A stretch of 64,000 bases of DNA from Centroscyllium fabricii (lineage: Eukaryota): contig JBNRSN020000010.1 of NCBI GenBank assembly GCA_051313645.2, forward strand, positions 47,430,001 through 47,494,000, in the 5' to 3' direction. Of this stretch, positions 1 to 64,000 are shown piece after piece. Made by a program: the position numbers and the translations under genes. Under the pieces are notes generated by a model. It was not told the origin of the DNA. It ran no database searches and was given only the letters and a program-made list of their open reading frames with translations. Each line of letters begins with the position of its first letter. Within the stretch, counting starts at the first letter, position 1.

Positions 1-532
1 TATTGTAAATAAGATTGATAAGGATGATACCAGAACGGAGAGGGTATAAATACCAGGAAAGACTAAACAGGCGGTGGTTCTTTTCTTTAGAAAAAAGAAG
101 GCTGAGGGGTGACCTAATTGAGGTCTTTGAAATTATGAAGGGATTTGATAGGGTAGACGTGGAGAAGATGTTTCCACATGTGGGGGAGTCCAAAACTCGG
201 GGCCATAAATATAAGATAGTCAGTAATAAATCCAATAAGGAGTTCAGAAGAAACTTCTTTACTCAGAGTGGAGCTATCACATAGAAACATAGAAGATAGG
301 AGCAGGAGTAGGCCATTCGGCCCTTCGAGCCTGCTGAATGGTTGAGGTGAATAGCAGAGATGCATTTAAGGGTAAGCTAGACAAGTACATGAGGGAGAAA
401 GGAATAGAGGAGATGTTGATAGGTTTAGATGAAGCAAGCTGGGAGGAGCTCGTGTGCTGCATAAACACCGGCATGGAGCTGTTGGTTCAGCTGACCGGTT
501 TCTGAGCTGTAAATATTATGTAATACCATGTA
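1..532 (+). mobile_element. CR1 LINE 3' fragment, interrupted by a short inverted CR1 tail at about 281-335
   Basis: ORF 15-284 carries CR1 ORF2 C-terminal motifs (FSLEKRRLRGDLIEVF, KTRGHKYK, RRNFFTQ); ends in an ATGTAAT-type repeat. Confidence 0.85.
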
Positions 533-1001
533 ATAGGTATCTCTTTCAACGTCTAATATTTTTACAACCATATCATATGCTATTTGCATTTGAAGTGAGC
601 CTGGGAAGAGGGTGTTGTGTTTAAGGTGGATGAATTAGCTGCACAAATAGAAGTAAACGAATATATGATTGGGATTACGGAAACATGGCTCCAGGTTGGC
701 TAAGGCTGGGCCCTCAACATCCAGGGGTATTCAATATTCAGGAAAGATAAGCAAAAAGGAAAAGGAGGTGGGGTAGCATTGCTGATTAAAGAGGTGATTA
801 ACACAATTGTAAGGAAGGATATTAGCTCTGATGATGTGGAATCTATATGGGTAGAAATAAGAAATACCCGTGGAGGAGGAATTCCTGGAGTGTATACAGG
901 ATGGTTTCCTGGACCAATATGTCGAAGAACCAACTAGAAATCTGGCCATCTTGGACTGGGTATTATGTAATGAGATAGGATTAATTAGCAATCATGTTGT
1001 G

Positions 1002-1276
1002 TGTGGTAACCATATTGTGTATACATCACCACTGTAATATTGTCGCCAATATTGGCTTTGTATGATACACCGCTTTGCAACACTGTCGTGGAGCCAGGTC
1101 AGCCACACCTCTAACTCCTCCCCCAGGTGAGGCCCTTTATAGGTGAGGACTGACCAGGCTCCCTCATTCTGTTCTGGATGTTCGATCGGAGGGTAGCTCC
1201 AAAGTAAGTTAATAAAAGCCTATAGTTAAGGTCACTACTCGTTTAGTCTTTTATTAAGACAATTGACGATACGTCA
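1002..1276 (+). mobile_element. Solo LTR of the Mag-like Gypsy lineage, related to the copy 3 LTR
   Basis: TG...CA termini, 5-bp TSD TTGTG (997-1001 / 1277-1281), TTTATA and AATAAA, clear similarity to 37980-38256. Confidence 0.93.
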
Positions 1277-2571
1277 TTGTGCGAGGCCTTTTGGGTCGGA
1301 GCAATCATAATATGATAGAATTCTTCATTAAGATAGAGAGTGAAGTAGTTGACTCAGAGACTAGGGTCCTGAATTTAAATAAAGGAACCTATGATGGTAT
1401 GAGACGCGAGATGGGTAGGATTGATTGGGGAATGTCACTCAAAGGGTTGACGGTGAATAGGCAATGGCAAAAATTCAAAGATCGCATGGATGAACTACAG
1501 AATTTGTTCATCCCAGTTTGGCATAAAAATAAAACAAAAAAGGTGACTCAACCGTGGCTAACAAGGGAAATTTGGGATAGCATACGATCCAAGGAGAGGA
1601 CATATAAATTGGCCAGAAAAAGCAGTAAACCTGAGGATTGGGAGCAGTTTAGGATTCAACAAAGGAGGACAAAAGGATTAATTAAGAGGGGAAAATAGAG
1701 TATGAGAGTAAGCTTTCAGGGAACATAAAAACTGACTAAAAGCTTTTATAGATATGTGAAGAGAAAAAGATTGGTGTAGTCAAGTGTTGGTCCCTTGTAG
1801 TCAGAATCAGGGGAATGTATAATGGGGAACAAAGAAATGGCAGACCAATTAAATACATACTTTGGTTCTGTCTTCACAAAGGAAGACACAAATAACATCC
1901 CAGAATTGTCGGGGAACGTAGGGTCGAATGAAAGGGTGGAACTGAAAGAAATAAGTATTTGTAGGGAAATGGTGTTGAGGAAATTGACGGGATTGAAGGC
2001 CGATAAATCCCCAGGGCCTGATAATCAACATCCTCGGGTACTTAAGGAAGTGGCCCTAGAAATAGTAGATGCATTGCTGGTCATCTTCCAAAATTCGATA
2101 GACTCTGGAACAGTTCCCATGGATTGGAGGGTAGCTAATGTTAGCCCACTATTCAGAAAAGGTGGTAGAGAGAAAACGGGGAATTGCAGACCGGTAAGCC
2201 TGACATCGGTAGTGGGGAAAATGCTGGAGTCCATTATAAAAGATGTAATAGCAGAGCACTTGGAAAACAGTGACCATATCGGACAAAGTCAACATGGATT
2301 TACAAAGGGTAAATCATGCTTGACTAATCTACTGGAATTTTTTTAATGTAACTGGTACAATAGATAAGGGAGAACCAGTGGATGGGGTGTATTTGGACTT
2401 CCAAAGGCGTTCGATATAAGGTCCCACATAAGAGATTAGCGTGTAAAGTTAAGGCACATGGGATTGGGGGCAAGGTATTGACTTGGAAAGAGAACTGGTT
2501 GGCAGACAAAAAGCAAAGAGTTAGAATAAACGGGTCTTTTTCCGAGTGGCAGGCAGTGACTAGTGGGGTAC

Positions 2572-5500
2572 TGTGGTAATCCACTGTTGTTGTTGTTGTT
2601 GTGGTTGTTGTTATTCACTGTAGTTCACTCTTGCCTGTTGTATATAACCTGCCTGGGCATGCCTCTGCTGACTCCGCCTCTGGCTCCACCCTCATGCCCT
2701 GGTATAAAGGCAACTGCTTTCCAGTCCCCTGGCATTCAGGACCGGTCAACCAGTAGAGGCATGCTCTCGATCTTTAGTAAATAAAAGCCTGTTAGTTACT
2801 TACTTAACTCCAGTCTTTTGGTAGTGATTGATTGCGCATCAATTTTATTTACTAAAAGTTTTTTGCTGAAATGGTTAAAATCCTAAAACCAGAGCGCCTA
2901 GAGTTAGATCCTCAAGCGGTGGATGCGGCTAGAAAATTCGCGCACTGGCTAAAGTGCTTTGAGGCATTCCTGGATGCCTCCAAAACTACCATTGCATCTG
3001 AGACAGACAAGCTACTGGTCCTGCAATCCCGGGTGAATCACCAGGTGTACTCGATCATTGAGGACGCGGCTACTTACAAGGATGCCCTGGACCTCCTAAA
3101 GGAGCAGTACGCATGCCCGGTTAACGAGGTCTACGCCAGGCACCTCCTACTGTCCCATAAACAGCGGCCCGGGGAACCCACGGAAGATTACCTACGGGCG
3201 CTGAGGGTACTCTGCCGGGCCTGTAATTGTAAAGTGGTGTCGGCAAAGGTGTACGCGGAGGACCTAATCCGTGATGCCCTCATCGCAGGTATCCAATCAA
3301 ATTGGAGCAGGACGACCTTGATTTAAAAAAGGCCACAGCCCTCGCACTATCGCTGGACGTGGCCCATCGAAATATGGACGCATACTCAACGGACCACGCA
3401 GCCGCCTCGTGGATGTCGTGGGCACCACCATCCTGGGACACGGTAGGACCGCTATCCTGCGCTGCGCCACCCCCGCCTCATCCCACCAACAGCCCGACTA
3501 CTGCAGCGATGTCCTGGGGCCAGAAGTGCTACTTCTGCGGCCAAGCAAAACACCCCAGGCAACGCTGCCCGGTGAAAGATGCTACATCCTCCAGCTGTAA
3601 GAAGAAGGGGCACTACGCCAGCATCTGTAAGCCGAAATCGACCTCCCACCCCAGCAGTGCCACGTGTGGACCGATCGAGCCGCCATCTTGGACGGCCGCG
3701 TGGGGAACAAGCGGGCTGCCATCTTGGATGCCCTCCACTGCGTGCGGATTATGGGCACCGCTATCTTGGACGCCTTCAACCGCGGACGAACCCGCCTCCC
3801 CCACCGCCTCACCTGATGACGTCAGCGACTCAACGCTCCCTGCACTGGCCTCTGTCACCCTAGACCAATCCAGGCCTCACCAGCTCGCCAGGATCCATGA
3901 TGGACATAGAGGTAAACAGCCACGCCACGAACTGCCTATTTGACTCGGGGAGCACGGAAATTTTTATTCACCCCCACACGGTGCAGCGTTACTCTCTCTC
4001 GGTTCTGCCAGCGCGCCATCGAATTTCTTTGGCCTCCAAGTCCCACACAGCGGATGTCGGCGGCTACTGCATGGTGACCCTGTCGGTGAGGGGCACAGTT
4101 TACAAGGATTTTAAACTTCTGGTTCTGCCCCACCTCTGCCCTGCCGTCCTACTTGGGTTAGACTTTCAGAGCCATCTTAATAGCGTCACGATGGCGTACA
4201 GTGGGCCCCTCCCCGCTCTCACTGTCTGCAGCCAGCAGTTTTTATATTGCCCACCGCGCACCATTTGCAGCCTCTCGACTCTTAAAGTCACCCCTCCTCC
4301 ACTGTTCGCTAACCTCACCCCAGACTGTAAGCCCATCGCCACCAAGAGCAGGCGACACAGTGCTGGGGACAGATATTTTATTAAATCCGAGGTGCAGCGG
4401 CTCCTGAGGGAAGGGGTTATTGAGGCTAGCACCAGCCCCTGGAGAGCCCAACTGGTAGTCATTAAGACTGGCGAGAAACACCGCCTGGTCATCGACTACA
4501 GCCAAACCATATGCAGCTGGACGCATACCCACTTCCCCGCATATCTGACATGGTCAACCAGATTGCACAGTACCGGGTATTCTCCACTATCGACTTAAAG
4601 TCAGCATATCACCAACTCCCTATCCACCCTGAGGACTGCCAGTACACTGCCTTTGAGGCAAATGGCCATCTCTACCACTTCCTTAGGGTTCCTTTTGGCG
4701 TCACCAACGGGGTCTCAGTCTTCCAGCGGGAGATGGACCGAATGATTGACCAGAACGGGCTGCGAGCTACATTCCCGTACTTGGATAACGTTACCATCTG
4801 CAGCCATGACCTGCAGGACCACGATGCCAACCTTAAGAAATTTCTCCGCACAGCCCAACTCCTAAACCTTACTTACAACAAGGAGAAATGCATGTTCCGC
4901 ACAACCTGCCTCGCTATCCTTGGCTGTGTTGTGGAGAACGGGGTCATTGGTCCCGACCACCGACTGCATGCATCCCCTTCTGGAACTTCCCCTTCCCCTT
5001 CCCCACTGCCTCAAGGCCCTGAAGAGATGCCTGGGCTTCTTTTCGTATTACGCCCAGTGGGTCCCTAATTATGCCCATCCACTCATCAAGTCCACCTCTT
5101 TCCCTCTGGCGGCAGAGGCTCGTCTAGCCTTCAGCCGCATGAAGGAAGACATCGCTAAGGCCACAATGCACGCTGTGGATGAATCCACCCCATTCCAAGT
5201 GGAGAGCGATGCGTCTGACTTTGCCCTGGCTGCTACCCTTAACCAGGCAGGGAGACCCATGGCCTTCTTCTCACGAACCCTCCAGGGCTCCGAAATTAGA
5301 CACTCCTCTGGCGAAAAGGAGGCCCAGTCCATTGTGGAAGCTGTGCGGCACTGGAGGCACTACCTGGCCGGTAAACGATTCACCCTGCTCACTGACCAGT
5401 GTTCAGTTGCTTTTATGTTTAATAACAAGCAACAGGGCAAAATCAAAAATGACAAGATATTGAGGTGGAGAATTGAACTTTCCACCTACAATTATGATAT

Positions 5501-7019
5501 CTTGTACTGGCCCGGGAAGCTCAATGAGCCCCCAGATGCTCTATCCCGCGGAACATGTGCCAACGCACAGGTGGATCAACTGCAGTCCCTCCACAATGAC
5601 CTCGGCCACCCGGGGGTCACCAGGTTCTTCCATTTTGTCAAGGCCCGCAACCTATCTTACTCCATCGAGGCGGTCAGGGCCATGACCAGGAACTGCCAAG
5701 TCTGTGCCGAGTGCAAACCGCACTTTTATAGGCCAGACAGGGCACACCTGATAAAGGCCACCTGCCCTTTTGAGCGCCGATTTTAAAGGGCCCCTCCCCT
5801 CCTCTGACCGCAACGTGTACTTCCTCAATATTATTGATGAGTACTCACGTTTCCCTTTTGCCATCCCTGCCCAGACATGACCTCTGCCACGGTCATCAAG
5901 TGTCTGCACAATCTCTTCGCCCTGTTCGGGTTCCCCAGCTATATCCATAGCGACAGGGTTTCTTCGTTTATGAGTGACGAGCTGCGTCAGTACCTGCTCG
6001 CAAGAGGAGTCGCCACGAGCAGGACCACCAGCTACAACCCCCGGGGGAACGGACAGGTAGAGAGGGAGAACGCAACAGTCTGGAAGGCCACCCTGCTAGC
6101 CCTGAAGTCTAGAGGCCTTCCAATCTCTTGCTGGCAAGAAGTCCTCCCTGATGCGCTCCACGCCATCCGATCACTACTCTGTACTGCCACTAACGCTACT
6201 CCTCACGAAAAAATGTTTGCCTTCCCTAGGAAGTCCACATCAGGGACCTCGCTGCCATCATGGCTGACGTCCCCAGGGGCCGTCCTACTCCAGAAGCATG
6301 TGAGGAACCATAAGACGGACCCCCTGGTCGAAAGGGTCCACCTCCTCCACACCAACCCCCAATAGGCCTACGTTGCGTACCCTGACGGGTGGGAGGACAC
6401 AGTCTCCATTCGAGACCTCGCACCCTCGGGAGCCCGAGACCACCATTACCCACCACCCATTAGCATTGCCCCCACCGCTACCCACAATGCACCAGTGTCA
6501 AGACATTTTTCTCTAGACCCTGTAGACGGCATGCTGGGGCCGCGGGACCCATCGCTGAGCGCCCACCAACTCGACGCGGATGATGACGACACGCCGGTGC
6601 TCCGGACCGCTTGGGATTTGCCAGTAGAACCTGCACCACAGCTGGAACCACGATGGTCGCAGCGGCAGACCAGACAGCCCGAAAACTTAATTATACAAAA
6701 TTTTAAGTCACTTCACCCCGCTGGCCTCATTTTTAAACGAGGGGTGAATGTGGTAAACCACTGTTGTTGTTGTTGTTGTGGTTGTTGTTATTCACTGTAG
6801 TTCACTCTTGCCTGTTGTATATAACCTGCCTGGGCATGCCTCTGCTGACTCCGCCTCTGGCTCCACCCTCATGCTCTGGTATAAAGGCGACTGCTTTCCA
6901 GTCCCCGGCATTCAGGACCAGTCAACCAGTAGAGGCATGCTCTCGATCTTTAGTAAATAAAAGCTTGTTAGTTACTTACTTAACTCCAGTCATTTTTGAT
7001 AGTGATTGATTGCACATCA
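2572..7019 (+). mobile_element. Ty3/Gypsy LTR retrotransposon, Mag-like, copy 1 (degenerate)
   Basis: LTRs 2572-2841 and 6749-7019 (about 10 differences); PPT GAGGGGTGAA; left flank GGTAC, right TSD obscured by a small deletion. Confidence 0.95.
2871..6365 (+). pseudogene. Frameshifted gag-PR-RT-RNaseH-IN of copy 1
   Basis: ORF pieces with CCHC knuckle (CYFCGQAKHPRQRC), protease LFDSGS, RT YLDN, RNase H DASDF / EKEA, integrase HSDR and NGQVER. Confidence 0.93.
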
Positions 7020-8069
7020 GGTTATCAGTCCTTGGATCCCAGCTGTTCACAATATATATTAATGACCTAGACAAGGGAACTAGATGTAATATCTCTAAGT
7101 TTGCTGATGACACAAAGCTGGGTGGGCGTGTGTGCTGTGAGGAGGATGCCGAGAAACTCCAGTATGATTTGGACAGGTTGGGTGATTAGGCAGAAGCATG
7201 GCAGATGCAATATAATGTGGATACATGCAAGGTTATCCACTTTGGTGGCAAAAACAGGAAGACAGATTATTATCTGAATGGTAATAGATTGGGAGAAGGG
7301 GAAGTGCAAAGAGACCTGGGTGTCCTTGTGCATCAGTCGCTGCAGGTAAGCATGCAGGTGCAGCAGACGGTTAAGAAGGCAAATGGTATGTTGGCCTTTG
7401 TAGCGAAAGGGTTCGAGTACAGGAACAAGGATATCTTGCTGCAGTTGTACAGGGCCTTGGTGAGACCACATCTTGAGTATTGTCTGCAGTTTTGGTCACC
7501 TTATCTAAGGAAGGATTATCTTGCCATGGAGGGAGTGCAGCGAAGATTCACCAGGCTGATACCTGGGATGGCAGGAATGATGTATGAGAAGAGATTGGGT
7601 CGCTTGGACTTGTACTCATTGGAGTTTAGAAGAATGAGAGGGGATCTCATTGAAACTTATAAAATTCTAAAAGCACTAGGCAGACTAGATGCAGGAAGGA
7701 TGTTCCTGATGGTGGGGGAGTCCAGAACCAGGGGTCACAGTCTAAGGATAAGAGGTAAGCCATTTAGTACAGAGATGAGGAGGAATTTCTTCACCCAGAG
7801 AGTGGTGAACCTGTGGAATTCTCTACCACAGAAGGCCAAAGAGGCCAATTCATGAAATATATTCAAGAAGGAGTTAGATATATTTCTTAAGGCAAAGGGA
7901 TTAAGGGATATGGAGAGAAAGCAGGGACAGAGTACTGAATTTGGATGATCAGCCATGATCTCATTGAATGGCAGAGCAGGCTCGAGGGGCCGAATGGCCG
8001 ACTCCTATCCTCTATGTTAAGCTAACCTTCTGGAGTTTTCACAAACTAATAGGGTGGACAAGGGAAATG

Positions 8070-8915
8070 CATAGGAACATAACAACAGGAGTATACCAGT
8101 TAGCCCCTGAAGCCTGTTGCACCATTCAATTAGATCCTGGCTGATCTGTACCTCAACTCCATTAACCCATCTTTGCGCCATATCCCTTTGTATCTTTACC
8201 TAACGAAAATCTCTCTATCTCAGTCGCGAAAATTTTAATTGACTGAAGCTCAACAGCTTTTTGAGGGAGCGAGGTCCAGATTTCCGCTACTCTTTGCATG
8301 AAAATATGCTTCCTGATTTCACTCCTGAATGGCCTAGCTCTAATTATAAGATGATGCCCCCTTGTTCTTAATTCCCCCACCAGAGGAAATAGTGTCGCTG
8401 TGTCTAGCGTATCGAATCCCTTTATCACTTTAAACACCTTAATTAGGTTGACCTTCTAAGCTCACGGGAGTTTACTCACAGTCAAGCTTATAGAAGTGAA
8501 GAAAGACTTGAATTTCGATTGCGCTTTTCATGACTTCCCAAAGCGCTTTACAGCCAATGAAGTACTTTTGAAGTGTAGTCACTGTTGTCAGTTTATGCAA
8601 CTTGTCTCCACAATTTAACCCTTTAAGCCCTGGTATCATTCTGGTGAATCTGCGCAGCACCCCTTCTATGGCTAATAATATATTGGTGCAGTGCCCAAAA
8701 CTGAACGCACTACTCAAGATTGGGCCTAATGAAGGCTCCATACAACTGGCGCATTACTTCCTCCCTTTTGAATTCTAACCTCGCGGCAAAGGCCAACATC
8801 CCATTAGCCTTTTCCATTACCTTTTGTTCCTGTCCACTCGCTTTTAGTGATTGATGTACCTGGACATGCAAACCCCTTTGCTCCTACACAGCGCCTCCTA
8901 GTCTCAGACCATTAA
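8070..8915 (-). mobile_element. Old CR1 LINE 3' fragment
   Basis: ORFs 8162-8437 and 8472-8741 with RTRGH and LAIEGVLRRFTRMIPG motifs. Confidence 0.8.
8500..8590 (-). mobile_element. DeuSINE (SacSINE1/AmnSINE1-like) 3' end inserted in CR1
   Basis: Reverse strand reads ACAGTGACTACACTTCAAAAGTACTTCATTGGCTGTAAAGCGCTTTGGGA, matching the DeuSINE 3' region as I recall it. Confidence 0.6.
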
Positions 8916-8967
8916 GAAATAATTTAAAAGAAGACAGGTGTTAAGCAATTAATTAATTAACTGCTAC

Positions 8968-9470
8968 AAAAGCAAAATACTGCGGATGCTGGAAATCTGA
9001 AATAAAAACAGAAAATGCTGGAAATACTCAGCAGGTCAGGCAGCACCTGTGGAGAGAGAAACAGAATTTACATTTCAGGTTGATGACCCTTCGTCAGAAC
9101 TGGAAAAAGCTGGAGATCAAACAGGTTTTTAAGCAAGTGCAGGGGCAGGGACATTAAGCCATTTTTTACACTTCATCTGAAGCCATCTTTTGTTTCTTAA
9201 CTTGTCTCATTACCATCTTCTTTTGCCTTGCACCATCATCCCTTTCATCATTTAATCTCTCCTGCCTTCCATCCTATCACAGACCTTCCCCTTTGTCCTT
9301 TCCTCCCCTCCCCCCTTTCCCTGCCCCTGCCCTGCCTTAAAAACCTGTTCCATCTCCAGCTTTTTCCAGTTCTGACAAAGGGTCATCGACCTGAAACGTT
9401 AACTCGGTTTCTCTTTCCACAGATGCTGCCTGACCTGCTGAGTATTTCCAGCATTTTCTGTTTCTATTTT
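8968..9470. mobile_element. Short Penelope-like element with inverted pseudo-LTR arms
   Basis: Inverted arms of about 145 bp (about 9007-9151 / 9318-9462); 17-bp TSD AATTA(A/C)TTAACTGCTAC (8951-8967 / 9471-9487); minimal hammerhead-like core in each arm. Confidence 0.75.
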
Positions 9471-9594
9471 AATTACTTAACTGCTACTGCTGTGTCTCCA
9501 GATTCAAGTTTCCCACTATCATTTTTCAGTGGACTAATCATTTCTCTCACCCTTTTTTTTGCTGTGGATCTTTTTGAAAATCCTTTCATTGTTA

Positions 9595-11640
9595 ATCATA
9601 GAATCATAGAATCATAGAAGATAGGAGCAGGAGTAGGCCATTCAGCCCTTCGAGCCTGCTCCGCCATTCAATGAGATCATGGCTGATCTTTAGCAAGCAA
9701 GTACCCCATCCCCGCCTTTTCTCCGTAACCTTTAATCCCTTTAGCTTGAAGAAATATATCCAATTCCCTCTTGAATATGTTTAATGAACTGGCCTCCACC
9801 GCCCTCTGTGGCAGGGAATTCCACAGGCCCACCACTCTCTGAGTGAAGAAATTCTTCCTCATGTCTGTCCTAAATGGTTTACCCCTTATCCTTAGACTGT
9901 GGCCCCTGGTTCTGGACTCCCCCGCCATTGGAAACATTCTCTCTGAATCTAACCTGTCCAGACCTTTCAGAATTTTATACGTCTCAGTGAGATCGCCTCT
10001 CAATCTTCTAAACTCCAACGAGTACAAGACCAGACTACATAATCTCTCCTCATAGGTCATTCCTGCCATTCCAGGAATCAGCCTGGTGAAACGCCGCTGC
10101 ACTCCTTCCATGGCAAGAACATCCTTCCTCAGGCGAGGCGACCAGAACTGTACACAATACTCGAGGTGTGGTCTCACCAGTGCCTTGTACAGCTGCAGTA
10201 AGGTATCCTTATTCCTATACTCGAACCCTCTTGATATGAAGGCCAACATACCATTTGCCTTCCTAACCACCTGCTGCACCTGCGTGCTCGCCTTCAGCGA
10301 CTGGTGCACAAGAACACCCAGGTCTCTCTGCACCTCCCCATCTCCCAATCTATTGCCATTTAAGTAGTAATCTACCCTCCTGTTTTTGCCCCCAAAGTTG
10401 ATAACCTCACATTTATCCACATTATAGTGCATCTGCCATCTATCTGCCCAGTCCCCCAACTTATCCAAATCACCCTGTAACTTCCTGACACCCTCTTCAG
10501 AGCCTGCCCCCCCTCCTAGTTTGGTGTCATCCGCGAATTTGGAGATATTACATTCAATTCCCTGATCCAGATTATTAATATATATTGTAAACAGCTGGGG
10601 TCCCAGGACAGACCCCTGCGGTACCCCACTAGTCACCGGCTGCCACTCAGAAAATGAGCCGTTAATTCCAACTCTCTGTTTTCTGTCTGCCAACCAGTTC
10701 TCTATCCACATCAAAACTTTGCCCCCAATTCCATGAGCCTTAATTTTACATGCTAATCTTTTATGTGGAACCTTATCGAAGGCTTTCTGGAAGTCAAGGT
10801 ACACCACATCTACTGGCTCTCCCCCATCTATTTTCCGAGTTACTTCCTCAAAGAATTCCAATAGATTAGTTAAACATGATTTACCTTTTGTAAATCCATG
10901 TTGACTCTGTCCGATCTCATCCCTAATTGTCAAATGCTCCGAGATTACATCCTTGATAATGGACTCGAGCATTTTGCCCACTACTGATGTAAGGCTTACT
11001 GGTCTATAATTCCCTGCTTTCTCTCTGCCCCTCTTTTTAAATAGTGGGGTAACATTAGCCACCCTCCAATCCGTGGGTACTGATCCAGAGTCTATCGAGT
11101 TCTGGAAAATGATCCTTAAAGCACCCTCTATTTCCAGGGCTACCTCTTTAAGTACCCTAGGATGTAGATTATCAGGCCCTGGGGATTTGTCGGCCTTCAA
11201 TCCCTTCAACTTCCCCAAAACCATCTCCCTAGAAATACTGATATCTGTCAGCTCCTCCCTTGCATTAGACCCTATGTTTGCTGCTATCCCTGGGAGGTTG
11301 CTTGTGTCCTCCTTTGTGAAGACAGTACCAAAATATGAATTTAGTTGGTCTGCCATTTCTTTATTCCCCATTATATATTCCCCTGAATCAGACTGCAAGG
11401 GACCGACTTGGGATTTTACCAATCTTTTCCTCTTGATGTACCTATAAAAGCTTTTGCAGTCAGTTTTTATGTTTGCCGCAAGCTTACATTCGTAATCTAT
11501 CTTCACCCTCCTGATTAATCCCTTTGTCTTCCTTTGCTGTATCCTGAACTGCTCCCAATCTTCCGGCCTAGTACTTTTTTTGGCCAATTGATATGCCCAT
11601 TTTTTGGATTTAATGTTGTCCCTTATTTCCCTTGTTAACT
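9595..11640 (-). mobile_element. Young 5'-truncated CR1 LINE with uninterrupted RT domain
   Basis: 662-aa ORF 9677-11665 with YLDFQKAFD, GVPQGSVLGP, FADD; (ATTCTATG)n tail. Confidence 0.95.
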
Positions 11641-11902
11641 GAGATGTTCTCAGAAATCTTTCCATCTATGGGTCAATTGGCTACTCCTATTGTGTTTTTT
11701 TCACCAGGTCGAGCTCCTCTTTATAATTTGCCCATTCCTGCTGCCCCTTCAATCAGTTAACAACAACTAAGCACTGATGTAACAGATTTGACTTGCTTGG
11801 TAAAAGCATTTGCAAGATAACCTGCGAAAAGCTGATTATAAATATAGAATTCTGTCTTTTCAAGCCATATAATTAAAATCATAATTGTCATTCTTTCTTT
11901 AC

Positions 11903-11953
11903 CTTGATCTTCAATGTTTAGGCTCTTCATCAGCCACTGTACAATGTCAGCAC
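11903..11953 (-). CDS. RGS6/RGS7: Host internal coding exon (51 bp), DEP domain of an R7-family regulator of G-protein signalling
   Basis: Minus strand: tctttccatttcAG|GTGCTGACATTGTACAGTGGCTGATGAAGAGCCTAAACATTGAAGATCAAG|GTaaag, phase 1-1, encodes (G)ADIVQWLMKSLNIEDQ; compare RGS6 GTDIVQWLMKNLSIEDP and RGS7 GSDIVQWLIKNLTIEDP (recalled). Paralogue not resolved. Confidence 0.85.
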
Positions 11954-13656
11954 CTGAAATGGAAAGATAATGGAAAACGAATGATTGAACTGAAAGCCCA
12001 AGGCAAATGCACCATTATTAACAAATCTATCAAAATGAATCAGCTGGGAGCTTTGATGAAAATTATTTTTACAGTGAGACTGAGAATAGACCAAGTCTAA
12101 AGTCGGAAAGTAACACCTACATAATTTAAATCAAAGCCAAACATGTCTGTTCTATTATACCTCATGATCACTGCAGGACTATGGTAATCTCATGGGGGCA
12201 GTACAAACAAGCTCAACATTACTGTTTTAGAAGCTTGTTTTAAATCAGCTCCCAAGGCTTAATGGTGAGCCACTAAGGAAATAACAGGATGGGGACAACT
12301 GGAGGCTTCACAGGATCTCCTTCACATTTTATACTAAAAGATACTGACCTGGACAATGACCATGAGGGAAATGGTTTTGGTGGTGTGCTTACTGTGCTAC
12401 ACAGAAAATGTGTTTTTATATATTTATCAAAATAAAGCCTTTGCCTTCAATGGGCCAGTTATGTTTTAAGAATTTTGACTATTTGACCTGGGGGTGCGGG
12501 GGGGGGGGATTTTGGATTCATTTATATTAAGATGTTACTAATAATTTAAATTCAGTTCAAAAGGGGATTCAATCCATACAACACAATCTGCTTCTGGAAT
12601 CTGGATTAGATCCAGGCAAAGTAGCTCGAGAAACACTGGCCTCGATATTAACCCCGCACCACTGGCAGGAGAGGGACAGGGTTCAAGACTTAAATATGGG
12701 GAACGCGTCCCCAACTCGCTCGTTGCCGTTTTTACGGTGGGGATATCGGAGCGATTTCATTAACATATTTAAATCAGGATCCCACAGTGCAATTGTGAAG
12801 GGATTCGCAAAATTTCATATGTTCCCCCCCCTGAAGATTTATTGAATTTATTAAAGAAACCCTGGTGTGACTGTTTTATAAATCCAGGGCCTCTCAAAAT
12901 GGCTGCAGTCGGACACGTGGTCAAGGCCTGCAACATCTGAAATTGGATTCTGCAACAGATTAGCATACTGCGTGTTTAAAACATCTGCAGCAGCTTTTCA
13001 CAGAAGTAGACAGAGGCCTTTTGAATAATGTAGTGAGGCATGCTCAGTTGCATCCTTGCCCTGGAACAAGCCATTAAAGTTGTTTGCTTAAACAATCAAG
13101 GTCCGAGCGGCAGAAGCCAAAGACTGAATTGACCCATCGAGGAGCATTCGAAACAATGGAGAAGCAGTAATGGGACCGATCAGGACAGTTATCGGCCATT
13201 AAAGTAGATGAGCCAAGATCGGGGCCCTTTACGTTTTTGCGCCCAAATTGGACAATGGAACAGACTAATGGGTCGTGAAGAAAACAATTACCAGGAGGGT
13301 ATAACTGAGGCATACCAGTCCCCCTCTCGCTCTCTCTCTTAGCCTCAGCCTGGTGTCCTGTCTGCCTGCTAGCAAACAAGAAGACCGTCCAGTAACTTCG
13401 CAACCACGTGTCGACAGCAGCAGCAGGGCACAGGGGTCAGGCTTCTTCATCTGTTTCACTGGTGAGCATTAATTTTCTGGCCACCACAAGATAACCTAGC
13501 TAAGTGTAAGGGTGGGAATTATAAGGGTATTGTGATAAACTGTATATCACTGTAATACCATGTAACACCTGTATAGCACTGTAATACCATGTAACACCTG
13601 TATGAGATCCCAGGGACATACCTGGCGCCGCCCATGACTCCTCCCCCACTGGAGGA

Positions 13657-13740
13657 GGTATATAAAGGACTGTCCCCATCCCCCGCACTATTCTGGGGAC
13701 AGTCAGCTCGGTTGTGTATCTCTAACGTAGTTAATAAAAG
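13657..13740 (+). promoter_or_regulatory. LTR TATA box and poly(A) signal of copy 2
   Basis: TATATAAAG at about 13659-13667; AATAAA at 13733-13738. Confidence 0.7.
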
Positions 13741-13811
13741 CCTGATTATTATAACCTACTATTCGACTCCGAAGACGTTATTGACGGTTACAATTTTATT
13801 AACTACTTGAA

Positions 13812-16800
13812 ATGGATACTTCAATGTTGAAACCATCAGTGTTCGAGGTTGACCCCCGATCGCCTGGAGCATCAAACGCTTTCTCACACTGGCGAAATGT
13901 ACTGGAAGGATACATTAGAGCCAACGCAGCGGACATAATGACCGAGGAGCAAAAACGACGGCTCCTCCACGCCCGGGTGGGCCCGCAAGTATACTCGATG
14001 ATAGTGGACGCCTCATCATTCCAAGAAGCCCTCAGGACCCTCGACGGGGAATACAATCGGGCGCCAAACAGAGTCCACGCGAGGCACATACTGGCCACCC
14101 GAAAACAACAGGACCACGAATCAAGTGTGCAGTTTCTAAGAGCCCTCAGAACCCTGGCACGGGACTGTGACTGCAGAGCGCAAACGGCCCTAGTACATAT
14201 GGAGAGTCTTATCAGGGATGCCTATGTAACAGGCCTAAAATCGGACTATGCTAGACAAAGACTGCTAGAACAGAATGGCCAGGACTTACAGGCCACTATC
14301 GATTTGGGACACGCGCTAGATAGCGCCTCTACGGATTTATCATCCTATTCTACCAACTACACGGGCCCAGCCCCGCAATCTTGGACAGTACGGGCGCAAA
14401 GACCGTCAGAGGAACTTCTCACAGCGGCCCACGCTAAAGCGAAATGTTACTTCTGTGGTCAACCACAGCATCTAAGACGCAGCTGCCCCGCCAGAGAAGC
14501 GATCTGCTCCAAGTGCGACAAAAAGGGACACTATGCAAAGGTCTGCAAAGGCCCATATGTTAAATCAAGACTGGGCAGCGCTGCCTGTGGAACAAGGGAA
14601 CAGCAGGCTCGCCCATCCCCCACCCAGCAGCACTCAAGGCAGCAGCAGCACCCATCCCCCACTCAACAGTACAGCACATGGCGGCAGCCATCCCAGGAAA
14701 CTGACCTGGAGGACTACTCTCCGGATCAAAATAACTACTCTCCGGACCAAGATAACTACTCTCCGGATCAAGACTTTGGGGAGGACCCGGTACTAGCATC
14801 CATGAGCCTAGACCAGAAGACAATCCAGCCACTGGGGAGATCAATGATGCCGGTGGAAGTTAACGGTGAAGAGGTGGTGTGCCTGTTCGACAGCGGGAGC
14901 ACAGTAAGTTTTGTCCATAAGAATACTGTTAAGCGCCTCTCTCTTAAAGTAATCCCTGCGCGCCAGAGAATATCCATGGCGTCAAAGTCAGAATCCGCTG
15001 ACGTCACCGGGCGCTGTAGTGTAACTCTAAACGTAAAGGGGGCAATCTTTAACAAGTTTAGTTTTTACGTGCTGCCGCAGCTCTGCGCCCCCCTACTCCT
15101 GGGACTGGATTTCCAGTGCCACCTTCAGAGCGTTACGATGGCTTTCGGTGGACCCCTCCCTCCCCTCACGGTCACAAACCGCGGCTCAAAGCGGCATCCC
15201 CAGTATACTACCTGCGGCCTCTCAACCCTTAAGGTTGCCCCTCCATCCCTCTTTGCTAACCTCACCCCAGACTGTAAGCCCGTCGCCACCAAGAGTAGGC
15301 GCTACAGTGCTGGGGACAGGGCATTTATAAAATCCGAGGTGCAGCGCCTCCTAAAAGAAGGGGTCATAGAGGCCAGCAATAGCCCTTGGAGAGCACAGGT
15401 AGTCGTGGTGAAAACCGGGGAGAAGAATAGGATGGTAGTGGATTACAGCCAGACCATAAACCAGTTCACCCAGTTAGATGCCTACCCCCTCCCCCGGATA
15501 GCAGACATGGTGAACCAAATCGCACAGTTTAAAGTATTTTCAACCATCGACCTAAAATCTGCCTATCACCAGCTTCCCATCCGCCCACAGGACCGTCTGT
15601 ATACTGCTTTCGAGGCTGACGGCCGCCTCTACCACTTCCTTAGGGTGCCGTTCGGAGTCACGAACGGGGTCTCGGTCTTCCAAAGGGAGATGGACCGAAT
15701 GGTTGATCGGTACGGGCTGCGAGCGACCTTCCCGTACCTCGATAATGTGACCATCTGCGGCCATGACCAGCAGGACCATGACACCAACCTCCAAAAATTT
15801 CTCCACACCGCCAAAACCCTGAACCTCACGTATAATAAGGAGAAATGTGTGTTTAACACCGGCCGCCTCGCCATCCTCGGCAACGTGGTGGAAAATGGAG
15901 TCATCGGTCCAGACCCGGACCGCATGCGCCCCCTCATGGAGCTTCCCCTCCCCCACTCCCCCAAATCTCTTAAACGGATTTTGGGATTCTTCGCTTATTA
16001 TGCCCAGTGGGTCCCCAATTATGCGGACAAAGCTCGCCCACTATTAAAATCAACCTCTTTCCCACTTTCTGCAGAAGCCAACTCGGCATTCTGCAGAATT
16101 AAAAAGGACATAGCCAAAGCCACGATGCACGCGGTGGATGAGTCCGTCCCATTCCAAGTGGAAAGTGATGCATCTGACTTTGCCCTGGCCGCCACCCTTA
16201 ACCAGGCGGGCAGACCTGTGGCCTTCTTTTCACGTACCCTCCAAGGCCCAGAAACCCGCCATTCCTCAATCGAAAAGGAGGCCCAAGCAATTGTTGAAGC
16301 AGTGCGGCATTGGAAGCACTACCTGGCCGGAAAGCGTTTTACCCTGCTGACTGACCAACGCTCAGTCGCTTTCATGTTCAACAACAAAGAGCGGGGTAAG
16401 ATCAAGAACGACAAAATATTAAGGTGGAGAATTGAACTATCAGCGTTCAATTATGATATTTTGTATCGGCCCGGGAAATTTAACGAACCCCCAGATGCCC
16501 TATCCCGCGGTACCTGTGCCAGCGCACAGGCTGACCGTCTCCAAACCCTTCACAACGACCTCTGCCACCCGGGGGTCACCAGGTTGGTTCACTTCGTGAA
16601 GTCCCGCAACCTCCCCTACTCCATCGAAGAAGTCAAGACCATGACTAGCAACTGCCAGGTCTGCGCGGAGTGCAAGCCGCACTTCTACCGGCCCGACCGG
16701 GCGCACTTAATCAAGGCCACCCGCCCCTTTGAACGACTCAGCGTCGATTTTAAAGGGCCCCTTCCCTCAGCCAACAGGAACGTCTATTTCCTCAACGTTA

Positions 16801-17834
16801 TAGATGAGTACTCCCGTTTCCCCTTCGCCATCCCCTGCCAGGACATGACCTCCGCCACTGTTATCAAAGCCCTCAGTAGCATCTTCTCCCTGTTCGGGTA
16901 CCCGAACTATATCCATAGTGACCGGGGGGCCTCTTTTATGAGCGACGAGCTGCGTCAGTTTCTGCTAGCAAAAGGCATTGCAACTAGCAGGACTACCAGC
17001 TACAACCCCCGGGGGAACGGGCAGGTAGAGAGAGAGAACGCCACGGTCTGGAAAGCCATCCAGTTAGCCCTAAAGTCAAAAGACCTCCCAGTCACCCGAT
17101 GGCAGGACGTTCTCCCTGAAGCACTCCACTCTATCCGGTCCCTATTGTGTACTGCCACTAACGCCACCCCTCACGAAAGACTTTTTGCCTTCCCCAGGAA
17201 GTCAGCTTCCGGGACCTCGCTACCATCGTGGCTGCTATCTCCGGGACCGGTCCTGCTGCGGAAGCATGTGAGGGGACACAAGGCAGATCCCCTAGTCGAA
17301 CGGGTCCACCTCCTGCACGCCAATCCCCAGTACGCTTACATAACGTACCCCGACGGGAGGGAGGACACCGTGTCCATAAAGGACCTAGCCCCAGCAGGGA
17401 TCCCCAAAACCAGCCCGGCCAGGCAGCCCGAGCTCCCAAAACCCCCTGTGACGCCCCCCGAGCCAACGAAGTCGAAGTACACGCTCCGACACGTGGGCCC
17501 AGTACCCCAGTATGTCCACAAGGCACCTGTGCGCAGCACGACCCAGCCCCAAGCCTGGATCCACAATGCGCTCCCCCTAGAGCCAGAGGACGAAAGAGAG
17601 AGCGCGCCCCCTGCTGTCGAAATAAGGGCATCACCGCCACCCGGAAGTGACATAACCACCACCAGCCAACCAGCAGAAAAGGAACAACCGACGCAACCAG
17701 CCACTCCACGACAACGAACACCACAGGCACCGCCAGCACGGCAAGCCACTCCACGACAACGAACACCACAGGCACCACCAGCGCTGCGAAGATCAGCGCG
17801 GACAACGAAACCGCCTGAAAGACTAAACATATAG
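13812..17834 (+). CDS. Single-ORF Gag-Pol polyprotein (1340 aa): Gag with two CCHC knuckles, protease, RT, RNase H, integrase
   Basis: CYFCGQPQHLRRSC and CSKCDKKGHYAKVC; LFDSGS; IDLKSAYHQ, PFGVTNG, YLDN; DASDF / EKEA / TDQ / DALSR; HHCC plus D-D-E (VDFKG, HSDRG, NGQVER). Confidence 0.97.
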   Translation: MDTSMLKPSVFEVDPRSPGASNAFSHWRNVLEGYIRANAADIMTEEQKRRLLHARVGPQVYSMIVDASSFQEALRTLDGEYNRAPNRVHARHILATRKQQDHESSVQFLRALRTLARDCDCRAQTALVHMESLIRDAYVTGLKSDYARQRLLEQNGQDLQATIDLGHALDSASTDLSSYSTNYTGPAPQSWTVRAQRPSEELLTAAHAKAKCYFCGQPQHLRRSCPAREAICSKCDKKGHYAKVCKGPYVKSRLGSAACGTREQQARPSPTQQHSRQQQHPSPTQQYSTWRQPSQETDLEDYSPDQNNYSPDQDNYSPDQDFGEDPVLASMSLDQKTIQPLGRSMMPVEVNGEEVVCLFDSGSTVSFVHKNTVKRLSLKVIPARQRISMASKSESADVTGRCSVTLNVKGAIFNKFSFYVLPQLCAPLLLGLDFQCHLQSVTMAFGGPLPPLTVTNRGSKRHPQYTTCGLSTLKVAPPSLFANLTPDCKPVATKSRRYSAGDRAFIKSEVQRLLKEGVIEASNSPWRAQVVVVKTGEKNRMVVDYSQTINQFTQLDAYPLPRIADMVNQIAQFKVFSTIDLKSAYHQLPIRPQDRLYTAFEADGRLYHFLRVPFGVTNGVSVFQREMDRMVDRYGLRATFPYLDNVTICGHDQQDHDTNLQKFLHTAKTLNLTYNKEKCVFNTGRLAILGNVVENGVIGPDPDRMRPLMELPLPHSPKSLKRILGFFAYYAQWVPNYADKARPLLKSTSFPLSAEANSAFCRIKKDIAKATMHAVDESVPFQVESDASDFALAATLNQAGRPVAFFSRTLQGPETRHSSIEKEAQAIVEAVRHWKHYLAGKRFTLLTDQRSVAFMFNNKERGKIKNDKILRWRIELSAFNYDILYRPGKFNEPPDALSRGTCASAQADRLQTLHNDLCHPGVTRLVHFVKSRNLPYSIEEVKTMTSNCQVCAECKPHFYRPDRAHLIKATRPFERLSVDFKGPLPSANRNVYFLNVIDEYSRFPFAIPCQDMTSATVIKALSSIFSLFGYPNYIHSDRGASFMSDELRQFLLAKGIATSRTTSYNPRGNGQVERENATVWKAIQLALKSKDLPVTRWQDVLPEALHSIRSLLCTATNATPHERLFAFPRKSASGTSLPSWLLSPGPVLLRKHVRGHKADPLVERVHLLHANPQYAYITYPDGREDTVSIKDLAPAGIPKTSPARQPELPKPPVTPPEPTKSKYTLRHVGPVPQYVHKAPVRSTTQPQAWIHNALPLEPEDERESAPPAVEIRASPPPGSDITTTSQPAEKEQPTQPATPRQRTPQAPPARQATPRQRTPQAPPALRRSARTTKPPERLNI

Positions 17835-18714
17835 TCAAAAGAACATTAATTGTATATATTTCGTTAATGAGCACCGTGTAATTAGTTGTTTTTTCTTTTT
17901 CCTTTTTGTACCCCCCGTGTGTTGTTCACCCCACCGTACTTTGGTTTTTAAAGAAGGGGTGAATGTGATAAACTGTATATCACTGTAATACCATGTAACA
18001 CCTGTATAGCACTGTAATACCATGTAACACCTGTATGAGATCCCAGGGACATACCTGGCGCCGCCCATGACTCCTCCCCCACTGGAGGAGGTATATAAAG
18101 GACTGTCCCCATCCCCCGCACTATTCTGGGGACAGTCAGCTCGGTTGTGTATCTCTAACGTAGTTAATAAAAGCCTGATTATTATAACCTACTATTCGAC
18201 TCCGAAGACGTTATTGACGGTTACAGGTATTGCTAAAATTGTGATTTTAGAAATTTTCCCTCGATGTGTCCGTTTCTTCCACCCGTTAAGTGTAAAACTC
18301 TAGTGCATCCATAGCGATTTTTTCTGTATAATACTGTTTATCTTGTAGTCTTAGCACCTGTTAATAAACATTGGTTTTCCTTGCACCAATCCACTGGTCT
18401 GTTCATTTGTCCTTATTACCGCTCGATAAGCCCTGAGGTCAGATCAGGAAGGGGAAAAGCGATTCGAAACCGCACAGCGGGCAGGGCAGCTCAGGAAAAT
18501 ATAACTGGCTGACCTACAGTAAGCCCCTGACACAAAACCCCCTACAATTGGGAGCCTGATTTAAAATTCACTGCTGCCGTGCGAGTTTCCCAGAGGTCAG
18601 AAAACTTGGCAGTGAAAGGGAGATACCGGCTCCACAAGGTAAGTGCCTTTTCCAGCACTCCTTGTGGGCCTGGAAGAACAGGAGTGCACTCCCCGGGCCC
18701 TCAAGGAAGCCTGT

Positions 18715-19339
18715 GAAAGGTCGGTCATCCCTGACAAACCTGATTGAATTTTTTGAGGTGACTAAAGTAGTGGACAGGGGAATATCGATGGATGTTATTT
18801 ACAGGGACTTCCAGAAGGTATTTGATAAAGTCCCACATAAGAGACTGTTAGCTAAAGTTGAAGCTCATAAAATTCAAGGCAAATTATTGACCCGATTAAG
18901 AAATCAACTGAGCAGCAGGAGACAGAGAGTAGGGATAATGGGCAGGTACTCAAACTGGCAGAACATGATTTGTGGTGTCCCGCAGGGATCGGTTTTGGGA
19001 CCTCAACTATTCACAGTATTTATTAATGACTTAGATGATGGAATAGAACGCCATATATCCACATTTTTCCGATGACACAAAGATAGGCGGCATTGTGGAC
19101 AGTATAGATAAAAGCATAAAATTACAATGGGATATCAATAAATTAAGTGAATGGGCAAAACTTTGACAATTGGATTTCAATATAAGCAAATGTGAGGTCA
19201 TCCATTTTGGACCTAAAAAGGATAGAGCAGGGTACTTTCTAAATGGTGAAAAGCTAAAAACTGTGGAGGTCCAAAAAGACTTGGGGTCCAGGTACATAGA
19301 CCATTAAAATGTCATTAACAGGTACAGAAAATAATCAAA
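18715..19339 (+). mobile_element. Old CR1 RT fragment
   Basis: LTNLIEFF, DFQKVFDKVPH, GVPQGSVLGP in ORF 18662-19075. Confidence 0.85.
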
Positions 19340-19711
19340 GGGGGCCAAAACTCATTAGGACAACATTACAAACAAAAACTTTGCTGACAAGGCCAGAAGT
19401 GCCTGCTTTTAAATAGCGCTCCCCCAGCCCCTTCCTGACTTGAAAACGTTCGCCCCTAATGGCAGGCGCTAAGGCAGGGGGCGCAACTCAATATCCGGTC
19501 TGGGGTGCTACCGGGGTGTTGCACGTTTGACTGACGTCACAATCTGCGGGCGCAGGAGATCATGACGGTAGCTTTTAGCACCTCTGCAAAATGACTGGTC
19601 AATTTTGCAAGTGGCGTTAAAATTGCCGTGCTCGGACACTCAGTTTCTAGCATCCCGTTAGTGCCTCCGGGGGCGCTAATGGGAGACGCTAACCAAACTA
19701 ATTTTTCCCCC
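19340..19711. mobile_element. Degenerate Harbinger-type MITE
   Basis: GGGGG...CCCCC termini and GGCGCTA/TAGCGC motifs as in the other Harbinger elements here. Confidence 0.45.
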
Positions 19712-19837
19712 TTAATCTTTTCTCCCGCTGACTCAGTGAGTTTATCCAATGGGTAGCTGATTGGGTAGGAGTGTCCCAGGATTGATCCCTGCTCTGTACT
19801 AAGTTAACTGATCTCAGCTAATGCACTAGATTGGGGC

Positions 19838-20000
19838 AGGAGTTAGATATATTTCTTAAGGCTAAAGGGATCAAGAGATATGGGGAGAAGGCAGGGACAG
19901 GGTACTGAGTTTGGATGATCAGCCATGATCGCATTGAATGGCGGAGCAGGCTCGAGGGGCCGAATGGCCTACTCCTGCTCCTATCTTCTATGTTTCTATG
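19838..20000 (+). mobile_element. CR1 3' tail fragment
   Basis: GGAGCAGGCTCGAGGGGCCGAATGGCCTACTCCTGCTCC hairpin plus TTCTATG tail. Confidence 0.8.
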
Positions 20001-21857
20001 GAACAGCAGGAATGGGGCCGAGGTTGGAACAGCAGGAATGGGGCCGGGGCTGGAATAGCAGGAACGGGGCCTGGGGTCATTTCAAAAACAATTAAATGCA
20101 GCAATGGCGGGAGTGTACGGTTGGTCTGGTTGGATGGGCCAAATAGCCTTCCTCATCCATATGTATCTTGTGAGCAACAACAGTTATAGGCACTCTCCCG
20201 TCAATGGTAGCACAGGCTGGATTCAAAATAAAGCTCCCCCACTCCGCTCCAACAACATACCTTGACACCATCACACAGCTCTACAGCATCGTAGAATTTC
20301 CATTCCTACAAAAGCCATCCTCTCTGAGTTAAGTTGTCAATTTTGTACTGAATGTTTTGGGTTATGAGTTTTTGCCCACCAGGTACTGGAGTGCAACTCC
20401 TGAAATTCACTTCACTTACAGCTGCCAGAGACAGTCTGGGTTGGATTGACGCCTAGAGGTGAAAGGACATTGTTCTAAACCACCGAGTTGGGCTAAGCAA
20501 TTTTATTCACTTTAATAAAAGAGCAGAGCATAGTTTGACATCAACTACTGCTTTGATATTTTCTACCAAATGAAGCATTTAATTTATCAGCTTTAATTTT
20601 CCCATCAGGATCCTGATGTCCTGCAACATGTCCTCACTGGGCCTATGATTCGTCCTACATTCATATTCAGGATTCATCTGTTCACTTTTGATTAGCACTG
20701 TGTGATTGTCAGATTAATTTCCTCAACAAATTGGATCACACTTTTCTGCAGACAATCTGCTTGTCACTTAAAAGAGCATGTTTTAGACTGAAAACCAGTC
20801 AGTTCTTGATGTGGAATTTTATCTGCCTTACACAGCAGCATATTGTAATTATAGTAATATACTGACATGTACACATGCTTTTTGATTCAAGTCTTTTATT
20901 CTAAGACCAGAGAACCTCAAACAACTTTGCACAAGAAGTAGGAATGCCAGCCTCAAAATAGTTTGGTTCCTCTCTTTGTTGTGACTCTTGTTTGTTTCTT
21001 TTATCCTGTTAATTTTTATTATCCCATTCCCTTGTTTCTCACCATGGGCTCGATTTTGCCAAGCATGAGGAGGCGGGATAGGCCCTTGAGGCCCTTAGCA
21101 GCTCCTTAATTGCCTCTGTTATCCCATTTTGAGAGGCCTTTCCGATTTTTAGACATTTTCCCCATCCTCCACGCCTTTCTGGAACAGGCCAGGTAATCCT
21201 GGCGGTCTCACAATTGGATTGCTTACTAACAGCTGCAGCTCCACCATTACAAAGGAGTTTTCACCAGGTGGCAGAACTTTGTTATCTCAGGTCTGGGCAA
21301 GCTTTTAGCAGGCCTACTAATTGTTGTGCAAGTTTGGAGTCAGACACCCATCTCCAGTGTCACCTCCTGGGAAACCCCTCTCCCCACCTTGACTGAGCGC
21401 TTCCTCAACTGAGGCAGATACCAGAAGCATGACGGACATTTAATTCCTTTCCTCCTGGACATCAGATTCGGATGAAGACCAGCCGTGGCACCAGCAGAAG
21501 CCTGATCAACAGCAGCACCAACAGCAGGAGCATCAACAGGAGCGCCAAGCTGCTGGTCACCCACCTGAAGCTGCACAGGCCAGAAGGTGCCAGCGCATGA
21601 CAACATTGCTGCCCGGGATGCAAGGGACGCACTCATCTTGGCCAGATTTGCTTAGCCTGCACAATCAAACACTTTTGTCTCACCCCTTCTTACCGGAGCA
21701 TCCACAATGGACAAGAACCTGCGGATTCCTATCACTCTGACTACCATACTGACAATTGCAAGGCGCCCTAAGCCCTCAATGTGAGAGTCCCATTTGCGAA
21801 ATGACACAGGCCACAACTCCAATAGTTTTTGCCATCAAATCTGTTTACAATACAATG

Positions 21858-22147
21858 ACAGCATGGTGGCATAGTGGTTAGCACTGTTGCCTCACAGCGC
21901 CAGGGTTCACATCGGGCCTCGGGTGACGATCTGTGTAGAGTTTGCACATTCTCCCCGTGTCTGCGTGGGTTTCCTCCCACAGTCCAAAGATGTGCGGGTT
22001 AGGTTGATTGGCCATGATAAATTGACCCTTAGTGTTAGGGCGATTGAATATGTGGGGTTACGGGGATAGGGTGGGATATGTGTCGGTGCAGGCTCGTTGG
22101 GTCGAAATGGCCTCTATCTGCACTGTAGGGATTCTATGATTCTATGA
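21858..22147 (+). mobile_element. HE1-type V-SINE (tRNA-derived head, CR1/HER1-type tail)
   Basis: A-box-like TGGCATAGTGG, V-domain GAGTTTGCACATTCTCCCCGTGTCTGCGTGGGTTTCCTCC...CCCACAGTCCAAAGATGTGC, (ATTCTATG)n tail. Confidence 0.85.
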
Positions 22148-22735
22148 CAATGATGGCTGGTCCAAATACATTACATCACAGCACCCAAGTGACTACCCTA
22201 GTGACTTCTTGTACTTTATCTTCCTCTTACGTGTGCTCCTATGTGGAGCTTCCCCAGTGGCTTCAGCAGATGTGGAGGCCCCTTGCTCACTTTCTTGCTG
22301 CTCCTGTCTCGATGCCTTTGGCGGCCATCCTCTGGGGTGGCGAACCTGTGTGGGCTCGCCAACAGTCTGCTGCTCCTGTGGCTGTGCAGGGACTGAGATA
22401 CCCATCTCAGAGGTCTCTGGTGGGGCTCTGACTGAGGGCTCTGCAGTGGCATGGTTATGTGAGCGCTTGGAGAGGTGCCCCCACTTCTTTGTTGTCTGCC
22501 ACCAACATCCCTCTCATGGGTCAGCCCCACCTCGGAGCTAGCAAGTGGCTTGACAGTACCTTGCTGAACTTCAGGGGGGGGTCATGAGGACTCATTTCTG
22601 CACTGGAAGTCCTACTCCAGAGGACTTCCATGAATGTCTGACTCCAGAGGACTTCCATGAATGTCTGGTTTGTATGTTCATTAGCTGACCATCGCTCCTC
22701 AAGAGATGTCAGTCTAGTCTGAACAGTTACCGAGA

Positions 22736-23545
22736 GGGGAATTTTTTAAAAGCTGTGGGAAGCTGGCGGGTTTTGGCTGGGTCAGTTTTCTGTCCTGCCC
22801 GTCCAAGGACCTGGGAGGCCCGAGCGATTTTGGCTCAAGTGGCCAATTAAATCCCCGCCGAACTGTCAGGCTTCCAATACACACTAATGGGCGAGAGCAA
22901 AGCCCTTTACATTCACAGTTTGAGTTGGGCGGACTGTTGATTGACAGGCCTGAGTAGTAAGAACTCACTAAGCTTGATTGACAGATCTGAAGTGTTGCCT
23001 TTGTTCCTATGTTTACATAGCCGTGTGAGTCGGACTTTGAAAGAACCACTTGAAACCACAAAACAAACAGTTGAAGTGAGTCAGTGTTTGTTTGTGGTTT
23101 CAATGGAATGTAAACAGAAACTGATCCCCTGGGTGATTGACAGCTTGCTTCACAGACACAGCGCTGCAGCGCGATGTCTGTTAAATAGGAGCATGGTGGA
23201 GGCTAGCAAACTGCTGTGTGGGTGCTGTGCCCATGCCTTGAAGGTAGTAGACACCCAGCCGCCTGGGTTCCCACCACCTTTTTCACAGCGGGTTTTCACC
23301 AGGCGGGGTTTGGGTGGGAAGAGGGCTAAAATAGCTGAGGGCCCTTAAAATAGGATTAGCCATCCAATTAAGGGCCCTCAATGACCTCAATCTGTATCCC
23401 CGCCGGCGGCGGGCGGGAAACATGCGGGGTGGCAAAACCTGCCTGACGAAAATCCCAAATGGGTGGGGATCCGGCGGGGTGCCTTCCCGCCCGCCGGATT
23501 GGAATTTTTGAAACTGACCCGCCAGAAACCTCCTAAAATTTCCCC
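22736..23545. mobile_element. Probable Harbinger-type MITE
   Basis: GGGGAATTTT / AAAATTTCCCC termini; TSD not preserved. Confidence 0.4.
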
Positions 23546-23982
23546 GCATGTTTTCCATACTCTTGCGACTAAGCTCCTCCAAGGCCGTAGCCATCCTCTC
23601 CTTTACCGTAGTCAGCCTTACCACGGAGTTAGCCATGCTTTCCACTGAGGTTGCCATGCTTTCTGCGGTGATGCGTTCATGTGCCAATGCCTCCACAAAG
23701 GCTCTGCTTTGCGATGGACTCCTCCATTCGCTCCACCCTCGCAGTGACCCTGGAGACAAAACCTGCCAGAGACACCTGCACCTGTTCCTGGAGTTCCAGC
23801 ACCGCCCTCCTTCTGGATGGACCTGGAGGCAGAGGCTCAACATGCAGCTGAGCCGAGCTGGGGAGTCCTGCGCCCTCTGACGAGAACTCTCCCCTGCTGT
23901 CCCTGTCTCCACCATCTGCTGATGTTCACTTGTGAGCTGTGATACACCAGGTGCCAACATTATTCTATCTCGCGAAGGTCCC

Positions 23983-24274
23983 TGTGGTAACCCTTGTATA
24001 TAATGTTTGCCACTGTTATTATTGTACCAATAATGGGCTGTGCAGATGTAAGGCACAGCCCTAGATACTGTGTAATACTGTTGGGAGCCAGGTCAGCCAC
24101 ACCTCTAACTCCTCCCCCAGGTGAGGCCCCTTTATAGGTGGAAACTGACCGAGGCTCCTCATTCCTGTACAGAAGTTCGTTCCGGAGGGTAGCTCCGTTC
24201 TTTAGCGATTAAAAGCCTTTCGTTTCGGTAACTACTCGTCGACTCTTTTAATCTGAGGTATTGACGATACGTCA
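23983..24274 (+). mobile_element. Solo LTR, Mag-like Gypsy lineage
   Basis: TGTGGTAACC...GATACGTCA; TSD GTCCC (23978-23982 / 24275-24279). Confidence 0.92.
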
Positions 24275-24539
24275 GTCCCACCAAGGTGTGAGTGCCTGCA
24301 CTGATGCTGGGAGTGCTGGGTTCTGCTGACGCTGCGCCCTCAGAGGAGTCTAAAATCTCAGGCTCTTCCTCCTGGATAGTGGGGACGAGGGGTTCCGATG
24401 GTCCTGTGCGGGAGTAAAGGAAAGAGTTAGAGATGTGAGGTCAAGGTTACATGAACATTGAATATTGCAGATGATCATAAGTCAATCTGTTAGAGCATCA
24501 GATTCATTATCAGCGACTCATACAATGTCAATGAGAGAG

Positions 24540-25230
24540 ATTCCAAACTATTCTGTCACCAGCTTGCTGTGATGTGCCCATCTGTCCGTCTTCCACTTGG
24601 GAATCTTTCTCGATCCTGGCGATTTCCAGGGCCGCCTCCTCCCAGGTGGTGAGCTGGGCTACTGAGGGTGGCCCTCCTCCTGTCATGGCTCGTTCCCTCT
24701 TAGTGAGGGCTCTCTTTTCCTGCAATGAGGGACACAAGTGGAGTCTGAGTGAGAATGAAGGAGTGAGTGTAGAGAATCCATAGCATAGATGCTTAGAAGG
24801 ATACAAAGGACCCTGTGCTGTAAGTTGTTGTTGTTGTCACTGCATCACTGTGATAGGGAGTGTGAGGGCTGCATGGTTGAATAGTTAAGTGAATGTGACC
24901 ATAGATAGAGAATGGGTAAGGGTGCAGGGATGTAAGTGTCAACTGAGATGTAGAGGAAGAGGTTGGCAGAGTGCTGGTGAGGAGAGGCAATGGGGATCAG
25001 ACTGAGCGTGATAGGAAAGTCAGACTCACTTTTCCTGTGTGGAGAAGGTCATGAAACCTCTTCCTGCATTGCAGCCAGGTTCTGCGGCTCATCGAGATGG
25101 AGTTGACCTCCTGGGCCACTTGCAGCCACACAGCGTTTGTCTGTTGGGGTGGCTTTTTTCTCCCTGAGGAAGGGAACAGCACCTCCTTATTACACCTGGC
25201 TCCCTGGACCAGAGCTTGGAGGAAGGGCTC
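24540..25230 (-). pseudogene. Harbinger Myb/SANT-like DNA-binding protein exons
   Basis: LFPSSGRK...WLQVAQEVNS...RTWLQCRKRFHDL followed by a GTGAGT donor; next exon EKRA...TGGGPP...LTTWEE. Confidence 0.75.
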
Positions 25231-25347
25231 ATCTTTGTTGTTGACATTGTCTGGAAATCAACTCCTTTATACGATTTGCAGAGCCTTTGTAGTCTCCAGA
25301 AGAAGCAAGGCTACTTGCAGGCCTTAAATCCAGCAGCATTGATGACG

Positions 25348-26245
25348 TCATAGAATCATAGAATCATAGAAGATAGGAGCAGGAGTAGGCCATTCAGCCC
25401 TTCGAGCCTGCTCCGCCATTCGATGAGATCATGGCTGATCTTTAGCAAGCTAGTACCCCGTCCCCGCCTTTTCTCCATAACCTTTAATCCCTTTAGCTTG
25501 AAGAAATATATCCAATTCCCTCTTGAATATGTTTAATGAACTGGCCTCCACCGCCCTCTGTGGCAGGGAATTCCACAGGCCCACCACTCTCTGAGTGAAG
25601 AAATTCTTCCTCATGTCCGTCCTAAATGGTTTACCCCTTATCCTTAGACTGTGGCCCCTGGTTCTGGACTCACCCACCATTGGAAACATTCTCTCTGAAT
25701 CTAACCTGTCCAGACCTTTCAGAATTTTATACGTCTCAATGAGATCGCCTCTCAATCTTCTAAACTCCAACGAGTACAAGCCCATACTACACAATCTCTC
25801 CTCGTAGGTCATTCCTGCCATTCCAGGAATCAGCCTGGTGAAACGCCGCTGCACTCCCTCCATGGCAAGAACATCCTTCCTCAGGCGAGGCGACCAGAAC
25901 TGTACACAATACTCGAGGTGTGGTCTCACCAGTGCCTTGTACAGCTGCAGTAAGGTATCCTTGTTCCGATACTCGAACCCTCTTGATATGAAGGCCAACA
26001 TACCATTTGCCTTCCTAACCGCCTGCTGCACCTGCGTGCTCGCCTTCAGCGACTGGTGCACAAGAACACCCAGGTCTCTCTGCACCTCCCCATCTCCCAA
26101 TCTATTGCCATTTAAGTAGTAATCTGCCCTCCTGTTTTTGCCCCCAAAGTGGATAACCTCACATTTATCCACATTGTAGTGCATCTGCCATCTTTCTGCC
26201 CAGTCCCCCAACTTATCCAAATCGCCCTGTAACTTCCTGACACCC
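25348..26245 (-). mobile_element. Young CR1 3' fragment, same subfamily as 9595-11640
   Basis: Open frame 25450-26240 nearly identical to the C-terminus of the 662-aa ORF; same 3' UTR. Confidence 0.93.
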
Positions 26246-26425
26246 TCATCGGAGGCGACTTTCTGTATGAAAAGACTCATTGGGCCAGGGGTTCCCTCAT
26301 GCAGGAAATCAATTGCCCAATTCGGAGAAAATCCCATTTTTTCAACACTTCACTTAGGAGTCGGGGTCCTGGCACGATTTCCACCTGACATGCCCCAGCC
26401 TGCCCACACTGACAAAATCCAGCCC

Positions 26426-27357
26426 TATGTGTTTGCCGAGACCTGCTTTTACAGTGACATCTCTTTTCTTAGCACCCACCTCCACTTCCAAGTCATTCCA
26501 CACGAACTCTGGCTGAAGTGTCACCTGTTGTTTTTTCGAATCCACACATGATCACCGTATACCTTTGTGAACCCTCCTCTGATTATACCTCGCAGAGTTT
26601 TATGCAATCCACCCTTTCTACTGTAAGCCTCTGTATGTATGCCCTCAACCTCTCTTCAGCAGCATCGATGAATATTGTAGCTGTTCTGGTCCTCAGCTCC
26701 ACATCATCCTTTGCTTCCTCACAACTCTTGGATATTAGCCTATCCCTGATCCATTCACTTTCGTCTGACACTATCCCTCCTTCTAAACTCACACTTTGTT
26801 CGGATTTCGCCATTCCTTTTGACTTTCCCTTTTATGGTCCTGAATGGTCCATCCTCAGCAAAGGCCTTAGCTTTAGCCCCCGACACCCGTTCTCCCCAGC
26901 AATGAACTAGAAGCTCAACATGATGCTAGGTTCTCCTGCTGTCATTGCTTCCTTTTTTTGGTCAGGAGAGTCATGAATCTGACCCCTTCCCTAATCTGAA
27001 AACTCACAATTGATCAATCGACATCTGTGGAGAGCACTGACTGTCAATGTTTTAGGTTCAAATGTTCTGAGCAAGGGTACGTAAATGTTGGCGGTCTGTT
27101 CCCTTGACAGATGCTGATTGACCTGTTGTCCAGCCTTTCCTATTTTGGTTTCAGATTTCCAGCATTTGCAGTATTTGTTTTTTGTTCCCTGTATCTATCT
27201 CCAGCCTTTTGGAACCCTTGTTGGACTCATGCTTTCTCTCAATCTTTTCATCAATTGTGCTATTAGGTGCCTCACTTTCTCTATACTCCTTATTCACTCT
27301 AATCTAAAACACTCTGAACTTGTAGCACTCCATTATCTCAGTTCCAACCCAGATATT
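26426..27357 (+). pseudogene. Penelope-like element ORF remnant (continues at 35328; short 5' piece before 21046)
   Basis: HVFAETCFYSDISFLS, SILSKGLSFSP, LSSNPDI joining VFKSADKGGAVV at 35331. Confidence 0.65.
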
Positions 27358-28654
27358 GGCCGGGATTTTACCAACCTCGGCAGATCCGTGACGGGCGACG
27401 TCAGTGGCAGGTCCTGATCCCGCTCTGTAAAATTAATTTCCCTTGATGGGGCTTGTTAAGCCCGCCCAGCGCATTTCCCGTTCAATTAGAGGAAGTGGGT
27501 CTGGTGACGTCATTTGATGGTGCATCATCAGCCGGATTCCTTAAAGGGACTATGGCCAACTTTAATTTGACATTTATGCTGTCAGAGTTCTGCAGCATTG
27601 AGGTGCTGCAAACACTGACAATGAATGCACAAAGGCACAGGGCTGCACCCAGGCTCTCCTATGACTCCTTCCATATGGAAGGAGTCACAGCACGCAGGGA
27701 GGTCCTCTTCCCTTCCAATGGAGGAAGTGGGTCTGGTGACATCATTTGATGGTGCAGCATCAGCAAGGTGGAAGAGACCTCCCCAGGAGAATAACACAGC
27801 CTGGTTGCACATTGCAGAGGAGGCCACAAGCAGGGATGTGGTCAGGAGGACCTGGGTGCAGTGGTGCAAATATTTCAATGATCTCAGTAGATCATGAAAC
27901 ATTAGTACAAAGCCTCATCCTGCTGTGCCTCTCATCACATCCCCATCCCTGCCCTACTCCTGCACATCCTTACTCTCTATCTATATTATCACTTCCCCAT
28001 CTCACTAGCCATCCCTCACACTCACCCTCATCCTAATGCAATCATAGCAACTAACAACATACAAGGGTAGGCACTTGGGTGTTTTATGCAATGTTCATGT
28101 AAAGTTTCTGTTCATGTGGTGTCAAACATTGAAACCTTTATTTTCAACACTGCATTCATGAACAGATTTGTGTGCACCTTTGGAAGTGGCTTAATGAGTT
28201 GCAGTGAATGGGGAGACATGACAGTACCCCCTGCAAAGGCAATGAGACTGGAAGGAATGGCTTGGGCATTGCAGGGATGCTTTATGGTGTTGGTGTGGGG
28301 TGGTGCCAACCTGGCGCATCATGTGGCAGCCAGAATGTACAGCGCTAAATGAAGTAAATCTGGCCATGGTGAGGCCATCCCTGGCCTCTCAGGTAGTAAT
28401 GTGCTCAGGTGCTGATGCCCTGTGTCCTGTTGTTGGTGCTGCTGGTGTTGGGACTGATCGTGGTGGGATTCTGAGGACCAAGTTGAGAGAGTATAAAGGA
28501 CACCCATGCTGATGGAATAGATGGCTGGTGAAGTAGAGATGACAGAAGCAATCTGTCAATGGTGAGAGAGGTAAGGAGGTCAGATTGGATGGAATCTTGT
28601 TAAATGACTTGCAGCATGGTGAATCTGTTGTGGAAATGCATTGAGGAAGAGCTT

Positions 28655-29698
28655 GTGGCTGAGGGAAGATATTTGGACTGGAAGCCTGTGTCCAGCGGGG
28701 TACCACAGGGATTGGTGCTGGGTCCCTTGCTGTTTGTAGTCTACATTAATGATTTGGATATGAATGTAAAAGGTATGATCAGTAAGTTCGATGATGACAC
28801 GAAAATTAGTGGGGTGGTAGATAGCGAGGAGGGAAGCCTCAGTCTGCAGGACGATATAGATGGGTTGGTCAGATGGGCGGAGCAGTGGCAAAAGGAATTT
28901 AACCCTGAAAAGTGTGAGGTGATGCATTTTGGAAGGACTAACAAGGCAAGGGAATACACAATGAATGGCAAGACCCTAGGAAAGACAGAGGATCAGAGGG
29001 ACCTTGGTGTGCATGTACATAGATCCCCGAAGGCAGCAGGACAGGTAGATAAGGTGGTTAAAAAGGCATATGGGATACTTACCTTCATTAGCCGAGGCAT
29101 AGAATATAAGAGCAGGGAGGTTATGATGGAGCTGTGCAAAATGCTGGTGAGGCCACAACTGGAGTACTGTGTGCAGTTCTGGTCACCACACCATAGGAAG
29201 GATGTGATTGCTTTGGAGAGGATGCAGAGGAGATTCACCAGGATGTTACCTGGGCTGGAGTGCTTCAGCGATGAAGAAAGACTGGACAGGCTGGGGTTGT
29301 TTTCCTCGGAGCAGAGAAGGCTGAGGGGGGACCTGATTGAGGTGTACAAAATTATGAGAGGCATAGTTAGGGTAAATGGAGTGGAACTTTTTCCCTTGGT
29401 AGAGGGGTCAATGACAAGGGGGCATAGTTTCAAGGTAAGGGGCAGCAGGTTTAGAGGGGATTTGAGGAAGAACTTTTTCACCCAGAGGGTGGTTGGAATC
29501 TGGAACTCACTGCGTGAAAGGGTGGTGGAGGCAGGAACCCTCACAACATTCAAGAAGCATTTAGATGAGCACTTGAAGTGCCATAGCATACAAGGCTACG
29601 GACCAAGTGCAGGAAAATGGGATTAGAATAGACAGGGCTCGATGGCCGGCACGGACACGATTGGCCGAAGGGCCTCTTTCTGTGCTGTATAACTCTAT
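28655..29698 (+). mobile_element. CR1 LINE 3' fragment with a (CTATGACT)n tail
   Basis: ORF 28604-29626: GVPQGLVLGP, KFDDDTK, RRLRGDLIEVYK; tail resumes at 34185 and 34955. Confidence 0.9.
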
Positions 29699-30299
29699 GG
29701 ACGCAAAATTGGTGCCTTAGCGCCATCGGTTTTGCGCTGAAAAATGGGCGCTACAGGTTTTAGCGCCGGGCGCAAAAAAATTAGCACCGGGCACTAAATT
29801 CACCTTCTGATTAGCGCCGGCGCTGTTAGCACGCGCTAATTTCAGCGCCTGATTCCTAGCTGCGATCCTTGTGCAACGCCTGCCCTGCGTCCTGTGCCCC
29901 ATATTCGGCCGCGGTCGTCGATTCAACGCCTGGCGCTAACAGCGCCAGCTTTTTCTAGCGCAGCTGAGTCCAGTTGGGGCCTTTTTGGCGGTATTTAAGG
30001 GGACACCCTTCCTTCAATTGGGGCGGCAGCCATTTTGCGAGACTGAGCCAGGAGAGAGAGAGACAAACATATCAAAGCCCTGAAAAGCTTTCAAAGGTCA
30101 GGTAAACCTTTGCCTTAGCTGCTGCTTCTGCTAAACTGATAACTTTAAGGTGCCAGCTGCTTTGCTGAGGCTGCAAAGCTTATATTGATTCAAGTACACT
30201 GCTCAAACTTTAAAAACTTAACATCAGCTCTTTGGCCCTTCTGCCCAGTGGCTCAGTTGTAAGGATGCGAGCTGCCCTCGACGGAGATGCTGCATTGCT

Positions 30300-31433
30300 G
30301 CAGTACGTTGCCATGCAACAGATAGAATGCCAGAGGCGCAGAGCCAGAAGGCGAGAGCGGGCACCTGTGATTGGCAGAGGCAGGCAGGCACAGAGAGATA
30401 TACGCAGGTGACCTTACCGTCAAAGGGTCTTTGGCCAGCAGCATTTTCATCAACATGTTGGAGGAGCAGTGTGTGCGCTGCCTGATGTTCCGCAAAGAGG
30501 TTGTTGAGGAGATATGTCAGCTGCTTGAGGCAGACGACCAGGACCTCTGTCAGTTGCAGCCAAGGTGACTGTGGCACTGAACCTTTATGCCACTGGGTCC
30601 TTCCAGGCAGGTACTGGGGACATTGCCAACATTTCCCAGTTTGTAGTACATTCCTGCATCCGTCAGGTGACAGAGGCACTCTACAGGAGGAGGCGCCAAT
30701 ACATTACCTTCCCCATGGATGCCGACCAGCAGCAGCTACGTCATGAGGGGTTCGCGGCTATCCATGCCTTCCCCATGGTGCACAGTGTCATTGATTACAC
30801 TCATGTGGCATTGCGGGCACCTTACCGGTAGAGGCATACCACAACAGGAAGGGCTTTCATTCCCTTAACGTCCAACTCGTCTGCGACCACCGGCAGTTCA
30901 TCATGGCAGTGAATGCTCAGTACTCAGGGAGCACGCATGATGCATTAATTCTGCGACAAACCACTATCACCGACCTGTTTAAGGGACCCAATCACCCAGA
31001 TGGATGGCTTCTAGGGGACAAGGGGTATGGTCTCGTCCCCTGGCTCATGACACCACTCCGTGCACCCCAGACACCTGCTGAGGAACGCTACTACATCAGC
31101 CATCAGATGACCAGGGCCATCATTGAACAGACCATTGGCATCCTCAAAATGCGGTTCCGCTGTCTGGACCACTCCGGAGGTGCCCTCCAATACGCGCCTG
31201 ACCGCGTGTCACGCTTTGTGGTTGTGTGCTGCATGCTGCACAACCTGGCAATCTTCAGGACACAGCCACTACTGCCAGACCTTGTGCCAGCAGCGGAGGA
31301 GGAGGCGCAGGAATAGGAGGAGGAGGAGGCGGAGGAGCAGGGAGATGATGATCCTCAGCATCAGCCCCAGCAGACGAGGCTCCTGCAAACTGGAAGGGCT
31401 GTGCGTCAAAGGCTAGTGGACAGCCGCTTCTAG
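30300..31433 (+). pseudogene. Harbinger (HARBI1-like) DDE transposase, frameshifted
   Basis: [68 protein letters not shown]. Confidence 0.9.
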
Positions 31434-32649
31434 GCGCCTGCTAATGGAAGGAGGATGGAAGGAGGTGTGGCCTTCAGCAACACCTGTCCATGTTTTTTCA
31501 TTGACTTAAATCCTTAGTTCTGTTAATCTCAATAAATGCACAGTGAGGGTAAAGAAAATAAGTTTTTATTGGATTACAAAACCCCCCCACCCCACCCACA
31601 AAACATAAGTAAAACTGCCAACCGGCACTGTATCTCAATCCCCCCACAAAACATAAATAATACTGCCAACTGGCACTGTATATCAATCCCCCCACCCTAC
31701 TTATTCATTTTCCACCGGGGAGCTGGTGCCCTTTCGTCGTTCCCCCCTCCCCACCCGGATGCTCCTCTTCAAAGGCTCCCCAGTGGGTGCAGCAACAGGA
31801 CTGGAAGGCTGCACAATGTCCAAACTGCCGCAGCCTTCGGAAGTCGGCCTCGACTCGTTCTGGGCTTGGAGGGCCCAGCTTCAGGCTGCTGCACCTGCGA
31901 ATCTGCAGCAGTCTGGTGAACGGGCGAGTCCAGCAGCAGTGAGGAAGCTATGCTGCCCCAGTAAGAGAGGCTCCCACCTGCCTCCTCTTCCAATGCAGCC
32001 TCACTCCCAGAGGCCCGCTCCTCATCCTCTCCAGCAATCTGCTGGACCACAGATTGCTCGGTGGACGGGGGGCGCTGAGAGGCCTCCCTCATGGTGCCCG
32101 ATGCCCGCATGACTCCACTCAGCTCACGCATGGCGTCGCCAAGTGGCAGCACTGAGTGGAGTGTACCTGCCACTGCGTGCAGGCCAGTGGTAATGCCATG
32201 GCCAACTGCCGCCAACTCCTGCAAGTCAGCATGAATGCCATGGCCAACTACCGCCAACTCATGCAGCTCATCGGGCACTCACCCCACCACTGCCAGCATC
32301 TCCGTGTGGCACTGCCCCGCCTCCTTCTGCATTTGCAAGAGCAGCTGCTGCTGCTCCCCAGTCTCGCCATTGTGGGTCGATGATCCACTGTCCCTTCGGG
32401 CAGCTCTCTATGGAGCTGCCCTCACCTCCCTCCGTTGCTCCAATTTGCTGGGGCCTGGAGCACCCTCCAACTCCCAGTACTCATTAACAATATGCTCTCT
32501 CTCAGCACCAGCTCCCCCCTCCATTGTGGCCTCCTCCTGCTCCTGGCCCTGGTGCTGGAGTGTTCGGCTGCTCCTGGTTCAGCTGCGTCCTCCGATGCAG
32601 AGTCTGCGTCTGAAACGACAGATGAGCACGACTGCTTTTAGCTTAATGA

Positions 32650-32937
32650 TAAGGTGGGAAGGGAAGACAAGGTGAGAAGGGAGGATTACGTGGGAAGGGA
32701 GGACAAGGTTGGAAGGGAGGACAAGGTTGGATGGGAGGACAAGGTGGGAAGGGAGGACAAGGTGGGAAGGGAGGACAAGGTGGGAAGGGAGGATTACGTG
32801 GGAAGGGAGGACAAGGTTGGAAGGGAGGACAAGGTTGGATGGGAGGACAAGGTGGGAAGGGAGGACAAGGTGGGAAGGGAGGACAAGGTGGGAAGGGAGG
32901 ACAAGGTGGGAAGGGAGGACAAGGTGGGAAGGGAGGT
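32650..32937. repeat. 18-bp purine-rich minisatellite (GGGAAGGGAGGACAAGGT)n, about 16 copies
   Basis: Read directly; variant units recur with 90-bp periodicity. Confidence 0.95.
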
Positions 32938-33272
32938 ATGATGGAATGACTGTAGGTGGATGGATAATGCCAGAGGCTGCTGTTCTGAGGAGCAAAAGCA
33001 AGAAGAGAGGAGAGGATTCTGATGAACTCACCACTGCCACCCACAAGCTGGTTGGCATCTCCTGAAGCAACAGGAGTGCTAAGGCGGTTCCCCATTTTCT
33101 GTTGCAGCTGCTCCTCCATCGGGGTGAGCTCCTCAATGTGGGGAGAGCTGCCCCCAGTGTGGTCCTGCTCCCTTCGGATGGAGGCCAGCTTGCGCTACAA
33201 GGAAAAGGAGAGAATGTCAGGTAGAGGAAAGGAAGTCTTGCATAATAAAAGCCGATCATGCATGAGCAATTC

Positions 33273-33468
33273 CTTGAAGCAAAGCAGTCTAAGTACAGAA
33301 GGCAATGACAATTTACTTGAAGCAACAGGCTAACAATTTACTTGAAGCAAAGCAGTCTAAGTACAGAAGGCAATGACAATTTACTTGGAGCAACAGGCTA
33401 ACAATTTACTTGAAGCAAAGCAGTGTAAGTACAGAAGGCAATGACAATTTACTTGAAGCAACAGGCTG
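33273..33468. repeat. 68-bp tandem repeat, about 2.9 copies
   Basis: Units start at 33273, 33341 and 33409. Confidence 0.9.
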
Positions 33469-34195
33469 CTGAAAGACACAAACCCTTAGGGTAATGGGGT
33501 TCTGTGCATGGGGGCGGATTTAGGACCCTGCAGACAAGCATTTTGGCTCACATGCAAATAAGCACACAGTAACAGATTTCTGTACTCGCCCTCAGACCCC
33601 TGCACAGGTCATGAAACTTTTTCCAGCACTGTGAAAGAGTCCTGGGGACAACACTTGAGCTGTTAACAAGCTGGGCCACCTCATGCCACAACGTCTTTTC
33701 CTCCCTGGGCGCTGGTTTGCGCCCACTTCTGGGAAAGAGCGCTTCCCTGCGCTCCTCTACTGCGCTGAGAAGGGCGATGAGGGCCCTGCCGCTGAATTTC
33801 TCTGCCCTTTGTCGACTTTGTTTTGGGATGCTTCTGCTCTGACTTCTCAGTAACAAAGGTGTGGTCGCAGCACCAATTATAATTATAGGAGGAAGTGAGC
33901 AGGGAGTGGCTGCAAAGGGAGGAAGACCCTCCCCCCCTGTAAGAAACGATAGGGCCCATCGTTAGTGGGAATTGTGGGAAGTGGTGGATTTGGCGCTGCG
34001 CTAGCGCTGGGCATTAGCGCCAGAAAATTGGCTGGCTGGCTCGCGTGCAACACCTGATTTAGTGCCAAAATCTGCAAGGCTAAAGTGAATATCGGGCGCT
34101 TTGGCGCTAATTTAGCGCCGGCGCTAATTTTTGCGCAGCGCCATTTTCAGCGCCCCAATTTGTGCGATCACGAATTTCGCGCCCTATGACTCTAT

Positions 34196-34954
34196 GGCCG
34201 AAAAATTGGTCAGCGTACGTTTTGAGGCGCTAACCTCGGTGCAGCACTAAAATTAGCGCCGGGCGCAAATTAGCGCCGGAGTCCCCGATATTTGCTTTAG
34301 CGCCGGCCTTGCAGATTGCAGCGATAAATCAAGCATTGCACGGGTGCAAACGGTCAATATGCAGGCGCTAAGTGGCGAGCGCGGGCACAGCGCTCCATCT
34401 GCCACTCCTGGCCTTCCCAGCAATGCTGGCGCCGGTCAGCTCTTAAAGGGGGAGGGGAAACAGTATATGATGTCTCCTCACCTCTGTCTCTCCCTCTGTC
34501 TCTCTCTGTATCTCTCCTCACCTGCCTCTGTCTGTCTCCGATCTCCCCTCATCTCCCTCTGCCTCTCTCTGTATCTCTCCTAACATTCCTCTGTCTGTCT
34601 CCGATCTCCCACAAAATGGCCACCGCACGAAAGGGAGGAAGTGTGTCCCTTTAAAGAATGCCCCAGCGGCCCCACATTACCTCAGCTGCGTTTGTGAAAG
34701 CTGGCGCGGGCAGCGCTGGGCGTTAGTTAGGCGGCCGCTCGTCAATTTCGGGGGCAGCCCTGGGGGCGGGCGTTGCACCAGGATATCAGCAAGGATTCAG
34801 GCGTGCCAAGTAGCACGCGCTAACAGTTAGCGCCGGCGCTAATCGCTTGGCGAACTGTGGGCGTGGTGCAAAATTTTTAGCGCCCGGCGCTAAAACCTCC
34901 AGCGCCCATTTTTGGGCGCTAATCGGTCGGCGTTAGAGTGCCAATTGTTCAGCC
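34196..34954. mobile_element. Non-autonomous Harbinger MITE
   Basis: TIR GGCCGAAAAATTGG / CCAATTGTTCAGCC; TSD TAT; TAGCGCC arrays. Confidence 0.88.
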
Positions 34955-35327
34955 TATGACTCTATCTCTGTAAGGTGGGAGCTTTTACTGGACATTTGAA
35001 GCTGTCAACTTAACAGCTGATTCGATGGACACTGAGCTCCTGCCTCAGTTTGACAGACATGGTCCATGGCCAGCGTGGACCCTGTGGGCGAGCACATAAA
35101 ATCAAAAGGTGAGCTGAAATGTATTCTTAATGATCTCTAAACAAGGTCATAATTACCTGAATTGGGTCCCCCACCGCTGTGTGTTGGGTCTACTCAGCAC
35201 TGACAGACCTAGGAAAGGCGCAAGGTGGCGGTTTGCTGTGGGATCCCGACCTGCTGTGGTAAAAAAAACACTTTCCCACCTGACCCGCCACTGATCACGC
35301 CCACTGACCCCCCAGAAAATCTCATCC

Positions 35328-35730
35328 ATTGTCTTCAAATCTGCTGATAAAGGAGGGGCTGTTGTATTATGCCAGAAGGACCTCTTCGTGGCTCTGACTG
35401 AACATCAACTCTGCGACCCCTCCTCTGGACCATTATCCCATTGCCAACTCCAAAACGTTTCCTAGACTGTTTCAGAGATTATCCCCCACTGCCTCCAATC
35501 TTGTAGTTCCCAATGCCACACATCTAGTTCCTAGCCATAGGGTACACAATCAAGCTGGCCCAGTAGACAAACTGCTTTAGCCTGCCCTTCCCCCTTTTTT
35601 TTCTTTTTAATTTTCACAAGGGGCAGGCATATCTTCCAGTCTCTACTTCTGATGCTGATGGGCCTGCTGTGTATTTTCAGCATTTGCTGCTTCATTTCAG
35701 ACTTCCAGCTTAATCAGTGCTTTTGTTTTT
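35328..35730 (+). pseudogene. Penelope-like remnant (continuation)
   Basis: ADKGGAVV motif at about 35344; pseudo-LTR-type sequence at about 35650-35730. Confidence 0.6.
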
Positions 35731-35749
35731 CTTGCATCTTAATACCTTC

Positions 35750-36602
35750 ATATGGTGAATGGGCAAATGTATGGCAGATGAAGTACAATGTGGATAAATG
35801 TGAGGTTATCCACTTTGGTGGTAAAAATAGAGAGACAGACTATTATCTGAATGGAGACAGATTAGGGAAAGGGGAGGTGCAACGAGACCTGGGCGTCATA
35901 GTACATCAGTCACTGAAGGTGGAAATGCAGGTACAGCAGGCAGTTAAGAAAGCAAATGGCATGTTGGCCTTCATAGCGAGGGGATTTGAGTACAGGAGTA
36001 AGGAGGTGTTGCTACAGTTGTACAGGGCCTTGGTGAGGCCACACTTGGAGCATTGTGTGCAGTTTTGGTCTCCCAACTTGAGGAAGGACATTCTTGCTAT
36101 TGAGGGAGTGCAGCGAAGGTTTACTAGATTGATTCCTGGGATGGCCGGACTGACATATCAAGAAAGACTGGATCAACTGAACTTGTACTCTCTAGAGTTC
36201 AGGAGAATGAGGGGGGATCTCATAGAAACGTTTAAAATACTGACCGGTTTAGACAGGTTAAATGCGAGCAGAATGTTCCCAATGTTGGGAAAGTCCAGAA
36301 CCAGGGGGCACAGGCTAAGAATAAGGGGTAAGCCATTTAGGACCGAGATGAGGAGAAACTTCTTCACCCAGAGAGTGGTGAACCTGTGGAATTCTCTACC
36401 ACAGAAAGCTGTTGAGGCCAGTTCACTAAATATAGTCAAAAGGGAGCTGGATGTAATACTTACAACTAGGGGGATCAAGGGATATGGCAAGAAGGCAGGA
36501 ATGGGATACTGATGTAGCATGTTCAGCCATGAACGTATTGAATGGCGGTGCAGGCTCGAAGGGCCGAATGGTCTACTCCAGCACCTATTTTCTATGTTTC
36601 TA
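35750..36602 (+). mobile_element. CR1 3' fragment
   Basis: ORF 35652-36512 C-terminal CR1 motifs; TTTCTATG tail. Confidence 0.92.
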
Positions 36603-36859
36603 TTGTTGAAAGTCTTTGTTTCTCCTTAAGCTTAAACCTAACTAGTGAGAGGAAAAAAATCTCACCTGCTCTCCACAGTATGAAATTAATTTGCTAAAAA
36701 AAACTTCTGAAAGAGGAATATACCACACTCTAACACATAAGAGTGGTTTTGAAACTCATTTCACGGCAACACTTGAACTTTTAATCTCTCTCACTATAAA
36801 ATAAATGTTCAGTGGTACCTAAACAATGTTTATTTGATCTAGCTATTGTTGAAGTATCA

Positions 36860-37150
36860 GCTGATGAAAGAGAATGAGCATGGATTGTGAAGGATAGGAT
36901 ATATTTGACTAATCTAGTTTACTTTTTTGAGGCGGTCACGAGCATGGTGGATAGGGGATGGTGTCTATATGGACTTCCAGAAGGCATTTGCTCAGGTTTC
37001 TCACAAGAAAATGAGTGCGTATGGAATTGGAGGTAATCTTGTGACGTGAGCTGGTAATTGGTTGGAAGGTAGGAGACAGGATGCAACCTTCTCAAATGCC
37101 TTCTGGAAATCTATATATACAACATCCATAGACATTCCCCCTGCCTGCCT
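36860..37150. mobile_element. Short degraded CR1 RT pieces in opposite orientations
   Basis: DFQKAF coding sequence on + (about 36970) and on - (about 37100). Confidence 0.55.
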
Positions 37151-37979
37151 TGTTAGTGATCTCCTCCTGATTATACAATAACATATCATCTAATTATGCA
37201 GCATATTATACATATATTGTATATTTCTTGATAGTCTGCTAGTGAATAAATCTGGTGCCACTATATTATCAGTTGTGTGATGCCAACACCTTCAAACCCT
37301 AAATTGCAATCATTTTCGATGCCTAACTCAAAAAACAATCAAAAATGAACTTTATGTAAATATGAACCAAAAACTCCACAAAATATAAAGGACAATAAAA
37401 GTCTGGCAATAGGTTTCACAGAACGATTCAATCTTGGGGTGCTGCAGAGGTTCAGAACCATTTTGAGATTCACAATTGCAATTTTTGTCAGAGCTGCTTC
37501 ATTTAGTTACTGCCTCCTAGCTCCCTACTAGCTGTCCAGAATCCTCTCATACAGACAATGTCTGCAGATACTCTTACTGCACACACAGAAAAACACCTTC
37601 AAACCAGGTTCTCTTCACAAGTGGGTTTATTACAACAAAGTCACGAATGGTGCTGTATTATTGGTCTCCTTTTAAATCAGAATGTAGGGATTCACCACCC
37701 AGTCCACTCCCAGCTTCCATTCTGTTAATAACATAAGAAAAAGGAGCAGGAGTAGGCCATATGGCCCCTCGAGCCTGCTCTGCCATTCAATAAGAACATG
37801 GCAATCTTCAACCTCAGCTCTACTTTCACGCCTGATCCCCATATCACTTGATTCCCTCAGACTCCAAAAATCTATCGATTTCAGTCTTGAATATACTCAA
37901 CGACTGAGCATCCACAGCCCTCTGGGGTAAGGAATTCCAAAGATTCACAACCCCTTCAGTGAATAAATTTCTCACCATC

Positions 37980-40900
37980 TGTGGTAACCGTTATTGTACA
38001 TAGTTTTACCACTGCAATATTGTCGCCAATATTGGCTGTATATGTTATCATGTTTACAACACTGTCGTGGAGCCAGGCCAGCCACACTACTAACTCCTCC
38101 CCCAGGTGAGGCCCTTTATAGGTGAGGACTGACCGGGCTCCCTCATTCTGTTCTGGATGTTCGTTCGGAGTATAGCTCCAAAGTTAGTCAATAAAAGCCT
38201 GTAGTTTAAGGTCACTACTCGTCCAGGTCTTTATTGAGAGAATTGACGATACGTCAATTTTATTGACTAAGAAAATTTGAAATGGAGAGCAGTGCGGTAA
38301 AGCCAGAGAAGCTGGACACCAGTCCACAGGACCCAGCCGCCGCCACTACGTTCGAACACTGGTTCGGTCTCCTGGAGGCCTATATGGACGCCGCCAAGGC
38401 TACAACCGACGGGAACAAACTGCAGGTTCTCCGGTCTAGGATCTCCAGCCGAGTATTCTCCCTAATCCGAGACGCCAAAACCTACCCAGTGGCAGTGAAA
38501 AAACTGCGAAAATGCTATGAGCACCCGGTCCACTCGGTCTACGCCAGACATGTGCTCACGACCAGACCACAACTACCGGGTGAGACAAATGAACAATTTG
38601 AGCAAGCACTCCAGGCCCTGGTACGGGTCTGTGGCTGCCAACCACGGACAGCAGAGGAGGAGGCGAATCTCCTCGTCCGTGATGCCTACGTAACAGGCCT
38701 AAGGTGCGTTGAAGCCCGCCAGCGCCTGCTTGAGAAAGACTCTTTGACCTTAGAGGAGGCGATCTCCATATCGAACTCAGTAGAAGGGGCACGCAACAAG
38801 CTGCAGGCGTACAGCGGCACAAACCCGCAGGTCTACGACGTGTGGGCCGCGCCACAACGGGCCCAGGCCTGGGCAGCACCACAACGGGTCGAGACCCCCA
38901 CGATGGCAGCGACAGCCGCAAAGGCAGACAAACGGTGTTACTTCTGCGGTCAGTGACTGCATCCACGAGCGAGATGCCCAGCGAAGACCGCGACCTGCGA
39001 GAGGTGTTCCAAAAAGGGACACTATGCGAAGGCCTGCAGACCAGCACCAGCAGCGCTCATCTCCAGGTACAACAGCGCAGCCTGTGAAAGCTCCGCCAGG
39101 CCTCAGGTAAGCTGCAATAGCAGCGCGATCCAGCGACGGTCCGGCGGTAGAAGAAAAGCGCCCCCATCTCCCACCCTGATGCGGCAAAGGCCGGCTGCAC
39201 CCACGGCACGCCAAGCTCAGCCACGGCCGGCCATGCACGACCCCCCAACGCCAGCAGCAGCACACCCAGCGCGGCCCACTGCGGGCGAACCACGGGCGCC
39301 GCCAACCCAACCACCGTGGCTCACTGCGTGCGAACAACGGGCACCGCCAACCCAGCCACCGCGGCCCGCTGCGTGTGAACCACGGGCGCCGCCAGCGCGC
39401 TCACAGCAGTCAGCTGCGTGCGAACCACGGGCGCCGCCATCTTGTCTCCAGCGGCCCACCGTGTGCGACCCCTCGGCGCCGCCATCTTGTCTCCAGCGGC
39501 CCGCCATGTGCGTCCCCTCGGAGCCGCCATCTTGTCTCCAGCGCCCCGCCATGTGCGAGCCACGGGCGCCGCCATCTTGTGTACAGCCCCAACCAGCAGG
39601 GGGCCCCCACACACAAATGCACACTTCGGCCTCAGCCATACCTAAAGTCGACCAGGCTAGGCCACACACCCTATCGAACTCGATCATGCCGATCAAAATT
39701 AACGGCCATGTTACTAATTGCCTGTTCGACACTGGAAGCACAGAGAGCTTCATCCACCCCGATACAGCGCAGCGCTACGGACTGCAGATCCTGCCCATGC
39801 GCAACCAAATCTCCCTTGCTTCACAGTCCCACACCACGGACGTCACCGGCTACTGCTCCGTCACGCTCACAGTCAAGGGTTGTGTGTACCGTAACTTTAA
39901 GTTGTACACCCTCAAGCAGTTGTGTGCCCCAGCCTTACTAGGTCTGGATTTCCAATGCCACCTCAAGAGCGTGACAATGGAGTTCGGTGGGACCTTTCCC
40001 CACCTCACCGTCAGTAGCCGGGACAGTCCCTTCCCAAAGCGGAGCCCGGCCTGCGGCCTCTCCACACTGAAAATTGACCCCCCCTCACTGTTCGCCAATC
40101 TCGACCCCAACTGCAAGCCTATTGCTACTAAGAGTCGGCGGTATAGTGTGGGGGATCGTACATTTATCAGGTCGGAGGTCGGGCGTATGCTGAAGGAGGG
40201 GATAATTGAAGCCAGCACCAGCCCCTGGCGGGCCCAGGTTGTAGTGGTGAAGACTGGCGAGAAACAGCGGCTGGTTATCGATTACAGCCAGACTATTAAC
40301 CGCTACACCGGGCTCGACGCCTAACCCCTCCCCCGCATCTCGGAAATGGTTAACCAGATCGCCCAATATAAGGTGTTCTCCACGATCGACCTTAAGTCGG
40401 CGTATCACCAACTCCCGATCCGGAAAGCCGACCGTCCGTACACCACCTTCGAGGCGAACGGTCGGCTCTACCACTTCCTCCGGGTCCCCTTCGGCGTGAC
40501 CAACGGAGTGTCAGTGTTCCAACGGGAGATGGACCGTATGGTTGACCAGAACGGGTTGCGGGCCACCTTCCCTTAACTGGACAACGTGACTATCTGCGGC
40601 CATGAACAGCAGGACCATGATGCCAATCTGGCCAAATTCCTTGACACGGCGGAAAAACTGGACCTTACGTATAACAAGGACAAATGTGTCTTTAATACAG
40701 ACCGGCTCACCATCCTCGGATACGTGGTGGAGAATGGGGTCCTCGGCCCCGACCCACAGCGTATGCGCCCCTTACAAGAACTGCCCCTACCTCACAACCC
40801 CAAAGACTTGAGGAGATGCCTAGGATTTTTCTCCTATTACGCACAATGGGTCCCACAGTTCACGGACAAGGCTGGACCACTCCTCAAGGCTGCCGTCTTC

Positions 40901-42857
40901 CCCCTCTCGGTAGAAGCCCAAACGGCATTCGCCCGGATAAAGGAAGACATTATCAAGGCGACCATGCACGCCGTTGATGAATCCATCCCTTTCCAGGTGG
41001 AGAGTGACGCTTCGGACTTTGCCCTTGCCGCCATCCTGAATCAGGCAGGCAGGCCGGCCCGTAACGTTTTTCTCCCGCACCTTACAGGGACCTGAAATTC
41101 GCCACTCTGCAGTGGAAAAGGAGGCCCAGGCCATCGTGGAGGCCGTGCGCTACTGGCATCATTACCTGGCCGGTAAGCATTTTACCCCTCTCACCGACCA
41201 ACGGTCGGTGGTGTTTATGTTTAATAATAAACAAAAGGGTAAGATCAAGAATGATAAGATCCTGCGGTGGCGGATCGAGCTCTCGACTTACGAGTACGAC
41301 ATTCTTTACCGACCAGGTAAACTCAATGAACCCCCGGACGCACTGTCCAGGGGAACGTGCGCCAGTGCCCAGCTAGACCGGCTGAAGGATCTCCACGATC
41401 GCCTCTGTCACCCGGGTGTCACCAGACTCGCCCACTTCGTTAGATCCCGTAGCCTCCCCTACTCCATCACGGAGATCAAGGCTATGACCCGAGAGTGCCC
41501 GGTCTGCGCCGAGTGCAAACCCCAATTTTTCCGGCCAGACACGGCGCACCTCATTAAGGCCACCCGCCCCTTTGAACGTCTAAGCGTGGACTTCAAAGGC
41601 CCTCTCCCCACCACCGACCGCAACTCATACTTCCTCACGGTCGTAGATGAGTTCTCCCGCTTCCCCTTCGCCTTCCCCTGCCCAGATATGACGAGCGCAA
41701 CGGTGATAAAACACTTCACCACGCTGTTCGCCATTTTCAGTCTCCCCAGCTACATTCATAGCGACCGGGGGGTCATCGTTCATGAGCGATGAACTGCGTC
41801 AGTTTCTGCTCCAGAAAGGGGTTGCCTCGAGCAGAACGACCAGTTATAACCCCCGGGGGAACGGCCAGGTAGAAAGGGAGAATGGGATCATCTGGAAGGC
41901 GGTCACCCTGGCTCTGAAGTCCAGAGGCCTTCCAGTGGCCCATTGGCAGGCAGTCCTCCCAGACGCGCTGCATTCGATACGCTCTCTGTTATGTACGGCC
42001 ACTAACGCCACCCCTCATGACTTGATGTTTTCCTTTCCCAGGAAGTTGACTTCGGGGACAGCTCTTCCTCCATGGCTCACGACACCGGGGCCGGTCTTCC
42101 TTAGAAAACATGTCCGTGGCCACAAGACCGACCCCCTGGTGGACAAGGTGCAGCTCCTGCATGTGAATCCCCAATACGCCTACGTGCAGTTCCCGGATGG
42201 GCACGAGGACACCGTCTCCATCAGGGACCTAGCGTCCGCCGGGAGCACCACAGCAGAGCCACTGGTCGGGCAGCAGCCCGCCCAGCCACGTTATTTTGAA
42301 CACCCCCTGCATCTACAGTGGCCTCCGAGGTATCCAGAGCCCCAGCCGTGGCCAGCCCAAGACCACCATTCCGATGGCTCGGATCAACCGATACCACCAG
42401 CATCCGAAGTTTCGGCACCAGCGCCACTGTCACCACCACCGGACTCGAGCGGGACGGACCATAATGAACTTCTGCCAGAGCCCCGGCGGTCCTCCAGACA
42501 GACGCGACCGCCGGACAAACTTATAATGAACTGCTCTGTCCATTCACCCCGCCGGACTTAAATTTTCAAGAAGGGGTGAATGTGGTAACCGTTATTGCAC
42601 ATAGTTTTACCACTGCAATATTGTCGCCAATATTGGCTGTATATGTTATCATGTTTACAACACTGTCGTGGAGCCAGGCCAGCCACACCTCTAACTCCTC
42701 CCCCAGGTGAGGCCCTTTATAGGTGAGGACTGACCGGGCTCCTTCATTCTGTTCTGGATGTTCGTTCGGAGTATAGCTCCAAAGTTAGTCAATAAAAACC
42801 TGTAGTTTAAGGTCACTACTCGTCTAGGTCTTTATTGAGAGAATTGACGATACGTCA
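37980..42857 (+). mobile_element. Ty3/Gypsy Mag-like copy 3, full length, several stops and frameshifts
   Basis: 277-bp LTRs 37980-38256 and 42581-42857 (about 6 differences); TSD CCATC; ORF pieces 38282-42561 with all domains. Confidence 0.96.
39230..39590 (+). repeat. Coding minisatellite of about 42 bp in the Gag-protease linker of copy 3
   Basis: Repeated GCGTGCGAACCACGGGCGCCGCCATCTTGT (ACEPRAPPSC). Confidence 0.85.
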
Positions 42858-44559
42858 CCATCTCAGTCCTAAATGGCCGACCCCTTATCCTGAGTCTATG
42901 CCCCCTAGTTCTAGACTCTCCAGCCCAGGGAAACAGCCGCTCAGCATCTACCCTGTCAATCCCCTTCAGAATCTTTTATGTTTCAACGAGATCACCTCTC
43001 ATTCTTCTAAACTCCAGAGAGTATAGGCTCAATCTACTCAATCTCTCCTCACAGGACAACCCTCTCATCCTGGGGATCAATCTAGTGACCTTCGTTGCAC
43101 CCCCTCTAAGGCTGGTGTCTGTAGATGGACAGCAGATGCCGACCAATCCGGGCACTGAGCTCTCAGAATCTGACCCCTCAAAGACCTTTTGGTCTCCCCT
43201 GCGAAAAGAAGCTGACAAACCGCGCTTGCTGTAAACCAACACAAACCCCTCGAATGTCATAGAAATAGTTGCAAAACAAGCATCTGCCAATCCAGAATCC
43301 AAACTCAGATAGCTTCAAAACATAACAGTTTAGAGAATCTCTGCAGAAAAGATTGCCCCCCACTTATAATTGTTTTTCCCCCAGAAAACCATTGTTGTGT
43401 CACGATATTTATCTAGTTGGCTAATTTGAACTTCCATCTCCCATGCATAACACTTCGAAAATCATTGCATTTCCAACAGCTCAGTTCGTGAACAAATATC
43501 TTCCCAAATTTTATCTATTTTAACATACTACTAAGATGTGGTTAACTGATTCATCAAATTCAGAAGCTACCAGATTAAAGCTCAGTGTTTTAACATAAGT
43601 TCACCAACACTTCAATATTCTTTAAATTTTTGTAAATGGCATGTTTCAATTCAGTGTTCTCTATTGACGTGCACCGACTGAGATGGAACAAAACATTCTT
43701 GCAGCCATACGACTAATCACTTTTAGATGCAATGCTGTATTGTTCTTTTATTAAATGTAAAAGAACAACCCACAGCCTTGAAATCACTTAATGACAATGT
43801 GGGAGTCAGAGCACGAAACAGGCATTTACTTCAGTTATGAATAAAAGGAACCACAAACAGCATCATCTGAATATTTAAACTATGCAAAATTAGCACGAAT
43901 AACAAAGAGCCACACCATGATGTGGCTTTCATATCTTACATTATTAGGGAATATCCATTTTATGATCAGCCCAGTTTGGGTGTGTACATTGGGTTAGATT
44001 TGCACAGATCATAGGTATACTTTCTCTATTGGTACTAAAAATATTACCTGCATTTCTTAAAAGTGAAAACTTATGGTCCATGAAATTATACTTAGGGAAA
44101 AAAAAGAATGAGAGGCTAGTTTAGGCACTGAGAATTAAATCTACCAGGTGAAAGATGATCTAATGTCTGATCCGAACTCTGCTCAGCTTCCAGTCTGAAC
44201 TGCACTGAGTGTGAAGGCATTGGGCTGCATTTTATGAATGGAGACGTGTTGGAGACGGGACTGCTGTTTGCCCAGTTTTAGTGCTGCCTCCATCAGCCTC
44301 TGGCCAACCAGTGGGATCTTCCCTTGATTGACCTTGTTAAGCTCGCCCGGCGGGCTCAGCAGGACAATTAGGGGGAGGTCAGTGACAGAGCACATCAACA
44401 TATGACGTGTCATCTGTCAAGAATGTTTGAAAGAAGAAATGTCATCATTTGACAGCTCTGTGAAGCTGTCAAACACTGACATTCTGTGTAGTTTGATGAC
44501 TCCTTGTGTTCAGGCCTCATCAAACCTTTCTACTTTGCAGAAATCAAATGACTGTTGGA

Positions 44560-45056
44560 TCAGAGAATTCCCCAGACTGATACCTGGTATGGCAGGAATG
44601 ACGTATGAGGTGAGATTGGGTCGATTGGGCTTGTACTCACTGGAGTTTAGAAGAATGAGAGGGGATCTCATTGAAACTTATAAAATTCGAACAGGACTGG
44701 ACAAACTAGATGCAGGAAGGATGTTCCCGATGGCGCGGGGAGTCCGGAAGCAGGGGTCACAGTCTCTAAGGATAAGAGGTAAGCCATTTAGTATAGAGAT
44801 GAGGAGGAATTTCTTCACCCAGAGAGTGGCGAACCTGTGGAATTCTCTACCACAGAAGGCAGTTGAGACCAATTCATTAAATATATTCAAGAAGGAGTTC
44901 GATATATTTCTTAAGGCTAAAGGGATCAAGGGATGTGGGGAGAAAGCAGGGACAGGTAGCTGAATTTGGATGATCAGCTATGATCTCAATGAATGGCGGA
45001 GCAGGCTCGAGGGGCCGAATGGCCTACACCTGCGCCTATCTTCTATGTTTCTATGT
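44560..45056 (+). mobile_element. CR1 3' fragment
   Basis: ORF 44427-44963 C-terminal motifs and tail. Confidence 0.88.
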
Positions 45057-45999
45057 AACAGCCGGTCTGTGATCTCTACAATGAAGATGTAGAGATTCTG
45101 GCTCCACAGCGGTTGAAGGTTGTAGGCAGAAATAAAGGTAAGTTAACATTTTCTAACACTTTACACTCACCTCACATACTTACCACTCCACACTTGCACC
45201 CATCACTCACCTCTACATTCAGACCCCTCCGACCCCCGCAGACCTCCTACTCGGCTCCTACACCCTGGCGGGGTTCCCTCAGATCGGGAAGCCCGCACTT
45301 TGAAATGAAAAATGGGGATAATCTTATTTTCTGCCTGTTAACAGGCAGTTAATAGGCTTTAATCCCTTCCTGCCTCCAAGGAGACAGGACCCGGTGCGGG
45401 ACGGCTTTCCACCTCCTGGAAAGAGGGCACGGAGGTGGGTTGGGGGCGGTTTTGTCACCCGCCCCCCAATTCTGCAGCTTTCCCGGCAGTCCCACCTCCA
45501 TACCTGCCTCCTCAGGGCTGAGAAAATCCAGCCCATTGAGTGGGTCCATGCTTTGGGAAGGGAGATGGAATCATTGGGCAAAAGGTGAGACCACACCTGG
45601 AGGACTGTGTACAGTTTTGGCCTCCTTACCTAAGGAATGATACTCTTGTCTCAGAGGGGGGCACAATGGAGGTTCGTAGATTGATTCTCGGGATGAGGAG
45701 AGATTGAGTAGAATCCGCCTATACTTTCTGGAGTTTAGAAGAATGAGAGGTGATGTCTTCGAAATGTATTCAATTCTTAGAGGGCTTGACAGGGTAGATG
45801 CTGAGAGGCTGTTTCCCCTGGCTGGAGAGTCTAGAACTAGGGGGCATAGTCTTAGGATAAGGGGTCGGCCATTTAGGACTGAGATGAAGAAAAGTTTCTT
45901 CACTCAGAGGGTGGTGAATCTTTGGAATTCTCTACCCCAGAGGGCTGTGGATGCTCATTGAGTATATTTGACTGAGATTGAAAGATTTGTGGACACTAA

Positions 46000-47588
46000 G
46001 GGGTAAAATTTCCCGGAGGTGCGGGGAATTGTTGGGTTTCGGGCGGGTCAGGTTTCTGACCCGAATGTTAAAGGGCCTGGGAGCCCCACGCAATTTTGGC
46101 TCAATTGGCCAATTAATTCTCCATGTGTGGGAACCCCCGGCCAATTGATTGATTTAAGACAGAAAGTGGGCGGGGTTCCCGCTGTGTTACGACCAGAGCC
46201 CATGTATGAAAACTCTTTGTTGTGGTTGTTTCTGTTGATTCAGTGGTTTGTGACATCATAAAGCACTGTAAACATAAGCTAACCACAAGTGGATAATTGA
46301 CAACCCTTTGGGGGAAAAATTGGGTGGCTTGCGCCAGCTGTTAGTGCCCTAAGAGGGGTGCAAGGCACCCAATGCCTGGGCTGGCGCTTCCTATGATATT
46401 TAGCGGGGCGTTGGCAGTGGCAGTTGCCGTTAGCACCCCATGGCGCTGTGCCGCCGGTGATGACATCATCGCCGTGTGCAGCGCCTCACTCGCACCCCGG
46501 TCGCGAACTTCAGTCACGACCCCTGACTTAGCGCCGGACGCCGTCTCCGACAGGGTCAGGGGGGCGCAATTGCAGCCGGGGCTGCGCTATTTAAAGGGGG
46601 GTGCGGGGTGACCATTTTTCTTGCTGACCACCTGCCAGCACCTGCCCCCTCTGCCATCCCTGGCCTTCCCCGATGCCCCCCCACCCCTCCACGGAGAGCT
46701 GGCTGTGCTCTGTGCTGGCTGTGCTCCGTGAGCCCGGAACTTCCCTCGAGTGCCGGGCTCCTTTGCCAGCACTCCGATCCCCGGCGGTCCAGCGGTGCTC
46801 CGGGCCGTGCCACGCTAGGCCACTCCCCTTTAAGAAGGGGAGGGAGGCCTGCAGTACCATGGCGCGGCGTACTGCAGAGCGTGGCGCAGAGACACACAGT
46901 GGCCCGAAATTGAGTTGTTGCGCCCAAGGAATGAGGTGGGGCACTTGCAGTAGCGCCCCACCTCCTACATGGGGTGCTAAAACCCAATTTAAGGCGGAGC
47001 GGCGCTAACTTTTTCAGGGCGCTACTTTCCGAGGTTAGCACCCCAAACAGCGCGCAACCCAATTTTTCCCCCTAAGTAGTTTGTTTCACTGGCAACCTCT
47101 TGACAGCTAGGGAAGGTCTATCTGTCAATCATTAGAAAGCAGATGGAAGGTAAGTTTTTGAAAGGTTTTTTCCCACTGATCTTTCTCAACCTAGGGAGAC
47201 AGTTAGACCTCCAGCATGCTGAAGGCCAGGAAGACATTCTGCTACAGCTGTTTCAATGCCTTGAAGGTGAAAGTCAGCAAACCGAATGTGTCCCCGCTAG
47301 GTTTCACCGGCGGGGTTTCAGTCTAGCGGGTTATGGGTGGGAATCGCTTCAAAATTGCAGGGGGCCTTTAAAATGGCATTATACATGCCAATTAAGGGTC
47401 CCTAATGAGACTAACGACCATCCCTGCCGGTGGGAAAGATTCGGGGTGGGTAGACACGGCGGTGAGAAATCGCAATGTGGCGGGCATCCAGCCGGGTTGG
47501 GGGGGGGGGGGCGGAACCCCCTGGTTTAGCAATTTTGTGGCCCGCCCCACCGAAAAGCCCGCCTCACGGCTCAATGAAAATTTACCCC
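46000..47588. mobile_element. Harbinger MITE (outer)
   Basis: TIR GGGGTAAAATTTC / GAAAATTTACCCC; TSD TAA. Confidence 0.82.
46310..47072. mobile_element. Harbinger MITE (inner, nested)
   Basis: Perfect 15-bp TIR GGGGGAAAAATTGGG; TAGCGCC / TAGCACCC motifs; flanks do not form a clean TSD. Confidence 0.8.
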
Positions 47589-50326
47589 TAAGGGAATCAA
47601 GGAATATGGGGATAGAGTGGGAAGGTGGAGTTGACGTAGTAGATCAGTCATGATCTTATTGAATAGCGGAGCAGGCCTAAGAGGTCGTATAGCCTACTCC
47701 TGCTCTTATTTCTTAGGTTCCTATGTTCTACCTCCTTCTAGCGACTGACAATAAGAGGGGATTGGTGGTTGAATGGCCTCCCTTATGACAGCAGGGGTAT
47801 CTAGCCCAAACTGATAGAAGTACTGACAAAAAATATCTAAATAAAGTGGATGAGTTTACGTTAATGACTGTACTCTTCCTCCCCCACCCTCCAAGCCAAT
47901 TCCCATACTGTTGCCTTACAGAGGGAAAGTGCAAACCATAAATCAAAATACCTCTCGTTTCAAGAGGTCAGATCCCTTCAAATATCTCTCAGCACAATTA
48001 AAAGTAAATACGCTACAGGGACTGCAGCAAACAACAGGAGCACTATGTTGCAATAGGCTGCCATTGGGAACATTTGTGTTTGTCATTAATGGATTTCATT
48101 ATTAATATTTGCAAGTGTTGAGAGCTATACTGCTAAAGAAATAGGTATTAATGAAATATACTGAGTAAACATAGAAGATAGGAGTAGGAGTAGGCCATTC
48201 GGCCCTTCGAGCCTGCTCCGCCATTCAATGCGATCATGGCTGATCATCCAAACTCAGTACCCTGTCCCTGCCTTCTCCCCATATCCCTTGATCCCTCTAG
48301 CCTTAAGAAATACATCCAGCTCCTTCTTGAATATATTCAATGAACTAGCCTCCACCGCCCTCTGTGGTAGAGAATTCCGCAGGTTCACCACTCTCTGGGT
48401 GAAGAAATTCCTCCTCATCTCTGTCCTAAATGAGTTACCCCTTATCCTTAGACTATGACCCCTGGTTCTGGACTCTCCGCTCATCGGGAACATTCTTCCT
48501 GCATCAAGTTTGTCCAGACCAGTTAGAATTTTATACGTTTCGATGAGCTCCCCTCTCAATCTTCTAAACTCCAGAGAGTACAAACCCAGTCAACCCAGTC
48601 TCTCCTCATATGTCAATCCTGCCATCCCAGGTATCAGCCTGGTGAATCTTCTCTGCACTCTCTCCATGGCAAGAACGTCCTTCCTTAGATAAGGAGACCA
48701 AAATTGCACACAGTACTCAAGGTGTGGCATCACCAAGGCCCTGTACAACTGCAGCAAGACCTCCCTGTTCCTGTCCCCGAACCCTTTCGCTATGAAGGCC
48801 AACATACCATTTGCCTTCTTAACCGTCTGCTGCACCTGCATGCTCACCTTCAGTGACTGGTGCACAAGGACACCCAGGTCTCGTTGTACTTCCCCTTCTC
48901 CCAATCTATTGCCATTCATATAATAGTCGGCATTTCTGTTTTTGCCCCCAAAGTGGATAACCTCGCATGTATCCACATTACACTGCATCTGCCACGTCTC
49001 AGCCCACTTGCCCAACCTGTCCAAATCATCCTGGAGCTTCCTGGTATCCTCCTCGCAGCACACACGCCCTCCCAGCTTTGTGTCATCTGCAATCTTGGAG
49101 ACATTACATTTAGTTCCCTTTTCTAAATCATTAATGTATATTGTGAATACCTGGGGTCCAAGGACTGATCCCTGTGGTACCCCACTAGTCACTGCCTGCC
49201 ACTCGAAAAAAGACCCATTTACTCCTACTCTCTGCTTTCTGTCCGGCAACAAATTCTCAATCCAAGTCAATACCTTGCCCCCAATCCAATGTGCCCTAAC
49301 TTTACATGCTAATCTCTTGTGCGGGACCCTGTCGAACGCCTTCTGAAAGTCTAAGTACACCACATCTACTGGTTCTCCCTGATCAATTTTCCCAGTTACA
49401 TCCTCAAAAATTTCCAGTAGATTAGTCAAGCACTATTTACCTTTCGTGAATCCATGTTGACATTGTCCGATCCTGTCACTGTTTTCCAAGTGCTCTGCTA
49501 TTACATCTTTTATAATGGACTCTAACATTTTCCCCACTACTGATGTCAGGCTTACCGGTCTGTAATTCCCCGTTTTCTCTCTACCACCTTTTTTGAATAG
49601 TGGGGTAACATTAGCTACCCTCCAATCCCTGGTTACTGTTTCAGATTCCATTGAATGTTGGAAGATGATCAGCAATGTATCTACTATTTCTAGGGCCACT
49701 TCCTTATGTACCCTAGGATGTAGATTGTCAAGCCCTGGGGATTTATTGGCCTTCAGTCCCATCAATTTCCCGAACACCATTTCCCTACAAATACTGATTT
49801 CTTTCAGTTCCTCCCTTTCATCAGATCTGATGGGGGACAAATTGGTCAGCCAACACTTTGTGGCGCTAACCCGGGTGATGCGCTAAAAATGCTGATATTG
49901 ACCTGCATCGCCCATTATGGGGGGCGGGCGGTGAATCGGGCAGGCTGCCTCGCTCTTGGTGCGAGGCAGCCAAATATCCGTGTGGTAACCGTGTATAACC
50001 ACTGTACATAGTTGCTGGTCTACCTGTATAATATTGTAGGCCAGGTCAGCCACACCCCTAACACCTCCCCTCAGGTCGGAGTATATAGGTGAGTGCAGAC
50101 CTGCCCCCATGCATTCTTCACCTTGACCTCATCAGGAGACCAGCTCCATTCTTAGTTAATAAAAGCCTGTCGTTTAGGTAACTACTCGTCTTTGTATGAT
50201 TAATTGACGATACGTCAATTTTATTAACTAATTTTTAAAACATGGAGAGCAACGCAGTGAGACCGGATCGCCTTGATATAAATCCTCAGGCGCCCGATGC
50301 TGCTAACGATTTTGAACACTGGTTTG

Positions 50327-53300
50327 TGATGCACAATCAATCACTGCCAGTCGATGGTCAGATGCAATCGAGGCTTTCATTAACATAGAACTGGACACAG
50401 GTCTGATGATCTTCCAAGCCAAAGTGAAAGCACTCAGGTGTGCAGGCACTCTTATACTCTGTGGGCGGAGCCTGGGGAGGAAGCCAAAGAGCGGGGTCCT
50501 CCCAGGTGACTCCTCCCCGACAAGAAGGCAAGGAGTTGCAATCTTATAGTACAGTACAGTACAGTACAGCAATTACAAGGAGGGGACACAAGGGGGAGAC
50601 AATATACAATATATACAAGTTAGTGGTTTACCACATTCACCCCGTTTTAAAAAATGACGGCGGGGGTGAATAATCTTTAGTTCAAAGGTTAAGTCTTTCT
50701 GGTGGTCTGGTTTGCCGAAGCGACCGTCGCAGTGCCGGTCTTGGAGCTGATCCCAGGGTTGCCGGCCGTGCTGACTCCAGCGGTTGTAGAACTTCTGGCT
50801 GTGTGGTGTCCGCCAAAGCCGGTGGTGGTGCAGTCGTGGAGGGGTGGGTGTTGTGCATCGTTCGGTCCCGAGTCTCCAGCGTGCCGTCTATAGGAGCTGT
50901 AAAAAAACCAGACAACAGCGTCTCGTGAAGGGGAACGGTGGTGGGGGTGGGGAGGCCGGTGGTCTCTGGGGCACCCGAGGGCGCAAGATCTCTAATGGAG
51001 ACTGTGTCCTCCCGCCCGTCTGGGAACACCACGTAGGCGTACTGGGGGTTGGCGTGGAGGAGCTGTACCCTTTCAACCAGGGGGTCTGTCTTGTGGGCCC
51101 TCACGTGTCTCCGGAGCAAGACAGGCCCGGGGGACGTCAGCCATGCTGGCAGCGAGGTCCCAGATGCAGACTTCCTGGGGAAGCAAAACATCCGCTCGTG
51201 AGGGGTGGCATTGGTGGCGGTGCAGACCAGTGACCTAATGGAGTGGAGGGCATTTGGGAGGACCTCCTGCCAGCGGGAGACGGGGAGGACCCTGGACCGT
51301 AGGGCGAGGCTGATGGCCTTCCAGACAGTACCGTTCTCCCGCTCAACCTGCCCATTGCCCCGGGGGTTGTAGCTAGTGGTTCTGCTTGTTGCAACCCCTT
51401 TGGATAGCAGGTACTGGCGCAGCTCGTCACTCATGAACGACGACCCCCTGTCTGTGTGGATATAGTTAGGGAAGCCGAACATGGTGAAGATGCTGTGCAG
51501 ACACCTGATGATCGTGGCTGTGGTCATGTCAGGACAAGGGATTGCGAAAGGGAAACGTGAGTACTCGTCAATGACGGTGAGGAAGTACCCGTTTCTGTTG
51601 GTGGAGGGGAGGGGGCCCTTGAAATCGACGCTCAGTCATTCGAAGGGGCTGGTGGCCTTGACCAAACTGGCTCTGTCTGGCCGAAAAGAATTTGGTTTGC
51701 ACTCCGCACAGGTCGGGCAGTGCCTGGTGATGTCCCAGACGTCCGAAACGGAGTAGGGTAGGTTGCGGGACTTCACGAAGTGGAAGAGCCGGGTGACTCC
51801 GGGGTGGCAGAGGTCGTTGTGGATGGACTGCAGTCTATCCACTTGTGCACTGGCACAGGTTCCACGGGATAGTGCGTCCGGGGGCTCATTGAATTTACCG
51901 GGCTGGTATAAGATATCGTAATTATAGGTGGACAGTTCAATTCTCCACCGTAAGATTTTGTCATTTTTTATTTTACCCCGCTGGTTATTACTAAACATGA
52001 AAGCCACCGACCGCTGGTCAGTGAGCAGGGTAAATCTTCTACCGGCCAGGTAGTGTCTCCAGTGCCGCACCGCTTCCACGATGGCCTGGGTCTCCTTCTC
52101 CACTGATGAATGCCTGATTTCGGGGCTGTGGTGGGTGCGGGAGAAGAAGGCCACCGGCCGTCTAGACTGGTTGAGAGTGGCGGCCAGGGCAAAATCAGAG
52201 GCATCACTTTCCACCTGGAATGGGGTGGATTCGTCCACGGCGTGCATGGTCGCCTTGGCGATGGCTGCCTTGATGCTGTCGAAGGCTGCACGAGCCTCGT
52301 TCGACAGGGGAAAAGAGGTTGATTTCAGGAGAGGGCGGGCTCTGTCCACGTACTGGGGGACCCATTGGGCGTAGTATGAGAAGAAGCCCAGGCACCTTTA
52401 TAGGGGCTTTGGGCTCTGGGGGAGGGGAAGTTCCATGAGGGGGCGCATGCCTTCGGGGTCCGGGCCGATGACCCCGTATGCCACGAAGCAGCCCAGGATG
52501 GTGAGGCGGGTGGTGCGGAAAACACATTTTTCCTCATTGTAGGTGAGGTTGAGGAGCTTGGCGGTGTGGAGGAATTTGGCCAAGTTCGCATCATGGTCCT
52601 TCATGTCGTGGCCACAGATGGTGACGTTGTCGAGGTAGGGGAAGGTAGCCAGCAGCCCGTTTTGGTCCACCATCCAGTCCATCTCCCGTTGGAAGACCGA
52701 CACACCATCAGTGACTCCAAAAGGGACCCTCAGAAAGTGGTAGAGACGGCCATTCGCCTCAAAGGCAGTGAATTGGCAGTCTCCAGGGTGGATGGGGAGC
52801 TGATGGTACGCCGACTTCAGGTCAATTGTAGAAAACACCCTGTACTGCGCAATCTCATTGACCATGTCTGAGATGCGAGGCAGGGGGTATGCGTCCAATT
52901 GAGTGAAGCGGTTGATCGTCTGGCTGTAGTGGATGACCAGGCGGTGTTTGGTGCTGGTCTTGACGACTACAACCTGGGCTCTCCAGGGCCTGTTGCTGGC
53001 CTCGATGATCCCCTCCCTCAGTAGCCGCTGGACCTCAGACTTAATGAACAGTCTGTCCCCCGTGCTGTAGCGCCTGCTTTTTGTAGCTATGGGCTTACAG
53101 TCGGGGGTGAGGTTAGCAAATAATGAGGGAGGGGCGACTAGGAGGGTCGAAAGGCTGCAAACAGTGTGGGGCTCACGCTGTGAAAACTGCTGGCTACAGA
53201 CGGTCAACGGGGGGAGGGGGCCACCGTATTTAATGATGACGCTGTCGAGGTGGCTTTGAAAGTTGAGACCTAATAGGACGGCAGCGCAGAGATGGGGGAG

Positions 53301-54943
53301 GACCAACAGTTTAAAACGGTTATACACAGTACCCCGCACCTTAATTGTAACCACACAGAGACCACCGACTTCCGCCGTTGCAGTGTTGGAAGCCATTAGA
53401 ATCCGCTGGCGCACGGGGAGTACCGTGAGGGAAAGCCTCCGTACCGTGTCCGGGTGTATAAAACTTTCGGTACTCCCCGAGTCAAATAGGCAGTTAACCG
53501 CACGGCCGTTTACCTCAATGTCCATGATGGATCGCGCAAGTTGGTGGGGTCGGGTCTGGTCCAGCATGATCGATGCGAGTTGTAGGAGTTGCAGGTCGTC
53601 TCGTGGATCACTCCCTGTAGTTAAGCGTGGTGGCGTCCATCGTTCACATGCGGAGGAGTAGGCCTCAAGATGGCCGGCTGATGCAAAATGGCTGCCTCCA
53701 TGTTCACCGTGTGGAGGAGGGGGGGAGGGTGTAAGATGGCCGCCCGATCCAAAATGGCCACCCCCACGGTTGCCACGTGGGGGTGAGTGCTGGCTGCCCC
53801 AAAATTGCCGCTCTGTGGGAGCACACGCAGCGCTGCTGGGGGGGGGGGGGGGGAGGGTTTGCTCTTGCAGACTGCTGCGTAGTGTCCCTTCTTTTTGCAG
53901 CTGGAGCACAGTGCATCTTTTGCAGTGCATCGCTGCCTGGGGTGTTTAGTCTGCCCGCAGAAATAGCACTTCTGGGGTCGGGCTGCTGCCGCGGACGTGA
54001 GTGGGGGCGCAGCGGCGGTCGTCTCGCCCGCCCACAGGGTCTGCGCCCGCGACCCTTGCTGGTCGTAAGCCTCCCCCTGGATGTGCGCCGCCTCCAGCGA
54101 TTCCGCTAGCGTTTCAGCAGCCACCAAGTCTATATTGCTCTACTCCAGCAGTCGCTGGCGGGTATATGTGGGCCTGAGTCCCGCCACCAGGGCATCCCTG
54201 AGGATTATGTCCTGGTGCTGGTTGGCCATCAACGGCTTACAATTGCAGGTGCACATGAGCGTTCGCAACGCTGCCAAAAAGTTTGTGAAAGACTCACCAG
54301 GCTGCTGTTTCCTGTTCAGTAGGAGATGCCTGGCATAGATTTCGTTCGACGGGGCGGTAAAACGAGATTTTAAAGTGTCCAGGGCATTCCTGTAAATCGT
54401 TTCGCCCTCGATTAAACTGAAGAGCTCAGGGCTGACCAGAGCTCGCAGGACTTTGAGCTTCCGCTGTTCTGTGTCCACGGTCAGGCGGGATTCTTCGAGG
54501 AAGGACTCGAAGCAGGAGACCCAGTGCGTGAAGGCCCGCTCAGCGCCTGCCGATCGCGGGACGAGGTCGAGTTTGTCAGGTCGCAGTAACTTTTCCTTCT
54601 TCATGGAAAGTTTTTTTGTAAAAACTATGTTAATAAAATTGATGCACAATCAATCACTACCAGTCGATGGTCAGATGCAATCGAGGCTTTTATTAACATA
54701 GAACTGGACACAGGTCTGATGATCTTCCAAGCCAAAGTGAAAGCACTCAGGTGTGCAGGCACTCTTATACTCTGTGGGCGGAGCCTGGGGAGGAAGCCAA
54801 AGAGCGGGTTCCTCCCAGGTGAGTCCACCCCGACAAGAAGGCAAGGAGTTGCAATCTTATAGTACAGTACAGTACAGCAATTACAAGGAGAGGACACAAG
54901 GGGGAGACAATATACAATATATACAAGTTAGTGGTTTACCACA
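50327..54943 (-). mobile_element. Ty3/Gypsy Mag-like copy 5, full length, nested in copy 4
   Basis: LTRs 54640-54943 and 50327-50635; TSD GTTTG (50322-50326 / 54944-54948); disrupted ORF 54604 to 50682. Confidence 0.96.
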
Positions 54944-55799
54944 GTTTGGCCTGGTCGAGGCCTACATGAAGGCCGTAAAGGCGATGAGTGATGAGGACAA
55001 ACTCCAGGTACTCTCATCACGGATCAGCGGCCGGGTGTACTCCTTTATCCGCGGCCTCAAGACTTACGAGGAAGCGGTCAAGAAATTGAAGGACAGCTAC
55101 ATGCGCCCGGCCCACTCGGTCTATGCCAGGCGTGTTCTGGCGACCAGAAGGCAACGACTCGGTGAGTCCAATGAACAATTTCTGCTAGCGCTCCAAGCCC
55201 TCGCACGGGCCTGCGACTGCAAGGCAAGGACAGCGGAGGAAGAGGCGAACCTCCTAATCCGCGATGCCTATGTTGCAGGACTCAGATCCAGCCAGGCCCG
55301 CCAACGGCTGCTGGAGCAGGACGCACTGTCGCTTGAGTCCGCGATAACTCTTTCTAATGCGGTGGACGGAGCGCTTCGGAAGATGGACGCGTAAAGGGAC
55401 CACAACTCACACGCGGGCACCCCTGACCCCTGGGCGACACATGGACGGGCCGAGGCCCCCACGACAGCAGCGGCGACCGCGAAGGGGCACAGATGCTACT
55501 TCTGCGGCTAAGAAAAGCACCCGCGGGCACAGAGCCCCACGAAGAATGCGACCTGCGCACGGTGCGCAAAGAAGGGACGCTACGCTAAGGCGTGCAAATC
55601 CAGCCCGGCATCCACCTCCAGACCCAACAGCGCGGCCTGTGAGAACAACGACGCCACTCCGTGGCTACAGGTACGGTGTTGCAGCGCGACCCAGCAGCGG
55701 TCAGCCGGGGGTAAATCGCAGGTGCCTCCATCCCCTTTAACTATACGGCGGAGGCCGGCCGCGCGCACGGCACAGGCGCAGCCATCACAAACGTGACTG

Positions 55800-56090
55800 C
55801 GACCGGCCATGTGCGACACCCCGGCGCTACCATCTTGCCCACAGCGGTCGGCCGCGTGCGAACCACGGGCGCCGCCATGTTGTCCACAGCGGTCGGCCGC
55901 GAGTGAACCACGGGCGCCGCCATCTTCTCCACAGCGGCCAGCCGCGTGCGAACCATGGGCGCCACCATCTTGTCCACAGCAGTCAGCCGCGTGCGAACCA
56001 CGGGCGCCGCCATCTTGTCCACAGCAGCCGGACACATGCAAATCGCCGGCGCCGCCATCTTCCGAGCGGCCATCTTGCCAACCGCCCCGG
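55800..56090 (+). repeat. 42-bp coding minisatellite in copy 4
   Basis: Repeated GCCGCGTGCGAACCACGGGCGCCGCCATCTTGTCCACAGC. Confidence 0.88.
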
Positions 56091-59000
56091 CCGGGGCCCC
56101 AGCTAGCGGAGGGCCCCCACACACACACATACACTTCGGCCTCAGCCACTGTCGATCAGGCTAGGCCACACAACTTGTCCAACTCCATGATGGGGATAAA
56201 GGTGGACGGGCACGCCACTAACTGCCTGTTCGACACCGGTAGCACAGAGAGCTTTATACACCCCAACACAGTGCGGCGCTATGCACTGCAGACCCGGCCC
56301 ACGCACTAGCAAATCTCCCTTGCCTCAAAGTCCCACACGGCGGATGTCACCGGCTACTGCAGCGTTACGCTCACGATCAGGGACCGCATTTACCGTAACT
56401 TTAAGTTGTACATACTCCAGCAGCTGTGCGCCCCAGTATTACTGGGACTTGATTTCCAGTGTCACCTGAAGAGCGTGACGATGGATTTCGGTGGAACCCT
56501 GGCTCCCCTCACCGTCAGTAGCCGGGACAATCCCAACTTAACGCGGAGCTTGACTTGCGGCCTGTCCACATTAAAAGTCGATCCCCCCTCGCTGTTCGCC
56601 AATCTCAACCCCAAATGCAAGCCCATTGCTACCAAAAGTTGCCGTTGCAGTGCAGGGGACCGGGCGTTCATCAGGTCGGAGGTCGAGCGCATGCGAAAAG
56701 AAGGGATCATTGAGGCCAGCACCAGCCCTTGGTGGGCCCAGGTCGTGGTGGTTAAGACAGGCGAGAAACTGCGCATGGTCATTGAATATAGCCTGACGAT
56801 TAACCTCTACACCGGGCTCGACGCCAACCCCCTCCCCCGCATCTCGGACATGGTGAACCAGATCGCACAGCACAAGGTCTTTTCCACAATCGATCTCAAG
56901 TCGGCATATCACCAACTCCCCATCCGGAAATCCGATCACCAGTACACCGCCTTCGAGGTGAACGGCAGGCTCTACCACTTCCTCCGGGTCCCCTTTGGTG
57001 TGACCAACAGAGTGTCGGTGTTCCAGAGGGAGATGGACAGCATGGTTGACCAGAATGAGTTGCAGGCCACTTTCCCCTACCTGGCCAACGTGACCATCTG
57101 CGGCCATGATCAGCAGGACCACGATGCCAACCTCGCCAAATTCCTGCAGGCGGCGAAACGGCTGGACCTAACGTACAATAAAGACAAGTGTGTCTTTAGT
57201 ATGGACCGGCTCGGTATCCTCGGATACGTGGTGGAAAACGGGGTCCTGGGCCCCGATCCACAGCGTATGCGCCCCTTGCAAGAGCTGCCCTTACCTCACA
57301 ACCCCAAAGCCCTGAGGAGATGTCTAGGGTTCTTTTCTTATTACGCGCAATGGGTCCCCCAGACCTCTCCTCAAGGCCGACGTCTTCCCCCTCTCGGCTG
57401 GGCGCTAAATTCATTGGGGTGCTACCATTTAGCCCCTAACTTAGCGTCCAGCTGAATTTAGCGCTGGGCGCTATTTTTGGCGCTAATTCTGTGGTGCCCG
57501 ATTAGCACCCATTTTGAGCACTAACGGGCCAGCGCTAAGGCGCCAATTTAGCCCCCTATGTTCCCCCGTGTCTCTGGGAGGTTATTTGTGTCCTCCTTTG
57601 TGAAGACAGAACCAAAATATGTATTTAGTTGGTCTGCCATTTCTTTGTTTCCCATTATAAATTCCCCTGATTCTGACTTCACCAATTTTTTTCTCTTCCC
57701 ATGTCTATAAAAGCTTTTGCAGTCAGTTTTTACGTTCCCTGCAAACTTACTCTCATATTCTATTTTCCCATTCTTAATTAATCCCTTTGTCCTCCTGTAT
57801 TGAATACTAAACTGCTCCCAATCCTCAGGATTATTGCTTTTTCTGGCCAATTTATATGTCCTCTCCTTGGATCTTATGCAATCTCTAATTTCCCTTGTTA
57901 GCCATGGTTGAGTCACCTTTTTTGTTTTATTTTTATGCCAAACTAGGATGAATAAATTCTGTAGTTCATCCATGCGGTTTTTGAATATTTGCCATTGCCT
58001 ATCCACCGTCAACCCTTCGCGTGACATTCCCCAATCAATCCTACCCAACTTGCGCCTCAGACCATCGTAGTTTCCTTTATTTAAATTGAGGACCCTACTC
58101 TCTGAGTTAGCTACTTCATTCTCCATCTTAATGAAGAATTTGATCATATTATGATCGCTCCGACCCAAGGGCCCTCATACAAGATTGCTAATTAATCCTT
58201 TCTCATAACATGATACCCAGTCTAAGATGGCCTGATCTCTGGTTAGTTTCTCGACATATTGGTCCAGGAAACCATCCCGTAAACACTCCAGGAATTCCTC
58301 CTCCACAGTATTGTTACTAATTTGGTTAGCCCAATCTGTATGTAGATAAAAGTCACCCATGATGACTGCTGTGCCCTTATTGCACGCTTCGTTAGTTTTC
58401 CTTTTAATGCCATCCCCAACCTCCGCCTTACTGTTTGGAGGTCTATATACCACTCCCACTAATGTTTTCTGCCCCTTGTTATTTCTCAATTCTACCCATA
58501 CAGATTCCACATCATCAGAGCTAATATCCTTCCTTACAATTGTGTTAATCCCTTCTTTAACCAGCAATGCTACCCCACCTCCCTTTCCTTTCTGCCTATG
58601 TTTCCTGAATATTGAATACCCCTGGATGTTGAGTTCCCAGCCTTGGCCATCCTTGAGCCACATTTCCGTAATCCGAACCAAATCATATTCGTTTACCTCT
58701 ATTTGCGCAGCCAATTCATCCACCTTATTACAAATGCTCCTCGCTTTAAGACATAAAGCCTTCAGGCTTGTTTTTTTATTGCTCTTAGACCTATTAGAAT
58801 TATTATTTACTGTGGCCACGTTTGATTTAAACCGTTGATTTCTCTGACTGCCACTTTTGTTTTTCTCCTTCCTATCTTTTGTTTTTATCCTTGTTTCCCT
58901 TTCCTTTTCTCCCTGCTCAGGTTCCCAACCTCCTGCTATTTTAGTTTAAACCCTCCCCCAGAGCACTTGCAAACACTCCCCCTAGGACATCGGTTCCAGC

Positions 59001-60256
59001 CCTGCCCAGGTGCAAACCATCCGGTTTGAACTGGTCCCACCTCCCCCAGAACCGGTTCCAATGTCCCAAGAACTTGAATCCCCCCCCGTTGCACGTATTC
59101 ATCTGAAATATCCTTCTATTTCTACTCTGACTAGCACATGGCACTGGTAGCAATCCTGAGATTTCTACCTTTGGGGTCCTATGCAGAAGCAGTCACACAC
59201 ACAGCGGCCACACAGTCTGAGAGCCATGATCATTTAATATGGTGGTGTTCTTCCTTAAGGAAGGACAGAGCGAGCATAATTTATTTCCCCCACTAATTCT
59301 CTCCCCTGTCTTCCTCCGCTCCTGAACACCTTGATTCTTTTTGCACAGTTAAGGTTCCATAGACATTGATCATTCTTCAATCTCTTGCTCACGTGTCATC
59401 TCTTCATGTGTGAGCACAGACAGTGAGAGTTGGCAGGCAGGGGTCAAGCCTGATCCTATCTTCATTTGATGACTACAAATGCGCACTTCCAGCAGAGATT
59501 GTTGGCTATCAGCTGGGAGTGGGAACCATGTAAGAAAGGGACTCTAATTGTAACCCCTACAGCCTTCCTGGCTGAGATCAACTAACTGAGCCCAGTGTAA
59601 GGCTCACACCTGGCACTGTCTTGGTCTGCACAGCTTAACCATCAGAGGGACACTTGTATATTTGTGTGGGGTGAGGGGCGGAGGTGGAGTCAGCTGGATA
59701 TCTGATACGCATGCAGCTCATCGCCATGTTCAAAGGTTTGTAAAATACCCTTAATGAGGAATCTACACATGTAGTTTCTGTTTGCCGAATATGGAGTTCA
59801 CATGCTTGCCCCATAGGGACATACCTCGCTCACCCAAGTCCAGAGAGCTCAGGTGCAAGTAGGCAAAGCCGAGGCTTAGAGGCAACCCCCAGGTGAGCAC
59901 AGGGGTACTGCTGGATGTTAACCAGCTTAAAACCACCCACTTTACCAGCACAATGCACTAGTAAGCTTCCTGCTGTTGTGCAGCCAGGATCATTTTTCTC
60001 ATTAGGCTGGTTGGTAATCTTGGAGCCACTTTGACCCCCCAAAGAGGGCCACCAAGGTTTGAGAAAGGAGGAGGGGAGAAGAAACAAATAAAGTACTTGT
60101 ATTGTAAGCAAATACTACAAACTCACTGTGGGGGATTGGAAACAACAAATACTTGAAAATAAGACCTCTGTCGTGGCATTGTTCATGGGCAAAAAGAAGA
60201 AATAAAAGTTGGTTAATTTCTCTCTATCTTTCTGTTTATCTCCCACTCTGATTCAT

Positions 60257-61110
60257 TGGCCTAAAAATCTGATCGCATCTGGAAACGGTTGTGTGTATTA
60301 ACTCAGGCAGCATGTAATAGTTGAACTGCCTGCAGATTATAATTACTCAGGCGTGCATCCAGTGCTACCCGTGCTATTCATTGGCTGCATGGCTATCGAG
60401 GGTGCTGGATATCGGATGTCTATGCTGCCATTTAAAGGCAGTTGGCACCTCTTAAAGCGGAGGTGCATTCTGGCTGCAGAGAACAAGGAAGCTAATGCTG
60501 AAGAAATGGCTGAAGGTGGTTTTGAGCAGGCTCCAGCGTTCTAAGACACTGCACTGGAGGCCCTTGTGCAGTCAGTAGAGAGGAAGAGGGACAGCCTCTT
60601 CCTTCTAGGCTTCTACTTTGCTGACAATGGGAAGAAATCGATGAGCATATCAATTCCAGGAGCATTGCACCTGGACATGGCTGCAAAGCTGCAAGAAATT
60701 TAAAGATAAATTTGTTAAGGTAAGGAGACTGCTCTCATACTCGTTGCTCACTGGGTATGAGCTAGGGCAGGGGATAGAACATCACAGGCACCAGTTCACT
60801 GGATGGCGATGTTGCATACTAGTTCTGCTGTAGAGGACTCAGATACTGACTTTGAGGGCCCAGCTGATGGCTGATGGACATCCACCAGGAATTGCTTGGT
60901 GCACTAGGCAGCCTGCCAGAGAACTTGCGTACAATGTCGCAGAGCATGGAGAAGTCCAGCTCCAGTTTTTCTCAAGGCTTTGTGCAGAGCACGGAGATCA
61001 TTCTGTCTGACATGGTCAGTTCCATCATTACTACAGTGCGACCCACCATGATGGAGCCTCGGCTGACAGTACAGATTGCTGCCATGGAAGCTTAGACAAC
61101 TGCCATTGTG
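60257..61110 (+). pseudogene. Highly degraded Harbinger Myb-like remnant
   Basis: APAF...LEALVQSVERKR...TWLQSCKKFKD-like fragments at about 60500-60710. Confidence 0.45.
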
Positions 61111-61249
61111 GCTTTCAGGGCACGCTGCTTCCCTCTGATGGACGGGCTAAAATCAGGAACTCGTCGTGTGGGAATTAAAATGTTCTGGTCGCTCCAAAGG
61201 GCTTTTCCCTCCTTACATATGTTCCAGCCATTCTGCCCACTCCTCCTCC

Positions 61250-61690
61250 TATAGAAACATAGAAAAATAGGAGCAGGAGTAGGCCATTCGGCCCTTTGAA
61301 CCTGCTTCACCATTCAATATGATCATGGCTGATCCTCTATCTCAATACCATATTCCCGCTCTCTCCCCATACCCCTTGACGCCTTTCCCATCGAGAAATC
61401 TATCTCCTTCTTAAATATATTCAGTGATTTGGCCTCCACAGCATTCTGTGGTAGAGAATTCCACAGGTTCACCACCCTCTGAGTGAAGAAATGTCTCCTC
61501 ATCTCAGTCCTAAATGTCCTACTTCATATCCTGAGACTGTGACCCCTTGTTCTAGACCCCCTAAGCTAGGGGAAACATCCTCTCTGCATCCAGTCTGTCT
61601 ATTCCGGTCAGAATGTTATACGTTACAATGAGATCCCCTCTCATTCTTCTAAACTCTCGTGAATACAGGCCTAGTCGACCCAATCTCTCC
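61250..61690 (-). mobile_element. CR1 3' fragment
   Basis: Tail CATAGAAA repeat and CR1 C-terminal coding sequence. Confidence 0.85.
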
Positions 61691-61901
61691 CTTTCAATGT
61701 CACTGTGCAGCTGGTTCATTTGTAGCCTTCATCACATTCTCAGGACTGCCCCCATTTTGCTGAACATTCTTGTTTTGTCTCGTCGATGTTCAAGTGCGCC
61801 AATTCAATCCTACTGGAAAGTTAGTTAAAATGCAATTGTTCCCATTAATTCCTGGTAGTTGGAAGTAAACTATTAAGCCAATACAGGCCATTAGAGTAAT
61901 T

Positions 61902-62064
61902 CAAAAAGAAAGTACTGCAGATGCTGGAAATCTGACATAAAAACAGAAAATGCTGGAGATACTCAGCAGGTCAGGCAGCATCTGTGAGGAGAGAAACAGA
62001 GTTAACATTTCAGGTCGATGACAAAAGGTCTCTTCAAAGATGCTGCTTGACCTGCTGAGTATCT
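61902..62064. mobile_element. Very short Penelope-like inverted-repeat element
   Basis: Same pseudo-LTR sequence as 8968; 14-bp TSD CCATTAGAGTAATT (61888-61901 / 62065-62078). Confidence 0.7.
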
Positions 62065-62134
62065 CCATTAGAGTAATTGTTTGCATCTTCTCAGTTTCAC
62101 ACAGTATTATATTTTATTCTATTTTATACTTGCC

Positions 62135-62596
62135 TTAGAGGGAGTGCAACAAAGGTTCACCAGACTGATTCCTGGGATAGACAGTTGTCCTATGAGAGAA
62201 TGAGCAGGCCAGGCCTATGTTCCCTAGAGTTTCGAAAAATAAGGTGATCTTATTGAAACATATAAAATTCTTAAGGACCTTGACAGGGTAGATGCAGGGA
62301 GGATGTTTCCCCTGGCTGGGGAGTCTAGAACCAGGGGTCACAGTCTCAGAATAAGGGGTCGGCCATTTAGGGCTGAGATGAGGAGAAATTTCTTCACTCA
62401 GAGGGTGGTACATCTTTGGAATTCAGTCGATGAGTATATTCAAGACAGAGATCGATAGATTTTTGAATACTAAGGGAATCAAGGGATACGGGGATAGGGT
62501 GGGAAAATGGAGTTGAGGTAGAAGATCAGCCATGATCTTATTAAATGGCGGAGCAGGCTCGAAAGGCCCAATGGCCTACTCCTATTTCTTATGTTA
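62135..62596 (+). mobile_element. CR1 3' fragment
   Basis: EGVQQRFTRLIPG...RRNFFTQRVV and tail. Confidence 0.85.
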
Positions 62597-62676
62597 TTTT
62601 CATACAGTATCATGAATTATTAGCCATCTGGTGTGCTGCTTGTTCCATCTTTATATGATCCTAATATTTATCAGAT

Positions 62677-64000
62677 TGTGGCGACACGCCCACCAAAGCC
62701 ATCAAATCCGCCTCGGGCGTACTGCGGGGCACGGCCCCACCCATCGGGTGACGCGATGACGTCACCGCGACTTCCGGCGTGATGACGTCACCGGAACTTC
62801 CGGCATGGTGACGTCACCAACCGCGGGCTCTTTAAATAAGCCTGCTCCAGGTGGCTCTGTCTCTTTGCTACCTGGCCCTTGTAATGTATTAAACAAGTGA
62901 TTTCTGTCTCTCTGGCTCCTGCGTGGTTCTTCAGGCCTGCATGCACTACAGTGGTGACCCCGTACTTGGAACGTCTTCCAAGGGAACAAAAATGAAGCAG
63001 TTGCTGCAGGACTAAGGGCCAAGCTGCCTCAGAGCACTTCCAACCAACATGCCATCAGCAAGCCAAGCAGCGCGATCTCAAAGATTGGGCCAGAACTCCG
63101 GCCACAGAGTAACTCTGCCAGAGTTCTGGGAGCTACGCCCAGCGGCCTGGTTCCTCTGCATTGAAACCACCTACCGCATCCATCGCGTCCAGGTGGATGA
63201 CCGCTACGACCTGCTCTTCGCGGCCCTGCCACAGACCACGGTCGATCGGATGTGGACAACGTTACAGCGTGCACCAGCAGCAGGCAGGTATGAATACCTT
63301 AAGGCCGCGCTGCTCAAAAAATTCACCCCCTCCCAATTTGAGCGCGACTGCCAGCTCATCAACCTCCCCGAACACGGGGATGCAGACCCATCGGACCTTT
63401 GGGCCCAAATGGAAGCGCTGAATTCAGACCCAGCCTCCATCAAGCGCACCTTGTTCCTCCTCAAACTGCCCCCCTCCGTCAGACTGGCTCTGACGGCCCT
63501 CTGCCACTACAGCGGAGAACGGCTGGCTGAGGAGGCCGACAAGCTCATGACGGCCGAGCGCTCCCGCTCCGCCACGTGCGAGCCCGTTGCCACGGCATCG
63601 GAGCCCCGCCACACGCACCCCAGGTCCGACCCCAAGTCTGAACCCAGACCAACGCGACCCCGCAAAAGGCCGCGCACATTGGGCACCGGCTGGTGTTACT
63701 ACCACACCCGGTTTGAAGCAAAAGCGCAACGCTGCATCCAGCCCTGCACTTTTAAACCCCAGCCCAGCTCAAGCCCCACCATCTCCGTAGGCCGCTCTGG
63801 AGCACTGCTCTACGTCACGGGCCTCCGGTTCCTCTGCGACACAGGCGCGCAGCACAGCATCGTGCCAGCCTACCCCGCAGAAACCAAGCAAGGCACCCGG
63901 GGCCCACCACTCGAAGCCGCAAACGGCTCCGAAATAATAACGTACGGCACCCGCAAGCTCACCATCAAGCTAGCAGGCCACACGTACCTTTGGGACTTTA
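62677..64000 (+). mobile_element. CsRn1-lineage Ty3/Gypsy element, 5' part
   Basis: Putative LTR TGT...ACA 62677-62950; PBS TGGTGACCCCG (62952-62962) complementary to the tRNA-Trp 3' end. Confidence 0.85.
63049..64000 (+). CDS. Gag-protease ORF, open to the window end (not in the ORF track)
   Basis: ATG 63049; LPEFW...PAAWF, CHCC knuckle CYYHTRFEAKAQRCIQPC, protease FLCDTGA, LEAANGS...TYG, all in one frame. Confidence 0.85.
   Translation, partial: MPSASQAARSQRLGQNSGHRVTLPEFWELRPAAWFLCIETTYRIHRVQVDDRYDLLFAALPQTTVDRMWTTLQRAPAAGRYEYLKAALLKKFTPSQFERDCQLINLPEHGDADPSDLWAQMEALNSDPASIKRTLFLLKLPPSVRLALTALCHYSGERLAEEADKLMTAERSRSATCEPVATASEPRHTHPRSDPKSEPRPTRPRKRPRTLGTGWCYYHTRFEAKAQRCIQPCTFKPQPSSSPTISVGRSGALLYVTGLRFLCDTGAQHSIVPAYPAETKQGTRGPPLEAANGSEIITYGTRKLTIKLAGHTYLWDF

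Follow-up and report, generated by a model that had tools for sequence, protein, structure and literature searches.

The 64-kb stretch of DNA analyzed here (the window) contained an intact Ty3/gypsy LTR retrotransposon, copy 2, at 13531-18225 on the forward strand. Its 5′ LTR (13531..13792, 262 bp, TG...CA) and 3′ LTR (17964..18225) were identical at 262/262 bases, and the element was flanked by a 5-bp target site duplication (TSD), GGTAT, at 13526-13530 and 18226-18230. Between the LTRs were a single open Gag-PR-RT-RNaseH-IN frame (13803..17834, forward strand) of 1343 codons stop-to-stop, with its first ATG at 13812, and a polypurine tract (PPT), read directly at 17950..17959 on the forward strand, 4 nt upstream of the 3′ LTR. 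Two Cys/His zinc knuckles were read directly in Gag, and no env was found in the frame. Pfam matches followed the gypsy order PR-RT-RH-IN (residues 350-437, 537-691, 757-882, and 973-1069), and all of the catalytic residues checked in PR, RNase H, IN, and RT were retained, except RT position 648. The pol order, paired TG...CA LTRs, TSD, PPT, and Ty3-type RT all place copy 2 in Ty3/gypsy. Among solved RTs the top match by sequence and by fold was Ty3 RT (PDB 4OL8), on which a predicted RT-RNase H model (pLDDT 90) superposed with Z 31.5 and an rmsd of 3.6 over 356 aligned positions, the next chain giving Z 30.2; the closest named proteins were from sharks and rays, which makes a cartilaginous fish the probable host. 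The LTR of copy 2 had a 29-bp unit duplicated near its 5′ end, and an 11-bp perfect inverted repeat (about 13668-13696) directly downstream of a TATA-like box.

Four further elements were found in the window. Copy 1 (2572..7019, forward strand) belonged to an older family and had frameshifts and stops, and copy 3 (37980..42857, forward strand) also had stops, with LTRs 271/277 identical and the TSD CCATC. Copy 4 (49981..57422, forward strand, 5′ LTR 49981-50217) had its gag split by copy 5 and continuing at 54944, with homology stopping after RT; copy 5 (50327..54943, minus strand), nested in this gag in the opposite orientation, was flanked by the TSD GTTTG. The earlier note treated the five elements as copies of one another, all with an Asn in the RT motif; the Asn was present in all, but their RT amino-acid identities of 74-84% make them five diverged families rather than copies of one family. 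At about 980-1280 an LTR 87% identical to those of copy 3 apparently stands as a solo LTR, and frames with RVT_1 matches at 9677-11665 (minus strand) and 28604-29626 come from another repeat family with many copies, which is probably a LINE.

The RT motif of copy 2 (15735..15746, forward strand, residues 645-648 of the stop-to-stop frame) reads YLDN, with the first Asp retained and the second replaced by Asn, in gap-free alignment with the YLDD of Ty3 RT (E 8.5e-51). Of the canonical three-aspartate RT site (D...YxDD), copy 2 has D583 and D647, with Asn at 648; the catalytic Asp583 of motif A (IDLKSAYHQ, codon at 15549..15551, forward strand) was found in all five elements. Direct reading bore out the five codon strings claimed beforehand: TACCTCGATAAT at 15735 (copy 2), TACTTGGATAAC at 4778 (copy 1, YLDN, 4778-4789), TAACTGGACAAC at 40574 (copy 3, Asn codon retained at 40583-40585), TACCTGGCCAAC at 57078 (copy 4, YLAN, 57078-57089), and TACCTCGACAAC on the minus strand at 52637-52626 (copy 5, YLDN). 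The Asn codon was AAC in four elements and AAT in one.

Motif state was pooled over 389 relatives binned by RT identity, the rest of each bin being other letters or uncovered. At identities of at least 75% all 21 relatives read DN; at 60-75% there were 45 DN and 3 DD of 49, at 50-60% 134 DN and 49 DD of 189, at 40-50% 22 DN and 36 DD of 60, and below 40% all 70 read DD. The best 120 full-length homologs comprised 94 YxDN and 26 YxDD. State was uniform inside each of six inspected 90% clusters (YIDN 12, YLDN 10, YLDD 9, YLDN 6, YLDD 8, and YIDN 6, counting the members that cover the motif among those listed). Four full-length YIDN polyproteins with four Pocillopora (coral) locus ids were 99.2-99.5% identical, which suggests recent amplification in a second phylum, although some may be haplotype duplicates. 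For all 10 pairs of the five window families, all of them Asn, RT dS was 0.70-2.71 and dN/dS 0.047-0.123, as obtained by simple codon counting with stop codons skipped and dS near saturation; these low ratios indicate that selection acted on the RT during the time it had Asn. Judged from the sequences, the Asn of this lineage is inherited, and the purifying selection, the intact young copy, and the four coral polyproteins make it most likely that the lineage has been mobile with a two-aspartate site, as had been proposed.

The tree (FastTree) included 255 of 271 proteins, 16 being left out as short or with missing coverage, and the trait column was removed before building. Every N row belonged to a single animal clade on a long stem, 190 rows in size (SH 100), and all 65 outgroup rows were DD. 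Within the clade the third-carboxylate site was N in 120 rows, D in 69, and Y in 1, while D647 was kept in 190/190 rows and D583 in 187/190 and neither was ever Asn, so the site is constrained to D or N. The 255-row tree required at least 19 changes, of which 10 were forced by starred branches, compared with 84 for shuffled labels. A 40-row subset, chosen with the first tree in view so that D/N sister pairs were represented, was analyzed with IQ-TREE; 13 changes were counted, 9 of them forced, with bootstraps giving 12-13, and grouping all N rows in one clade was rejected (p-AU 8.6e-5). Basal branches were mostly D and D rows were nested in N groups, so gains and reversions are both likely. 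Mapping YLDN on an RT phylogeny, a check proposed in the earlier note, thus confined N to one clade, with at least 9-10 switches on well-supported branches. Its description of Asn as running across the lineage holds for the window-bearing subclade, which includes the shark and ray sequences (N in 15/15 rows), but not for the wider clade with its many Asp rows. The site is best described as a D/N toggle in a putatively permissive clade, rather than a single fixed novelty. Three clade members (P0013, P0038, and P0162) are labelled at NCBI as bacterial MAG proteins, likely reflecting host contamination of the bins; P0162 matches the window RT at 97% identity across 105 residues.

The RT of copy 2 probably copies the element with only two aspartates, in a clade where both Asp and Asn are tolerated at the third position. 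Homology to Ty3 RT suggests that the catalytic metal is bound by Asp583 and Asp647, with residue 648 in an accessory role that an amide could fill. The tolerance may reflect a sequence background acquired once, in the stem of the clade, instead of a partner residue changing with each switch. Candidates for such a permissive background are the residues of RT and RNase H that distinguish the clade from the outgroup. In RT these are NGV for NAP in motif B (G622/V623 for Ala/Pro), DYS with a one-residue insertion for DYR (S549 for Arg), Q532 for Pro, T650, and G653; in RNase H they are TDQ for TDH (Q852 for His), A794/A796 for Gly/Gly, and an insertion at 866-870. They are common in D and N members alike, and are many, on one long branch, with none singled out. 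In P0001, residues 851-870 (window about 16353-16412) span the clade-specific RNase H TDQ and an inserted KIKND stretch. No compensating residue among the top hits listed tracked D/N after kinship was considered, in 1032 residue-by-column tests on 154 core rows that had low power. The best candidate, I/V at 634, had a raw Fisher p of 2e-9, and an independent-pairs sign test gave a median p of 0.25 on 9 pairs only.

The primer binding site (PBS) of copy 2 (13794..13806, forward strand) is a 13-nt perfect complement of the LTR segment 13727-13739 (forward strand), which contains AATAAA followed by GCCT, and is predicted to act as a self-primer site. Perfect PBS-LTR complements of 13-14 nt were found in all five window elements (0/300 shuffles each), and the two partner sequences co-varied between families. 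The complementary LTR segment overlapped a poly(A)-type hexamer, usually followed by GCCT (copies 1-5 and loci L002, L003, L009, L019, and L036). The PBS-LTR stem occurred in the MFE fold, though the z-score for the region as a whole was a weak -1.33, and a tRNA scan of the 64-kb window found 0 genes.

The PBS survey considered 21 metagenome loci, of which 17 were scored and 4 unscorable. Seven of the 10 YxDN loci had a perfect PBS-LTR complement of at least 10 nt (10-18 nt when the window elements are included). The fold-back was also present in YLDD loci, with 15 nt in L036 and 12 nt in L019 (0/300 shuffles each), and, with mismatches, 9 nt in L062 and 6 nt in L058; L004, a YLDD locus from another branch, had 9 nt in a looser scan. 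Three loci with a damaged or unaligned motif had complements of 5, 9, and 16 nt. All 11 loci placed on the tree lay inside the 190-row clade. These results argue that the fold-back PBS is a clade trait common to D and N members, although thinly represented in the D state, for which the data comprise one family plus L004. Minus-strand priming by the element's own RNA is predicted for D and N members, and the arrangement is likely a self-priming system with a priming site away from the extreme 5′ end of the transcript. The YMDN element L009 (1-584 and 4113-4731) has a flanking repeat that includes coding 3′ sequence, which suggests a tandem array sharing LTRs.

In Tf1 the primer is the first 11 nt of the transcript. 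In Tf1/sushi chromoviruses the PBS is described as pairing with the 5′ part of the element itself and not with a tRNA (PMC6317226). Copy 2 resembles them in this self-complementarity of the PBS to its own 5′ RNA, primer cleavage being a prediction, but shows no chromodomain match (Pfam), and its pairing LTR segment takes in the AATAAA, roughly 65 nt downstream of the TATA-like box. Ty3 (4OL8) shares with copy 2 the PR-RT-RH-IN order, TG...CA LTRs, PPT, and TSD, and differs from it in that the third carboxylate of copy 2 is Asn and its PBS is self-complementary instead of a tRNA site.

The same substitution has been engineered in Ty1 and Ty3. For Ty3, D151N and D213N are reported to abolish polymerase activity, and D214N to keep activity with lower processivity, all three being lethal for transposition (PMC5371799). 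For Ty1, D211N is reported to keep polymerase activity in vitro, with kpol down 223-fold, and to abolish transposition, 5-10% of which was restored by RNase H suppressors (PMC2148107); the earlier note had described the Ty1 change correctly, as one that keeps polymerase activity and blocks transposition. While the laboratory mutants Ty1 D211N and Ty3 D214N lose transposition, the natural window families are under purifying selection. Many independent D/N sister families that are closely related (for example P0117/P0119, P0113/P0115, and P0031/P0043), together with intact young N elements, provide natural matched pairs; with them, natural enzymes could be used to ask what makes the third carboxylate, dispensable in vitro, essential for Ty1 and Ty3 transposition.

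Several other explanations of the Asn were weighed. Post-insertion decay or an assembly error might be suspected because four of the five window elements have stops or frameshifts and two have further damage inside the motif. Nevertheless, Asn occurs in the intact copy with identical LTRs, both Asn codons are found across families with near-saturated dS, and most of the best full-length homologs are YxDN. The motif states of homologs, including YLDN in every relative at 75% identity or above, and the selection data refute this explanation, whose probability is practically nil; the claim that an Asn found in all five elements, as both AAT and AAC, is not post-insertion decay was therefore upheld. 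An Asn that is mildly deleterious or neutral and recurs by mutation pressure (CpG across GAC GAC), with weak selection for reversion, is a somewhat unlikely explanation. One G-to-A transition converts the Asp codon to Asn, GAC GAC was found in 20 of the 27 metagenome loci reading Asp-Asp, and GAC precedes the Asn codon in 29 of 31 loci. The outgroup, however, faces the same mutation and yet is uniformly DD, both on the tree (65/65) and below 40% identity (70/70), and other conserved Asp columns in the clade have 0-6 Asn. Mutation pressure would account for the arising of N, not for its tolerance, and is compatible with a permissive site.

It is also unlikely that Asn is co-adapted with the self-complementary primer, such that a slower or altered site is needed for self-priming or tolerated only with it. 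The perfect complements in all window elements and in 7/10 YxDN metagenome loci are consistent with such a link, as is the position of every YxDN element inspected inside the clade, where self-priming could be part of the permissive background; RNase H mutations are moreover reported to rescue Ty1 D211N in part (PMC2148107), and the RNase H of the clade is altered. The co-adaptation suggested in the earlier note was not supported, since YLDD members of the clade (L036, L019, L062, L058, and L004) share the fold-back and the site flips back and forth, with Asp returning repeatedly within N groups. The comparison of self-complementary PBS with motif state, a further check proposed there, was carried out and found the fold-back in both states, which speaks against strict co-adaptation. 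Still less probable, and indeed very unlikely, is that YxDN elements have a deficient polymerase and depend on YLDD relatives to mobilize them in trans. The block of Ty1 and Ty3 transposition reported for D-to-N changes (PMC2148107, PMC5371799) would favor it, and contigs sharing one dataset prefix include families of both the YLDN and the YLDD type. On the other hand, purifying selection on RT among N families is strong, the N elements retain both remaining aspartates along with their RNase H and IN sites, and none of the 21 closest relatives reads YxDD. In a comparison aimed at YLDD variants in the host species, 16,226 and 13,511 contig pieces matched a 341-bp stretch in two runs, with 72 rows of differences beyond those listed; a narrower stretch gave no differences among those listed. 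No relative was confirmed among viral contigs.

A permissive background with a D/N toggle is the preferred reading; the transposition losses of the Ty1 and Ty3 mutants weigh against it, so true tolerance would have to be explained by something such as the candidate background residues. A broader proposal, held only tentatively and rather doubtful as a whole, is that an old animal-wide clade, when it arose, both remodelled its RT and RNase H and took up a poly(A)-signal fold-back primer, making the third carboxylate dispensable. The RNase H changes would then parallel, in nature, the suppressors of Ty1 D211N, and the D/N sister families would be a ready series for studying the role of the third carboxylate.

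A published account gives the YVDN motif as a hallmark of nematode belpaoviruses, among them an intact Atlas element with identical LTRs (PMC9094657), and the motif was noted in Cer7-12 in a 2005 account that left the retention of activity undetermined (PMC554778). These nematode Bel/Pao elements (Cer7-12, Atlas virus) have the Asp-to-Asn change at the same motif position and belong to a different superfamily; unlike them, the window clade toggles between D and N and the window element lacks env. Membership of copy 2 in Bel/Pao was rejected, since it has two Gag knuckles, against the three Cys-His knuckles described for Sinbad (PMC554778), and its RT groups with gypsy-type RTs. The YLDN of the window and the YVDN of Bel/Pao are most likely convergent, as inferred from trees built without Bel/Pao RT. 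No report of YxDN in Ty3/gypsy was found in the largely open-access literature searched. RTs almost always have Asp at this position, but the novelty implied by the earlier note is diminished by the published YVDN of nematode Bel/Pao. An LTR element with YxDN is not unprecedented, and what sets this case apart is that the site has switched repeatedly between D and N in a single gypsy clade spread across animals. For annotation, YxDN should not be taken as evidence of a dead or non-autonomous element.

Saci2/lennie, with a reported 4-bp TSD and tRNA-Leu PBS (PMC12471100, PMC4558846), was excluded as a match by the 5-bp TSDs of copies 2, 3, and 5 and by the PBS.

Copy 2 may be akin to the Mag lineage, which has twin zinc knuckles and a 5-bp TSD, or to Cigr-1 of Ciona, a compact single-frame element, in size and layout; either would be a candidate name for the clade. 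The Cigr clade has been described in molluscs and annelids (PMC6238403, PMC8556966).
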